From Alphaproteobacteria bacterium (GTDB lineage Bacteria; Pseudomonadota; Alphaproteobacteria; SHVV01): 64,000 nt of DNA. Each line of letters starts with the position of its first letter. Position 1 is the stretch's first letter. The position numbers were made by a program, and so were the translations under genes. Below are positions 1-64,000 of this stretch, piece by piece. Below the pieces are notes generated by a model that was given only the letters and a program-made list of their open reading frames with translations, searched no databases and had not been told where the DNA came from. The DNA is taken from positions 3,520,001 to 3,584,000 of the forward strand of contig OZ253470.1 in NCBI GenBank assembly GCA_965261735.1, read 5' to 3'.

Positions 1-1542
1 CCACGGGTGCACTCCGCTGGGGCATTCTCACCAGCGGCGCACGATGGCGCCTCTACTATCAGGGCGCCCGGTCGGTCTCCGAACAGTTTTTTTGAAATCG
101 ATCTCCCGGCCGTTCTCAATCTTTCCGGCCACAACGAAGGCCTGTTCGCCCTCACCGAGGTGGAACGCCGACACGCGTTGAAGGTGTTTGCGCTGGTCTT
201 CCGACGCGAGGCCTTCGTGCCCGGCGCGCGCACCTTCCATCAGCGCGCCATCGCGGAAGGCCGCTTCTACGAGGAGCGAGTCGCGGCCAGTCTGTCCGAT
301 CTGGTCTTTCGCCAGGTTTTCCCCGGGCTCGCGCGTGCGATTTCTGCGGCTGAGTCGGACGTGCCCCTGCCGGAGGTGCGCGAGGCCGCCCTGCTCCTGC
401 TCTACCGGCTTCTCTTCATCTTCTACGCCGAGGAGCGCGACCTCCTGCCCGACAAGGTTCGCGGCGATGTGGGCCGCCGCAAGGACCAGGGCGATGTCTT
501 CTCCGAGACTGCTGCGCGCTATTGGTCGGTTGTGACAGATCTCTGCCGCGCCATCGACCAGGGCGACGTTGCCATCGGCCTGCCGCCCTACAATGGCGGC
601 CTCTTCGACCGGGAGCGCGCGCCGCTTCTCGACCGCATCCGGCTCGGCGACCGGGTCATAGCCGACGTCATAGACGCCCTTTCGTTCGAGCAAGGACCGA
701 CGGGCCGCCGCTATATCAACTATCGCGACCTCGGCGTCCGCCAACTCGGCTCGATCTACGAACGTCTGCTGGAACACGAACTCGTCCGCGATGGCGACGG
801 GGTCGCCGTCCGCCCCAACATCTTCGCCCGCAAGGGATCGGGCAGCTACTACACGCCCGACGACCTGGTCGGCCTGATCGTCGAGGAAACCATCGAACCC
901 CTGGTGCGGGCGCGCATGGACGCCTTCGAGGCGGAAGCCGGGCGAATGCCAGCAGACGGGCCTCAGTGCGAGCGAGCGGTTGTGCGGCTCGCAGCGCTCG
1001 ACCCGGCCGAGAAGATTCTTGAGTTCAAGGTGTGCGACCCGGCCATGGGGTCCGGGCACTTCCTGGTCAGTCTGGTCGACTATCTCGCCGACGGAGTGAT
1101 TGCGGCCATGGCCGAGGCGGAAGCGTTGGTAGAGGGCTATGTCTCGCCGCTCGTGAGCCTGATCCAGGCCATCCGCGACAGGATCGTGGCGAACGCCGAG
1201 GAGCGCGCTTAGGTCACTGACCGGGACCGGCTCGACGACCGCCACATCGTCCGGCGCATGGTCCTCAAGCGCTGCGTCTACGGTGTCGACAAGAACCCCA
1301 TGGAGGTGGAGCTGGTCAAGGTCGCGCTGTGGCTGCGCACCTTCACGGTCGGCGCGCCGCTCAGCTTCCTGGATCACTATCTTCGCTGCGGCGACAGCCT
1401 GTTTTGGCGCATGGGCACGGGGCGGGGTCGACAAGGCGACCGAGTATGGCAGCCCGTTGCTTCTGCACGCCTCTGTCACCCAGGCGGGACTTGCCGCGCG
1501 GGAAATGCAGACTATCGAGGAGTTGACCGACGCCGAGATCGC
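1..1542 (+). pseudogene. Type IIG/Eco57I-like restriction-modification enzyme (N6-adenine methyltransferase region), disrupted
   Basis: Motifs LGSIYERLLE, RKGSGSYYTP, DPAMGSGHFL and CVYGVDKNP. In-frame TAG at 1210-1212 with coding continuing in frame ([20 protein letters not shown]), a frameshift near 1403, then an IS256 insertion at 1543. A few codons (EIAEAHRSAE) resume after 2936. Confidence 0.85.
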
Positions 1543-2936
1543 GGTTGTGTCTCGAAAGTGGTGGAAATTGGTTTTGGCGCCACTCCGAGCGGGTTGAGTT
1601 TTGCGGCGGTCAGGCCGCGCGGTCAAGGGTTTCGTCGGCGATTAGCTGATCGAGGGTTTCCCATCCATCGACTTTGCGCATCTGGATTTGGCCGGAAGCG
1701 AGGAGCGCCCAGAGGAGCATCGGCACTGTTTCGGGACACGGCAGCACGGTCTGTGTTTTGATCCGGCGCTTGAACTCCTCGTTAAGACGCTCAATGGCGT
1801 TGGTCGTTCGGGCTGATTTCCATTGGCTCTTGGACAGGCGCGTGAAGGTAAAGAGCTTGTCGCCCGCTTCTGCGAGGCTGTCCGCGACGGCCCTGCATTT
1901 CAGCCGCCACTTGCGGACAAACGCCTTGCGGCGGGTTTCCACCTCGGAGGCAGTGTCAGCATAGATCATATCGCGGTAATCTTCGCTCAGCTCGTCATGC
2001 ATGTGTTTGGGAGCATGACCCAGAAGGTTGCGGTGCTTGTGCACGGTGCAGCGTTGAACGGGAAGGTCATCGCCCCAAAGCGCCGACAGAGCCGCCTCCA
2101 GTCCCGGCGCGCCATCGACGATGACAAACCCGGGCCGTTTCAGTCCACGCGCATCAAGGTCGTCGAGGAACTGGCGCCACGCCGCCTGGCTTTCTCCGCC
2201 CATATTCCCGATCGAAAGCAAGACCTTCTGGCCATCCCGGCGCACCCCTATAGCCGCGAGAACCGAGATGTTGGTGGCCTTGCGGTCCAGTCGGGTCTTG
2301 ATCACAGTGCCGTCAAGGAGCAACCGAACGATATCCTCATCCGCGAGGCCACGGCTGCACCAGGCGTCCCAATCGACCTTCACCTTGCGCCACGCCCGGC
2401 TCACAACGTCCTTGCTCACAGCACCCCGGAAGAGCCCGAACAGCGCGCGTTTCACCCGCCGCGTGTTGGTTCCGGACAGATACACCGAAGCGATCAGCGC
2501 CTCGGCCTTTCTGGTCAGCCGCTGGTAGCGCGGCAGCGCCCGCGAACGCCATTCCGACGCTCGACCGTCTTCCTCAACGATCCGCGCACGCGGCACGCTC
2601 ACCCTCTCGGTCCCGAATGTCCCCGTCAGTTGCCGCTCCCGGTGCCCGTTCCGATACCCTTGCCGAAGCGCGTCCTCTCGACCGTATCGGCAGCGCCCGA
2701 GAAACTGCGCAAGTTCCTCCTCAAAAACGGCCTCGATCGTGGATCTGATGTTCTCCCGCAGCCGGTCCTCGAGCGGATCATAGCCGGCGTCATTGGCCAG
2801 TAGCGAAAGCGCGGAAGTCTCGGTAGTGTTCTTCATGGCGTGATCTCCTTGGCGGTGCTAGCCGCCGATTGGGTGGTTGTCTTGTCACCCGGAGATTACG
2901 CCATCCTCAAATTTCCACCACTTTCGAGACACAGCC
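1543..2936 (-). mobile_element. IS256-family element A, copy 1 (1394 bp)
   Basis: Terminal IRs GGTTGTGTCTCGAAAGTGGTGGAAATT / AATTTCCACCACTTTCGAGACACAGCC; 8-bp TSD GAGATCGC at 1535-1542 and 2937-2944. Confidence 0.95.
1610..2836 (-). CDS. IS256-family (Mutator) transposase, 408 aa
   Basis: [17 protein letters not shown] and [11 protein letters not shown] motifs. Confidence 0.95.
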
Positions 2937-3011
2937 GAGATCGCCGAGGCGCACCGCTCCGCCGAGACCCTCTGAGACAGGTCTGCGCTGCCGGCCCGCC
3001 GCCGTCCGCGT

Positions 3012-3413
3012 TCAACCCCGCCGGGCCAGCCACAGCGCCGCGATCCATACCGGCAGGCTGAGCACCACCGCGGCGACAACGATCGCCAGCGGTCCGAGCA
3101 ATCCCAGCAGTAGCGACGCCGCCACCGTTACGGTCCCCAGCGCCGCGCCCACGCCCCAGGCGGCACGGCGAAATCCGAGCCACCACAACCGTCGGCACGC
3201 CAGCGCCAGTGGCAGGCCGCAAGGGGCGACGACGATCAGCGAGGGCGCTGCCATCAACACCATCGGCAACCACATTCCGGTCATCTCCGACGGTGTCCTC
3301 TCCGGCATGAAGCGGAACGCCGCCGTCGCGACGACCCCCACCGGCAGCCAGAGCAGCGCCAGCGGCCAGAATCCCCGGCGCCTGGTGGATCCCCGCTCGT
3401 TCATGCCACGCAC
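3012..3413 (-). CDS. Hypothetical membrane protein
   Basis: 133-aa ORF with about four hydrophobic segments; no recognised family. Confidence 0.55.
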   Translation of the reverse strand: MRGMNERGSTRRRGFWPLALLWLPVGVVATAAFRFMPERTPSEMTGMWLPMVLMAAPSLIVVAPCGLPLALACRRLWWLGFRRAAWGVGAALGTVTVAASLLLGLLGPLAIVVAAVVLSLPVWIAALWLARRG

Positions 3414-3457
3414 AACACCAAGGCGATCCGTGATGCGTTGAGAAGAGAAGTTTGCGC

Positions 3458-3751
3458 TTATTTCGCCTTTTCATTCTTGTATGCGATGAAGCCCGACGCG
3501 CCCTTGCCTTTGGCGCGGCACAGTGTGTAACCCTGATTGCCGAGATTGAATTTCGGGTCATTCTCACGGCCTGCGAGAGCCTCGACGATCTTCACCGCCA
3601 CAGGATCGGGTTTGTCTTTGGCTTGTGAAGCAGCTTGGCGCTCCAACCACTTTGCGAAAACTTCTTCGGCGAGGTCATCACCGACAGATTTCCGAAGCGC
3701 GTTCAATTTTCTTACCCGACCCTTGGGGAGCCCAGTTTCATCGATAGCCAT
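3458..3751 (-). CDS. Small hypothetical basic protein
   Basis: 97-aa ORF, GAGGTTCAGGA RBS-like sequence upstream of ATG, protein-like composition. Confidence 0.65.
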   Translation of the reverse strand: MAIDETGLPKGRVRKLNALRKSVGDDLAEEVFAKWLERQAASQAKDKPDPVAVKIVEALAGRENDPKFNLGNQGYTLCRAKGKGASGFIAYKNEKAK

Positions 3752-4076
3752 TTCCTGAACCTCTCATTTCCGGCCTCTCTCACTGCAGCGTGGCGCGGCT
3801 TCGGTACAACCAATTACCACTGTTATGCAACAGTTCACGAGCAACAGCGCATGCGATCGCCGAGGCACCTGCGTGTACCACGCGACCGGCGTCAACTGCA
3901 TACGCGCGGAATGGCAACACGCTCAAGCCATCGCATTGATGGCTTTCGACGCCTGCCCACAACCTTTAAAACAAGGCCTTTGGGGCCGCTTGTAGTATAC
4001 ACATGGGTACAAGTCCACTATATGTAGTGGCCTTAGGAGAACGTTTCGGTTCGGGGAACAACAGAGGCCACACATC

Positions 4077-4361
4077 ATAGGCAGAGCCGCGTTCATCGAG
4101 AATGTCGCCAGGAAGTGCAACATGAGCAAGGCCGAGGCCAAGCGCACGGTCGATCTGGTCTTGGGCGAGGTCGAGGCTGGGCTGAAGAAGTCGAAGAAGG
4201 AAGGCCGCTACACCATCGGCAACTTCGGCACCTTTACCATCACCAGGCGTCCGGCGCGCAAGGGCCGCAATCCGCAGACGGGCGAAGCGATCCGGATCAA
4301 GGCCTCCAAGGTTCTGAAGTTCCGGCCGGCCGCCGCGTTGAAGAGGGCGGCGGGCGCCTGA
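4077..4361 (+). CDS. HU/IHF-family histone-like DNA-binding protein
   Basis: IGNFGTF and RKGRNPQTGEAIRIKASKVLKFRPAAALK signatures. The HU N-terminal helix extends in frame to an ATA at 4077; the first ATG is at 4122. Confidence 0.9.
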   Translation: MGRAAFIENVARKCNMSKAEAKRTVDLVLGEVEAGLKKSKKEGRYTIGNFGTFTITRRPARKGRNPQTGEAIRIKASKVLKFRPAAALKRAAGA

Positions 4362-4393
4362 TCTCCGGTTGACATCTCCCAGTTTCGGCACTG

Positions 4394-4508
4394 ATGCGCA
4401 CGTTGGAGGAGCAGACAGCCGCCGTACGCCAAGTGCTGAGGGGTGTATTTGGGTTCGACGGGTTCCGCCCGGGCCAGGAAGCGGCCATCGAGGCGTTCCT
4501 GGCCGGCG
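4394..4508 (+). pseudogene. recQ: RecQ helicase N-terminal fragment
   Basis: VLRGVFGFDGFRPGQEAAIEAFLAG matches the RecQ N-terminal Q-motif region; similarity stops after about 38 codons. Confidence 0.7.
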
Positions 4509-4652
4509 CCGCAGGCGTCGTCGCCGCCGCGACCGTACCCCGATCAGTCGATGGTGCCGGTGCCAGTGGCCGCCAGTGGGACACCGAAATCCCGGCGCTG
4601 GACCCCCCCCCCCGACAGCGCTGCAAGCTGTGTAAAACGGGAAGACGTTGAA

Positions 4653-7250
4653 ATGAATTTATCGTCATGCGTGCAGTTTTCATGCGTGCCGCCCTACGGC
4701 CGCCGGACGCCCACACTGTTCTGGATTGCCGCCGCCATGGCGATTGCTGCGGTGATGTTTCTGGCCCCTGCGCATAGCGCCGCCGCCGAGGGGGACGCAT
4801 CGGTGGCCAGCCACATCCCCCAGCTGGCGGTGGATGCGGTACGCCCCTTGGCCGTGATCGACCGCGAGGATATCGCGCTGTCGGGCATGCGCACGGTCTC
4901 GGACCTGCTGGTGAGCCGGCAACGCTTCAACAGCTTCGGCCTTCATCGGGTACTGTTCCTGGGCAGCCGGGTCGCTTATCTCATCGATGGCCGCCGCATC
5001 TCAGATTCCACCCTCGATCTGTCCACCCTGCCGATATCGGCGGTGGAGCGCATTGAGATCCTGAGCGGCAGCGCCGCTGCTCTGCACGGCGGGCACGCCA
5101 TCGCCGGTGCGATCAACATCGTGCTCAGGCGCGGTAATGAGGGTGTCGAGGCCTCGACCTTCGCCGCCCGGCCGACGGACGCAGGCGGCGATATGGAGCA
5201 GGGCAGCGCCTTGTGGGGAGGCGAGGTCGGCCAGGGCCATATGACCGTCGCTGTGGATGTCTTCCGACGCCAGGAAATTCCCGACTCGGCGCGGGAGCAC
5301 AGCCGCGCCCAATGGACGCCGGGCGGCACGTTCGCCGACGCGTCCGGCGTTTCGGTGGGCGGCAACACCGTCTTCATCGCGACCAAGAGCTATGACGAGA
5401 ACGGCGACGTCACCGCCATCCACGTTCCCGGCGTTGTCAGTCGTTCGATCGCGCGCCCCCTCGGCAATTGCCCCGGCAGCATGTACACCGGCGCGCTCGC
5501 CGACCCTCTCGGCAGTCCAGGCACAGGTTGCGGCTTCGCCTATGCCGACATCTCGTGGGCTATGGCGCGCTATGGGCGGGAAAGCCTGTTCCTCGCCCTC
5601 GATCATCCGCTCGGCGAAGGCGCCGATGCTTATCTCGATATCCGGGCTGCAAGGGACAAAACGCTGGAGCGCTATGCTCCTTCGGTCGGCACCTTCTCCG
5701 TTTCGTCGGAGACGCTCAGGGACCAGCTGCTGTCCGATCCCGAGATCGACTCGCTACCCGAGAGCGTTCGCGTGTCCCATCGCTTTGTCGGCCACGGCAA
5801 CCGCGAGTGGCTTACGACGCTGGAGGAATATGACGTCACGCTCGGCCTGGAGGGGCAGTTCGCAGACAGCATCGGCTATGACGCGCACCTGCGCTACTAC
5901 CGCCACGATTCGCTCGTCGACGGCAATACCTTCGTGAGCGGAAGCGCCATCCAGCGGGTCATCGACGAAGGGCGTTATGACCTCGTGAACCCGCTCTCTC
6001 CCGCCAATCGTGACGCGATCCGAGAGACGGCGCTGCGGCTGACCCGCGATCGGGTGACGGACTACAGGACGGTCCGCGCATCCCTGGACGGACCGATGTT
6101 GGTGCTTCCCGGCGGCGAGGCGCGGTGGGCGGCGGGCGCGGAGTTTGCCGCCGAGGACTGGCGCGATGTCCACGCCTATCGGGACCGTTCCGGCCGTTCC
6201 TACGACGCGAGGGACGTGCTCGGGGCCGGTGGGATACAGGCGTCGGGCGACCGGCAGCGCTGGTCGGGTTTCGGGGAGGTGTCGCTGCCGGTGCGTGACG
6301 ATTGGGACGTCACGTTGGCAGGGCGGGGCGACGATCATGACGATGTCGGCGCGACCTGGTCCCACCAGCTTGCGAGCCGGTTCCGCCTGAACGATGCCCT
6401 GACGCTGCGGGGCTCCTGGGACAAAGGCTCCAGGCCGCCCAGCCTGTACGAACTGCATCTGCGCAGCTCGAACGATTTTCCGTGGGTCTGTGACAGGAGG
6501 AGCCATGGGGGCGCGCTGGAGACCTGCCCCGTAGAGCAGGTGGTGCGGGTGAGTAGCGGCAATTCGAACCTGGAGCCGGACGAGGCCGAGAGCGTCAGTC
6601 TCGGCGCCGTGATCGGCCTGGGATCGCTATCCCTGAGTGCGGACTGGTTCCGGATCGCGCTTTCCGATGTGCCGGCTCGATTGTCCCCGCAGTCGATCAT
6701 GGATCTCGAGGCCAGGGAAGGGTTGCCGCCCGGTGTGGCGGTGACACGCACACAGGAGGGCAAGGTCGAGCGGATCGATAGTCCGATCGTCAACAGCGGG
6801 GAGACCGATGCGTCGGGTGTCGATGTGAGGGCGCGGCTCGACTGGGACATCGCCTGGGCGGACTTGGCGATTGATGCTCGTTGGCTGCGCATGAGCCGGC
6901 AAGAGACCCGGGTGGCCGGCGAACTTCAGCCGGGCGACTATCCGCGGGACCGCGTTCATGGGTCGCTTAGGGCGAGCCGAGGCGGCCTCACCGCGAGCTG
7001 GAGTGTATACGCGGTTTCGGGCTACTGGAACGCGCGCCGGACCGGCCGCTTCGACGGCTGGGTGGGCCACGACATCACCGTCCGCTGGCGCGACCCCTTC
7101 GGTCTGAGCGGGATGGACCTCACCGGCGGCGTGCTCAATATCGCGGATCGCGGCCCGGCCATCGATCCCACGGACCCCGATGCCGCGGACGTGAGTCTGG
7201 ACTCGGGTCGGGGGCGCATGATCTTCCTGACCGCCACGATGTCGTGGTGA
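4653..7250 (+). CDS. TonB-dependent outer membrane receptor
   Basis: Signal-peptide-like segment, plug motifs LIDGRR and LPISAVERIEILSGSAAALHGGHAIAGAINIVLR, GNSNLEPDEAES, terminal aromatic W. Start uncertain (4653 or 4738). Confidence 0.9.
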   Translation: MNLSSCVQFSCVPPYGRRTPTLFWIAAAMAIAAVMFLAPAHSAAAEGDASVASHIPQLAVDAVRPLAVIDREDIALSGMRTVSDLLVSRQRFNSFGLHRVLFLGSRVAYLIDGRRISDSTLDLSTLPISAVERIEILSGSAAALHGGHAIAGAINIVLRRGNEGVEASTFAARPTDAGGDMEQGSALWGGEVGQGHMTVAVDVFRRQEIPDSAREHSRAQWTPGGTFADASGVSVGGNTVFIATKSYDENGDVTAIHVPGVVSRSIARPLGNCPGSMYTGALADPLGSPGTGCGFAYADISWAMARYGRESLFLALDHPLGEGADAYLDIRAARDKTLERYAPSVGTFSVSSETLRDQLLSDPEIDSLPESVRVSHRFVGHGNREWLTTLEEYDVTLGLEGQFADSIGYDAHLRYYRHDSLVDGNTFVSGSAIQRVIDEGRYDLVNPLSPANRDAIRETALRLTRDRVTDYRTVRASLDGPMLVLPGGEARWAAGAEFAAEDWRDVHAYRDRSGRSYDARDVLGAGGIQASGDRQRWSGFGEVSLPVRDDWDVTLAGRGDDHDDVGATWSHQLASRFRLNDALTLRGSWDKGSRPPSLYELHLRSSNDFPWVCDRRSHGGALETCPVEQVVRVSSGNSNLEPDEAESVSLGAVIGLGSLSLSADWFRIALSDVPARLSPQSIMDLEAREGLPPGVAVTRTQEGKVERIDSPIVNSGETDASGVDVRARLDWDIAWADLAIDARWLRMSRQETRVAGELQPGDYPRDRVHGSLRASRGGLTASWSVYAVSGYWNARRTGRFDGWVGHDITVRWRDPFGLSGMDLTGGVLNIADRGPAIDPTDPDAADVSLDSGRGRMIFLTATMSW

Positions 7251-7364
7251 GGGAAGGTCGGGCCGATCACAGCGTCATCGGATGGAGCGAAGCAGGCTCA
7301 GGCAACCTGCTCCTCGAACGGAACGAGTTCGATGTCGCCTTCCCGCTTGCGGGTCTGATCCGGA

Positions 7365-7455
7365 TGTTATTCGGCGCGCAGATTCGACGCCGATCGGCGC
7401 GCTAACCGTTTGAAATCTCTTGATCCGGAGGGTCAAAATTTCGCGCCGAATAACA
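7365..7455. mobile_element. 91-bp MITE with IS21-type ends
   Basis: Perfect 14-bp IR TGTTATTCGGCGCG / CGCGCCGAATAACA and internal GGGTCAAAATTT repeat typical of IS21 termini; related copies at 10538-13253 and 30743-30763. Confidence 0.65.
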
Positions 7456-7551
7456 CATACGGGGCTACCGCGCGGCGCGTCCCCGCCGCCGTTCCTGATA
7501 AAATTACCGATATTGTCCGTCATCAAAACAAATGGGACTGTTGAGCGTGTT

Positions 7552-8568
7552 TCATAAGAGAGGATCTGGCTCATCTTTGTTTGATGTTAAGCCGCTTGGC
7601 TTTGATGGTTCAAGCGGCGGTTTTGGGTGGTCAGTTTTTTTGATCTTTTTTCTCTTTTCGATGATGGCGGTGTGGCGTCCAAAGTAGGCGTCGGCTGGAG
7701 TTACGTTGCCGACGCTCTCGTGGTAGCGTTGGTTGTTGTAGTGATCGACGAAGGCGCTGATCTGGTTTTCGAGATCGCCGGGTAGATAATAATTTTCAAG
7801 CAGGATCCGGTTCTTCAGCGTTTGATGCCAGCGCTCGATCTTGCCCTGGGTTTGCGGGTGATACGGTGCGCCCCGAACGTGATCCATACCGTGGTCCTCG
7901 AGCCATTCCGCGAGATCACCGGAGATATAGGACGAGCCGTTGTCGCTGAGCAGCCTCGGCTTGTGGACGACATTGGCGCGGTTGCAGCCTGAGGCTTCTA
8001 GCGCCAACTTCAGTGTTGCCGTCACATCGTCCGCCGTCATGTTGGTGCAGAGCTTCCAAGCAATGATGTAGCGGGAATAGTCGTCCAGGATGGTCGACAG
8101 GTAAAACCAGCCCCAGCCGATGACCTTGAGATAGGTGAAGTCGGTCTGCCACAGCTGGTTCGGCGCCGTGATCTTGTCGCGGAACTCATCGGCTGCCTTG
8201 ATGACCACGAAAGCGGGGCTGGTGATCAGGTCGTGGGCCTTGAGAAGCCGGCAAACCGAGGCTTCCGAGACAAAATAGCCCCTGGTGTCCGTAAACCTGA
8301 CGGCCAGTTCCCGGGGCGACAGTTGCGTCTCCTCCAGGGCAAGATCGATGATCTGCCCCCGGACATCATCCGGGATACGGTTCCACACCCGGCCTGGGCT
8401 GCTGTTGCGATCCTCAAGACCGGCGTCGCCAAAGGCCAGAAAGCGATCGTACCAGCGATAAAAGGTGGTCTTCGGAATGCCCAGCTTGTCCAAAGTGGAC
8501 CCGACGCCCAGGTGGGACTGCTCGACCAGGCGGATGATCTCCAGCTTCTCGGATGCGGGATACCTCAT
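7552..8568 (-). CDS. IS3-family transposase OrfB (rve integrase core)
   Basis: WQTDFTY, LDDYSR, SDNG and QTQGKIERWH DDE motifs. The C-terminus may be frameshifted in the poly-A run near 7635. Confidence 0.9.
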   Translation of the reverse strand: MRYPASEKLEIIRLVEQSHLGVGSTLDKLGIPKTTFYRWYDRFLAFGDAGLEDRNSSPGRVWNRIPDDVRGQIIDLALEETQLSPRELAVRFTDTRGYFVSEASVCRLLKAHDLITSPAFVVIKAADEFRDKITAPNQLWQTDFTYLKVIGWGWFYLSTILDDYSRYIIAWKLCTNMTADDVTATLKLALEASGCNRANVVHKPRLLSDNGSSYISGDLAEWLEDHGMDHVRGAPYHPQTQGKIERWHQTLKNRILLENYYLPGDLENQISAFVDHYNNQRYHESVGNVTPADAYFGRHTAIIEKRKKIKKTDHPKPPLEPSKPSGLTSNKDEPDPLL

Positions 8569-8939
8569 TCCTCGTCTCCCCCATGCCCGATCATGTTTTT
8601 TTTGAGAAGCCGGTTCTCCAGCGAAAGTTCGGCGACCAACTCCTTCAAGTCGCGCATCTCCTGGCGCAGGCCTTTAACCTCGCCCGAGGTCGCTTGGCGC
8701 CCGGTGTCGCCGGCGAGCCGCTTCTTGCCCGCTTCCAAAAACTCTTTCGACCAGCTGTAATACAGACCCTCGGCGATGCCCTCGCGGCGGCACAAGGCGG
8801 CGATGCTCTCCTCGCCGCGCAGGCCCGACACCACGATCCGGATCTTCTCCTCAGCCGTATACTGCTTGCGTGTCTTGCGGCGAATATCCCGAACCGTTCC
8901 CTCCGCCGGGTCGTTCTTGCTCATTGATTTCTGTCTCAT
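8565..8939 (-). CDS. IS3-family transposase OrfA (HTH)
   Basis: RKQYTAEEKIRIV...LCRREGI...YYSW HTH; A-run slippage site before the ATGA overlap with orfB. Confidence 0.9.
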   Translation of the reverse strand: MRQKSMSKNDPAEGTVRDIRRKTRKQYTAEEKIRIVVSGLRGEESIAALCRREGIAEGLYYSWSKEFLEAGKKRLAGDTGRQATSGEVKGLRQEMRDLKELVAELSLENRLLKKNMIGHGGDEE

Positions 8940-9129
8940 CTTCGTTCCCTTCGGTCACTACGATGAGCCAGAAATCCTCCGGTATGCAATTACCTCAATT
9001 TGTCCCAAAGGCGCTGACGTCAGACATTGTCCTCGAAACGGGAATTCGAGGTGTCGCGCACGCCTTCAGCAAATGCGATAGGGTCGTGTCCTACACCACG
9101 CTGTGGGACACGACCTACCGGCATTGCCC

Positions 9130-9350
9130 GATGTTCACCGTAGTCGCCCCCACGACGAGTCTTAGCCTCGACGACCATTTCATAAAGCGTCCTGCGGCGA
9201 CGTTCTTCGTCACGGTCGAGGGCGATGGCATGGCCGAACACGGGATCCTTGCCGGCGACATCCTGATCGTCGACCGTTCGCGCACGCCGGGTGCAGGCTC
9301 CATCGTCATCCCGGCAATCGAAGGTGAGCTGACCGCCCGTCCCTTGAGTG
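9130..9350 (+). pseudogene. umuD: UmuD/LexA-like S24 peptidase fragment
   Basis: LSLDDHFIKRPAATFFVTVEGDGM...GDILIVDRS...GELT resembles UmuD; the catalytic Ser (GDSM) and Lys positions are altered and the ends are missing. Confidence 0.65.
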
Positions 9351-9502
9351 AGTCGCTATCACCTCCACCTTCACCGCCAGCGATGACAGGCGGTCCGGGG
9401 GAAGTCTTCGAGCGCGCCGGCTGGCGCCAGCAGACGCAGTGCAAGCGCCCCACGTGGCGGGGCCTGTTCGGCAGCGGCGAGGCGGAGTGAAATGTAAGGC
9501 CA

Positions 9503-10315
9503 ATGGAACCGACTGGATCATGTTCGATTTGGTGCTGGTTTATCGCAAACAGCGCGGTGCTCCGTGACCTGGGTTCGATATTCCTGGCGGTCCTGGGCAT
9601 TGGGCTGCTGACGTGGAGGTCTTTAAGCGCAGGACGTCAGGCTAGAGCTTCTCAAACGCAGGCCGATCTTGCTCAGGAACAGATCTTCCTAGCGCGGCAT
9701 GACTCACTAGCCGACCGATACCAGAAGGCCTCGGACATGCTTGGTAGTGATCTGCTCTCAGTGCGACTAGGGGGAATTTACGGGCTGTGCCAGCTCGCGC
9801 AGGACTATCCAAAGGAATTCCACCTACGGGTCGTTAACCTCTTGGCAGCTTTCGTCCGTCACCCACCACCAATCGAACCGGCGGCAACTGAAACGGCGGC
9901 AACTGAAGAGCCCCTTTTCTCTGTGCCCGCCCCTCGCAGAGACGACATACAAGAAATTATCGATTTCTTTGGTAAGCGGTCGACCGAAGGTCGGGAGATC
10001 GAGAAAACGGAGCGTTACACCATCAACCTCAAAGGGTCCAACCTGAATGGAATCGATTTTTCGTCCGGCTCCAATCTTGAAGGGATCGATCTGCAACTCA
10101 CGAATTTGACGAGAGCATCTTTCATCAAAGTGCAAGGCTTGGCGCTGAAACAACTGTGGGGAGCGGGGGATGATGCTCCCGAATCAGTCTTCTTTTCGGA
10201 GACCCATGACTCTGAAACAGGAGCAAGTCTTGACGATCTAGTTCTGCGTTACGGCTCCAATCCCCGTCAAGCGTCCACCGCTAGTCCATCCGCATCACCT
10301 CCGCCCGGTGACTGA
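9503..10315 (+). CDS. Membrane-anchored pentapeptide-repeat protein
   Basis: N-terminal TM helix, DRYQKASDMLGSDLLSVRLGGIYGL motif and short pentapeptide repeats (NLKGS NLNGI, NLEGI, NLTRA); lower GC than the flanks. Confidence 0.7.
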   Translation: MEPTGSCSIWCWFIANSAVLRDLGSIFLAVLGIGLLTWRSLSAGRQARASQTQADLAQEQIFLARHDSLADRYQKASDMLGSDLLSVRLGGIYGLCQLAQDYPKEFHLRVVNLLAAFVRHPPPIEPAATETAATEEPLFSVPAPRRDDIQEIIDFFGKRSTEGREIEKTERYTINLKGSNLNGIDFSSGSNLEGIDLQLTNLTRASFIKVQGLALKQLWGAGDDAPESVFFSETHDSETGASLDDLVLRYGSNPRQASTASPSASPPPGD

Positions 10316-10347
10316 GAACCCGCAACACTGATGCGGAAGAGGGGGAC

Positions 10348-10537
10348 ATGAGCCGCCACCACGTCCACCTGGATGCCCGCCGCTGGCAGGCGGTGCGCCG
10401 TGCCGTGTTCGAGCGCGACGGCTACAGGTGCGTCGAGTGCGGCAGGTCCGGGCGCCTGGAGTGCGACCACATTACGCCGCTCGACCGAGGCGGCGATCCC
10501 TGGGACCTCGACAACCTGCAAGCCCTCTGCCGCCGTT
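10348..10537 (+). pseudogene. Phage-type HNH endonuclease, truncated by MITE insertion
   Basis: RDGYRCVECG...DHITPLDRGG...NLQALCRR; the final CH..K residues are replaced by MITE sequence from 10538. Confidence 0.8.
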
Positions 10538-10686
10538 TGTTATTAGGCGTGCGTATTCGACGCCGATCGGGAGCTATGGCCAGAAGTTGGTGACGGGGTG
10601 AAGGGTTAAGGCGGCGTATCGTGGGGGTGATCGAGCCTCCACTTCTCCAACGAAGGAGTGATACGCCGTGAGTGACAATAACGTTT

Positions 10687-11712
10687 CCTGCTTATCCCTG
10701 AAAGTCATCCGGCGATGAGGAGGCGATAGGGCATGGGCTGGTTTCGTGCGGCGCTATGGACGAAACGCGGGATCATTGTCTGGAGTTGATAGCGCCGGTT
10801 GTAGCGCCAGGCGAAGCTGGCGAGATAGCGTCCGGCATGGTCGGGGCCGAGCTTGCGATAAGTCCCGGTGATCGCGCTCTTGATGTTGCCGAGCGTCGTG
10901 TTCACCCATTTGAACGATGCCATGCGGGCCGCCTGGCGGCCCGACCCGGTGCGGATCGCCTGGTGGCTGCAGGCGGCTTCTTCGAGTGCGCTCCAGCAGC
11001 CCAGGCGGTCCGTCACAACCGCCGCGCCGGGGGCCAGCCAGTGCTTGGCGCCGCGCGCGATCTCGCGCTTGCGGAAGCCCTTGACCGGCGCCAGCTTCAG
11101 CTTGCGCGGGCGCCCCTCGGGACTGGTCGAGACCGCCGCCACGAAGGGCGTTTTGCCCGCCGCGCCGCGGCCCCGCTTGCCGCCGGAGCGCACCCCGCCG
11201 AGATAGGCGTCGTCCATCTCGACCCGCCCCGTAAGCGCCGTCTCCCCCTCGCGCCGCGCCATCACCGCCATGATCTTGTGCTTCACGGCCCAGGCCGTCG
11301 GCTGCTTGACCCCGAGACGGCGGCCGAGTTCCACCGACGAGATGCCGTTCTTCGCCGTCACGATCAGGTGGATGGCGGCAAACCAGACTGTCAGCGGCAG
11401 CTTGGTCGCGTGGAAGATCGTGCCCGCCGTGGGCGATGTCTGCTTCTTGCACCGGTTGCATTGATAGAGACCCCGACCCGCCAACACGCAATGCTCCCGA
11501 TGGCCGCAGCAGGGGCAGACGAAGCCGCCCGGCCAGCGCAGCCGGACCAGCGCCGCGCGGCACTGCTCCTTGGTGCCGAAGGCCTCCCGAAACGCCTCGT
11601 CGTTCAGACCACGCACGCGCGATGCAACCTTGAACCCCATAACCGTGACCCCCTCATACAGAACATATTGAGAACATACATCCCCATAGGCGGAGTGTCG
11701 CGGATAAGCAGG
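10687..11712 (-). mobile_element. IS1595-family element (1026 bp)
   Basis: IRs CCTGCTTATCC / GGATAAGCAGG; 8-bp TSD TAACGTTT at 10679-10686 and 11713-11720. Confidence 0.92.
10705..11640 (-). CDS. IS1595-family transposase
   Basis: Zn ribbon CPCCG..YQCNRC, GRVEMDDAYLGG, WVNTTLGNIK and YLASFAWRYNRR. Confidence 0.9.
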   Translation of the reverse strand: MGFKVASRVRGLNDEAFREAFGTKEQCRAALVRLRWPGGFVCPCCGHREHCVLAGRGLYQCNRCKKQTSPTAGTIFHATKLPLTVWFAAIHLIVTAKNGISSVELGRRLGVKQPTAWAVKHKIMAVMARREGETALTGRVEMDDAYLGGVRSGGKRGRGAAGKTPFVAAVSTSPEGRPRKLKLAPVKGFRKREIARGAKHWLAPGAAVVTDRLGCWSALEEAACSHQAIRTGSGRQAARMASFKWVNTTLGNIKSAITGTYRKLGPDHAGRYLASFAWRYNRRYQLQTMIPRFVHSAARNQPMPYRLLIAG

Positions 11713-11719
11713 TAACGTT

Positions 11720-12964
11720 TTGAAGCTTTCCCAGCCATCGACGTTTTCCGATCCGTTGACCGAGGTGCTGCGCAGCGGCGCCCGGTCCCTGCTGGCGCGG
11801 GCGGTCGAGGCGGAGGTGGCGGCGTTCCTTGATGGCCACTCCGAGGCGCGCACCGAAGAAGGCCGCCGACGGCTGGTGCGCCACGGCCACCTGCCCGAAC
11901 GCGAGATCATGACCGGCATCGGCCCGGTTGCGGTTCGCGCGCCACGCGTTCGCGACCGCACGGGCCTGGGCGCCGACCGCATCCGGTTCAGCTCCGCGCT
12001 CCTGCCGCCTTATGCGCGGCGCTCGAAGAGCCTCGAAGTCCTGATCCCGGTCCTCTACCTCAAGGGCATCTCCACGGGCGACTTCGCCGAGGCGCTGGCG
12101 GCCTTGCTCGGGCCAGACGCCGGCGGCCTGTCGGCCTCGACCGTCGCGCGGCTCACCGAGGTTTGGGCGGACGAGCACGCGCACTGGCTGAAGCGGGATC
12201 TGTCGGCCAGGCACTATGTCTACTTCTGGGCCGACGGCATCCATGTGCAGGCCCGGCTCGAGGACGATGCGCAATGCCTGCTGGTCATCATCGGCGCGAC
12301 GCCGGAGGGTAAGAAGGAACTCGTAGGCCTCATCGACGGGGTGCGCGAGAGCGCCCAATCGTGGCGCGAGCTGCTACTTGACCTCAAACGGCGCGGGCTT
12401 GCGGTCGCGCCCGAACTCGCCATCGCCGACGGCGCGCTCGGCTTCTGGAAGGCGATCGAGGAAGTGTGGCCCCGGACCCGCAGCCAGCGCTGTTGGGTGC
12501 ACAAGACCGCCAACATGCTCAACAAGCTGCCCAAGAGCCAGCACTCGAAGGTAAAGCGTGCTCTCCAGGAGATCTGGATGGCCGAGACCAGGAACGACGC
12601 AGACAGAGCCTTCGACGCCTTCATCGAGACCTACGCCGTCAAGTACGACAAGGCGGCCGCCTGCCTGGTCAAGGATCGCGCGACGATGCTGGCGTTCTAC
12701 GACTTTCCCGCCGAGCATTGGAAGCATCTGCGCACCACCAACCCCATCGAAAGCACATTCGCCACCGTGCGACACCGTACCGTGCGATCCAAGGGATGCC
12801 TCTCCAACAAGACGGCGCTCGCCATGGTCTTCAAACTCGCCCAGGCGGCACAGAACAGTTGGCGCCGCCTCGACGGACACAACCAGTTGCCCAAGCTGAT
12901 CGTCAGCGTAAAGTTCATCGACGGAATCGAAGCCGTCAGGCAACAACCTCAAGCCGCCGCCTGA
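11720..12964 (+). pseudogene. IS256-family transposase B, separated from its first six codons (GTG 10668) by the IS1595
   Basis: WADGI, QRCWVHK and RTTNPIES motifs; reconstructed N-terminus MSDNNVLKLSQP. Confidence 0.88.
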
Positions 12965-13050
12965 CCTAAACCGTCACCAAGATTCGGCTATAGCTCGCCG
13001 ATCGGCGTCCTGACCTTTTGACTTCGTTAGTGTCTGTGGGGTCATAGTTG

Positions 13051-13232
13051 GGGTCTGACTCAATCTAGATGATGGTGGCTTCGGACAGCACGACGAGGCG
13101 GATTCTGAGCACATCCAGATCGACACATCCCAAAACATGGCGCTGGAAGGCCCCCAGATTGTCGATCTGGCCTCCATTCGCCGACATCTGGCGTCCATAA
13201 ACCGCTGACATCATCGAGACCGCGACAGACCC
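13051..13232. mobile_element. About 182-bp MITE with ISL3-like ends, copy 1
   Basis: Ends GGGTCTGACTCAATCT / AGACCGCGACAGACCC, flanked by a direct repeat ATAGTTG(G); homologous to 30559-30742. Confidence 0.7.
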
Positions 13233-13261
13233 ATAGTTGGGCGCCGAATAACAACCGTGGT

Positions 13262-13415
13262 CGATTGCTGACCTTCTACGATTTCGCGGCCCAACACTGG
13301 AAGCACGTCCAATCGAGCAACCCGATATCCCTTGTCGCTGAGACAGGTCGAAGATCTGCTGTCCGAACGTGGCATCGACGTCTGCCACGAGACAGTACGG
13401 TACTGGTGGAACCGG
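13262..13415 (+). pseudogene. Fused fragments of IS256 and IS6 transposases
   Basis: LLTFYDFAAQHWKHVQSSNPI (IS256) followed by LSLRQVEDLLSERGIDVCHETVRYWWNR (IS6). Confidence 0.65.
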
Positions 13416-13427
13416 AGGGCGCAGCCG

Positions 13428-13715
13428 TTATGCGGCCGCGACGCGCTTGACCATGATCTGTCGTTCCAAGTCACGCGATTGGGCAAGGTCAAAGGCCATC
13501 TGCATGCCAAGCCATGTTTCTGGGGTCGAACCGAAAGCCTTTGACAGTCGATAGGCCATTTCAATGGAAACAGATGCTTTCTCGTTCACCAGATTGGAAA
13601 GTGTCTGACGCCCGACACCGAGGCTCTTTGCACCTTCGGTGACCGACAGGGACAGCGGTTTCAGGCAGTCCTCACGCACAATGGCGCCAGGATGGACAGG
13701 GTTCTTCATCGCCAT
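13428..13715 (-). CDS. higA: HigA-family antitoxin (Xre HTH)
   Basis: NPVHPGAIVREDCLKPL...LSNLVNEKASVSIEMAYRLSKAFGSTPETWLGMQMAFDL. Confidence 0.92.
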   Translation of the reverse strand: MAMKNPVHPGAIVREDCLKPLSLSVTEGAKSLGVGRQTLSNLVNEKASVSIEMAYRLSKAFGSTPETWLGMQMAFDLAQSRDLERQIMVKRVAAA

Positions 13716-13726
13716 GTCACGGGCTC

Positions 13727-14005
13727 CTAGTGGTAATCCAGATAATCAACATCTACGGCGTGTCCGTCCTCGAACCGAAATGTCACCCGCCAATTGCCGG
13801 AGACCGATACCGCGTAATGACCTTTCATACGGCCCTTGAGCGGGTGTAACCGAAAGCCCGGAAGGTCCATCCCTTCGGGACCATCGCTTCGATCCAATGC
13901 GGTGAGGATGCGCTCAATCTTGGTAATATGGCCCGGCGAGACCCGAGCGGAGCCTCCATCCTTGTACAGCTCCCTTAAGCCGCGATGACGAAATGACTTG
14001 ATCAC
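13727..14005 (-). CDS. higB: HigB-family (RelE/ParE superfamily) toxin
   Basis: MIKSFRHRGL...PGFRLHPLKG...VSVSGNWRVTFRF...VDYLDYH; toxin-first gene order. Confidence 0.92.
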   Translation of the reverse strand: MIKSFRHRGLRELYKDGGSARVSPGHITKIERILTALDRSDGPEGMDLPGFRLHPLKGRMKGHYAVSVSGNWRVTFRFEDGHAVDVDYLDYH

Positions 14006-14012
14006 CTGAGGT

Positions 14013-14041
14013 AGTGTATGGTGTCAATCGACAGATATCAA
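14013..14041 (-). promoter_or_regulatory. Sigma70-type promoter of higBA with palindromic operator
   Basis: Minus strand TTGATA-N17-TACACT, 7 nt before the GTG start; TGTC-N4-GACA inverted repeat at 14022-14033 in the spacer. Confidence 0.65.
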
Positions 14042-14044
14042 CCC

Positions 14045-14345
14045 CGGGATGACGACCGGCGCTGTCCAGTCAGACCATCTGAGCGGAGCCTGAGTCGCTA
14101 ATAATCTACGGGCGAGCGAATCATCGTCGACGGGCTCGACGAGATCGCCTCCGTAGCGCCAGGCAGCGCGGTCGAAGCCGTGTTGACGCAACTTTCGGCA
14201 ATGGGCAATCCACTCTTTGACAAGACGTTTGCGAAGACAGAGGCGATTCTTATCGAACACCGCGACATGCCGCACTATGGCGCCGCGCAGTTGCTCGAAG
14301 AAGAAACTCTAAGCGGAGATCAACTTGGCGCAATCGTCGGGTCGC
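14045..14345 (+). pseudogene. Possible FtsH/M41 peptidase C-terminal relic
   Basis: GMTTGAVQSD and AKTEAILIEHRD...AAQLLEEETLSGDQL resemble M41 C-terminal segments; stop codons present. Confidence 0.35.
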
Positions 14346-14398
14346 CCGCCAGGCAGCCACCACCTCAACGGCCGACTGAGACGCCAGTTGGCGCACAC

Positions 14399-14605
14399 CT
14401 AACCGGGTGCGTTATCGATGTCTGCTTCCGACAGCAGCCAGTCGCGGAAGATCTTGACCTTTGGGCGGTCTGCGTTCGTCAGCGGACACATGACGTAGTA
14501 TGCCTCATCAAGCGGCAAGGAGATGTCGAATGGCCTGACCAGACGGCCGTCGGCGAGCGCCGTGGCGGCTATGGCACTGCGTGCCACGGCAACGCCCTGA
14601 CCTCG
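14399..14605 (-). pseudogene. LysR (GcvA-like) substrate-binding domain C-terminal fragment
   Basis: GQGVAVAR...LADGRLVRPF...YYVMCP...PKVKIFRDWLLSEA. Confidence 0.7.
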
Positions 14606-14697
14606 AGATCGCCCGGCAGACGCACGACGCCTTTTGCACGATCCCGTCTCGCACTCGCCGGCGCTCCCGTGGTCCCGCAAAGGCGGGACGGAACAGG

Positions 14698-15345
14698 TCA
14701 GTGGATCGTCGGCTTGTCGACCACCATGGTCGAGAGAGCTTGTTGCCGCGTTCGCTTGCAGACAAGTACCAGAGCTTGTAGCTCTTTCTCGGCGATGCGT
14801 GTGAGCTCCCGCACGTTCTTGACGGTGCTCGCCAGGTCCTTTTCGAACGCCGGCGGCACCGCCTCCCTTTCGATGAGATCGACAATGCCGCGCATCATGG
14901 CGTTGATCTCGCCGAGACTGTCCAGGGCTTCGCTGGCCCGTTCGGGCAGTTCGATGGCCTCCTTATCGCCGAACAGGCCATCGATGAAGCCTTCAAGCTC
15001 TTCCGTGCGCACCCGGCACATGCGCCGAAGGTCGTCCGGGTCACACTTGGCGGCTATCCGAGTCAAACGGAACGGCTTGGTTGCCGATTGATGTTTCGCC
15101 AATTCGTTCCAGAGGCTCATCAGAGCCTCGAACAGCTCGTTGGCGGCCTCTGCGTTGTCGAACTCGGGCAGCTCGCCACCCCAAAAACCCCCTATAGTTC
15201 GGAGGGGGGACGTATCGAGATTGGGCGTTGCGATATTGCCGAAGAAGCGTGTACGCACGACATGAAACGGAATCGGACATGCGTAACGCTCCAATAGAGC
15301 GCGGACCGTCTTGTCCCCAACGAATCTGTGGGAAGGCTTGTTCAT
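14698..15345 (-). CDS. Hypothetical protein (215 aa)
   Basis: Globular-looking ORF MNKPSHRFVGDKTVRALLERYACP...; upstream extension in the ORF track is shadow sequence. Confidence 0.65.
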   Translation of the reverse strand: MNKPSHRFVGDKTVRALLERYACPIPFHVVRTRFFGNIATPNLDTSPLRTIGGFWGGELPEFDNAEAANELFEALMSLWNELAKHQSATKPFRLTRIAAKCDPDDLRRMCRVRTEELEGFIDGLFGDKEAIELPERASEALDSLGEINAMMRGIVDLIEREAVPPAFEKDLASTVKNVRELTRIAEKELQALVLVCKRTRQQALSTMVVDKPTIH

Positions 15346-15667
15346 TCTCGATCCAACATCTAGACCATCCACTTGCTCACACCAGCCTACGCCGCCCATT
15401 GTCCGAATGTCTCTATCAGATGCCTTTTGTTGGCCAACCGCTCGACCTGCCCGATTCCGATCCCGCGCTCGCGCGGGAAGTGAACAACGCCGGCGGGCCG
15501 ACACTGATGCGGCAGCAAGTGTTGAGGGGTCTGCACGAACGCGGCAACGACGCCCACCATCGGCGGTTGTGTCTGACCTTCGGGCATCGCGCATGAGCGC
15601 GCGATGCATCCGTGCGTTGGGAGGGGAGCTTTTGGGGCTATATCCACACCCTGGCGGCACGCTGACA

Positions 15668-15865
15668 TGACGACCCCAGTGCAGCAGATGCCCGCGTGGT
15701 CCGGGCCCGCGTTTCTCTCCTTCGGCTTCCGACCGTTTTTTCTCTCCGCGGCGGTCTGGGCGGCGCTGAGCATGGCGCTTTGGGTGTCGATGCTGTCGGG
15801 GCGACTGGAACTGACGACAGCGTTCGATCCCGTGTCCTGGCATGCCCATGAAGTGCTGTTCGGAT
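15668..15865 (+). pseudogene. nnrS: NnrS-family protein N-terminal fragment cut by IS6
   Basis: FLSFGFRPFFL...WHAHEVLFG signature; ends at the IS6 left IR. Confidence 0.8.
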
Positions 15866-16668
15866 GGCATTGACACGTTAAGTCGGTGGCCGGATCGGGC
15901 AGGGGCCGCTACCGTCGGCGTATGACGCCAATTTCTTTCAAGCGACATCGTTTTTCGCCAGAGATCATCCAGCATGCGGTCTGGCTCTATGCTCGGTTCA
16001 CGCTGTCATTTCGCGATGTCGAGGACCTGCTGGCCGAGCGCGGTATCGATGTCTCGAACGAGACGGTGCGACGCTGGTTTCTGAAATTCGGGCGCCTGAT
16101 CTCAGGCAATCTTCGCCGCAGCCGTCCACGTGCCAGTGCTCGTTGGCACCTTGACGAAATGGTCATCAGTATCCGCGGTCGAAGACATTGGCTGTGGCGG
16201 GCGGTCGACGACGAAGGTGAAGTTCTCGACTTCCTGGTCCAGCCACGACGCTGCGCCCGATCGGCGCAGAGGTTGCTGCGGAAGCTGCTGAAGAAGCAGG
16301 GCTTTGCGCCGAAGCGCATTACCACGGACAAGCTCAAATCCTACGCTGTTGCGATCCGCAAAGAGCGACTTACCGCTATTCACGATCAGGGATTGCGGGC
16401 GAACAATCGAGCCGAGAATTCACACCAGCCGGTACGTCGACGCGAACGAAAACAACAGCGATTCAATTCACCGGGATCCGCCCAACGGTTCCTTTCAATC
16501 CACGCCGCCGTCTACAACGCTTTCTACGTCCAGCACCATCTTTTACCCCGCCGCATTTTCAAGGCGTTTCGAGCCGAGACGTTCGCTGTCTGGAATCAAG
16601 GCTGGTGTGCTGCCTGATCCAGATCACGATCCAATTGTGCCGAACGCGGCAGTTAACGTGTCAATGCC
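15866..16668 (+). mobile_element. IS6-family insertion sequence (803 bp)
   Basis: 16-bp perfect IR GGCATTGACACGTTAA / TTAACGTGTCAATGCC; no matching TSD. Confidence 0.92.
15922..16617 (+). CDS. IS6-family transposase
   Basis: FKRHRFSPEII, WHLDEM, LWRAVD, ITTDKLKSY and NNRAENSH. Confidence 0.92.
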   Translation: MTPISFKRHRFSPEIIQHAVWLYARFTLSFRDVEDLLAERGIDVSNETVRRWFLKFGRLISGNLRRSRPRASARWHLDEMVISIRGRRHWLWRAVDDEGEVLDFLVQPRRCARSAQRLLRKLLKKQGFAPKRITTDKLKSYAVAIRKERLTAIHDQGLRANNRAENSHQPVRRRERKQQRFNSPGSAQRFLSIHAAVYNAFYVQHHLLPRRIFKAFRAETFAVWNQGWCAA

Positions 16669-16782
16669 CCTTGGCCTGACCCTGACGGTCGGCGATGAAC
16701 TCGTTGATCCGTGCACGGGCAAGAACGGCAAGCACGCGATGAAGGGCTTGTTCCGGCAGTCCGTCTTCGGCCGCCTTGGGGG
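16669..16782 (+). pseudogene. IS1380-family transposase fragment
   Basis: LGLT...DPCTGKNGKHAMKGLFRQSVFGRLGG, homologous to the 24020-24110 minus-strand segment. Confidence 0.6.
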
Positions 16783-16846
16783 CAAGATCGACGCTCCGCT
16801 CAAGGACGTCGAACAGCGAGCCAAAAAACCAGATCGAGGTGATGCC

Positions 16847-17632
16847 ATGCCGATTTACGATAAACCAACTAAAGAACTAATGCGCGAATTTGCCACAGAA
16901 CGTCTGACCCCAGGCCAAGTATTCAATGGCAAGGAGGCAGTTGCCTGGTTTGCCGAACGCTACCCCAACATCAAAAACAATACGGTGAGCATGCATGTCG
17001 ATGGGATGGCGGTGAACTCGAACAGGCGTAAACATGTCTCGACCGCGCGCCCCGGCGGCGGGCTCGATCTCTTTTATAAGCTAGGTCCCAATCAGTACCG
17101 CCTGTGGGATCCCGACAATGATCCGGCGCCGATGTACAGGGACGACTTCGAGAAGGCGGATGAGCGACGCACCGACGACGATGATCAGGACGTTGATGAG
17201 GAGACCGATGTTCAAGAAAGGGAGAGGTCGGCAGAGTTCGCCTATGAAGCTGATCTCAAAAATTACCTCGCCCGCAACCTACATGTCCTGGAGGGCGGTT
17301 TGACCCTCTACGAAGACGAGGATGGGACATTTACCGGTCTTGAGTTTCCCGTGGGTGGACGCTTCATCGATATCTTGGCCTGCGATCGCAATGGTGATTT
17401 CGTGGTTATCGAGCTGAAAGTGTCACGCGGGTACGACCGGGTGATCGGGCAACTTCTCCGTTACATGGCATGGATCTCGAAAAACCTCGCCGATGGACGA
17501 CCGGTTCGCGGCGTGATTGTCGCCAGCAAGATCACCAAGGACCTGCTACTAGCGACGTCATTAGTCGGCAATGTAGCCCTCTGGCAATACCAACTGTCGT
17601 TTCAGATGGAACCGGTCGCTGCACCTGTTTGA
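16847..17632 (+). CDS. NucS/EndoMS-like PD-(D/E)XK endonuclease with N-terminal accessory domain
   Basis: FAYEADLKNYL...GRFIDILACD...VVIELKVSRG...IGQLLRYM; acidic linker; GAGG RBS before ATG 16847. Confidence 0.8.
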   Translation: MPIYDKPTKELMREFATERLTPGQVFNGKEAVAWFAERYPNIKNNTVSMHVDGMAVNSNRRKHVSTARPGGGLDLFYKLGPNQYRLWDPDNDPAPMYRDDFEKADERRTDDDDQDVDEETDVQERERSAEFAYEADLKNYLARNLHVLEGGLTLYEDEDGTFTGLEFPVGGRFIDILACDRNGDFVVIELKVSRGYDRVIGQLLRYMAWISKNLADGRPVRGVIVASKITKDLLLATSLVGNVALWQYQLSFQMEPVAAPV

Positions 17633-17679
17633 CCGACCTCACGCAACACATCGGCCATCAACGCATCATTACCAATTTG

Positions 17680-17810
17680 AAGGACAAACCGCCACGCTCG
17701 CGCAAGCCGAAGCGGTTGGCCGCGCGCAGAACCCGTTGCAGATAGTTCCCGCCCGTCTTCCCGCCCCGGCTGCGGATGGGCGTGAAGCGGTCCTCGCCGT
17801 CGCCGCTCAT
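17680..17810 (-). pseudogene. Conjugative relaxase (RlxS/DUF3363-like) N-terminal stub
   Basis: MSGDGEDRFTPIRSRGG...YLQRVLRAA resembles N-termini of ICE relaxases. Confidence 0.4.
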
Positions 17811-17989
17811 CGCGCGGCCATCACGGCAACGGTGGAATGGAGTAACATCGTAGAAAGCCCCGCCTGCTCCATGGCTTACGCCGAAACGGGGCGTCACCCA
17901 AACCTCGCGTAGCGCCGAAAAAGAGACGTGCAGACAAGGACATGGGCGGGCGTTGTCAGACAAAAATGGATTGATGCGCAGGTGGGGCC

Positions 17990-18245
17990 TCCATAGTTTT
18001 CCAGCGCATGCGCTGAAGGGCGGGTCGCGCCGTCACCCAGCCTGTTGCTCCGGTCTGCTATGGCCGAAGCCCGGACGATCAGCGATCCTGCCGGGAACGC
18101 CAAACTCTGCAAGGGTTCCGAGGGCGGGCGCCGCATGAGGGCCAAGGACGATGCAGCGGCGGCTACGATCCTTGCAGTTAGTGCCGGGGTCCGGGCCGCA
18201 CTCCACCTTGCCCCACGTGGTGGGGTCTACATGGGAATGGTATAA
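17990..18245 (+). pseudogene. Phage terminase large subunit C-terminal fragment
   Basis: LLRSAMAEARTISDPAGNAKLCK...RAKDDAAAATILAV resembles the terminase nuclease-domain end (D..GN.K...RIDG..A). Confidence 0.6.
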
Positions 18246-18356
18246 CTTGACCCCTCGACAGGTTGAACCCCGCGCTCGCGCTACCGGCGGATGGTGGCGC
18301 GGTATGTTCGGCCACGGTAAGGCGAAGTGAATCACTTCAGAAAGGACAAAAATCGA

Positions 18357-18640
18357 TGAGTAGTGTGAGGAAAGAGTTGGAGGAGCTTGCGGTTCGTATC
18401 GGGAAAGAAGCGGCTGACAAGAAACAGGCCGATGAGCAGTGGGATGCTTCCATTTCAAACAACAGAATCTGGCTGAACCTAAGCATTTTAACTTACAGCA
18501 CGTCGGAAGAGATAAATGAGGAGAATTGTGGTGACTTAGAATCTCTCATGGCCTCGATGAGGGGAAATTTGGAACAGCAGCGTCGTAAAGATGAGAAGTA
18601 CGCAAGAGCTCTACTTGAAAAATGCGGCCCCGGCACTTGA
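18357..18640 (+). CDS. Small low-GC hypothetical protein
   Basis: AAAGGA RBS, ORF MSSVRKELEELAVRIG...; no recognised family. Confidence 0.45.
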
Positions 18641-18670
18641 GGGCGGAAGAGCAGTGTCGCAACGGAGCAC

Positions 18671-18799
18671 ATGAGCCACCACCACCTCCACCTCAACGCG
18701 CGCCGCTGGGCTCAGGTCCGGTGGCGCGTCTTCGAGCGCAAAGGCTGGCGCCAGCGAGTGCAGCACAAGCGCTCCACGTGGCCCGGGCTGTTCAGCGGG
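18671..18799 (+). pseudogene. Second HNH endonuclease N-terminal fragment
   Basis: MSHHHLHLNARRWAQVRWRVFERKGWR is homologous to MSRHHVHLDARRWQAVRRAVFERDGYR at 10348. Confidence 0.7.
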
Positions 18800-19856
18800 C
18801 TAGTGGATAGATTCCGACGCTTCGATCCCTTCCCAGGCGGCCATTGTTGACGGATATCCCCGATATTTCAATATGATAGCTTGTTTGGTGTTTGGATCCT
18901 TGCCTATCCGGTTAACGCCCATGACCGCTACATGTAGGGTGCCGCCACTCTCCCGAGTAAAGCTCGGCATAGGTTGGAGCAGAGGTGTCGCCCGCGATGC
19001 CGAGCAATGAGCGGAAGGCGTTGAACGGGTAGAACCGCCTGTTGAAGCGGAAGGTGAACTCGTTGAGGTAGGCTTGTAGGTGCTGGTGGCTAACGCCGTG
19101 GTGGATACCGATCAGCCACGTCTTCAGGTTGGCGAAAACCAGCACGACGGCGAGCCGAACGCGTCCGGCATAGCGTCCGTCTTTCCGGTTGTCGAGCTTG
19201 GTGCCCGGCTTTCGATGACGCACCTCGATGGCACAGGAGACGGGAACCTTGTGGTGAACACCACGGCCTTCCCCACGCGTTCGCCCGCCAACCCAGGTTT
19301 CGTCCACCTCAACATGGTTCTTGGGCTGTCCACCGGATCCTGTCTTGGTTGGGCCGCACCATGCCCGAGCGGAGCTTGTGGAGAATTTGAAAGGCCGTCT
19401 CGTAGCGCGAAAGACCAAGTTGCCGCTGAAACTGCACGGCGGACATGCCGGGCGTCTGACTGGCGACCAGATAAGCGGCCCAGAACCAGACGTTCAGCGG
19501 AGTGTGGCTACGCTCCATCACTGTTCCCACCGTCAGCCCGGTGTTCTGGCGGCACTTGCGGCAGCGCAGGACGCCAGGGCGGTTTTCAAAGTGGAACGGC
19601 TCTCCTGCCGTGCCGCAGTGCGGGCAGGCAAAGCCGTCTCCCCAGCGGGCTTTCTCCAGGTAGGCGGCGCAGGCCGCATCATCGGGGAAAAGTCGCTGGA
19701 ACTCGGGTAGCGAATGCGGGAATGGGAGATCGGCGCGGTCGAGAACATCCATGGCGCGCTCCCCTATATCCGGGTTGCGCCCATTCTAGCCCTAGTGGGT
19801 GTGGGTGTAAACCGGATATGCAAGTTTGGATCTATTCGTCTCGATCAATCCACTAG
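18800..19856. mobile_element. About 120-bp IS630-type MITE interrupted by IS1595
   Basis: Ends CTAGTGGATAGATTCC / GATCAATCCACTAG match the ends of the IS630 at 49768-50922. Confidence 0.7.
18899..19824 (-). mobile_element. IS1595-family element 2, copy A (internally deleted, frameshifted)
   Basis: IRs CTTGCCTATCCGGTT / AACCGGATATGCAAG; 8-bp TSD TTTGGATC; lacks about 180 bp present at 28503-28682; +1 frameshift near 19336. Confidence 0.9.
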
Positions 19857-19956
19857 GTTCCACAGGGCACGCGCAAGAGTTTTACGGGGAGACTAAAGCA
19901 GTGGACGTGAACCTGAAAGTTCCAGCAATAGAAAAACTACTGGACTATGCTGCTAG

Positions 19957-21329
19957 CAGGCTGCTGAAAAAGTCCTCGCCTTTGCAGTTGTGACATGATT
20001 CTGTGATTCCTTCGAGTGATGGAGGATGGCATGCGGGGTCGAGATCAAAGCAGTGGCAATTTATTCAGCTACGTAGACTTGGAAGAGCGTGTTCCGGATG
20101 ATCATCCGCTGCGTCTGATCCGTGAGATCGTGAACGACGTATTGGGGTCTCTATCTTCGGAGTTCGAGACGCTTTATTCCCACATGGGTCGCCCATCGAT
20201 CCCGCCGGAGAAGCTTCTTCGAGCGTTACTGTTGCAGGCGTTTTATTCGATCCGCTCGGAGCGTCAGCTGATGGAGCAGCTAAACTTCAACATGCTGTTT
20301 TGCTGGTTTGTGGGGCTTGGGCTGGACGATGGCGTGTGGGACGCCAGCGCGTTCTGCCACAACCGGGACCGTCTTCTGGAGGCGGAGGTTTCGGGGCAGC
20401 TGCTTGCGGGGGTTATCCAGCACCACAAGGTAGGGGGACTATTGAGCCGGGATCATTTTTCGGTAGACGGAACATTGATCGAGGCCTGGGCGTCGATGAA
20501 GAGCTTTCGTCCCAAAGGTGAGGACGATGGCGACGGGGGATCGGGGCGCAACGCCGCGCGGGATTTTCATGGCGAGAAACGCTCGAACGCGACCCATGCA
20601 AGCACCACTGATCCGGACGCCCGGCTTTATCGCAAGGGTAATGGCCGGGAAAGCAAGCTGTGTTACATGGGCCATGCGCTGACGGAGAACCGCCATGGTC
20701 TGGCAGTCGGCGGCGGCGTGACCATTGCGTCGGGCACGGCGGAACGCGAAGCCGCCCTTGATCTGATCGACAGGCATCGCCCGGTGGAGAGTAGAGGCGG
20801 GCGGCGTCGGATCACGGTGGGCGGGGACAAGGGTTTTGACGTCGCGGATTTTGTCGAGGAACTGCGGCACCGCAAGGTGACCCCCCATATCGCCGTCCAG
20901 GACCACGTCACCAAGACCGGCAAGCGGCGCAAGACCAAGATAGACGGGCGCACGACGCGCCATCCCGGTTACGGCGTCAGCCAACGTTGCCGCAAGCGCA
21001 TCGAGGAGGTCTTCGGCTGGGTCAAGACGAGCGCGGGATTGAGCAAGACCAAATTCCGGGGCCGCCACCGGGTCGACGCTTCGTTCACCCTGGCCTTGGC
21101 CGCCTACAACCTCGTCCGACTACCCAGACTGCTGGCGGAGGCGCCAACATGACGGGCGATACCGGCACGCCGCTGACCGCAAAGTGGCAGATCATCGAAC
21201 TGGACGAAGCCCAGGGCATCGGATCGGTCGAGATTGAAGACGGTTTCACCCTAAGACACGAAATCTCATTTCATTTCGGCGATGAATCCGAGTTCAAGGC
21301 CCGGCAATGATGACTTTTTCAGCAGCCTG
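19957..21329 (+). mobile_element. IS5-family element with small passenger ORF remnant
   Basis: IRs CAGGCTGCTGAAAAAGTC / GACTTTTTCAGCAGCCTG, CTAG on both sides; short ORF at 21149-21310 inside the right end. Confidence 0.88.
20031..21152 (+). CDS. IS5-family transposase (DUF772 + DDE)
   Basis: RVPDDHPLR, GRPSIPPE, SVDGTLIEAWAS, GDKGFD and RKRIEEVFGWVK. Confidence 0.9.
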   Translation: MRGRDQSSGNLFSYVDLEERVPDDHPLRLIREIVNDVLGSLSSEFETLYSHMGRPSIPPEKLLRALLLQAFYSIRSERQLMEQLNFNMLFCWFVGLGLDDGVWDASAFCHNRDRLLEAEVSGQLLAGVIQHHKVGGLLSRDHFSVDGTLIEAWASMKSFRPKGEDDGDGGSGRNAARDFHGEKRSNATHASTTDPDARLYRKGNGRESKLCYMGHALTENRHGLAVGGGVTIASGTAEREAALDLIDRHRPVESRGGRRRITVGGDKGFDVADFVEELRHRKVTPHIAVQDHVTKTGKRRKTKIDGRTTRHPGYGVSQRCRKRIEEVFGWVKTSAGLSKTKFRGRHRVDASFTLALAAYNLVRLPRLLAEAPT

Positions 21330-22617
21330 CTAGTGCAAACCAACCTGACCCGAAGGAGAACCACGATGACCCAGGACATGATGACCCTGCGCGCGCTTTT
21401 GGAGAAGAGCTCCGATGCCGATCTGCTTTGCGAGATGATCGGCTTCACGGCCGAGCGGCTGATGGCACTGGAGGTTGAGGGCCTGACCGGCGCCGGGCAC
21501 GGCGAGCGCTCGGCGGATCGTATCACCCATCGCAACGGCTACCGCGACCGGTCCTGGGAGACGCGGGCCGGCACGGTCGAGCTGAAGATCCCGAAGCTGA
21601 GGAAGGGAAGCTACTTCCCGGGCTTCCTGGAGCCGCGGCGGATGGCCGAGAAGGCGCTGGCTGCGGTGATCCAGGAGGCCTACATCCAGGGGGTGTCGAC
21701 CCGCTCGGTCGACGATCTGGTTCAGGCGATGGGGATGTCGGGCGCCTCCAAGAGCCAGGTCTCCAGGCTGTGCGGCGAGATCGACGATAAGGTCAACGGC
21801 TTCCTCGATCGACCGCTGGAGGGCGACTGGCCCTATCTGTGGCTCGACGCCACCTACGTGAAGGTGCGCCAGACCGGACGCATCGTCTCGGTCGCGGTGA
21901 CCGTGGCTGTGGCCGTCAACGACCAAGGCCGCCGCGAGGTCCTGGGCGTGGCGATCGGCGCGTCGGAGGCCGAGACCTTCTGGACCGAGTTCCTGCGCTC
22001 GCTGGCCCGGCGCGGGCTGCGCGGCGTGAAGCTGGTGATCTCCGACGACCACAAGGGCCTGAAGGCCGCCGCGACCCGGATCCTCGGCGCCACATGGCAG
22101 CGCTGCCGCGTGCACTTCGCCCGCAACCTGCTGGCCCATGCCGGCCGCCAGGGCCGGCGCGTCGTCTCCGCCTTCGCCCAGGAGGACGCCGACAGCGCGA
22201 AGGTCCAGTGGCGCCAGGTCGCCGACCAGCTCAGGCCCAAGGTGCCCAAGCTGGCAGTTCTCATGGACGAAGCCGAGCACGACGTCCTCGCCTACATGAG
22301 CTTCCCCAGGGAGCACCGCCAGAAATTGCACTCCACAAACCCGATCGAACGGCTCCATGCCGAGGTCAAGCGTCGCACCAACGTCGTCGGTATCTTTCCC
22401 AACGAAGCCGCCATCACACGGCTCGTCGGCGCCATCCTTCTCGAGCAGAACGACGAGTGGGCCGTCTCAAGGAGATACATGACGCTGGAATCCATCGCTC
22501 CGCTGAGCGATGGTGTCCCCATCACGCTGCCCACCGTGGCAGCCTGAACGTCCCGGCCCTACACGCCGGGAGCCGCGTAGAGCGCAACGCTCTTACACCA
22601 CTCCGCGGGACACGATC
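21330..22617 (+). mobile_element. IS256-family element C, copy 1 (left end lost; 15-bp in-frame deletion in transposase 21366-22547)
   Basis: Near-identical to 43031-44479 but begins at the CTAG next to IS5 and lacks the VATAF codons. Confidence 0.9.
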
Positions 22618-22702
22618 TGGTGAAGAAACTTTTTCCTGATCCCCCCACAGAACAGCTGGATAGGCTACAGAGCGAAGCACCATCGGCAACTGTTCTTTTG
22701 AA

Positions 22703-24165
22703 CCGGGATTTCCCATGTGGCACCCTTCAGCCAAGTTGAGAGTGGCTCGAAATCGCTCAAAGGGCAAGTCCGATGGGTTGTGCCACCAAGATCATGCCCG
22801 ACAACAGGAAATTGAGAGTGAATGGGACATGGTGGCATTCGATATTGCCGGTCGGGCCGTGTCTCGGACACACCGGTCCTGTCGTCTTCAGGCATGAGGG
22901 ACGATCCTGTCGTCATGTTGGGAGGGGCGTCGTTCTGAGCCGATCGATTCGGCGGAGGATGTCGGCGAACAGGTCACGAGGGATAGCGACCTCGGCCATC
23001 TGGAAGACGATGTAGCGACCGTGGCGGACGATCTTCGCGCCGATCTTGACGAGCTTTTCGCGCAGCGTGGTCAGTGACCACTGCTCCACTGCATCGGGCA
23101 ACACGAGTGTCCGCATGAAGTTGCCGAGATTGTAGGCGAGCGCGTGGAGTTGGAGCCGGACGGCGTTGTGACGGAACTTGCGGCACGACAGGCGTGTCCA
23201 CCTGATGGCGTTTTTGCCTTCCTTGATCCATTGCTCGGCCGTGCCGCGCTGATTGTAGAATGCGACGACCCGCTCGGTGGGTCGGCTCAGGTTGGTTACA
23301 ATGAACCCGACGCGCGGGTACAACTCACCAGGATGCCACTCGACCTTGGCGACGACGCGGCGGGGTTTGTCCCAGGTCCGCGGCCTGATAGCTGAAGCCG
23401 GCATGATACCGGCGAACATCATTGGGCGGCCTGCCGACGGGGCGTTTCAGCAGATGGGCGATGCTGCCTTGCAGCACCTTGTTTGCGGGGAGCCGGATGG
23501 CGTAGCTGAAGTCCTCGGCTTCGAGAAACTCGTAGACTTCGGGTGAGGCGAAGGCGGCGTCGCCACGGAAGTAACGCCGGAGTGTCCTGTTGCGGTAACG
23601 AGCGACCACCGGTTCCAACACATCGCGCCACTCGTGGGCGCTGTGCACGTTGCCGGGACGAAGGCCGCACCGCTCCAGATCGCCGAACTGATTGAACACG
23701 AAAAGCGGGTGATAGCAGGTGCAGCCGAAATCGCCGTTATAGGCCGTACCTTCCTGATCACCATGGGTCGGGCTGACGGAGCTGTCCATGTCGAGCACGA
23801 TCATTCTCGGCAGCTTCCGCGCATGAACCCGATCGATCCAAACACCCGACAAGTCCGCGAGGGCGGCGAGGTTCTCGTCGTTCGCTAACAGCTCGGTCTC
23901 GAAGCGCCCCATCTGGCTGGTCGATGCGCCGCCGCGTTCGACCGCCTGGCCGCCGACGATCCACCGCATCGCGGGATCGCGCCCGAGACGGTCGGCGTCG
24001 TTCACATCCTCGTATCCGGCGAGGCGTCCATAGACAGACTGGCGAAGCAGACCGACGACGCCATGCCAGCCGTTCTTGCCCGTCCGGCTGTCGGCCAGGA
24101 CATCGCCCGAACATAGAATCAGCGTTCAAAGGGTCCAACGCCGAAGTTCACCTGGGAAATGCGGG
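22703..24165 (-). mobile_element. IS1380-family element, defective (frameshifted transposase 22913-24110)
   Basis: Ends CCGGGATTTCCCA / TGGGAAATGCGG; LDMDSS, CYHPL, RGDAAF and YNQRGTAEQWIKEGK motifs; frameshift near 23378. Confidence 0.85.
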
Positions 24166-24220
24166 TTTAATGCATCAGGTCACGGTCCTGTCGGGTGTGG
24201 GTCTGGTATGGAAAATCCAA

Positions 24221-25614
24221 GGCTGTGTCTCGAAAGTGGTGGAAATTTGAGGATGGCGTAATCTCCGGGTGACAAGACAACCACCCAATCGGCGGCTAGC
24301 ACCGCCAAGGAGATCACGCCATGAAGAACACTACCGAGACTTCCGCGCTTTCGCTACTGGCCAATGACGCCGGCTATGATCCGCTCGAGGACCGGCTGCG
24401 GGAGAACATCAGATCCACGATCGAGGCCGTTTTTGAGGAGGAACTTGCGCAGTTTCTCGGGCGCTGCCGATACGGTCGAGAGGACGCGCTTCGGCAAGGG
24501 TATCGGAACGGGCACCGGGAGCGGCAACTGACGGGGACATTCGGGACCGAGAGGGTGAGCGTGCCGCGTGCGCGGATCGTTGAGGAAGACGGTCGGGCGT
24601 CGGAATGGCGTTCGCGGGCGCTGCCGCGCTACCAGCGGCTGACCAGAAAGGCCGAGGCGCTGATCGCTTCGGTGTATCTGTCCGGAACCAACACGCGGCG
24701 GGTGAAACGCGCGCTGTTCGGGCTCTTCCGGGGTGCTGTGAGCAAGGACGTTGTGAGCCGGGCGTGGCGCAAGGTGAAGGTCGATTGGGACGCCTGGTGC
24801 AGCCGTGGCCTCGCGGATGAGGATATCGTTCGGCTGATCCTTGACGGCACTGTGATCAAGACCCGACTGGACCGCAAGGCCACCAACATCTCGGTTCTCG
24901 CGGCTATAGGGGTGCGCCGGGATGGCCAGAAGGTCTTGCTTTCGATCGGGAATATGGGCGGAGAAAGCCAGGCGGCGTGGCGCCAGTTCCTCGACGACCT
25001 TGATGCGCGTGGACTGAAACGGCCCGGGTTTGTCATCGTCGATGGCGCGCCGGGACTGGAGGCGGCTCTGTCGGCGCTTTGGGGCGATGACCTTCCCGTT
25101 CAACGCTGCACCGTGCACAAGCACCGCAACCTTCTGGGTCATGCTCCCAAACACATGCATGACGAGCTGAGCGAAGATTACCGCGATATGATCTATGCTG
25201 ACACTGCCTCCGAGGTGGAAACCCGCCGCAAGGCGTTTGTCCGCAAGTGGCGGCTGAAATGCAGGGCCGTCGCGGACAGCCTCGCAGAAGCGGGCGACAA
25301 GCTCTTTACCTTCACGCGCCTGTCCAAGAGCCAATGGAAATCAGCCCGAACGACCAACGCCATTGAGCGTCTCAACGAGGAGTTCAAGCGCCGGATCAAA
25401 ACACAGACCGTGCTGCCGTGTCCCGAAACAGTGCCGATGCTCCTCTGGGCACTCCTCGCTTCCGGCCAAATCCAGATGCGCAAAGTCGATGGATGGGAAA
25501 CCCTCGATCAGCTAATCGCCGACGAAACCCTTGACCGCGCAGCCTGACCGCCGCAAAACTCAACCCGCTCGGAGAGGCGCCAAAACCAATTTCCACCACT
25601 TTCGAGACACAACC
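24221..25614 (+). mobile_element. IS256-family element A, copy 2
   Basis: Same IRs and 1394-bp length as copy 1; 8-bp TSD AAATCCAA. Confidence 0.95.
24321..25547 (+). CDS. IS256-family transposase, 408 aa
   Basis: Essentially identical to the 1610-2836 product (one L/I difference seen). Confidence 0.95.
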   Translation: MKNTTETSALSLLANDAGYDPLEDRLRENIRSTIEAVFEEELAQFLGRCRYGREDALRQGYRNGHRERQLTGTFGTERVSVPRARIVEEDGRASEWRSRALPRYQRLTRKAEALIASVYLSGTNTRRVKRALFGLFRGAVSKDVVSRAWRKVKVDWDAWCSRGLADEDIVRLILDGTVIKTRLDRKATNISVLAAIGVRRDGQKVLLSIGNMGGESQAAWRQFLDDLDARGLKRPGFVIVDGAPGLEAALSALWGDDLPVQRCTVHKHRNLLGHAPKHMHDELSEDYRDMIYADTASEVETRRKAFVRKWRLKCRAVADSLAEAGDKLFTFTRLSKSQWKSARTTNAIERLNEEFKRRIKTQTVLPCPETVPMLLWALLASGQIQMRKVDGWETLDQLIADETLDRAA

Positions 25615-25807
25615 AAATCCAAGTCATTGATTTAGTGCGGTTTTTGTGTCGAGACGAACGGCCGAAAACGGCTATTCGTGACAATGGGCCGCTCCAAGGC
25701 AGGATTTTGTCACGACGGCAGGGTCGAGCAGGGGAAGGTGGGAACGCTCCGCACCGCCAGAAGCGGTACGATGCCGTGTCTCGAAACCCAACATCGGGGA
25801 CATTCCC

Positions 25808-27199
25808 ATGGCAGTATCCCCGCCTCCGGCGCCTTCGTCCATCGATCTTTCCGGCCTGCCTCCTCGGGTCGTCGAGGCGGCCGCCCGGGTGCTCGCACTG
25901 TGTCGCGAGGAGCTTCGTTCCGAGCCGCGCCCCGAGGTGCCCGAGGAGGTCGAGTTGCGGGTGCGTGAGGCCACGAACGAGTTCGCTCGCGATGTCATGG
26001 GCGCCGTCATCGAGAACCGGGACGATGGCGCTTCCCGGATCGAGCGGGACGGGCAGAGCTGGTTCCGGGTCGCGGTGACGCCGAAGACGATCATGACCTC
26101 GCTCGGTCCGGTGACCTACCGGCGAGCGCGTTACCGCAGCGGCGCGAGCGGGGCATCGCCGGTGCCGGTCGACGAGAGCCTGGGCTTCGTCGACGATTAC
26201 CTGACGCGGCCGGCGGCCGAGCTCGGTCTGCTGATGATGGGTCGCTGCACGGCCCGGGAAGCGGCGGCGTTCTTTGCGAAGACCGGCGCCATGACGCCGT
26301 CGGTGAGCACCCTGCAGCGCCTGACCCTGAGCATGCACGAATGCTGGGAGAGCCTCGGCCCGGAGACGCTGGGCAGCATCCGTGAGGCCGAGGGCATACC
26401 GCAGGACGCGACCACCGCCTCGGTCTCCCTCGACGGCGTCATGGTGCCGCTGAGACCCGGCGAGGACGGTCGCGCCAAGGCCTCCTGGCGCGAGGCCGCC
26501 TGCGGCACGGTCTCCTTCCACGACGCCGAGGGCAAGCGCCTGAAGACCCTCTATCTCGGCCCCATGCCGGAGAGCGGCAAGCTCACGCTGAAGGCGCAGC
26601 TTGCAAGCGAAGTCGCACACATCAGGCGAGCACGCCCCGAGATCGGGATCGTCGCTATCGCCGATGGCGCCGCCGACAACTGGACCTTCCTGGAGACCCT
26701 GTCGCCCGAAACCGAGGTGATCGACTTCTGGCATGCTTGCGAACATCTGCAAACCGCGTCCGACCATGCCGTGGCGCCCGGCTGGTTCGAGAAGTACCGC
26801 GAGATCCTCCGTCACGATCCCCGTGGCGTCGCCAAGGTGATCCGGGCGCTGCGCCACCTTCGCGATGCCGCCGCTGCGCCGGACCGGGCCGAGACCGAGC
26901 GGGAACTCGCCTTCTTCCGCAAGCATCGCCATCGCATGCGCTACCACGCCCTGAAGGAAGAGGGCATCGCCATCGGCTCAGGCGTGGTCGAGGCTGCCAA
27001 CAAGACCCTGGTGACACAGCGCATGAAGCGCTCCGGCATGCGCTGGCGGATCGTCGGCGGACAGGCTGTTCTGACCTTCCGCGCCCTGATCAAATCCGGC
27101 CGCTTCGAGCGCGCATGGAAGGCCCTGATCAGCGCAACCGACACACCGGCCAACGACAACATCAGTCCACGTGCAGCAGCCATGGCAATCGCTGCCTGA
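25808..27199 (+). CDS. ISKra4/ISLre2-like transposase
   Basis: SLDGVMV, IADGAADNW, IDFWHACEHL and IGSGVVEAANKTLVTQRMKRSGMRW motifs. Confidence 0.85.
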   Translation: MAVSPPPAPSSIDLSGLPPRVVEAAARVLALCREELRSEPRPEVPEEVELRVREATNEFARDVMGAVIENRDDGASRIERDGQSWFRVAVTPKTIMTSLGPVTYRRARYRSGASGASPVPVDESLGFVDDYLTRPAAELGLLMMGRCTAREAAAFFAKTGAMTPSVSTLQRLTLSMHECWESLGPETLGSIREAEGIPQDATTASVSLDGVMVPLRPGEDGRAKASWREAACGTVSFHDAEGKRLKTLYLGPMPESGKLTLKAQLASEVAHIRRARPEIGIVAIADGAADNWTFLETLSPETEVIDFWHACEHLQTASDHAVAPGWFEKYREILRHDPRGVAKVIRALRHLRDAAAAPDRAETERELAFFRKHRHRMRYHALKEEGIAIGSGVVEAANKTLVTQRMKRSGMRWRIVGGQAVLTFRALIKSGRFERAWKALISATDTPANDNISPRAAAMAIAA

Positions 27200-27213
27200 A
27201 CTCAACGAACCAA

Positions 27214-27301
27214 GCTTCGCGTTCCGCCGTGCCCGACGCAATGCTCACGCCGCCGCCGACTGCCAGACCATGGCGGTTCTCCGTCAGCGCATGGCCCATG
27301 T
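27214..27301 (-). repeat. Inverted internal fragment of the IS5 transposase gene
   Basis: Reverse complement of about 20665-20752 (MGHALTENRHGLAVGGGV...GTAERE). Confidence 0.8.
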
Positions 27302-27365
27302 CAGCGCCGACGGCAGCATCAGTTCCCGCTCAACCGCGTCCGTGACATAGCGGCCGAAATCCACA

Positions 27366-27869
27366 CTATCTTTGCCAAGTGCAGTCCGCGATCATGACGA
27401 CCCAATTGTCCGCCAGGTAGTCCACGTCGTAGGTGCAGCTTCCGCTCACCCCTTCGTAGGCGCCGGTCCCGCCCAGAATTTCCATGGTGCCCGGGCCGCC
27501 ACTGCCCGCCTCGACGCCGCCTTCGCGCCTTTTCGAGAGCGTGTACCAGCGGTCGCCCGACGGGGCGGTCGTCTCGCAGGGCACCTCCAGGTCGAAGCCC
27601 GCCTTTGCGCGCTTGATGTAGACCACGCAGGTCGCGCGGTCGTGCGTTCCTTCGACGAACGGCCCGCCGCTGCTCTCAAGGATGGTGACCGCTCCCTCCA
27701 GGGTACCGCCGGTGACGCGCGCGTCGGCATGGTCGATGGTGGTGTAGTCCTGAACATAGGTTCGGATGAGGCGGACGCTGCCGCTCTCCTCGGCCATGGC
27801 GGTGTTCGCGGCGCACAGAATTCCAGCTCCGGCGGCCAGCGCCGCGGCGATTTTGCTTACTGAAAACAT
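27366..27869 (-). CDS. Secreted hypothetical beta-rich protein
   Basis: Signal peptide ending in AMA-EE, four Cys in the mature part, GGTGAYEGVSGSC motif reminiscent of dirigent/AOC-like barrels. Confidence 0.7.
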   Translation of the reverse strand: MFSVSKIAAALAAGAGILCAANTAMAEESGSVRLIRTYVQDYTTIDHADARVTGGTLEGAVTILESSGGPFVEGTHDRATCVVYIKRAKAGFDLEVPCETTAPSGDRWYTLSKRREGGVEAGSGGPGTMEILGGTGAYEGVSGSCTYDVDYLADNWVVMIADCTWQR

Positions 27870-28187
27870 GTCGTCCCTTTCGAGAACCTCATCCACTTGA
27901 GTTACACCCGGTCACGTCCATCAAGTCCTTCCACGACCCGGCCGCCGCGATGCTCGCCAAACTCTGTACAGACGCCCGGAGGCGCGAACTACCCACGGGG
28001 CGTCTTGGCCATACCCTGGTCGAGATCACCGAACCGGGCCGGACAGTTGGACAGTTACACTTCGCCGCATCCAAGCCGCACACAAACACCCGCTACGGCG
28101 TGCCCAGCTTCCTGTAAAGGTACGGAAACAGGCCCATGTGCTCAAAGACCCTTCCGCAATTCCAACAGCCCAGAGGAGACGCCCAAT

Positions 28188-28259
28188 CCGGGATTTCCCA
28201 TGTGGCACCCTTCAGCCAAGTTGAGCGTGGCTCGAAATCGCTCAAAGGGCAAGTCCGAT
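28188..28259 (+). repeat. Solo IS1380 left end
   Basis: Nearly identical to 22703-22774; cut by IS1595 at the start codon. Confidence 0.8.
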
Positions 28260-28260
28260 C

Positions 28261-29351
28261 CTTGCCTATCCGGTTAACGCCCATGACCGCTACATGTAGG
28301 GTGCCGCCACTCTCCCGAGTAAAGCTCGGCATAGGTTGGAGCAGAGGTGTCGCCCGCGATGCCGAGCAATGAGCGGAAGGCGTTGAACGGGTAGAACCGC
28401 CTGTTGAAGCGGAAGGTGAACTCGTTGAGGTAGGCTTGTAGGTGCTGGTGGCTAACGCCGTGGTGGATACCGATCAGCCACGTCTTCAGGTTGGCGAAAA
28501 CCAGATGGATGATCGGCAGGTATTGCTCGGCAACCTCTGGATCACCACACTCGGCAACAGCGAAGTGCTCATAGCCGCGCTTACCGAGGCCAGCATAGCC
28601 GCTCCAATCGTCAGTAACGATCAGCGATCGCGGCGCGACGGTGCTCTCGACGAACCCACAGAGCGACTCGGCGCTACGGTCGAGCACGACGGCGAGCCGA
28701 ACGCGTCCGGCATAGCGTCCGTCTTTCCGGTTGTCGAGCTTGGTGCCCGGCTTTCGATGACGCACCTCGATGGCACAGGAGACGGGAACCTTGTGGTGAA
28801 CACCACGGCCTTCCCCACGCGTTCGCCCGCCAACCCAGGTTTCGTCCACCTCAACATGGTTCTTGGGCTGTCCACCGATCCTGTCTTGGTTGGGCCGCAC
28901 CATGCCCGAGCGGAGCTTGTGGAGAATTTGAAAGGCCGTCTCGTAGCGCGAAAGACCAAGTTGCCGCTGAAACTGCACGGCGGACATGCCGGGCGTCTGA
29001 CTGGCGACCAGATAAGCGGCCCAGAACCAGACGTTCAGCAGAGTGTGGCTACGCTCCATCACTGTTCCCACCGTCAGCCCGGTGTTCTGGCGGCACTTGC
29101 GGCAGCGCAGGACGCCAGGGCGGTTTTCAAAGTGGAACGGCTCTCCCGCCGTGCCGCAGTGCGGGCAGGCAAAGCCGTCTCCCCAGCGGGCTTTCTCCAG
29201 GTAGGCGGCGCAGGCCGCATCATCGGGGAAAAGTCGCTGGAACTCGGGTAGCGAATGCGGGAATGGGAGATCGGCGCGGTCGAGAACATCCATGGCGCGC
29301 TCCCCTATATCCGGGTTGCGCCCATTCTAGCCCTAGTGGGTGTGGGTGTAA
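28261..29351 (-). mobile_element. IS1595-family element 2, copy B (outer 14 bp of one IR missing)
   Basis: Starts CTTGCCTATCCGG; ends ...GTGGGTGTAA without ACCGGATAGGCAAG. Confidence 0.88.
28274..29293 (-). CDS. IS1595-family transposase, 339 aa
   Basis: CPHCG..CRKC Zn ribbon, VEVDETWVGG, VTDDWSGY and YLNEFTFRFNRR. Confidence 0.92.
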   Translation of the reverse strand: MDVLDRADLPFPHSLPEFQRLFPDDAACAAYLEKARWGDGFACPHCGTAGEPFHFENRPGVLRCRKCRQNTGLTVGTVMERSHTLLNVWFWAAYLVASQTPGMSAVQFQRQLGLSRYETAFQILHKLRSGMVRPNQDRIGGQPKNHVEVDETWVGGRTRGEGRGVHHKVPVSCAIEVRHRKPGTKLDNRKDGRYAGRVRLAVVLDRSAESLCGFVESTVAPRSLIVTDDWSGYAGLGKRGYEHFAVAECGDPEVAEQYLPIIHLVFANLKTWLIGIHHGVSHQHLQAYLNEFTFRFNRRFYPFNAFRSLLGIAGDTSAPTYAELYSGEWRHPTCSGHGR

Positions 29352-29356
29352 CCCGG

Positions 29357-29915
29357 CGCAAGGAACAGCCGCGAGTGGCAGCAGCTGGTCGAGATGTGCC
29401 GCGTGATCGACACGGTGCTGATCGACCAGGACACGGTGTACGCGCCGCGCCAGAGCAACGACCGTCTCCTACTCGGGCTGAAAGGCAGCCTGAACGAGTA
29501 CGAACTCGACCTGCTGCGCCAGCGCTCGCTCTCGGCCCGCTACGAGAAGGCGCGGTGCGGCGAGCTCGTTGTCGGCGCGCCGGTCGGCTTCGTTGGGGCG
29601 GGCGACCGGCTGGAGAAGGATCCGGATCGGCGGGTTCAGGAGGCGATCCGGCTGGGCTTCGACAAGGTCGAGGAGCTCGGCAGCGCGCGGCAGGCGCTGC
29701 TGTGGTCCCACGAGCACGATCTGCAGTTGCCGGTGAGGCAAAGAAACGGCGACATCGTGTGGCGCAGGCCGAGCTACGCCACCCCCCATCAGATGATCGT
29801 CAACCCGGCCTATGGCGGCACCTATGCCTATGGCAAGACGACGGTCGAGGCGGGCTATGATGACGCACGGGCGAGGGCGAGAATACGGCGCAAGCCGCGC
29901 GCCGAGTGGCTGGCG
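29357..29915 (+). pseudogene. Large serine recombinase internal fragment
   Basis: [16 protein letters not shown]...[17 protein letters not shown]...[12 protein letters not shown]; the N-terminal catalytic Ser region is absent. Confidence 0.8.
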
Positions 29916-30049
29916 CGATGTGGGGGCGGGCGGTGGCGTCCTGACGGCGTTCGTGGCGTGAGGCGCCGCGAGATCAGCGCAGACGCCGCCAGATCTGGGT
30001 CTTGCCGAAGATCGACAGGCCGTACTGTGGCGCCGTCTTCGCGCAAAGG

Positions 30050-30550
30050 GGTTCGGGGGAAGCCTGCGCATCGCCGGCGAGTGGGCGACACGACAGCGGC
30101 GCGCGGAAGCGTCTGCCTACGCCGCGCCGGGCAGATGCCCGTCGGCGCGCAGGATTGCCCGCATGATGACGACGGCGCGCGATCATCTCTCGAGGTCCGA
30201 CGCTGTCACCGTGGCCCGGATCGAAGCCGCCGTTCCAGATCTTGCCGCAGCCTGCGCCTTGACCGGGCGCTTCGCCAACATGGTCAGAAACGGCGAACAC
30301 GACAATCCCGAAGAATGGCTGAGCGAGGCCGGAGGCAGCCTTCTCGCATCCCTCGCCCGTGGTCTGAACGCCGACAAGCATGCCGTTCTGGCTGCCCTTC
30401 GCGAGCCGTGGTCCAACGGGCAAACAGAAGGCCAGATCAACAAGCTGAAGGCCCTCAAGCGCCAGATGTATGGACGCGCCAACCTCGACCTGCTGCGAGC
30501 ACGCCTCGTCGCCGCTGCATGACGAAACGTCATCGAAAGTGAGTCAAACC
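30050..30550 (+). pseudogene. ISL3-family transposase C-terminal fragment and right end
   Basis: [33 protein letters not shown]; end AAAGTGAGTCAAACC. Confidence 0.85.
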
Positions 30551-30558
30551 CGAAAATT

Positions 30559-30742
30559 GGGTCTGACTCAATCTCGATGATGGTGGCTTCGGACAGCAAC
30601 GAGGAGGCGGGTTCTGAGCACATCCAGATCGGCACATCACAAAAATCTGACGCTGGAAGGCCTCCAGATTGCCGATCTGGCCTCCGTTCGCCGGCATCTG
30701 GCGTCCATAAGCCACTGACAGCATCGAGATCGCGACAGACCC
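30559..30742. mobile_element. About 184-bp MITE with ISL3-like ends, copy 2
   Basis: Colinear with 13051-13232; flanked by AAATT on both sides. Confidence 0.7.
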
Positions 30743-30840
30743 AAATTTCCGCGCCGAATAACAACCTGATGGAGAAATGCCGAAACCATCCTACAATCAG
30801 TTAACTTGACAAAGCCACTGTTAGTGTGACGGGCACCGGT

Positions 30841-31344
30841 TTACGGCCTGTAGACTCCCGCGCCGAAGATATGGCCGTCATGCGCCACGATCCAACTTGA
30901 CTTCTGCTCGATCTCCCCGCTGACCGGGTTCTTCCACTTGTAGTCGACCCAAGCCCCCTCCGCCGAGGCCATCAAACCTATCTCCTCGCCGAACTCCTTG
31001 CCGTCGGCATCGACGAAGCTCGCCAGGGCAACTCCCAGAAGCGAGGAGTCGACGCCGTGGGCGACGACGGTTCCTTCGGGTCCGATAACGAAGATGTAGA
31101 GATCGCGGTCCAGGAACTCCGGAGCCGGGTCGGCGTTGAACCTCGCCACCGCCGCCTCGGCCCCCATCTCGTCGTAGTAGGCGATCGCGCGCGCAACCAT
31201 GTCCTGAGCCTCTTCGGCCGAGCCGCGGTTGTCGCCTGCTGCGGCGGGCGCCGCGAGCGCCAGGACCAGCACGGCAACAAGGGCGGCGACTCCCGACGAA
31301 AAAAGAGTTGGATGATTTGTGTCTGTATTGAACTGTTCGCCCAT
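30841..31344 (-). CDS. Stand-alone secreted Cache-domain protein
   Basis: Signal peptide, AEEAQDMVARAIAYY, DLYIFV, DADGKEF, GAWVDYKWKNP...KSSW and FGAGVY (single Cache_2-type). Confidence 0.85.
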   Translation of the reverse strand: MGEQFNTDTNHPTLFSSGVAALVAVLVLALAAPAAAGDNRGSAEEAQDMVARAIAYYDEMGAEAAVARFNADPAPEFLDRDLYIFVIGPEGTVVAHGVDSSLLGVALASFVDADGKEFGEEIGLMASAEGAWVDYKWKNPVSGEIEQKSSWIVAHDGHIFGAGVYRP

Positions 31345-31689
31345 GATGAACCCTCTGAAATAACGGAAAGGATTGTGCATCGGCAGAGGCTAAGGGAGCT
31401 TCCTTCCCGGCTCAAGCCGATTTGCTTTGACACTGCCGTCTGTCGCGACCGTCGCGGACCGGCTGGAAGTCAGCGCCAAGATCATCCGGCGATGGATCGA
31501 GAGCAGAGAACTGAGGACTCACCGTCTTGGGCGTTGCGTGCGAATCAGCGAAGGCGATCACCAGAACTTCATCGACCGGCACCGGCAATAGGGCCGGACG
31601 AGAATAGGCATCTGTACTTGAATATTCCAAGTAATGACGTAGTCAGACTGGAAATCGTGGTATTTCGAATCTTGCCTATCCGGTTTACA

Positions 31690-31795
31690 GGCGCTGGCGC
31701 GTGAGGCCCTGGGGTCGCTGGTCGAGCAGCTGAGGATGGCCCAGACACAGATCCTCGATCTTGAGAAGCAACTGAAGGCCTGGCATCGCACCAAT
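31690..31795 (+). pseudogene. IS110-family transposase fragment
   Basis: ALAREALGSLVEQLRMAQTQILDLEKQLKAWHRTN coiled-coil segment typical of IS110. Confidence 0.55.
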
Positions 31796-32136
31796 CTTGC
31801 CTATCCGGTTTACACCCACACCCACTAGGGCTAGAATGGGCGCAACCCGGATATAGGGGAGCGCGCCATGGATGTTCTCGACCGCGCCGATCTCCCATTC
31901 CCGCATTCGCTACCCGAGTTCCAGCGACTTTTCCCCGATGATGCGGCCTGCGCCGCCTACCTGGAGAAAGCCCGCTGGGGAGACGGCTTTGCCTGCCCGC
32001 ACTGCGGCACGGCGGGAGAGCCGTTCCACTTTGAAAACCGCCCTGGCGTCCTGCGCTGCCGCAAGTGCCGCCAGAACACCGGGCTGACGGTGGGAACAGT
32101 GATGGAGCGTAGCCACACTCCGCTGAACGTCTGGTT

Positions 32137-33530
32137 GGTTGTGTCTCGAAAGTGGTGGAAATTGGTTTTGGCGCCTCTCCGAGCGGGTTGAGTTTTGCGG
32201 CGGTCAGGCTGCGCGGTCAAGGGTTTCGTCGGCGATTAGCTGATCGAGGGTTTCCCATCCATCGACTTTGCGCATCTGGATTTGGCCGGAAGCGAGGAGT
32301 GCCCAGAGGAGCATCGGCACTGTTTCGGGACACGGCAGCACGGTCTGTGTTTTGATCCGGCGCTTGAACTCCTCGTTGAGACGCTCAATGGCGTTGGTCG
32401 TTCGGGCTGATTTCCATTGGCTCTTGGACAGGCGCGTGAAGGTAAAGAGCTTGTCGCCCGCTTCTGCGAGGCTGTCCGCGACGGCCCTGCATTTCAGCCG
32501 CCACTTGCGGACAAACGCCTTGCGGCGGGTTTCCACCTCGGAGGCAGTGTCGGCATAGATCATATCGCGGTAATCTTCGCTCAGCTCGTCATGCATGTGT
32601 TTGGGAGCATGACCCAGAAGGTTGCGGTGCTTGTGCACGGTGCAGCGTTGAACGGGAAGGTCATCGCCCCAAAGCGCCGACAGAGCCGCCTCCAGTCCCG
32701 GCGCGCCATCGACGATGACAAACCCGGGCCGTTTCAGTCCACGCGCATCAAGGTCGTCGAGGAACTGGCGCCACGCCGCCTGGCTTTCTCCGCCCATATT
32801 CCCGATCGAAAGCAAGACCTTCTGGCCATCCCGGCGCACCCCTATAGCCGCGAGAACCGAGATGTTGGTGGCCTTGCGGTCCAGTCGGGTCTTGATCACA
32901 GTGCCGTCAAGGATCAGCCGAACGATATCCTCATCCGCGAGGCCACGGCTGCACCAGGCGTCCCAATCGACCTTCACCTTGCGCCACGCCCGGCTCACAA
33001 CGTCCTTGCTCACAGCACCCCGGAAGAGCCCGAACAGCGCGCGTTTCACCCGCCGCGTGTTGGTTCCGGACAGATACACCGAAGCGATCAGCGCCTCGGC
33101 CTTTCTGGTCAGCCGCTGGTAGCGCGGCAGCGCCCGCGAACGCCATTCCGACGCCCGACCGTCTTCCTCAACGATCCGCGCACGCGGCACGCTCACCCTC
33201 TCGGTCCCGAATGTCCCCGTCAGTTGCCGCTCCCGGTGCCCGTTCCGATACCCTTGCCGAAGCGCGTCCTCTCGACCGTATCGGCAGCGCCCGAGAAACT
33301 GCGCAAGTTCCTCCTCAAAAACGGCCTCGATCGTGGATCTGATGTTCTCCCGCAGCCGGTCCTCGAGCGGATCATAGCCGGCGTCATTGGCCAGTAGCGA
33401 AAGCGCGGAAGTCTCGGTAGTGTTCTTCATGGCGTGATCTCCTTGGCGGTGCTAGCCGCCGATTGGGTGGTTGTCTTGTCACCCGGAGATTACGCCATCC
33501 TCAAATTTCCACCACTTTCGAGACACAGCC
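32137..33530 (-). mobile_element. IS256-family element A, copy 3
   Basis: Same IRs, 1394 bp; 8-bp TSD GTCTGGTT. Confidence 0.95.
32204..33430 (-). CDS. IS256-family transposase, 408 aa
   Basis: Same protein sequence as 24321-25547 in the ORF track. Confidence 0.95.
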   Translation of the reverse strand: MKNTTETSALSLLANDAGYDPLEDRLRENIRSTIEAVFEEELAQFLGRCRYGREDALRQGYRNGHRERQLTGTFGTERVSVPRARIVEEDGRASEWRSRALPRYQRLTRKAEALIASVYLSGTNTRRVKRALFGLFRGAVSKDVVSRAWRKVKVDWDAWCSRGLADEDIVRLILDGTVIKTRLDRKATNISVLAAIGVRRDGQKVLLSIGNMGGESQAAWRQFLDDLDARGLKRPGFVIVDGAPGLEAALSALWGDDLPVQRCTVHKHRNLLGHAPKHMHDELSEDYRDMIYADTASEVETRRKAFVRKWRLKCRAVADSLAEAGDKLFTFTRLSKSQWKSARTTNAIERLNEEFKRRIKTQTVLPCPETVPMLLWALLASGQIQMRKVDGWETLDQLIADETLDRAA

Positions 33531-33931
33531 GTCTGGTTCTGGGCCGCTTATCTGGTCGCCAGTCAGACGCCCGGCATGTCCGCCGTGCAGTTTCAGCGGT
33601 AACTTGGTCTTTCGCGCTACGAGACGGCCTTTCAAATTCTCCACAAGCTCCGCTCGGGCATGGTGCGGCCCAACCAAGACAGGATCGGTGGACAGCCCAA
33701 GAACCATGTTGAGGTGGACGAAACCTGGGTTGGCGGGCGAACGCGTGGGGAAGGCCGTGGTGTTCACCACAAGGTTCCCGTCTCCTGTGCCATCGAGGTG
33801 CGTCATCGAAAGCCGGGCACCAAGCTCGACAACCGGAAAGACGGACGCTATGCCGGACGCGTTCGGCTCGCCGTCGTGCTCGACCGTAGCGCCGAGTCGC
33901 TCTGTGGGTTCGTCGAGAGCACCGTCGCGCC

Positions 33932-33992
33932 GCGGTAGAGCAGCTGATTTGTAATCAGCAGGTCGGGAGTTCGAATCCCCCATCCGGCACCA
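33932..33992 (+). tRNA. 5'-truncated tRNA-Thr(UGU) (pseudo-tRNA / att site)
   Basis: GGTAGAGC A GCTGA TT-TGT-AA TCAGC AGGTC GGGAG TTCGAAT CCCCC ATCCGGC ACCA. The 5' acceptor strand and first D-stem strand are missing and there is one T-stem mismatch. Confidence 0.85.
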
Positions 33993-34186
33993 CTTTTTCA
34001 ATGAGTTAGTAGACGACCAGCGGATCGGACGCAGTTTGAGTGACCATAGAGTGACCGCGCCAACCGATTTGAAGGGGTTCTGAGGCAGGGAATCAGGCGA
34101 TAGAGCCTCCCGCTCGACGACCGCCCGGGCCGAGGTCGGCGGCCGCCCCTCGCTCACGCTGGTGCCGGCGCGGACCTAACCCGCTA

Positions 34187-34265
34187 GAGCGGACATCGGC
34201 GCTCGAGAGTAGGCTTTCTGTGGTCGAGCGGTCGTACCGGCGACCTGTCGGAACTTCGGCGTAGC
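34187..34265 (+). repeat. Dispersed hairpin repeat, copy 1
   Basis: Colinear degenerate match to 44650-44733. Confidence 0.55.
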
Positions 34266-34387
34266 ACTGTGATGTTTCATGCACCCAAAACCACCACCGA
34301 ATCTGCGACGCGGCCGCTTGATTCGGGGTTAGAAATCGCGGGCGCCGCCCCGAACTAGCCATCGACACAAGCGTTGTCCTTCGCGGG

Positions 34388-35500
34388 TCAACGGGTGCTT
34401 GCCGGTATCTCGACCCGAAACAGCGCCTCCGCGTTGCGGATCGTGGCGGCTTCGACGGCGCCGGCGTCGAGGTGCGAGAAGATGCGCTCGATCACGTCGT
34501 GGGAGCGGCCGAAGGTGTTGCGGATATGCGGGAAGTCGGAGCCCCACAGCAGCCGCTCCGGTGCGACGATGCCGGCGACGTGAGCAACGTAGGGGTCATC
34601 GATCACGCCGAAATAGACATGATCGAGATAGTCGCGCGCGGCACGCTTCGGCGGCGCCAGGCGAAAGTGCGGGCCGAAGCTCTTTTCGAGCTGCTCGACC
34701 CGAAAGAGCCAATAGGGTACCCACGATACCTCGTACTCGCCAACCACCAGCTTTAGTTCGGGAAAGCGGTCGAGGATGCCGCCGAAGATAAAGTCGTTGG
34801 CGAGGACGAGGCCGATGTCGTGCGAGGTGTCGAGCTGCAGTCGCGCGACCTCGCCGAGGCGGTCGTCGGGCAGGACCGAGGGGTCCTTCCGGTTGCCGGT
34901 GAGAATATGGAGCTGGACCGGCATGCCGATCTCCTGCGCGCGCGCCCAGAACGGGTCGTAGCGGCGGTCGTAATAGGGCGGCCACTCGGGCCGAGTTTCG
35001 CCATTGATCATGACGCAGCGCATGTCGCGGCGGGCGGCACGTTCGAGCTCGCGTATGGCCCAGTCGACGTCCTCCATGTGAACGAGTGCGATGCCCAGCA
35101 GGCGTTGGGGCGCGTGGCTGCAGAACTCCGCCAGCCAGTCGTTGTAGACCGAAAAACAGTCGCGGATCATGGCCGTGTTGCTGGAGGGATAGATGAACAG
35201 GCCGAAGGTCGGGCCCAACACCTCGGCCTGGACGCCGTCCTCGTCCATCAGGCGGACGCGATCGGCCGGCTCCATGGCGGCGTAATTGAGCTCGTCGTTG
35301 CTGGCTTCCTCGATCAGGGCGTCGGGATCGACATCACGCAGATAGTCATCGCCGGTAAAGATGTAGCGCCCGGGCACGCCCGCACGCTCGTCGACCACGC
35401 GCGGAATCGCCTCGCCGTACTTATTGGCGAGGGCGCGCTCGAAAATGTCGTCCGGCTCGATCACGTGCGAGTCGGCGGAGATCACTCGCTGCTGCGCCAT
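34388..35500 (-). CDS. Amidohydrolase_2-family protein
   Basis: ISADSHV, YNDWLAEFC, YDPFWARAQE...VQLHI and LLWGSDFPH. Confidence 0.9.
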   Translation of the reverse strand: MAQQRVISADSHVIEPDDIFERALANKYGEAIPRVVDERAGVPGRYIFTGDDYLRDVDPDALIEEASNDELNYAAMEPADRVRLMDEDGVQAEVLGPTFGLFIYPSSNTAMIRDCFSVYNDWLAEFCSHAPQRLLGIALVHMEDVDWAIRELERAARRDMRCVMINGETRPEWPPYYDRRYDPFWARAQEIGMPVQLHILTGNRKDPSVLPDDRLGEVARLQLDTSHDIGLVLANDFIFGGILDRFPELKLVVGEYEVSWVPYWLFRVEQLEKSFGPHFRLAPPKRAARDYLDHVYFGVIDDPYVAHVAGIVAPERLLWGSDFPHIRNTFGRSHDVIERIFSHLDAGAVEAATIRNAEALFRVEIPASTR

Positions 35501-35571
35501 CGACCCTGTCCCAGGCACCATCATTCGAGCCCAGGCGGGGTCCCCAGCGGGACCCCGCCCATGCCGTGCGC

Positions 35572-36591
35572 TCAATTAGGCAGGTACTTGTTGGTAAAGT
35601 AGTTGGCCGGCTCGTCGCCGACGGTGATCAACTTAGCCTTCAGCGCCCAATCCATGGCCGCTTTCCAGACCGAGGCCTCCTGCTCGTAGAACTTGCCGTT
35701 CGGGCCCTTCCAATCGGGCAGCGTGACATCGGTGAAGCTGGAGTGGTCGGCGAGCGTGAACACCTCGTTGCGTTTGGCGAAAATCTTGTTGTACACGTCG
35801 CGGTTCTGCTCGAACTCGGCATAACCCTTCTTGGTGGCACGCAGGAAGCGGCAGGTCGTGGCCGAGTTCCTCTCAATCCAATTCTCATTGGCGACGAACA
35901 TCATGAAGTAGAAGTTGGGAACGCCGTAGTCGCTGTAGAGCCAGAAATCCACCGGCGGCTTCCCTTGCTCCTTGCGCTTGGCGTTGACCGCGGCCGGCTC
36001 GCCGTAGACCAACCCGTGCCCGGTATCGACCTTGCCCTCGACCACCAACTGGACGACGCCGAAGCCGGGATCGACCATGTTGACGTCTTCCTTGGTCAAG
36101 CCGCCGGTCTCCAGCATCGTCGCGAATGCCGCCTGCGATGCCGGCAAGGGACCGATGGCGATGTTCTTGCCTTTGAGGTCGGCGACCGTCTTTATGCCGG
36201 ATTCGGGCGGGATCATCATGCCTTGTGCGTAGGGGTAGAGGATAATACCGACCGAGACCACGGGAATGCCGGTATCGCGGGCATTCATGACCTCGGGCAC
36301 GTAGCTCATGGCGAAGTGGGCGCGTTCGCGCGCGACAAGCTTGATCGGATCGGCGACCTGCGCCGGGGCGATGAGCCTGACGGTGAACCCTTCGGCCTTG
36401 TAGTAGCCCTTCTCCTGCGCGGCGATGATCGGTCCTTGCGAGGACCAGGGCAGCCAGTCGCCCATCACCGTGATGGCCGACATCTCGGCCGGCGGGCCAC
36501 ACGTGTCGGCCTGCTGCGCCCTCGCCGAAGTGGCCGAGAGCCCGATGACGAGCGCGGAAGCGGCTACAAAGATCGTTCTTGTCGTCAGCAT
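35572..36591 (-). CDS. NMT1/THI5-like ABC transporter substrate-binding protein
   Basis: Signal peptide, DWLP...AQEKGYYKAEG, SGIKTVADLKGKNI and YGVPNFY. Confidence 0.88.
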   Translation of the reverse strand: MLTTRTIFVAASALVIGLSATSARAQQADTCGPPAEMSAITVMGDWLPWSSQGPIIAAQEKGYYKAEGFTVRLIAPAQVADPIKLVARERAHFAMSYVPEVMNARDTGIPVVSVGIILYPYAQGMMIPPESGIKTVADLKGKNIAIGPLPASQAAFATMLETGGLTKEDVNMVDPGFGVVQLVVEGKVDTGHGLVYGEPAAVNAKRKEQGKPPVDFWLYSDYGVPNFYFMMFVANENWIERNSATTCRFLRATKKGYAEFEQNRDVYNKIFAKRNEVFTLADHSSFTDVTLPDWKGPNGKFYEQEASVWKAAMDWALKAKLITVGDEPANYFTNKYLPN

Positions 36592-36669
36592 GCTTGGTCT
36601 CCCTTGCTATTGGCCGGTTGGTCGTCGTTCAGTCCACCGACGTGATTGGTGCTCGATTTTACAGTCTTC

Positions 36670-37170
36670 CTAGAGCGGCGTCGAAATGTTGTTGGTCACC
36701 GAGAAGGTGTCGGCGATGACGATCTTTTCCTTGAACTTGGGCGCGCCGTCCACGAACACGACCTTGTCCTCGTAGCGGCCGGCGCTGAAGAGTTGCGTGG
36801 TCCCTTCGAGAATGTCAGTCACGTGAACGACGTAGTTGGCGGCAACGAGGTGCGCGCCATCCTGCTCGCCGACAACGCGAACGTTGCCGATCAAGTGGCG
36901 GTCGAGCCGCCGGGTGTAGACGAGCGCTTCACGCAACAGCACGACGCGGTCGCGGAGCTGGGCCTTGCTGCTGCACGATATCAGCGCCACCGGCAAGCCG
37001 CGGTCGGCGTTCTCGCGCGGGATGATCTTGTAGACACCGTCCTCGACGAAGAGATCAGGCCACTCCTCGAGGCGGTCCCCGTCCAGGCAGCGGCCGTACG
37101 CGCTCTCGAGATCGACGATCCGTTGGTTCAGCAGGAGATGCGCGACCTGTTGCTCGACGTCGCCGCTCAT
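36670..37170 (-). CDS. Aromatic ring-hydroxylating oxygenase beta subunit
   Basis: YGRCLDGDRLEEWPDLF...YKIIPREN...LRDRV...GRYEDK; ATGA overlap with the alpha subunit. Confidence 0.92.
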   Translation of the reverse strand: MSGDVEQQVAHLLLNQRIVDLESAYGRCLDGDRLEEWPDLFVEDGVYKIIPRENADRGLPVALISCSSKAQLRDRVVLLREALVYTRRLDRHLIGNVRVVGEQDGAHLVAANYVVHVTDILEGTTQLFSAGRYEDKVVFVDGAPKFKEKIVIADTFSVTNNISTPL

Positions 37171-38435
37171 GCCGCCTCGCCCGCGACCTCGATACCCATC
37201 AGCTTGCAGTAATAGCGCCAGAAGCCGCGCACCGGCACCTCGGTGACGATATGGTCGTCGCTGACGATGGGGCCGAGGCCGCCCATCTCGATCACCGTGT
37301 GGCGGTCGGCCTGGCGGCGGATGCCCTTCTGGATCAGCACCGGCGCCTCGCCGTCCTCCATGTTGATGAATCCCGCCGGGCCACGCAGGTTGGCCTGCCA
37401 AAGGCGCATGGCGCGCAGTTCCGGATCGTCGTCGGTGTAGCCGAAGTGGGTGTAGTGGAGCTCGAATTCGTCGGGCCCGCTCGTGCGCACCTGTTCGGTC
37501 ATGAGCACGTTGTTCATTTGCGAGAACAGCACGTTGGGAAAGATCGACAGCCCTTCCAGAACGCGGCCGTCGCCGACTTCGTCGCGCCAGTCGAGGAACG
37601 AGGGGTCCTCCAGCTTGAGCGGGTGCTCGATCTGCGCCTCGCGCTCGGTGCCGGCGTAGCCCTCGGCGATGAGCTCGGGCGTGTCGGTATCGACCACCGC
37701 GTAGTAATGGTTGTGGCGCGCCTCGGCATCGAGGCTCATCGCCCCTTCCTGGGTCAGCCGGTGGATGCCGTAGGCCAGCGGCAGCAGGTGCAGTAGGCCG
37801 CCGTGGTAACCGTCGTTCACGTTCTCGCGGTAGAGCTTCCAGTTGCAGATCAGGCGCTGGCGCATGTATCCGAGAATCTCGATCGGCTTGCGGAACTTGC
37901 GATCGAGCGCAGCCAGCGCGGTCTCGCCGAGGAAATCCTCGAGGCTCTCCGCGTTACGGTCGAAGGTCGCGAAAACCACGCCGCGGTAGGTCGCGACCTC
38001 CAGGGTGCGCAAGCCGTGCTGGCCCTTGTCGAAGCTGTCGGGCATGCCGCCCTTGCCGTCGACCCCGCGCTGGAAGGGCACGCCGATCAATCGCCCGCGC
38101 AGGTCGTAGCACCAGTGGTGATAGATGCAGGTGTGGGTGGCCCGATTGCCGAAGGGCTCGCGCACCACCATCGAGCCGCGATGGGCGCAGCTGTTGACGA
38201 AGGCGTGAATGGAGCCGTCCTCGGCGCGGTTGACGGCCACCGGCGTATCGCCGACGTAGGTGGTCTTAAAGTCGCCGGAGTTGGGGATCTCGGCATCGAG
38301 GGCCAGGAAGTTCCACACCGGGCCGTGAAAGATGCGCTCCTGCTCGCGCTCATAGACGTCCTGGCTCAGATACACGCCGTAAGGCACGCGGCTGAAGTCG
38401 GATGCCGGCCAAGTCAGGTCGCTCCATGTCTGCAT
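37167..38435 (-). CDS. Rieske oxygenase alpha subunit (salicylate 5-hydroxylase/anthranilate/terephthalate group)
   Basis: Rieske CAH...CIYH; Fe site NVNDGYHGGLLH and EDG; SRVPY N-terminus; RGFWRYY C-terminus. Confidence 0.93.
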   Translation of the reverse strand: MQTWSDLTWPASDFSRVPYGVYLSQDVYEREQERIFHGPVWNFLALDAEIPNSGDFKTTYVGDTPVAVNRAEDGSIHAFVNSCAHRGSMVVREPFGNRATHTCIYHHWCYDLRGRLIGVPFQRGVDGKGGMPDSFDKGQHGLRTLEVATYRGVVFATFDRNAESLEDFLGETALAALDRKFRKPIEILGYMRQRLICNWKLYRENVNDGYHGGLLHLLPLAYGIHRLTQEGAMSLDAEARHNHYYAVVDTDTPELIAEGYAGTEREAQIEHPLKLEDPSFLDWRDEVGDGRVLEGLSIFPNVLFSQMNNVLMTEQVRTSGPDEFELHYTHFGYTDDDPELRAMRLWQANLRGPAGFINMEDGEAPVLIQKGIRRQADRHTVIEMGGLGPIVSDDHIVTEVPVRGFWRYYCKLMGIEVAGEAA

Positions 38436-38452
38436 GCTGACCGCTCCTCAAG

Positions 38453-38941
38453 CTACAGTGGCGAAGAAATGTGGTTGGCCACGGAAAATGTATCCAGCAC
38501 CACGAGCTTTTCCTTGAACTTGGGTTCATCCGCGACGAAGACGACTTTGTCGGCATAGCGGCCGGTGCTGAACATTTGCGTCGTGCCGTCGAGCAGATCG
38601 GTCACGTACACGGCGTAGTTGGCATCCACCTGATAGACCCCGTCCTCGGCAGCTGCGACGTGCACGTCGGTAACGATATGACGGTTGAGCCGCAGCGTGA
38701 AAACCGTGGCGCTGCGCAGGATGAGCACGCGATCGCGCAGTTGTTCCTTTCGGTCGCAGTCGATGACCGCGAGTGGCAAGCCATAGTCAGCGTTCTCGCG
38801 CGGCACGACACGATAGGTGCAGTCGTCGGCGAAAAAATCGGGCCACGCCTCCAGCCGGTCCTCGTCGATACACTGGGCGTAGGCGAATTCGAGATCGGCG
38901 ATGCGCTGCGCCGCAACGAGCCCTGCGAGCGCGTCGCTCAC
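38453..38941 (-). CDS. Aromatic ring-hydroxylating oxygenase beta subunit (second)
   Basis: YAQCIDEDRLEAWPDFF...PREN...LRDRV...GRYADK; GTGA overlap. Confidence 0.92.
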   Translation of the reverse strand: MSDALAGLVAAQRIADLEFAYAQCIDEDRLEAWPDFFADDCTYRVVPRENADYGLPLAVIDCDRKEQLRDRVLILRSATVFTLRLNRHIVTDVHVAAAEDGVYQVDANYAVYVTDLLDGTTQMFSTGRYADKVVFVADEPKFKEKLVVLDTFSVANHISSPL

Positions 38942-40212
38942 GCCGCCGGCCGCCTCGCCTGAGTGCGGAACCCCATAAGATCGCAGTAGTGGCGCCAGAA
39001 GCCGCGCACCGGCACCTCGGTAGTGATGTAGTCCTGGTCCGCAATAGCGCCGGTACCGCCCATCTCGATGACCGTATGGGCGTTGGGACTGCCGCGCATG
39101 CCGCGCTGGATGAGAACCCCGGATTCGCCGTCCTCGATGGAGATGATCCCGCCGGGGCCAAGCATACCCATCTGCACCAGGCGCATGCGGCGCAACTCTG
39201 GATCGTCGTCGGCGTACCCAAAGAACGTCCAGTACACCTCGAACTCGTCGGCACTTGTGGTGCGAATCTGCCGCGTCGCCATGGTGTTGGAGAACTGGTG
39301 CACGAGGAGATTGGGAAACACGGCGAGCACCATCACAGAGCGGCCATCCCCGATCTCGTCGCGCCAGTCGATGATCGCGGTGTCGGCAAGCTTGAGCGGG
39401 CTCGCGATCTTGGCGCCGTGGACGACCTCGCCGTAGCCCTCGGCCGCAGCCTCCGGCGTATCGGTATCGATCACGACGTGGTCGACGTGGTGGCGGCCGC
39501 GCTTGTCGAACACCATGCCCGCCTCGTGGGTCAACCGGTGAATGCCGAAGATGACCGGCAGCTGGTGGAGGAGTCCCGAGTGGTAGCCGTCGGCGACATT
39601 CTCCCAATAGGCCTTCCAGTTCGACGGCAGGCGCTGGCGCACGTGGCCGAGCACCTCGATCGGCTTGGACAGATAGCGGTCGAGAAAGTCGAGCACGGGC
39701 CGATCGAGGTACTCCTCGAGCGGCTCGACGTCGGCGTCGAACGAGCCGAAGACGAGGCCGCGGTAACTCGCCGTCTTCAGCGTCCGCAACCCGTGCCGCG
39801 CCCGATCGAAGCTCTCGGGCATGCCGCCGTGGCCGCCAACGCCGCGCTGGAACGGGACGCCTATCAGGTTGCCCTTCGGATCGAAGCACCAGTGGTGATA
39901 GATGCAGGTGTGGCTCGCGGCGTTGCCGCAGGGTTCGCGCACCAGCCTCGTGCCCTTGTGCGAGCAGCTGTTGAGGAAGGCGCAGACGGAGCCGTCCTCG
40001 GCGCGGGTCACCACCACGGGTGCATCACCGACGAAGACGCACTTGAAGTCCCCGGGCAGCGGGACCTCCGCCTCGAAAGCGAGAAAACACCACACCGGCC
40101 CTTGAAAGATGCGCGCCTGCTCGCGTTCGTAGACCCCTTGATCGAGGAACACGGGGTACGGCACGCGGCTGAAGTCGGCGGCCGGCCAGATCAGGCTATC
40201 CGGATCGTTCAT
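38938..40212 (-). CDS. Rieske oxygenase alpha subunit (second paralog)
   Basis: CSH...CIYH; NVADGYHSGLLH; EDG; colinear with 37167-38435. Confidence 0.93.
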   Translation of the reverse strand: MNDPDSLIWPAADFSRVPYPVFLDQGVYEREQARIFQGPVWCFLAFEAEVPLPGDFKCVFVGDAPVVVTRAEDGSVCAFLNSCSHKGTRLVREPCGNAASHTCIYHHWCFDPKGNLIGVPFQRGVGGHGGMPESFDRARHGLRTLKTASYRGLVFGSFDADVEPLEEYLDRPVLDFLDRYLSKPIEVLGHVRQRLPSNWKAYWENVADGYHSGLLHQLPVIFGIHRLTHEAGMVFDKRGRHHVDHVVIDTDTPEAAAEGYGEVVHGAKIASPLKLADTAIIDWRDEIGDGRSVMVLAVFPNLLVHQFSNTMATRQIRTTSADEFEVYWTFFGYADDDPELRRMRLVQMGMLGPGGIISIEDGESGVLIQRGMRGSPNAHTVIEMGGTGAIADQDYITTEVPVRGFWRHYCDLMGFRTQARRPAA

Positions 40213-40359
40213 GGCCTTGTCCGGCGGCGGAGCCAACGCCGGCTGCTGATTGAAGGATCGCGTTCCTCTTGGACCGAGTAGGCTAGCTTCCTCGCCCATC
40301 GCGGCGTTTGCCCTCCGAGCGCGTAACCTAATACAGGCACCGACAAAAGCCTGCCGCGC

Positions 40360-41532
40360 TCAAGAGCTTTGGTAGCGGTCGCCGTTGAGCGACTGCCACA
40401 CCAGGTTGTCAAAATGATGGGTGCCATGTTCGCTGCGCCACGAGTTCTCGGCGTCAACCATCAACCGCCCCTGGGTGTAGCCCAAAGCCTTGACGCCGAG
40501 GGCTTGGCGTTCGATTGCAGCGCGGTCCTGTGGGAACACGACCTCGTTGTAGTTGTCGAACTGGGCCTGATCGTGTGCGGTGGGCTGCTCGTGCTGGCAC
40601 AAATTGATCACGTGACGCTCGCAGGTCTCGGGCGAGATCGACATCGCGCGCAAAATCATGAAGTTCGGCGGGCCCTGCTCGGCAGTGAACACCATATTGG
40701 GCCACAGATACCAGATGTAGATGTCGATGATCTCGGCATCACCGAAACCGTAAGGCAGCTTGTCCTTGTGGTTTTCGATCAGGTCGCGGTTGCCGATGAT
40801 GCGGTGCTCCTGCCAGAACTCCTCCTCATGGGACTCCCAGCTCGTGGTGAGCGAGGCGTCGGACGTGGCCATTTGCTGCGGATGTATCACCGGGCAGTGG
40901 TAGCACTCCATACCATCGAGGATGAACTTCCAGTTCGCCTTGACGGGAAACGTCTTGCGCTGGGCGAAATGGAGATCGTCGAAGCGCGGGATGACGGCGC
41001 GGAAGCGTTCGAGCAGCCCGCCGGCCTGGCTCGCCAGCGACGGCGCCGCGCGATCGAGGTTGACGTAGACCATCGGTCCGAAGGCCTCGACCTGAATCTC
41101 ACTCAAGCAGAAATCTTCCAATCGAAAACCGGCAACATTCTCGGCGTTTCCGGCTGCCTTCAGGTTGCCGTGACCATCGTAGGTCCAGGCGTGGAAGGGG
41201 CACGTGATCATGCGCGCGTTGCCCTTGCCCTCGAGCAGGATGTGGCCGCGGTGCATGCACACGTTGTAGAAGGCGCGGAGTTCACCTGAGGCGGCGCGGA
41301 TGACGAAGACGGGCTGATCGAGAATGTTTGCGGCGATATAATCACCGGGCGCCGTGAGGTCGCCGAGATAACCTACGTACTGCCAGGTTTTGCACCAGAT
41401 CTCATCCTTCTCGGCGGCGAAGACATCGGGATCGTAGTAGTAGTACGCGGGCAAGGTCGCCGAGTGTCGCGCGTCGGCGTTGAATCTCGACTTAAATCCG
41501 TCGGATTCTTGGGCCAGCGGTGCTTTCCGCAC
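40360..41532 (-). CDS. Rieske oxygenase alpha subunit, choline monooxygenase/CntA-like (no beta partner)
   Basis: NVCMHRG...CPFHAW; NWKFILDGMECYHCPVIHP; QD; EHGTHHF. Confidence 0.9.
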   Translation of the reverse strand: MRKAPLAQESDGFKSRFNADARHSATLPAYYYYDPDVFAAEKDEIWCKTWQYVGYLGDLTAPGDYIAANILDQPVFVIRAASGELRAFYNVCMHRGHILLEGKGNARMITCPFHAWTYDGHGNLKAAGNAENVAGFRLEDFCLSEIQVEAFGPMVYVNLDRAAPSLASQAGGLLERFRAVIPRFDDLHFAQRKTFPVKANWKFILDGMECYHCPVIHPQQMATSDASLTTSWESHEEEFWQEHRIIGNRDLIENHKDKLPYGFGDAEIIDIYIWYLWPNMVFTAEQGPPNFMILRAMSISPETCERHVINLCQHEQPTAHDQAQFDNYNEVVFPQDRAAIERQALGVKALGYTQGRLMVDAENSWRSEHGTHHFDNLVWQSLNGDRYQSS

Positions 41533-41608
41533 GTCCGCGCCTCCTCAGCGTCATCACGCCGCTTAGTGTTGCTGGCGCAGATCGGTGGGTCAAGCCAGCG
41601 ATTGCCGG

Positions 41609-42436
41609 TCAGCCTAATACAAAACTAATCATGAGCCGATTGAACTTGTCCGCGTACTCTGATTGCGGCTTGTGATCGCACGCGTCGAAGATCTCGACTC
41701 GGCAATCCGGCATGCGGCCTTGACCCTCGAGCGCCCGCTGCCAGCTGGCGCGAGGATCGTGGCGACCGATCACGACCAGCGTAGGGACGTTCATCTCCGC
41801 GAGCCGGTGGCGCACGTGCCACTCGGGATCGTCGGCGGAACGAACCACGCCCTCGATCGTTTCGGTGAAGGCCTGCTGCCGTCCCGGTAGCGCGAACGCC
41901 GTGAGCTGGCTCAGGATGATCTCCTCGAACACATCGCCCTTGAGGTAGCTGGAGCCGATATTGCGTTCGCGAATCATCGCCGCCGAAGGCGCCGCCAGCG
42001 CCGCGGATTGGTTGGCCTGTGCGTCGCGCGCGGCTTTTTCGAGTTCCTCGGGCGTGTCGAACACCGGCGCGCCCACAAGCACGAGCTTGTCGAGCTGATG
42101 TGGCCGTTCGAAATAGGCGAGGGCGCTGATCATGCCGCCGAACGAACTACCAGCCAGCGTGTAACGATCCATGCCGAGCCGGTCGACGAAGCCGAACAAG
42201 TGCTGGAGCTGTACCTCCTGTGGCACGGCATCCGCCATATCGATCGAGTCGGAATAGCCGTGGCCGATCAGGTCCAGGGCGTAGACCGAAAAATGCTCGG
42301 CCAGGGCATCGATATTGCGCACCCACGTGTCCGCGGCAGCTCCCACACCGTGCACGAGAACGAGATTCGGACCGCTGTCCCCGCCATGGTAGTAGCGGGT
42401 GCGGATGCCATTAACCGGGACGAACGAAGCGCGCAT
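41609..42436 (-). CDS. Alpha/beta hydrolase (meta-cleavage hydrolase-like)
   Basis: LVHG, DLIGHGYS, GSSFGG nucleophile elbow, GRHD and CDHKPQSE. Confidence 0.88.
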   Translation of the reverse strand: MRASFVPVNGIRTRYYHGGDSGPNLVLVHGVGAAADTWVRNIDALAEHFSVYALDLIGHGYSDSIDMADAVPQEVQLQHLFGFVDRLGMDRYTLAGSSFGGMISALAYFERPHQLDKLVLVGAPVFDTPEELEKAARDAQANQSAALAAPSAAMIRERNIGSSYLKGDVFEEIILSQLTAFALPGRQQAFTETIEGVVRSADDPEWHVRHRLAEMNVPTLVVIGRHDPRASWQRALEGQGRMPDCRVEIFDACDHKPQSEYADKFNRLMISFVLG

Positions 42437-42769
42437 AAGACGCCCGCGATGTTGGGGCGACGGAGACTCCGGGACACTTTCACATTGGCGAAGCCGAGCA
42501 AAGCAAAACAGGATTCTCCGCCGTCGATGCGGCGTTCAACGCACGCATCGCTGGAAGGACGAGGAGACCGACGGGCGATGAACTGACCGGCTATGTTTCA
42601 GCCCGAAGACCGCGCCACGCCCGAGCGCGGAATAGGCCTCAGCGGCACTGGTTTTGAGCAGCGCACCCCATCCACCCTGATGAACGGCATGCGCAACGGC
42701 GGCGGGTTTACGCACATGGGTGGATACGTGTTCGCGAAGCGCAGCGAGTTTCGGCCGTGCGCTGAAAGC

Positions 42770-42992
42770 TTGATGACCCCATCCCGATCAATATCGAACC
42801 GCTCAAAAGGGCGGCTACTGCGCCATTCCTCGCGCGTGAGGTTGCCGTCACCATTTGTGTCCTGTTGGGACATGACCTTTTGGGCTGTGGGACGGGCCTC
42901 TTGAGAATTGGCCCGATCAACTGCCAGATTGGCGGCCAAGGCCGCAAAGAACAATAGTTGCTCATACGATCTGCGAAGGCGATTGTGCATGA
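42770..42992 (-). pseudogene. EF-hand protein remnant
   Basis: DTNGDGNLTREE and DIDRDGVI loops; reading frame broken. Confidence 0.5.
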
Positions 42993-43030
42993 TGTTCGTG
43001 ACAACACCCGTTCGCCCGACGTCGGCGCGG

Positions 43031-44479
43031 GATCGTGTCCCGCGGAGTGGTGTAAGAGCGTTGCGCTCTACGCGGCTCCCGGCGTGTAGGGCCGGGACGT
43101 TCAGGCTGCCACGGTGGGCAGCGTGATGGGGACACCATCGCTCAGCGGAGCGATGGATTCCAGCGTCATGTATCTCCTTGAGACGGCCCACTCGTCGTTC
43201 TGCTCGAGAAGGATGGCGCCGACGAGCCGTGTGATGGCGGCTTCGTTGGGAAAGATACCGACGACGTTGGTGCGACGCTTGACCTCGGCATGGAGCCGTT
43301 CGATCGGGTTTGTGGAGTGCAATTTCTGACGGTGCTCCCTGGGGAAGCTCATGTAGGCGAGGACGTCGTGCTCGGCTTCGTCCATGAGAACTGCCAGCTT
43401 GGGCACCTTGGGCCTGAGCTGGTCGGCGACCTGGCGCCACTGGACCTTCGCGCTGTCGGCGTCCTCCTGGGCGAAGGCGGTGGCGACGAAGGCGGAGACG
43501 ACGCGCCGGCCCTGGCGGCCGGCATGGGCCAGCAGGTTGCGGGCGAAGTGCACGCGGCAGCGCTGCCATGTGGCGCCGAGGATCCGGGTCGCGGCGGCCT
43601 TCAGGCCCTTGTGGTCGTCGGAGATCACCAGCTTCACGCCGCGCAGCCCGCGCCGGGCCAGCGAGCGCAGGAACTCGGTCCAGAAGGTCTCGGCCTCCGA
43701 CGCGCCGATCGCCACGCCCAGGACCTCGCGGCGGCCTTGGTCGTTGACGGCCACAGCCACGGTCACCGCGACCGAGACGATGCGTCCGGTCTGGCGCACC
43801 TTCACGTAGGTGGCGTCGAGCCACAGATAGGGCCAGTCGCCCTCCAGCGGTCGATCGAGGAAGCCGGTGACCTTATCGTCGATCTCGCCGCACAGCCTGG
43901 AGACCTGGCTCTTGGAGGCGCCCGACATCCCCATCGCCTGAACCAGATCGTCGACCGAGCGGGTCGACACCCCCTGGATGTAGGCCTCCTGGATCACCGC
44001 AGCCAGCGCCTTCTCGGCCATCCGCCGCGGCTCCAGGAAGCCCGGGAAGTAGCTTCCCTTCCTCAGCTTCGGGATCTTCAGCTCGACCGTGCCGGCCCGC
44101 GTCTCCCAGGACCGGTCGCGGTAGCCGTTGCGATGGGTGATACGATCCGCCGAGCGCTCGCCGTGCCCGGCGCCGGTCAGGCCCTCAACCTCCAGTGCCA
44201 TCAGCCGCTCGGCCGTGAAGCCGATCATCTCGCAAAGCAGATCGGCATCGGAGCTCTTCTCCAAAAGCGCGCGCAGGGTCATCATGTCCTGGGTCATCGT
44301 GGTTCTCCTTCGGGTCAGGTTGGTTTGCACTAGCCCAACCCTAAACCGGAACCGCGATGGCCTCCGCTGTGGATAGCCGGCTTGCCTACGCCAGACTCTC
44401 GGCGGTCGCTACGGCAAGCCGCCTACCCACAGCTACCAGAGGCTCCAACAACTCCTACACCACGTCCTGGGACACGACC
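43031..44479 (-). mobile_element. IS256-family element C, copy 2 (complete, 1449 bp)
   Basis: IRs GATCGTGTCCC / GGGACACGACC; 8-bp TSD CGGCGCGG. Confidence 0.93.
43101..44297 (-). CDS. IS256-family transposase C
   Basis: [22 protein letters not shown] and STNPIERL; AAGGAG RBS before MTQDMM. Confidence 0.93.
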
Positions 44480-44610
44480 CGGCGCGGCCTTTACTCATGG
44501 TACGCGATCCGCTGCGCTACAGCACTGAGACAGCAGACAATATCAAAGCCGGACTAGCCGGTGCGAGCCTATCACTGGGTGTCCCGGGCCGACGGCGGCA
44601 TCGCCGGTCA

Positions 44611-44743
44611 GGTCCGCTCCCTAAGGTGAAGCAGACGAAATCGGGAGCAAAGCAGACGTTGCCGCTCGAAGGTCGGCTCTCGGGGGTAGAGCGGTCGGTC
44701 AGGCGACCTGTTCCGAGGTTCGCCTCCTAGCCACAACCGGACT
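44611..44743 (+). repeat. Dispersed hairpin repeat, copy 2 (GTCCGCT..AAGC[A/G]GAC units)
   Basis: Three imperfect hairpin units; homologous to 34187-34265. Confidence 0.5.
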
Positions 44744-44754
44744 TAACCTGCCGA

Positions 44755-45052
44755 CCGGGTCGTTGCCAAGGTGGAAGGGCATCCCGGCGAGCTGTATCCG
44801 CGCGTCGGGCTCATCGTCACCAACCTGAGCCGCCCCGCTGAGCGGGTGGTGGCCTTCTACAATCGGCGCGGCACAGCGGAGCAGCACATCAAGGAGGGCA
44901 AGAACACCAGCAAGTGGACGCGCCTGTCGTGCCGCAGCTTCCGCAACGACGCCGTCCGGCTGCAGGTGCACGCTCTCGCCTACAATCTCGGCAACTTCCT
45001 GCGCATCCTGGGGTTGCCGGGTGCCGTGGAGCAGTGGTCGCTAACGATGCTC
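44755..45052 (+). pseudogene. IS1380-family transposase C-terminal fragment
   Basis: RVVAKVEGHPGELYPRVG...GTAEQHIKEGK...LAYNLGNF, homologous to 23060-23360. Confidence 0.8.
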
Positions 45053-45152
45053 TGGAAGCAAGCGGATTGTATGTCGGGCGATTTCGAGTCACCATCAACC
45101 ATCTGGGGGGTTCCACACGGGGGATCCCGAACTAGAGGTGGGAGGCCTCACA

Positions 45153-45500
45153 ATGAACATGCCAGCATCGGTAAAGCCCGCGTCATGGGGCGCGGTCGGT
45201 GGCGCGATCGCTGCAATGGTTATCGGTTTTGCCTTGGGTGGCTGGGTAACGGGCGGAACGGCCGGAAAGATGGAGGTGGCAAGCGCAGAGGCGGCTATCG
45301 TCCAAGCATTTACGCCACTCTGCGTCGCCAAGGCGGAGCAGCAGCCGGAACAGCTCGTGCTCCTGAAGGAGGAGGACAGCTGGAAGCGCGACGATTTTGT
45401 CGTCAAGGCCGGCTGGGTCGATAACGTGACCGAAAAATACCGCTCCGCGGTCGCAGGAGCGTGCGCGCCGACAGTGGTGGAAGGCATGGGAGCTAAATAG
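45153..45500 (+). CDS. Small membrane-anchored hypothetical protein
   Basis: GGAGG RBS; WGAVGGAIAAMVIGFALGGWVTGGTA...PLCV...AGW...AC pattern. Confidence 0.75.
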   Translation: MNMPASVKPASWGAVGGAIAAMVIGFALGGWVTGGTAGKMEVASAEAAIVQAFTPLCVAKAEQQPEQLVLLKEEDSWKRDDFVVKAGWVDNVTEKYRSAVAGACAPTVVEGMGAK

Positions 45501-45504
45501 ACTT

Positions 45505-45883
45505 GTCCGGTATCAGCCCTACAGGGCGCCATCGAGTGCTTGACGGCCAAGCTGGTGGGTGCTGGCTCCGCTCCCAATCAAGGGCATCCCGGAGGTTTAC
45601 CGCGAACGCCTCAAGGAGATGAACGCCGACACCCGCAGCCTGGGCGCCCACTACAAGACGCCGGGGCGCAATCGCCTGATGGTCGAGCGCGCCAAGGAGC
45701 TGGGGCTCTACGACTGGCTGATCTCGCGCTCGCCGCGACCGTGGGGTACCCGACGTGATCGGTCGCTTCGAGGATTTAGCCGCCAAGGGCCTCAAGAACT
45801 GGGTCATCCATGGCGGCCGCATCAAGGACAAGGTCGCCCATCTCGATATGCTGTCGCGCGAGGTCATGCCCCATCTCGCCTGA
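45505..45883 (+). pseudogene. Probable luciferase-like monooxygenase C-terminal relic
   Basis: Broken frames ending ...LDMLSREVMPHLA*, like LLM C-termini. Confidence 0.45.
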
Positions 45884-46190
45884 CACGATGGCGGAACACC
45901 CGGCGCTTGCGTGACTTCAGCCCAGCGACCAGCAAGAGGAGCTGCCGCTCGAAAGAACGCCAAAGAAGGATAGTACGGCGCCAACTCCGGGAAACGCGAA
46001 TCAGTCCAGCCAACTGAATCCTCCGGACATCAATATCAACCTGCAGATTCACATCTCTTCCGATGCGACGCCAGATCTAATCGATCAAATATTCGCTAGC
46101 ATGGCTAAGCACAATCAACTTTGACTTCTTGCATCAAGTGGGATCGCGCGTAGTTTCGATCAACAGTCACGAGAACCGAGGGACTTATTT

Positions 46191-46562
46191 ATGATCAGTT
46201 ATGTAACGATCGGAACGAACGATCTTGAAGTCAACGCCAAATTCTATGACGCGGTTTTAGGCGTTTTGGGTGCCAGCCGGTCGCTCGAAACGGAAAGATT
46301 CATTGCGTGGAGGGGGAAGTCGGGTGGACCCGCGGTTAGCCTTTCCAAGCCGTATGACGGCAATCCTGCCACGGTCGGCAACGGGATGATGGTCAGCCTG
46401 ACCGCGGAGAGCCCTGAGATAGTAGATGCCATTCACAAGAAAGCGCTGGAGTTGGGAGCAAAGGATGAAGGCGCACCTGGACCTCGGGGCAGCGGTGAAA
46501 ACTATTTCGGTTATTTCCGTGACCCAGATGGTAACAAGCTGTGCGCCGTATATTTTGCTTAG
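46191..46562 (+). CDS. VOC/glyoxalase-family protein
   Basis: MISYVTIGTND...FYDAVLG...ATVGNGMM...GAKDEGAPGPR...YFRDPDGNKL. Confidence 0.92.
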   Translation: MISYVTIGTNDLEVNAKFYDAVLGVLGASRSLETERFIAWRGKSGGPAVSLSKPYDGNPATVGNGMMVSLTAESPEIVDAIHKKALELGAKDEGAPGPRGSGENYFGYFRDPDGNKLCAVYFA

Positions 46563-46731
46563 GAGCAGGGTTCCACCGGTCCAAGGCGAGATCGTTGTAG
46601 CCATACCACTCCGGTGATGAGGATCAAGGCGGCGGGGGAGCAGATGCTGCGCTCTACGTACTCTTTACCGCTGTGACCGGAAACCCGCCCAACGTCCAAC
46701 CGCGCGCCGGCTGAGGTGGTGGAGCTGCTGA

Positions 46732-48162
46732 GTGGCCAGCGAACACTGCGATGTCTTGATCATTGGCGGCGGCCCCGGCGGCATTAGCGCAGCCAGCATG
46801 GCCGTCCTGCATGGGAAAACGGCAACCATTATCAACGATGGCCCGCTTATGGGCTACGGTATCGAAGGGGCGTTCAGGTCCAAGGCCGGCTTCGAAATCG
46901 TCCGCGAGTACCTGCACGTGAAGTTCCGCAACGACGTTTTCGGCGAGATCCCGGTGATGGATTTCGCCAAGCTGAAACGGGGTATCGACCGCTCGGCGGC
47001 CAGCTTGGGCGCGATGCTGGCTACCCGATTACGGCGTCTCAATATCCGCGTGGTGCAGGGCCGCGCCACCTTCGTCGATACACACCGCGTGGTCGTCGGC
47101 GACCAGGAGTTTTCTGGCGAGCACATCATTATAGCCACCGGAACCCGGCCGCGAGTTCTGCCGCGGATGATGGTCGATGGGACCCGGATAGTCACCAGCG
47201 ATGAAGCCATCAACCTGTCGCATTCGCCAGCGAGTGTCCTGATTCTCGGCGCCGGCATCATTGGCTGCGAATTCGCCAGTATGTTCAACGCCGTCGGCAC
47301 CAAGGTTCATCTTGTCGATACCAAATCCCGGATCATGTCGAACGAGGATCACGACATCAGCGCGTTCATTGAAAACGCCTTCGCGGCCAGGGGCATCGAC
47401 GTCATCCCCGCCAGCCGCTATCAGAGCCATCAGCTCATGGACCGCGGCGTTCGCACAACGTTGTCCACCGGCGACATCGACACCGAAATGATCCTCGTTG
47501 CCGTGGGCCGCGCGCCCGCCATCGAAGATCTTAATTTGGCGGTCACCGGGGTTGCACTCGATTCGCAAAGCTATATTCGCATCGACGCCAATGCCCGCAC
47601 CAATGTGGCGCACATTTATGCCGTCGGTGATATCGGCACCCGCAACGTGCCAAGTGATTTGTCATTGGTTCATGTCGCCGAAGCCGAGGGTCGGTGCGCC
47701 GCCGCCCACATTCTCGGCATTGACTATCCCCAAGGCCTCGACCACATCCCCTATATCGTCTTCACCATTCCCATGATGGCGGGCGCCGGCGTCACCGAAT
47801 CTTACGTGCGCAAAACCCATGGCGGCGTCCGGGTCGGCAAATACCCCTTTGCCCGCAACCACCGCGCCCATGCCATTCAACCGCCGATCGGGTTTGTGAA
47901 ACTCATCGTCGGCCCACTCGGTGACGACAGAATTCTCGGCGTACGCGCGGTCGGCCCCAACGCCGACGCGATCGTTGGCGCGGCGGCGATTATGATCGAG
48001 CGCAATCTCCCTTATAACTACATCCTTGAATCGATCTTTCCGCATCCGTCGTTGCTGGAATGCCTTAAGGGGGCCGCCCATATTATCGCCGGCGATGCGC
48101 TTCAGTATGAGGAGGGCGAAGAACTGACCATCGCCCAAGCGCTCGGTGGAACTAACTCGTAA
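46732..48162 (+). CDS. Lpd/SthA-like FAD/NAD(P)-dependent oxidoreductase lacking the redox disulfide
   Basis: IIGGGPGG, IIIATGTRP, LGAGIIGCEFA, IYAVGD and C-terminal FPHPSLLE dimerisation domain. Confidence 0.88.
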   Translation: MASEHCDVLIIGGGPGGISAASMAVLHGKTATIINDGPLMGYGIEGAFRSKAGFEIVREYLHVKFRNDVFGEIPVMDFAKLKRGIDRSAASLGAMLATRLRRLNIRVVQGRATFVDTHRVVVGDQEFSGEHIIIATGTRPRVLPRMMVDGTRIVTSDEAINLSHSPASVLILGAGIIGCEFASMFNAVGTKVHLVDTKSRIMSNEDHDISAFIENAFAARGIDVIPASRYQSHQLMDRGVRTTLSTGDIDTEMILVAVGRAPAIEDLNLAVTGVALDSQSYIRIDANARTNVAHIYAVGDIGTRNVPSDLSLVHVAEAEGRCAAAHILGIDYPQGLDHIPYIVFTIPMMAGAGVTESYVRKTHGGVRVGKYPFARNHRAHAIQPPIGFVKLIVGPLGDDRILGVRAVGPNADAIVGAAAIMIERNLPYNYILESIFPHPSLLECLKGAAHIIAGDALQYEEGEELTIAQALGGTNS

Positions 48163-48318
48163 CCGAGTGCCGTATCTTTAGAGCGGCTATGGGCCACACC
48201 ATTTGTGGGTTGTCACAACCTCGCCGGGTTGTTCTGCTCATGGTGGTCATATGCCCTGCGACTCACTCCCCAGCTCTTGCAGGCAATATGCAATCGGGAG
48301 ATGGATTGGAGAGAGTCG

Positions 48319-48655
48319 ATGGAATTCGAAGCAGAGGTCGCAAGGCTGCACGCGGAACTGCGTTTGCCCGGCTTGGCAGTGGGTATGATACGGGGCCGCG
48401 AACTATGGTGGTTCAATGGCTACGGCTTTGCTGACCTGGCGGAGAAAACTCCGGTGACGCGCGACACGCCGTTTCACCTGGCGTCCCTGACCAAGACCTT
48501 TGCGTCCACCCTGCTCATGCAACTGGTCGAACAGGGCAAACTCGACCTCGACACACCCGCCGCGACGTTCGGCATCGATCTGAAAAGCCGTGGCACCATC
48601 ACCGTGCGGCACCTCTTTTCTCACACCTCCAGAGGCAAGCCCGGCAAGCGTTATC
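48319..48655 (+). pseudogene. Serine hydrolase/beta-lactamase-family N-terminal fragment
   Basis: LPGLAVG...GYGFAD...TPFHLASLTK (SxxK)...ITVRHLFSHTS, then similarity is lost. Confidence 0.8.
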
Positions 48656-49767
48656 CTCCATCCGGCACCATATCGTCGCCGGCTAAGCTTGGGCAGCCTC
48701 GGGCGATATTGCGGCCTTCAGCGTGAGAAACGCGCTCGCCGCTCCGAGAAGCGCCAAGCCCGCAGAAATCAGCATGACGAGGCGATAGCCGGAGACAAAG
48801 GCTTCGGCTATCGCGCTCTCGAGCGCTGCGCGGGCGGCGCCGCCGACACCGGCAGGCACCTGCGCACCGGCGAGCTTAACGCGCTCGGCATCGAGCGCCT
48901 CGCGGACCCCGGAGGGCAGTTCGAGCGTCGCGAGGCTGCCGTCGAGACCGCTATTGAAGGCGGCAAGAACGAAGATGCCCATGACCGCGATGGCGAGGAG
49001 CCCCGCGACCCGCGAAACGGCATTGTTGATGCCCGAGGCGATGCCCGCGCGACCCTCGTCGACGGCGCCCATGACGAGCGTCGTGACTGGAGCGGCGCTG
49101 ACCGCCATTCCGAGGCCCAACACGACCATCGCCGGGAAGATCGTGGCCCAGTAATTCCCGCCTACCGCGGGAACGGCGAAGAGTGCGAACCCGGCAGCCG
49201 CAAGAATCTGCCCCGCGACCAGCGGCGTCCGGCCGCCGTAGCGGTCGGTCAGGCCGCCGGACCAGCGCGACAAAGCGCCGACGATGAGGATGAAGGGCAG
49301 GAACGCGGCGCCGGCCTCGGTCGCCGAGTATCCCTGCACCTGAACGAGATTGAAGGGCACGTAAAACAGCCCGCCGGAGAGAGCGCCATAGAGCAAGAGC
49401 GTGATGAGGTTGGCGCCGGCGAAGGTGCGCGAACGAAAAAGGCCGGGCGGCACCATCGGCGCCGATAGGCGCGCCTCGACGACCAGGAACGCCCCGATAC
49501 CAACAATGCCGACGGCGAGCGCACCCAGCACCATGGCATCGTCGAGGCCGCGCTGGCCCGCCTCGATCAGCCCGAAGACAAGGGCGCCGAGGCCAACCGT
49601 CACCAACAGCGCTCCCATGCCGTCGAGCCGGTACTCTCTGGTCTTGCCGTGGCTCTCGGGTACGTACCGGATCAGGATGGCGACGACGACGACCGCCGCG
49701 GGGACGTTGATGAAGAAGATCCACCGCCACGAGACGTTGTCCACCAACCAGCCGCCCAAGACCGGAC

Positions 49768-50850
49768 CTAGTGGATTGATTCCAACGTTTGGAACCCTCT
49801 GTTTCGTGCGGCGATGATATGATCGGGGTCGGCTTTCCAGATGAAGGGTTTTGGGTTTGCGTCATTGTATTCGCGGACAAATCGGTTGATGGCGTCCTGA
49901 AGGTCGACGACGGATTGGAAGACGCCGTATTTGAGCCTGCGCCGCGTTAGTTTGGCGAAGAAGCCCTCGACGGCATTGAGCCACGAGCACGAGGTTGGCG
50001 TGAAGTGGAAGGTCCAGCGTGGATGGCGGGCGAGCCAGGCGCGGACCTTGTCCTTCTTGTGCGCGGCGTAGTTGTCGAGGATGACGTGGACGGCCTTGTC
50101 CGTCGGCACCTCGCGCTCGATGCGGTTGAGGAAGCGGATGAACTCCTGATGGCGGTGGCGCTGCATGTTCTGTGCGATGACCGTACCGTCCAGCACGTTG
50201 AGCGCGGCGAACAGCGTCGTCGTGCCATGCCGTTTGTAATCATAGGTCATCGTACCGGCGCGGCCCTTCTTCATCGGCAAGCCGGGTTGGGTGCGGTCGA
50301 GCGCCTGGATCTGTGATTTCTCATCAACCGACAGCACCACGGCATGGGCCGGCGGATCGACATACAAGCCGACGATATCTGTGAGCTTCTCGGCGAAGGC
50401 GGGATCATTGGAGAGCTTGAAGTGCCGCCAGCGGTGCGGGCTGAGGCCATGGGCCTTCCAGATCGCTTGGACCGTCGACGCCGCGACGCCAGCAACCTTC
50501 GCCATCGCGCGCAGCGTCCAGTGGGTCGCCTCGTGCGGCGGCGCTTGCTGGGTCAGGCGGACGATCTCGGCGACGCGCTCCGGCGGGATCGGCGCTTTGC
50601 CAGGCGGACGGGACCTGTCGCGAAGCAAGCCGTTGACACCCTCGTGCATGAACCGCTCCTGCCAGCGCCAGACACAGGTCTTGGACTTGCCGGTCTCGGC
50701 CATGATCGACGAGTTCCCGAGCCCCTCGTCGCTCTTCAGGATGATCCGCGCCCGCCAGACATGTTTCTGCGAGCTCTTCGGGTCCGCGACGATAGCTTGC
50801 AATCGCTGACGGTCGCCAGACGTGACAGTAAAATGGATGCCGGTGCGCAT
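49768..50850 (-). CDS. IS630-family transposase
   Basis: SVDEKSQIQAL, YKRHGTTTLFAAL, ILDNY and SWLNAVEGFF; the stop codon lies in the target CTAG. Confidence 0.92.
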   Translation of the reverse strand: MRTGIHFTVTSGDRQRLQAIVADPKSSQKHVWRARIILKSDEGLGNSSIMAETGKSKTCVWRWQERFMHEGVNGLLRDRSRPPGKAPIPPERVAEIVRLTQQAPPHEATHWTLRAMAKVAGVAASTVQAIWKAHGLSPHRWRHFKLSNDPAFAEKLTDIVGLYVDPPAHAVVLSVDEKSQIQALDRTQPGLPMKKGRAGTMTYDYKRHGTTTLFAALNVLDGTVIAQNMQRHRHQEFIRFLNRIEREVPTDKAVHVILDNYAAHKKDKVRAWLARHPRWTFHFTPTSCSWLNAVEGFFAKLTRRRLKYGVFQSVVDLQDAINRFVREYNDANPKPFIWKADPDHIIAARNRGFQTLESIH

Positions 50851-50922
50851 AGCACAGACTCGCATGACACCGCACAATACGGAATCTCAAATCGGACTCT
50901 TTCGTTCCGATCAATCCACTAG
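49768..50922 (-). mobile_element. IS630-family insertion sequence
   Basis: CTAGTGGATTGAT IR at both ends with duplicated CTAG. Confidence 0.92.
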
Positions 50923-51440
50923 CGCCATCGCCAGCGCGGTCATGCCCGACCAGGTGCCGATCGCCCGGCCGCGTTGCTCCGCGCTGAAGGTGGCGCTGAT
51001 GAGCGCCAAGCCGCCCGGCACAAGGAGCGCCGCGCTCAGGCCCTGAACGGCCCTCGCGAGGATGAGCTGCGGCGTGTCCGGGGCGAGCCCGCACCATACC
51101 GACGCCGCCGCAAAGGCGACGACGCCCACGCCGAAAGTGCGCCGGCGCCCGTAGGCATCGCCCACCATGCCGCCGACAAGGATGAGGGCGGCCAGGAACA
51201 GCGCGTACGACTCGACGACCCACTGTAGCTGCGCCGCGCTGGCGGCGAGTTCGACCTGGAGAACGGGCAGCGCAACGTTGACGACCGTGGCGTCGATGAA
51301 GGCCATGCTCGACCCGATGATCGCCGCGGCCAACACCCAGCGCCCGGTAATCTTCGCGCACGCCTCGCGGTCGGGCGCCGCACGGATCGCACCTTCGCAG
51401 GACGGTTCTGGACAGTAGATCGCGATGTGCGCTCGCGGGC

Positions 51441-52430
51441 CTAACTTTCGCCCGCTACGGTTGCGCGCGGCGGCGGCGGCGCGGCCTCGGCCATGCGTCG
51501 CAGGTCTTCGGCGGTGCGCGCCTTGGGCGCGCCCGCCGGCATCAGCCCGCGCGGCATAAAGACCATCAACAGGACGATCGTCATGCCGTAGAGCATGAGG
51601 CGGAAACGCGGCTCGTCGGTTGTCGTCAGCCACGGCATGAAATAGACGAAGGCGGCGCCCGCGACCGTGCCCCAAAACGTGCGCAGCCCGCCGAGCAGCA
51701 CGCCGAGCAGCAGGATGAACGTAAGATTGACGCCGAACTCGGGCGGATAAAGGATCGTGACCCGGTGCGCCCAGAGGTTGCCCCCGAGGCCGGTGATGAA
51801 GCCGCCGATGACCCACGCCAGCAATTTCGTCCGCTTGACGTTCACGCCCATCGAGCCGGCGACGAGTGGGCTCTCGCGGATCGCCTGAAACGCGAGCCAG
51901 AAGCGCGATTTTTCCAGCCGCCACAAGGCGAACATCACGATCAGGACGACGATGAGAACGGGTGGCCACTCGGCGCGCAGCGGAATGCCCGGGAATCCGA
52001 GCGCGCCACCGACGTATTCGGTGGTCAGCCACACCGTGATCAAGGCCTCGCCAATGGCGAAAGTGCTGATGGCTAAATAGAACCCGGTCAGGCGTAAGCC
52101 CAAAAGGTACCAATAGAGGAAACCGGCGAACGACCCGGCGAGGCCGGAGAGCGGCAGCGATAGCCAAAACGGTATACCGAGCTTGACGACGAGCACCGCC
52201 GATGAGTAGGCCGTAATGCCGACCATGCCGGCGTGACCGAGCGAGTACTGCCCCGCGGCAAAGAGGACGAAGCAACCGAGCGCGCTGACGAGGTAAATGC
52301 CGTAGTCGACCGTGAGATCGAGCAGGAAGAGCCAGGTTACGCTCGAGTAGTGCAGGACGAGACCCCGCCAGGTGGCCTCCCAGCTGAGACCGAGCAGGCG
52401 CTCGAGGAAATCCGGCGTGAGCGTGTCCAT
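51441..52430 (-). CDS. livM: Branched-chain amino acid-type ABC permease
   Basis: AGQYSLGHAG, LRLTGFYLAISTFAIGE, AIRESPLVAGSMGVN and LLGGLRTFWG. Confidence 0.85.
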   Translation of the reverse strand: MDTLTPDFLERLLGLSWEATWRGLVLHYSSVTWLFLLDLTVDYGIYLVSALGCFVLFAAGQYSLGHAGMVGITAYSSAVLVVKLGIPFWLSLPLSGLAGSFAGFLYWYLLGLRLTGFYLAISTFAIGEALITVWLTTEYVGGALGFPGIPLRAEWPPVLIVVLIVMFALWRLEKSRFWLAFQAIRESPLVAGSMGVNVKRTKLLAWVIGGFITGLGGNLWAHRVTILYPPEFGVNLTFILLLGVLLGGLRTFWGTVAGAAFVYFMPWLTTTDEPRFRLMLYGMTIVLLMVFMPRGLMPAGAPKARTAEDLRRMAEAAPPPPRATVAGES

Positions 52431-52435
52431 TGCCG

Positions 52436-53326
52436 CTACACCTCGCGCGCCACGCGACCTTCCTCGCCGAACAGGCCGTGCGGGCGGAGCAGCAGAATGG
52501 CGACCATCCCGGCGTAAGCCACGAGGTCACGATAGGTCGACCCGCCGAGGCCGACCGCCAGTGTTTCCATAACGCCGAGGATCACCCCGACATAAAGACA
52601 TCCTCTCATGTTGCCGATGCCGGCGACGATGAGGACGACGATCCCCTTGAGGCCCAGCACCAGGCCGACGAAGGGGTAGGTCGAGCCGAAGGTCATCGCG
52701 TTGAGGATGCCGGCGACGCCGGCGAGTGTCGCGCTGACGGCAAAGCCGAGGACGATGACGCGATCGGTGTTGATCCCGACGCACTTGGCGATATCCGGGC
52801 TTTGGGCCAGGACGCGGATCGCCTTGCCCGGGCCCGTACCGCGCAGAAACAGAACCATGCCGACCATCACGCTGACCGATAACAGGATCAGCACGACCTG
52901 CGTGTCCGAGACCTCGAGCTGGCCGATCAGCGCGTAGTAGGTCGGCTCGAAGGGGCGCGGGACGATCTTGGGATCGCCGTCGGTAATGACGGTGACCAGG
53001 TTCTCCAGGAAGAGCGCGGCCCCCAGGGTCGCCACTTTGGTGTTCCACCAGTTGCCGCGCAGCGGCCTCACGGCCAGGCGTTCGACCAGCAGGCCCGTCA
53101 CCATCGCCAGCGCGATCCCGACGACGGCCGCGAGCCAGAAATTCTCAAGGCCGAAATAGTAGGCCAGCAGGAGGCCGTAAGAGCCGACCATCATCGTCGC
53201 GCCATGCGCGAGATTGAGCACGTTCATGGTGCCGAACACGAGGTTGAAGCCGATCGCGACGATGGCGTAGATCGCCCCGGTGGAGATACCGATGAAGATC
53301 TGCTCGGCTAGATAGCCAACCTGCAT
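52436..53326 (-). CDS. livH: Branched-chain amino acid-type ABC permease
   Basis: GAIYAIVAIGFNLVFGTMNVLNLAHG, GKAIR and LLLRPHGLFG. Confidence 0.88.
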   Translation of the reverse strand: MQVGYLAEQIFIGISTGAIYAIVAIGFNLVFGTMNVLNLAHGATMMVGSYGLLLAYYFGLENFWLAAVVGIALAMVTGLLVERLAVRPLRGNWWNTKVATLGAALFLENLVTVITDGDPKIVPRPFEPTYYALIGQLEVSDTQVVLILLSVSVMVGMVLFLRGTGPGKAIRVLAQSPDIAKCVGINTDRVIVLGFAVSATLAGVAGILNAMTFGSTYPFVGLVLGLKGIVVLIVAGIGNMRGCLYVGVILGVMETLAVGLGGSTYRDLVAYAGMVAILLLRPHGLFGEEGRVAREV

Positions 53327-53521
53327 GTCCGCACCCCTAGCCAGCTCCCCGGCTGGCCCTGCACGCCGCGGTGCGTCCCGGCACGAGGGCGCCGGCGGCC
53401 GCGGCGCCCGATAATCCGGCGTATCGTGTGCTGATGCAAGGTCTGCGGCCGGACCGCTCCGGCGCCCGGGAGCGCGGGTCGACTTGTCGCGAAGCCCACC
53501 ACCCGGTAACGACGGCGTTGT

Positions 53522-53943
53522 CTAGGGCACGACGGTAAAACCCTCACGCTGTGCGGCGGTGGCCAGCCTCTCGTCAAGGCAGACGAAGCCGAGCGCGCCG
53601 GGGTCATCTCCGGCGGCGACGAGACCAGCGGCAAGCTGAAGCGAATCCGACGCCCGCAGGGCGTGCGTCCGCAAGACTCGGAGGGCTAGGACGCGGACCT
53701 TCGTCGACGGGTCACCTCCACCCAGGATGGCTCCAGCGCCCGCAGGCGGGCCATCGTGGCGTTCGCGGCCGCAACCGAGATATCACCCGCGCGTTCCCGC
53801 CGTGCGACGGCGGAGGCGCACTCGACCGGCGTGCCCCACCACACGATCATGCCGCCATCGGCTTTGAGCATACCGAGCAGGTTCTCGCGCGCCGGCTCAG
53901 CAACGAGCAGCGGTACGACGGCGGAGCTATCCCAGAACTTCAG
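53522..53943 (-). pseudogene. vapC: VapC PIN-domain toxin, frameshifted
   Basis: KFWDSSAVVPLL...TPVECASAVARRERAG; LRASDSLQLAA in another frame; no ATG/GTG start. Confidence 0.75.
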
Positions 53944-54190
53944 CGGTCCTCCACTCTTTCTTCGAGGAGCGCCGCCAGCACGCTGCGCCGGGAGCGCTCC
54001 GGATCCGCCATCAGGAGCTTGAGCGGCACCGGCTGCGAGGGCCGGCGGACGAGGCCGGCGTCCTCCAGCCCCGCGAGGCGCTCGTCGGCGCCGGCCACCC
54101 CGCCGACGCGCTCGATGCGCGCGATCGGCCGGTTCCGCTCGAATACGAGCACGGTCTCGCGCAGGCGCTTGAGCGCGGCCGTGAAATCTG
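53940..54190 (-). pseudogene. Phd/YefM-type antitoxin, 5' degenerate
   Basis: ETVLVFERNRPIARI...LAALLEER, overlapping vapC by 4 nt. Confidence 0.65.
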
Positions 54191-54229
54191 CTCCACTTTT
54201 TCGGCGGAGTCGACGCGAGGGATGTGGCG

Positions 54230-55894
54230 ATGACGAACGAGCTGATGAATCCGTGCGGTGAGTTCACGCACCGGGAAATGCCCCTGGCACGGCGCCCCGG
54301 CCTCGGCGCGGGCAGCACCGTCGGGCTGCTCCACAATGGCAAGAGGAATGCCGATCGGTTGGTCGAAGACGTGGCCGCACTGCTCAGCGAGCGCGTCGGC
54401 GGCCTCAAATTCGTGCGCATGGGTAAGGAATCCAGTGTGCCGGCGGACTTTTCCGCCGGCTTCCTGGAGGAGTGCGATCTCGTCGTCGCCGCGCTCGCGG
54501 ATTGAGGCTCGTGCACGTCGTGGTGTATCCATGACACAGTCTTCTTGGAAACGCAGGGCATAGCGACCGCGACGCTGTGCACCGACGAGTTTCATTCGCT
54601 GGGCAAGGCGGAGGCCGAGATCCTCGGCATTCCCGGCCTGCCGCTGGTCATCATCCCGCACCCCATGGCCAAACGGCGGCCCGACGAGGTCGCCGAAATC
54701 GCCGCCGGCGCGATCGACGAGATCGTCGCCGCCTGGACCGGCGATCCGGCCGAATTGTCGGCAACCTATGCGGCGCGAGTCCCCGACCAACTCGCCCGTC
54801 TGCGCTATCATTCGTTGTTCGAGGGCAATTTCAGCGCGCCCGATGCGCCGGAAACCTTCGGCGCGCCAGACGGACTCGACGCCGTCAACACCCTGTTGCA
54901 GCGCCGAGGCTGGACCGATGGTCTGCCGGTGGTGCCGCCGACCCGGGCGCGCTGGGAAGCCATGCTGGGTGACTGGAACAAAGAGGACCTCCTCGGCCTG
55001 ATCGAGCCCAAGTTGGGTCGCGCCACGGCCGGGAGAGTCGCGGCCAACGCGGTGATGGCCGGTGCGCACCCCGAGCAGTTTCCCGTGCTCGCCGCTGCCG
55101 TGCGGGCCGTGACCGAAGCGCCGCTCAACCTCAAGTCCCTGCAAGCCACAACCCATCCCTGCACCGTGATGATGATGATCAATGGGCCCGTAGCCGAGCG
55201 GGTTGGCGTCAACGCGACCTACAACCTGATGGGCCAGGGCCGCCAGGCCAACGCGGCTCTCGGGCGCGCGCTGCGCTTCGTACTGCTCAACATCGGCGGC
55301 GCCACCCCGGGCGTGCTCGACCGCGCGACCATGGGCACGCCGGCGAAGTACACCTTCTGCTTTGCCGAGAACGCAACCGACAACCCGTGGCAGCCGCTAC
55401 ACGTGGAGCGCGGCTTCCCGGCCGAGCAAAGCACCGTCACCGTGGCCGGCGTGGAAGGGCCGCACAACGTCAACGACCACTACGGCCGAACCGCCGAGGA
55501 AGTGCTGCTGACGGTTGCCGGTACCCTCGCCACGACGGGCTGCAACAACGCCTACATCGGCGGCGAGATCATCGTCGTGCTGGGGCCCGAACACTGCGAG
55601 ATCATCGCCCGCGACGGCTTCTCGAAGGGCGATGTGAAGCGCTTCCTGCTCGAGCGCGCGATCGTGCCGGGCTGGCACATTTCGGAGGCCCAGGGCGAGG
55701 CCATGGCCGCGCGCGTTCCCGAGCGCTTCATCGGCGCCGACTGGCGCCAGGGCGTGCGCATGTTCTCGCACCCGGACGACGTGGTCGTGGTGGTCGCCGG
55801 CGGCGCCGGCCGGCACTCCTGCATCATCCCCTCGTTCGGCTACACGAGGTCGGTCACGGTACCGATCACCGACGCGACGGGGGCGGCGCTGTAG
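54230..55894 (+). CDS. UGSC-motif selenoprotein (Sec at TGA 54503-54505) fused to a GWTDGLPVVPPT-type domain, 554 aa
   Basis: The ORF-track pieces 54224-54505 and 54545-55894 are in one frame separated only by TGA: VAALAD-U-GSCTSWCIHD. GAGGGA RBS before ATG 54230; SECIS-like hairpin 11 nt downstream of the TGA. Confidence 0.85.
54517..54535 (+). promoter_or_regulatory. Putative bacterial SECIS element
   Basis: Stem GTCGTGG / CCATGAC (7 bp, one G-U pair) with loop TGTAT, starting 11 nt after the in-frame UGA. Confidence 0.65.
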
Positions 55895-55918
55895 GCCTCT
55901 TCGGGTGAGGGACCAGCG

Positions 55919-56422
55919 CTAGTCTTCCGGCGCGGCGGAGCCGTAGGCGCCGCGGAAGAACAGCAGCGGCTGATAGCGGGAGTCGCGCCAAACCCGCAGC
56001 ACGCGGCAGACGAAGATCACGTGGTCGCCGCCATCGTACTGGTGCCAACCCTCGCACTCGAACACGGCAAGCGAATCATTGAGGACGGGGCAACCGGTGG
56101 CGCCGAGGCGGTGGGGCAGGTCGCGCCACTTGTCGGTCAGGGCCGTCGCGAACCGCTCCGACAAGCTGCGCTGATGGGCGGCCAGTACATTCACGGCAAA
56201 GTGCGAGGACCGCTGGAAGGCGTCAACGCTATTGAGCGACCGCGCCAGGCTGAACAGTACGAGCGGTGGCTCGAGAGAGACCGAATTGAACGAGTTCACC
56301 GTTACGCCGCAGGGCTCCGCGGAGTCGTCGCGACAGGTGACGATTGTCACCCCTGTGGCAAAGCAGCCCAGCGCCTCCCGTAGGACACGCGGATCGGGTG
56401 CCGACGGTTCGACAGCTTTCAT
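55919..56422 (-). CDS. Flavin reductase (HpaC/RutF family)
   Basis: LREALGCFATGVTIVT, TVNSFNSVSLEPPLVLFSL, GGDHVIF and PLLFFRGAY. Confidence 0.93.
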   Translation of the reverse strand: MKAVEPSAPDPRVLREALGCFATGVTIVTCRDDSAEPCGVTVNSFNSVSLEPPLVLFSLARSLNSVDAFQRSSHFAVNVLAAHQRSLSERFATALTDKWRDLPHRLGATGCPVLNDSLAVFECEGWHQYDGGDHVIFVCRVLRVWRDSRYQPLLFFRGAYGSAAPED

Positions 56423-56645
56423 GCGTGCCTTCCCTCGCGGCTCCGCGCGTTACCGGGTCGTCTCGGCGCGCTGGCGTGGGACCACCTTGACGACCTCGGG
56501 CGCGTCGATCAACAGGGTCTTTTCCAGGCCGCGCGATAGATCATGTTGCCGCCAATTGACAACGAACACGGTGGATGCGTTCATGCGGCCTTGCCGCTAC
56601 ATGGCAAAGGAAAGCCCCCCCAGCAGGGCCTCGGGTGATGACGGC

Positions 56646-57530
56646 ATGACCGACGAAGGGGATATCAAGTACATCGATGTCGAGGGCATACGTACTCGAT
56701 ATTTCGAGAAGGGGAAGGGCGAGCCGCTCGTATTGATCCACGGCGGCGCCATGGGCACAGGCTCATCGCTTGGCATTTTTGGAGAGAACCTTGATGCACT
56801 CGCCAGGTCTTTCCATGTGTTTGCCTTCGACAAGATCGGCCACGGTTACACGGACAATCCAGAGACTGACGACGACTACACCATCGAGCGCATGACTGCG
56901 CACGCCTACCAACTCATTCGCGCCGTGGGGTTGGACAGAACAAACCTGATCGGGCAATCGAGGGGAGCGTTCAACGGCGTGTCACTGTGCCTCGACTACC
57001 CGGAGCTGGTCCACGGTTTCGTGCTGTGCAACAGCGCGTCGATGACGCCCGGGGTCGCCGCAATCCCGCCCTTTAGCAAAAAGGCCAGGGCGGAGGCGCC
57101 GTTCGAGGCCGGAACCAAAGAGTGGGTGAGGTATCGCTCCGAGATCATGTGCTACTCGAAGGCGTGCGTGAGCGATGATTACGTGGACGAGTGGCACAAG
57201 GTCTATCACCTGCCGAAGTCGACGGTGGCGCGCGAGAAGATGAAGACCTTGGGCCCCGGCCTTTTCGAACCGGGCTTCGATGCCGTCAAGGAGCGCGAGC
57301 TCGCGCGCATCCGCGAGGGTGCGCTGCGTGTCCCGACCCTGGTTCATTGGGGTAAGAACGATCCGTCGGCCGCGTTGGACCCGATGGGCTATAGCGTGTT
57401 CAATCTCCTGTCGGAGAACGCTGCCGAAGTGTCGATGTACGTGGCCAACCAGGCCGGGCATTTCGCCTTCAAGGAAAAGCACGCCGATTTCAATCGCGTC
57501 GTGACCGGCTTCTTCGAGTCGCTTGACTGA
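56646..57530 (+). CDS. Alpha/beta hydrolase (C-C or C-N hydrolase-like)
   Basis: LIHGG, FDKIGHGYTD, GQSRG elbow, WGKND and AGHF. Confidence 0.88.
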   Translation: MTDEGDIKYIDVEGIRTRYFEKGKGEPLVLIHGGAMGTGSSLGIFGENLDALARSFHVFAFDKIGHGYTDNPETDDDYTIERMTAHAYQLIRAVGLDRTNLIGQSRGAFNGVSLCLDYPELVHGFVLCNSASMTPGVAAIPPFSKKARAEAPFEAGTKEWVRYRSEIMCYSKACVSDDYVDEWHKVYHLPKSTVAREKMKTLGPGLFEPGFDAVKERELARIREGALRVPTLVHWGKNDPSAALDPMGYSVFNLLSENAAEVSMYVANQAGHFAFKEKHADFNRVVTGFFESLD

Positions 57531-57548
57531 CGCGCGGCAACGGGAGGG

Positions 57549-58595
57549 ATGACTATGCAGATGGCAGACTCGGCGTTAACGCCGCTGTTCATGGAGGAGT
57601 TCAAGTGGTGCAAGGTGGGGGCGAACGAGAGCGTCGCCATCGTCACGGAATCGGAATCGCGCTGGCAGTATGCGCAGGCGGCCCAGACCGCCTTGGCCGC
57701 CATTGGGGCGCGCGCGTTCCAAGTGATGTTGCCCAGTACATCGGCCGAGCAGACCGGGACACCCCGCATCCAGAGGGGCGGCGCGAGCTCGGTGGTGCTC
57801 GATGATTTTCCCGAGGTCACCGAGCTCCTGAAGGGAGTCGATTTCGTCGTCGACCTCAGCCTCGAGGGCCTGCTCCACTCGAAACAAAGAGGCGAGATTC
57901 TCGGGAGCGGCACGCGGACGCTACTGATCAAGGAGCCCCCCGATGCCCTCGCCAGGCTGCTGCCGACGGAGGAGCGCAGCCGGCGCATCGATCAGGCCGT
58001 GGCGCGCTTGAGTGATGCGGCGGAGATGACGGTAACGTCGGAAGCCGGGACGAACTTTCGGGTCGATCTGCGCGGCGGCATCGTCAAAGGCGCCTACGGC
58101 TACTGCGACAAGCCGGGAACGTCGGCGACCTGGGCGACCTGCGCGGTGATTGCCTACCCCTCGTCGCTGGAGGTCAATGGCGACGTCGTGCTGGCGTGCG
58201 GCGACATCGTGTTCCCCTTCTACCGCTACATAGAGAGCCCCGTGACCCTGCGCTTCAAGGACGGCTTCGTCGAGGAGGTCGCGGGTAGCGGACTGGATGC
58301 CGAACTCATGCGCGACTATTTCGGGCGCTGGAACGACCGCAACGCCTACGGCATCTCGCACGTCGGCTGGGGGCTGCACGAAAGGGCGCTGTGGGATGCG
58401 CTGGCGTTCTACGGCAAGGAAGCCGCGGGCGTCGACGGCCGCAGCTTCGAGGGCAACTTCCTTATCTCGACAGGTCCCAACTACGCGGCGAACCGGCACA
58501 CGCCCTGCCACTTCGACATCCCCATGCGGAACTGCAGCATACATGTGGACGGGAAACCGGCGGTGCTGGAAGGAAAGGTCGTGGGCAACGCCTAG
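57549..58595 (+). CDS. 2,5-dihydroxypyridine 5,6-dioxygenase (NicX)-like / M29-fold protein
   Basis: VTSEAGT, SHVGWGL, DGRSFEGNFLISTGPN and CHFDIPMRNC (His-His-Asp metal triad as in NicX). Confidence 0.8.
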   Translation: MTMQMADSALTPLFMEEFKWCKVGANESVAIVTESESRWQYAQAAQTALAAIGARAFQVMLPSTSAEQTGTPRIQRGGASSVVLDDFPEVTELLKGVDFVVDLSLEGLLHSKQRGEILGSGTRTLLIKEPPDALARLLPTEERSRRIDQAVARLSDAAEMTVTSEAGTNFRVDLRGGIVKGAYGYCDKPGTSATWATCAVIAYPSSLEVNGDVVLACGDIVFPFYRYIESPVTLRFKDGFVEEVAGSGLDAELMRDYFGRWNDRNAYGISHVGWGLHERALWDALAFYGKEAAGVDGRSFEGNFLISTGPNYAANRHTPCHFDIPMRNCSIHVDGKPAVLEGKVVGNA

Positions 58596-58616
58596 GCCCG
58601 GAAGGAGAGACGACCG

Positions 58617-59657
58617 ATGCAGTATGCGGTGTTCATGAATTTCCAGTGCCGCGACGGACAGGACTACAACTCGCTCTACCGCAGCCGGCTCGAGGAGGCG
58701 GAGTGGGCCGAGAAGCTCGGGTTTTACGGGGTGTTTCTCGCCGAGCACGCGTTTTGCGAGCACGGCCGCCCCTCACCCGCGGTCACGCTCGCCAACATGG
58801 CCGCGCGGACCAGCCGCCTGCGGCTGGGTACGGCCGTCAGCGTCCTGGCCTGGCACAATCCGCTGGAGGTCGCCCAGGACTACGCGACGCTCGATATCAT
58901 GTCGGAGGGCCGCGTCGATTTCGGCGTCGGGCGCGGCGGGTTCAAGCGCGAGTTCGACGGCTACGGCGTCGACTGGGTGGAGTCCCAGCCGCGCTACCTC
59001 GAGGCCCTCAAGATCATCCTGCAGGCTTGGAAGGGAGAGCCGTTCTCCTACGACGGCGAGTTCTTCAAGATTCCCGAGGTCGCGGTCAATCCGGTGCCGG
59101 TTCAGCGCCCGCATCCGCCGCTATGGCAGCCCACTCTCTTTCCCGCATCCATGCATGCGGTCGTGCCCCAAGGCATAACGCCCATCGTCGGCGCATCCTT
59201 CAGCCCGCTGCACGTCGTCAAGAAGAACTTCGAGCACCTTGCCGAGGCGATGGAGAATGCGGGGCGGACCGACATGTGCCGGGTCGGCCACCCGCTCATC
59301 TTCCTCAGCGACACGGTCGAGAAGGCCCGCGAGGAGGCAAGAGAGGGCGTCGAGTGGCTGGTCGACGACTTCGCCGGCATTTTCGAGCTGCCCGAGGGCG
59401 AGGTCTATCCGGAGCAGTTCAAGGGTCGCGAGAAGATGGCGCAGTACGTGCGTTCGCTGACCTACGAAAAGATCGTCGAGGAGGACCTGATGTGGATCGG
59501 CGACCCGAACTACGTCACCGACCGCTTGCGCTGGCTGCGCGACGAGTGCGGCGCCAATTTCATTATCTCGAACATGAGCCCCGGCGGCATGGAGCACGAG
59601 AAGGTCGCGAAGTCGATGGAGCTACTAGCAACAAAGGTGATGCCGCAACTCGCATAG
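58617..59657 (+). CDS. Luciferase-like (LLM) flavin-dependent monooxygenase
   Basis: LAEH, MAARTSRLRLGTAV, LDIMSEGRVDFGVGRG, PVQRPHPPLW and SMELLATKVMP. Confidence 0.92.
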   Translation: MQYAVFMNFQCRDGQDYNSLYRSRLEEAEWAEKLGFYGVFLAEHAFCEHGRPSPAVTLANMAARTSRLRLGTAVSVLAWHNPLEVAQDYATLDIMSEGRVDFGVGRGGFKREFDGYGVDWVESQPRYLEALKIILQAWKGEPFSYDGEFFKIPEVAVNPVPVQRPHPPLWQPTLFPASMHAVVPQGITPIVGASFSPLHVVKKNFEHLAEAMENAGRTDMCRVGHPLIFLSDTVEKAREEAREGVEWLVDDFAGIFELPEGEVYPEQFKGREKMAQYVRSLTYEKIVEEDLMWIGDPNYVTDRLRWLRDECGANFIISNMSPGGMEHEKVAKSMELLATKVMPQLA

Positions 59658-59786
59658 CCTCGAGGAGACGATCGACCGCGCGGGAGCGCGCCGTTGCCTA
59701 TGCCATAGGGGGACGAACCGGCCGAATGATCTCGAACCCGGCGAACGATCGATCCCGTGACTTGCGGGATCCCCGGGACTACACGA

Positions 59787-60029
59787 TCACTGTCGTTGAG
59801 CTTGCCGCAGACGCGACGACTTTTTGCTCTTGGCGGCCGCTTTCTCGGCGGCGGCCTCCTCGGCGGCTCTCTTGTCGGCCGCCTCTTTCGCTAGGCGCAG
59901 CCCACGCAGCTTCGCGGTGTGATCCGCTTCCTGCTGCCGTGCTTCCTCTTTTTCTCTTAGGTCCTGCTCGTCCTTCCGCTGGGTTGCGGAGAAGTGCCCC
60001 TCGGCCCTCGATCTCGCTGACTTCAGCAT
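59787..60029 (-). CDS. Small hypothetical protein downstream of cspA
   Basis: Charged helical ORF with TAKLRGLRLAKEAA motif. Confidence 0.6.
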   Translation of the reverse strand: MLKSARSRAEGHFSATQRKDEQDLREKEEARQQEADHTAKLRGLRLAKEAADKRAAEEAAAEKAAAKSKKSSRLRQAQRQ

Positions 60030-60196
60030 TTTCGGCAATCCTCTGTTTCGGTTCGAGGGATTTGTCGTTGCCAACGAAGGGACCGGGAATCAGTCGGCCT
60101 AATTCCCTCGGTCCGGCGACGCGACCGTTGCCGGCCGCGTCGCCGATCGCGCGTGGCGACCGCCCCCAGCGTTGGCTAGAGGCGGTGCCCTGCGGG

Positions 60197-60406
60197 TTAG
60201 TCGATGAGGGTCAGGTTCTCGGCGGAGGATTTGCCGTTCTGTCCGGGCTGAAGATCATAAGAGACCTTCTGCCCCTCGTTAAGCGTACTCAATCCGGCAC
60301 GCTCGACGGCCGAAATGTGAATGAAAGCGTCTTTCGAGCCGTCTTCCGGCTCGATGAACCCAAAACCCTTGGCCGGGTTGAACCACTTTACGGTACCAGT
60401 TGTCAT
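60197..60406 (-). CDS. cspA: Cold-shock protein
   Basis: GTVKWFNPAKGFGFI (RNP1), AFIHISA (RNP2) and SAENL. Confidence 0.95.
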   Translation of the reverse strand: MTTGTVKWFNPAKGFGFIEPEDGSKDAFIHISAVERAGLSTLNEGQKVSYDLQPGQNGKSSAENLTLID

Positions 60407-60556
60407 AGTCATTTCCTCTAACGGGAGTGTTGATTCCGCGCTTCACATCATGTGCCGGCGCGGTCGGTTTAACGCTCACATTGTCAGGGGATAGCTAAGA
60501 CAGCCGGCATGCCGGTTATCCAGATGTCACGAATCGAATGCAATACGTATATAAGT

Positions 60557-60585
60557 ACAATAGTGGACTCTCCCCGAAATTGCAA
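60557..60585 (-). promoter_or_regulatory. Putative cspA promoter, implying a 5' UTR of about 140 nt
   Basis: Minus strand TTGCAA-N17-TATTGT. Confidence 0.5.
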
Positions 60586-60649
60586 TGAAGCGGTGGCCGT
60601 CCCGGGCATTTAGCGTCCTGGGCCCCCGCGCCATATCCCCTCGGGCGCC

Positions 60650-62099
60650 GATCGTGTCCCGCGGAGTGGTGTAAGAGCGTTGCGCTCTACGCGGCTCCCG
60701 GCGGGTAGGGCCGGGACGTTCAGGCTGCCACGGTGGGCAGCGTGATGGGGACACCATCGCTCAGCGGAGCGATGGATTCCAGCGTCATGTATCTCCTTGA
60801 GACGGCCCACTCGTCGTTCTGCTCGAGAAGGATGGCGCCGACGAGCCGTGTGATGGCGGCTTCGTTGGGAAAGATACCGACGACGTTGGTGCGACGCTTG
60901 ACCTCGGCATGGAGCCGTTCGATCGGGTTTGTGGAGTGCAATTTCTGGCGGTGCTCCCTGGGGAAGCTCATGTAGGCGAGGACGTCGTGCTCGGCTTCGT
61001 CCATGAGAACTGCCAGCTTGGGCACCTTGGGCCTGAGCTGGTCGGCGACCTGGCGCCACTGGACCTTCGCGCTTGTCGGCGTCCTCCTGGGCGAAGGCGG
61101 TGGCGACGAAGGCGGAGACGACGCGCCGGCCCTGGCGGCCGGCATGGGCCAGCAGGTTGCGGGCGAAGTGCACGCGGCAGCGCTGCCATGTGGCGCCGAG
61201 GATCCGGGTCGCGGCGGCCTTCAGGCCCTTGTGGTCGTCGGAGATCACCAGCTTCACGCCGCGCAGCCCGCGCCGGGCCAGCGAGCGCAGGAACTCGGTC
61301 CAGAAGGTCTCGGCCTCCGACGCGCCGATCGCCACGCCCAGGACCTCGCGGCGGCCTTGGTCGTTGACGGCCACAGCCACGGTCACCGCGACCGAGACGA
61401 TGCGTCCGGTCTGGCGCACCTTCACGTAGGTGGCGTCGAGCCACAGATAGGGCCAGTCGCCCTCCAGCGGTCGATCGAGGAAGCCGGTGACCTTATCGTC
61501 GATCTCGCCGCACAGCCTGGAGACCTGGCTCTTGGAGGCGCCCGACATCCCCATCGCCTGAACCAGATCGTCGACCGAGCGGGTCGACACCCCCTGGATG
61601 TAGGCCTCCTGGATCACCGCAGCCAGCGCCTTCTCGGCCATCCGCCGCGGCTCCAGGAAGCCCGGGAAGTAGCTTCCCTTCCTCAGCTTCGGGATCTTCA
61701 GCTCGACCGTGCCGGCCCGCGTCTCCCAGGACCGGTCGCGGTAGCCGTTGCGATGGGTGATACGATCCGCCGAGCGCTCGCCGTGCCCGGCGCCGGTCAG
61801 GCCCTCAACCTCCAGTGCCATCAGCCGCTCGGCCGTGAAGCCGATCATCTCGCAAAGCAGATCGGCATCGGAGCTCTTCTCCAAAAGCGCGCGCAGGGTC
61901 ATCATGTCCTGGGTCATCGTGGTTCTCCTTCGGGTCAGGTTGGTTTGCACTAGCCCAACCCTAAACCGGAACCGCGATGGCCTCCGCTGTGGATAGCCGG
62001 CTTGCCTACGCCAGACTCTCGGCGGTCGCTACGGCAAGCCGCCTACCCACAGCTAACAGAGGCTCCAACAACTCCTACACCACGTCCTGGGACACGACC
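60650..62099 (-). mobile_element. IS256-family element C, copy 3 (transposase frameshifted)
   Basis: Both IRs present; extra T near 61074 (GCTTGTCGGC versus GCTGTCGGC); flanks do not match. Confidence 0.92.
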
Positions 62100-62669
62100 T
62101 AATTTACCATATGAGTGAGTTGCATTTTGTCTTTGATTCACCCGCCACCAGTTCCGAAAAACACCCCGATGCCCCCCCCCGAAACGCGGGCGAAGCAACC
62201 TCCGAGTGACCGAAGCCTTCCGGTGCGATGCCGGCGATCGATCGCCCATCCTTTGCGGAACTGTTGCGTGAGCGATTCCGTTCAACATAATCGCGCTTGA
62301 GGTTTTCCTTCGGTGCGCGCGGGGGTCCGGCGTCCGGTAGGAGCCTGGGTCTTTCGAGCGGGATGCGGTGCCGGTGCATCGCCCGGCTTGCCCCGGCCGG
62401 CGATGCCGGTTGGGGCGGATTGGACGAGCGACCGAACGATCCCGCGGCGTGGCGGACATGAGGGCGATGGCAAGCCACGCCTGGCGCTGCCGGGCGACCT
62501 GCCGAAATCGTTGCAGTATCTCGACGACGGCCAGCTTGACGAGCCGATGCGGGCTGGCTGGCGGAGGCGCGCCGACGGGGATGGAGAGTGGGAACGACGA
62601 TGCCGGTTCATCCACGAGGCGTCGCAAAATCTCGGCGCCGGCGGAGGTTCGCCCTAGATATTCTGTAGG

Positions 62670-62953
62670 TCGTTGGTAGCGACCGTAAATTTCCCATTTG
62701 TAACGACCCAAATTTTCTCACTTTGGGCTTGTGCTGAAGGCGTACCGGGCCGCTCTGTTGGCTTTACCAACAGAGCGGGATCGGTGCGCGGATGTACAAA
62801 TCGGAAACCAGGATGTTGTTGAAGCACTATCTGGACCGGGGCGTCTCGAAGGCGGAGCTGTCGAGGCGGTTCGGGGTGAATCGTCGGACGATCCACAATT
62901 GGGTCGATACCGGCCAACTGGACCGGGATCTGGCGGCCGGTGCGCGAGGGTAC
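62670..62953 (+). pseudogene. istA: IS21-family left end and istA N-terminal stub
   Basis: Repeated CGACC..AAATTT.C units; MYKSETRMLLKHYLDRGVSKAELSRRFGVNRRTIHNW HTH. Confidence 0.7.
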
Positions 62954-63270
62954 GTGAAGGCCCTCAGGATGAAGCGGTGGAGGGAGAACCGTCCATCCCA
63001 TTAGTTGGGGTTGCGGCCGTGACAAGAAGGTCGAGGAGGTCTGTGGCGAGCATGCCTACGAGGGCATCTCCGGCCACGGCTGAGGCTCCACGGCCTCGGT
63101 CCGCGACGGCCGGAGTATGGCTGCACCGGTTTAGAAGACGTTGAAACCTACCTGAATGAGTGGCATGGGCAGGAAGAGCTTCCCCGCCTCATTGAAGAGT
63201 GCGCCCAGGCCGTAAGCGACGAGGCGTCCGGCTAAGCCATCCAGAGGATAAACGTCGAGTGTGGCCAAGG

Positions 63271-64000
63271 TCACAGCCACTCACGCTCGCGGAATGCCAC
63301 AAGATCGACGCCGGGCGGCGCATACCAGCCGCCTGCCGCGTATCGGGCGCCGAGCTGGAGTGCAACCTCCTTGTTGCCGTAAGGAATTCGCAATGGCGTG
63401 CCCGTCTGCGGACCCGTTCGGGCGTCGCCGGGTTGTGCCACCCTTTCTGCGGCGCTTGCAGATTTCCCCGTCCGCGGTGTTTTTGTTCCCGCTTTCTTCC
63501 CCTTCGCCGTGGAGGCGCGCTTACCGGCCGCTGACGCCTTGCGGCCCTTTGCAGGCTTCGGTTGCCGGTTCGCATCGATCCACGCCGACATTTCAGCAGT
63601 GCAGACCCTGGCCTCGTCTGGAATAGCGACGTCCTTTTCCCGCGCGATCGCCTCGGCAAACGATACTTGCGCTGGACTCGGCGGTCTGGGGCCCGTTTCT
63701 CCCGTGGGTTTCCTATCTGCATCCTGGGCTGTTCGCTCTGGAGCATGCAAATCCAGGAACGCCCGGCAGATCGCGCCCGATTTCGTATATCCCGCCGGCG
63801 GCTTGATACCCTTGTGCCGGGCGATCGAAGCGGCAAATTTCTTCATCGCAGCCGTCGGTGGTTGCTCGCCGCCGTTTTCCCTACTGAGAGCCATTCCCAG
63901 TTCAATTGCCTCCCCGGCAACGGCGCCGTCCCCGAGGCTGCCGATGATTCGCCGGGCGGCATCGCACACCGCGTCGATCGCGCCCATCATCTCCTGTTTG
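63271..64000 (-). CDS. Plasmid/ICE-type DNA topoisomerase III C-terminal region with DUF5710-like tail (5' part outside window)
   Basis: PPTAAMKKFA...CRAFLD, PSPAQVSFAEAIA...MSAWID and LRIPYGNKEVALQLGARY..GWYAPPG. Confidence 0.7.
   Translation of the reverse strand, partial: KQEMMGAIDAVCDAARRIIGSLGDGAVAGEAIELGMALSRENGGEQPPTAAMKKFAASIARHKGIKPPAGYTKSGAICRAFLDLHAPERTAQDADRKPTGETGPRPPSPAQVSFAEAIAREKDVAIPDEARVCTAEMSAWIDANRQPKPAKGRKASAAGKRASTAKGKKAGTKTPRTGKSASAAERVAQPGDARTGPQTGTPLRIPYGNKEVALQLGARYAAGGWYAPPGVDLVAFREREWL

Follow-up and report, generated by a model that had tools for sequence, protein, structure and literature searches.

Does a reading frame interrupted by a single in-frame TGA on an alphaproteobacterial contig encode one selenoprotein, and, if so, what reaction might that protein carry out? 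The frame lies in a stretch of 64,000 nucleotides (positions 3,520,001 to 3,584,000 of contig OZ253470.1, assembly GCA_965261735.1), which we refer to as the window and whose numbering is used throughout (Table 1). Gene calling with translation table 11 yields two ORFs here, 54224–54505 (93 aa) and 54545–55894 (449 aa, with a TTG start), and the initial annotation had interpreted them as a hidden selenoprotein in which a UGSC domain is joined to a second, uncharacterized domain. The particulars of that interpretation were borne out: the two ORFs share one frame and are parted by a single TGA, which is codon 92 of 554; a ribosome-binding site precedes the complete frame; the downstream piece starts at TTG; and all of the C-terminal motifs quoted are found in the translated protein. 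Read through, the context of the TGA is VAALAD-U-GSCTSWCIHD. The locus is a real selenoprotein gene, one more member of the UGSC family, and, judging from comparative sequence data, it is almost certainly translated through UGA as selenocysteine (Sec) into one 554-aa protein.

Table 1. Features of the fused UGSC-partner locus and its surroundings, in window coordinates
Feature	Position	Strand	Details
Fused UGSC-partner selenoprotein gene (predicted)	54230..55894	+	554 aa; 69%-identical full-length Cys homologue P0003
Shine-Dalgarno-like GAGGGA	54217..54222	+	Sequence; 7 nt ahead of ATG at 54230
In-frame TGA, predicted Sec92 of U-G-S-C	54503..54505	+	Single internal TGA, codon 92; Cys95 at 54512–54514
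UGSC domain, residues 5–170	54242..54739	+	PF24696, NF041046; flavodoxin/Rossmann-like alpha/beta fold (predicted)
SECIS-type hairpin	54517..54535	+	7-bp stem, 54517–54523 with 54529–54535; 5-nt loop, conserved GU
Inter-domain linker	54740..54841	+	Residues 190–198, pLDDT < 50
Partner domain ("Unknown_1"), residues ~205–550	54842..55879	+	Invariant D230, R346, E380
Flavin reductase (−), alpha/beta hydrolase, NicX-like 2,5-dihydroxypyridine dioxygenase, LLM oxidoreductase	55919–59657		NicX-like: 7cn3, E 8e-67
Three Rieske oxygenase alpha subunits, small subunits, NMT1/THI5-like binding protein, amidohydrolase, hydrolase	34388–42436	−
Many ORFs, presumably transposase-like	23325–33430, 42598–45000, 49768–50877, 60610–61950
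Three short frames	53525–54197	−

The host genome (5.03 Mb in one contig, 98% complete) contains selA (C1:4566981), selB (C1:4568370), and selD (C1:1504014), each above its cut-off, as well as a tRNA-Sec (C1:1506220–1506315), which together make up the set that the initial annotation had proposed to look for. Homologues were drawn from 160 related loci, the best 80 of at least 587 genome stretches plus the best 80 of at least 565 metagenome stretches, a sample skewed toward relatives of the fused protein, with kin and duplicates kept in. Among the 158 UGSC-domain matches in these loci, the site codon is TGA in 132, TGC in 10, and TGT in 1, with neither TAA nor TAG in any (the motif pattern took only a stop or Cys, and the remaining 15 matches fell outside it). 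Because 132 TGA and 11 Cys codons occur with no TAA or TAG, the pattern is beyond chance, and TGA is the sole stop seen in this column across phyla. The homologue P0003 (554 aa, 69% identity over its full length) has Cys at position 92, and the 16 full-length fusions without a stop have Cys (13), Ile (2), or Ser (1) at that site; Trp, Arg, and Gly, the residues that had been named as signs of a plain nonsense mutation, occur in none of these 16. The expected Sec/Cys pairing at the TGA is thus what the homologues display. Most of the best 120 homologue matches are fragments of 398 to 473 aa, since standard gene calling splits such genes.

Three full-length UGSC-partner fusions (P0134, P0192, and P0207) have neither Sec/Cys nor the second Cys and are possibly non-catalytic subunits. 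Relatives that appeared to have two TGA codons were considered as carriers of a second Sec, an idea we rejected for the three loci inspected, where the pair consists of the Sec codon and an ordinary stop. The host genome holds no paralogue of the fused protein. Two other likely selenoprotein genes, at C1:926707 (+) and C1:2873195 (−), have the motifs W-U-P-Y-C and T-P-G-U, and from these motifs we take their products to be peroxiredoxin-like; both come from a genome-wide hairpin scan that was too noisy to rely on, with 216 candidates.

The SECIS-type hairpin begins 11 nt past the UGA; such spacing and a GU in the loop are traits of bacterial SECIS elements. Across 55 distinct TGA forms, its pairing is kept at 93.5%, with 20 cells changed on both sides; none of 500 shuffles (a control that ignores relatedness) pairs as highly, and controls slid along the sequence are at most 49% paired. 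The loop GU is present in all 59 TGA forms, and AGC occupies the place in 8 of 9 Cys forms, those eight being kin. The Cys forms, taken as a control, still pair at 81%, because the protein itself constrains the sequence. Considered as a single sequence, the hairpin is no more stable than its shuffles (z −0.8), and Rfam has no match in 53300–56700.

The TGA is identical in contigs assembled from four of four runs from four other studies (X5, X6, X8, and X11). These contigs span 54159–54532 with zero or one differing letter, none within the codon, and end 27 nt beyond it, short of the 31-letter bridging rule; the comparison omitted X1–X4, which are possible source runs. Because all four runs from other studies agree at this codon, it is not an assembly error. 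Contigs of three runs (X6, X8, and X11) carry 143 extra bases at 54159–54160, a site 70 nt ahead of the UGSC start that also falls in the start region of the divergent gene; their absence from the window is either a strain deletion or an assembly collapse, and the promoter of the fused gene may be affected. No sigma-70-like promoter was found in 53300–56800. It is hardly credible that the TGA marks a nonsense mutation or assembly error, or that only the downstream ORF is translated, starting at its TTG: an Ala at partner position 279 and the upstream bases present in other strains are what such a broken gene could claim, but the Sec machinery is complete, the Sec column admits only TGA stops across phyla, the hairpin covaries, the same TGA recurs in four other studies, and Ala279 also occurs in the Cys twin P0003 and in further close relatives.

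What, then, are the two halves of this protein? The first belongs to the UGSC family, with residues 5–170 scoring 160.2 bits against PF24696 (cut-off 25) and 137.4 bits against NF041046 (cut-off 125). In all 55 aligned rows, K38, K66, D91, U92, G93, D102, F121, and P145 are invariant, and Cys95 is kept in 54. The predicted structure of the domain resembles flavodoxin, Rossmann, and periplasmic-binding alpha/beta folds, tied at Z 8.8 to 11 among the 50 listed matches, and a thioredoxin-like alignment reaches 0.5% in profile comparison. The UxxC redox-type motif of the initial annotation is therefore to be kept in part: it is present as U-G-S-C, but profiles and the listed matches of the model suggest that it sits in a flavodoxin/Rossmann-like, GrdB/PrdB-like module rather than in a thioredoxin-type fold. 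A PDB sequence search with the whole protein returned no matches at E values up to 10; Foldseek on the full-length model was also tried and gave nothing clear.

By profile comparison, the UGSC domain is homologous to the Sec-bearing end of GrdB and PrdB. HHalign aligns its residues 79–171 to the GrdB/PrdB Sec module, at 96.7% (E 4e-10 over 87 columns, with the two Sec positions aligned) against 25 GrdB sequences from Bacillota, a shallow set (Neff 1.8), and still at 90% with Cys masked, while 13 control alpha/beta families score no higher than 20.5%. With 16 PrdB-like sequences of the host's class as the target, the value is 87.9% (P 3e-6), again with Sec aligned to Sec; masking of all Cys leaves 85%, 30 column shuffles reach at most 1.1%, and the 13 control families reach at most 3% against the PrdB-like set and 19.9% against UGSC. 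A single-profile HMM search of those 16 sequences with the UGSC profile gave no match. The homology is limited to about 90 residues and does not fix the chemistry. PF07355, a model made up mostly of the pre-Sec part, matches neither the fused protein nor its genome and is matched in other genomes; PF09338 (pyruvoyl proprotein GrdE/PrdA) matches neither the partner domain nor the genome, nor any control genome either. Among 151 genomes from the host's class, 13 carry PrdB-like genes (L106–L122), and the 16 that were read comprise 12 TGA and 4 Cys forms. No statement of the UGSC-GrdB link was found in the openly available text of the papers searched.

Nothing in Pfam, NCBIfam, or the PDB matches the sequence of the second half, which we call the partner domain; a PDB profile search gave three insignificant matches to TIM barrels. 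The domain belongs to a large family, with 8,513 clusters at 50% identity (E up to 0.001), that has no Pfam or NCBIfam model. Over 81 diverse rows, D230, R346, and E380 are invariant, followed by N341 and C279 (80 each), N273 (79), D364 (78), and C377 (75). Position 279, the most conserved Cys of the family, is Ala in the fused protein; it is Ala or Leu in 14 of 97 alignment rows, all of which, other than the fused protein itself, come from its close clade, and all 14 keep Cys311 and Cys377. From the alignment, Ala279 reads as a trait of this clade and not as decay. The domain is modeled with high confidence (pLDDT 96.4, pTM 0.94), yet no fold among 48,161 representatives reaches Z 8 (the best, a chorismate mutase, has Z 5.3), and among 975 Foldseek-ranked chains the best is again chorismate mutase (Z 5.8, rmsd 3.0, about 90 residues); structural background usually lies at Z 7 to 8, and the absence of a match does not show a new fold. 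We also considered an internal repeat, which found no support (P 0.07), and homology to the fumarase alpha subunit, which was rejected after profile-profile comparison with 25 such sequences (P 0.26 to 0.38). Tandem partner-partner fusions occur (P0122–P0124, P0132, P0138, P0142, and P0239) and suggest that the partner works as a dimer.

Evidence that these halves belong together comes from their distribution. In 136 of 160 loci, UGSC either adjoins the partner or is fused to it, the arrangements being a thioredoxin-partner fusion ahead of UGSC (70), the partner ahead of UGSC (33), a UGSC-partner fusion (20), UGSC ahead of the partner (12), and both orders (1), and the 24 loci without an adjacent UGSC include some on short contigs. 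As the initial annotation had stated, the partner is usually a separate neighboring gene (separate and adjacent in 116 of 160 loci, fused with UGSC first in 20). The best 150 of the 8,513 partner clusters consist of the partner alone (80), a post-TGA fragment plus partner (35), the full UGSC-partner fusion (15), thioredoxin-partner (9), tandem partner (7), and partner-UGSC that ends immediately ahead of the Sec site (4); fusion is thus known in both orders, with 15 full-length representatives having UGSC first and 4 having the partner first. A structure prediction of the fusion, which had been suggested as a check, is confident over its full length (pLDDT 91.9, pTM 0.90) and for that reason suggests that the domains are held in a fixed arrangement. 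Given this adjacency, the two orders of fusion, and the model, the earlier proposal that the two domains form one enzyme is very probably correct.

In 92 of 160 loci, the partner carries a fused CxxC thioredoxin-like domain, and a gene with the CxxCD motif of thioredoxin reductases is present in 10 of 100 loci, 7 of these 10 being close kin. The fused protein of the window has neither a thioredoxin domain nor a reductase neighbor; a narrow thioredoxin-reductase motif pattern found no match in the genome, which shows no absence. Distribution is patchy, at 9 of 61 relatives and 4 of 301 genomes of the phylum, both counts including the host genome. In loci of Actinomycetospora and Pseudonocardia (L009, L011–L013, L015, L016, and L020), two TGA-containing UGSC genes occur together with three copies of the partner and a thioredoxin-reductase-like gene.

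Genomic surroundings bear on the substrate. On one side of the fused gene lie a divergent short gene pair and LivH/LivM-type permeases; on the other lie a convergent flavin reductase and then a hydrolase, a NicX-like dioxygenase, and an LLM oxidoreductase. Because it is flanked by a divergent gene and a convergent gene, the fused gene is probably transcribed alone. The three short frames immediately upstream may be an antitoxin gene and a PIN-type toxin gene that a frame change has split; Pfam has no match for any of the three pieces. The genes downstream, from the flavin reductase to the LLM oxidoreductase, could be a unit for the catabolism of N-heterocycles, and we tried to link the fused gene to them; the link found no support, with a NicX-like gene near 0, an LLM gene near 13, a flavin reductase near 5, and a hydrolase near 5 of 167 related loci. 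The wider region is rich in insertion sequences and Rieske oxygenases: the first Rieske gene has 43 tblastn matches in the genome, and an MFS transporter gene is interrupted at 49768–50877 by a transposase-like ORF.

No third gene is constant across loci, the largest neighbor cluster (29 and 66 cluster representatives were scanned) being short-chain dehydrogenases (SDRs) in 20 of 160 loci. Recurrent neighbors are SDRs, LLMs, CoA ligases and transferases, enoyl-CoA hydratases, acyl-CoA dehydrogenases, amidohydrolases, sel genes, and thioredoxin-reductase-like genes; where regions are annotated, and around the close fused relatives, TRAP/TTT transporters and LarA-like, fumarase alpha-like, and aconitase X genes join CoA transferases and acyl-CoA dehydrogenases. 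In 7 of 24 plasmid records examined, the flanking genes include CoA transferases (3), acyl-CoA dehydrogenases (3), and TRAP/TTT transporters (4). The close fused relatives L123 and L124 (51%), which may come from one organism, are set among DUF6282, LarA-like, and fumarase alpha-like genes. DUF6282 adjoins or lies near the pair in this bacterial fused clade and in two haloarchaea (L234 and L236). As raw counts, the neighboring genes point, softly, to organic acids.

With slightly less than even confidence, we favor a selenoenzyme, recycled by thioredoxin, that would reductively cleave a carbon-heteroatom bond of a small organic acid and that would amount to a miniature, pyruvoyl-free Stickland reductase. 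The partner would bind and activate a small anionic organic substrate, suggested because K38, K66, and R346 are invariant and the neighbors are organic-acid genes; this would probably be a carboxylic acid whose alpha carbon bears N, S, or O. The Sec92 selenolate would attack that carbon and expel the leaving group to form a selenoether, a step proposed because the Sec of GrdB/PrdB attacks a substrate carbon and forms a selenenylsulfide, according to the available text of PMC11229817 and PMC10298544. Cys95 would then resolve the selenoether, releasing the reduced product and leaving an Se-S bond, which thioredoxin and thioredoxin reductase would reduce again; thioredoxin is put forward as reductant because of its fusion to the partner in more than half of the loci and the reductase-type gene in a tenth of those surveyed. 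Ala279, the 3 of 16 fusions with Ile, Ile, or Ser in place of Sec/Cys, and the want of a conserved third gene all count against reductive cleavage, as do the short reach of the GrdB homology, the negative single-profile HMM search, and the lack of a thioredoxin domain or reductase neighbor in the fused protein.

The same UxxC, thioredoxin fusions, and reductase neighbors would fit equally well with a plain thiol/selenol oxidoreductase, in which Sec92 and Cys95 attack S or O, not carbon, and reduce a disulfide, sulfoxide, persulfide, or peroxide held by the partner, with thioredoxin recycling the pair. This is the published view, as far as the available text of PMC2398784 goes, and it gains from the conserved partner cysteines 279 and 377 and from sulfur-related genes at some loci (ComA in L028, L138, and L234; DsrE, TusA, and a cysteine desulfurase at L239). 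We nevertheless regard it as unlikely: the UGSC fold does not look thioredoxin-like in structural or profile comparison, its sole detected homologues are the C-N-cleaving GrdB/PrdB modules, and a partner of 350 residues in which D, R, and E are invariant points to a more specific chemistry.

Covalent catalysis without net redox is less probable again. Here, Sec would add reversibly to an unsaturated or activated acid, as in a cis-trans isomerase, racemase, or lyase, and thioredoxin would merely keep the site reduced. Isomerases, epimerases, and hydro-lyases do recur nearby (LarA-like, MmgE/PrpD, aconitase, and fumarase alpha-like), some Cys forms (L028, P0135, and P0158) are missing the second Cys, and the window itself has a NicX-like dioxygenase and a hydrolase; a pathway with such enzymes yields maleate-like acids. 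But Cys95 is retained in all rows except one, the frequency of thioredoxin fusion suggests stoichiometric reduction, two genes of the maleate isomerase family are present elsewhere in the genome, and the NicX-like gene has no counterpart near the related loci.

It is very improbable that Sec92, Cys95, and the partner cysteines are metal or Fe-S ligands in a hydro-lyase-like enzyme: Foldseek's top-ranked match to the partner is a class I Fe-S fumarate hydratase (E 1.3e-4), and the Methanocaldococcus alpha subunit can be aligned over 187 partner residues (Z 4.0), but the Foldseek superposition has a TM-score of 0.26 and an rmsd of 17 Å, Z 4.0 is background, the fumarase alpha profiles do not support the relationship, and Cys279 is missing here.

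Reductive cleavage by way of a selenoether remains the reading that we carry forward. In its broader form, UGSC plus partner may constitute an undescribed class of selenoenzyme, joining a GrdB-type selenium nucleophile to an activating domain of unsolved fold, a proposal that we make tentatively; that members of this class would cleave carbon-heteroatom bonds of small organic acids via thioredoxin and free of pyruvoyl is put forward with like reserve. The likeness to GrdB provides a concrete enzyme hypothesis for an abundant, catalogued selenoprotein family and names an intermediate to trap, making an old orphan family testable. Should the proposal be true, Stickland-type selenium chemistry would extend beyond anaerobic clostridia to aerobic bacteria of water and soil and, in Cys form, to haloarchaea. 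One polypeptide holds both parts, and its natural Cys form (69% identity) avoids the need for Sec expression, so this single-chain protein and its Cys twin would be the simplest handle on the class.

The fusion type is not new. A "UGSC/Unknown_1" fusion was already in print in 2008 (the GOS paper, PMC2398784, Fig. S1A), with the same domain order as the fused protein, in which Unknown_1 likewise lies C-terminal to UGSC in one frame; by eye, the printed Unknown_1 segment corresponds to residues 271–326, and its single Cys marked as conserved is Ala279 in the fused protein and its closest clade. The available text of that paper deems the UGSC fold likely to be thioredoxin-like and assigns no function, and the family is listed without a function in the portions available of PMC1976440, PMC9312934, and PMC13188914. 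The GrdB-like module, the flavodoxin-like fold, and the unmatched fold of the partner are absent from the papers searched and are properties of the family, not special to this locus.

Compared with known systems, the fused protein has in common with the UGSC family (NF041046, PF24696) the D-U-G-S-C motif, Cys homologues, and Sec machinery, and it differs in having the partner in the same chain, as in 20 of 160 loci in this order. The partner domain bears a weak, partial structural resemblance to the alpha/beta units of Bacillus chorismate mutase and YjgF, with no sequence support, and aligns with the alpha subunit of Methanocaldococcus class I fumarate hydratase over 187 residues (Z 4.0, rmsd 5.0). 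With GrdB and PrdB (PF07355), UGSC has in common a module (strand-U-x-x-C-helix, E-x-x-G-x-P, and P-H-P, with Sec aligned) and the need for a larger partner subunit. In the available text of PMC11229817, the Sec of PrdB attacks proline at its alpha carbon while this substrate is bound to the PrdA pyruvoyl group, and replacing U by C leaves PrdB inactive; in that of PMC10298544, glycine reductase forms a carboxymethyl selenoether and a selenenylsulfide, and its reductant is thioredoxin. The UGSC protein, in contrast, is without the N-terminal region of GrdB, its partner has no detected similarity to GrdB, and its family occurs in aerobes and haloarchaea, the latter as Cys forms.
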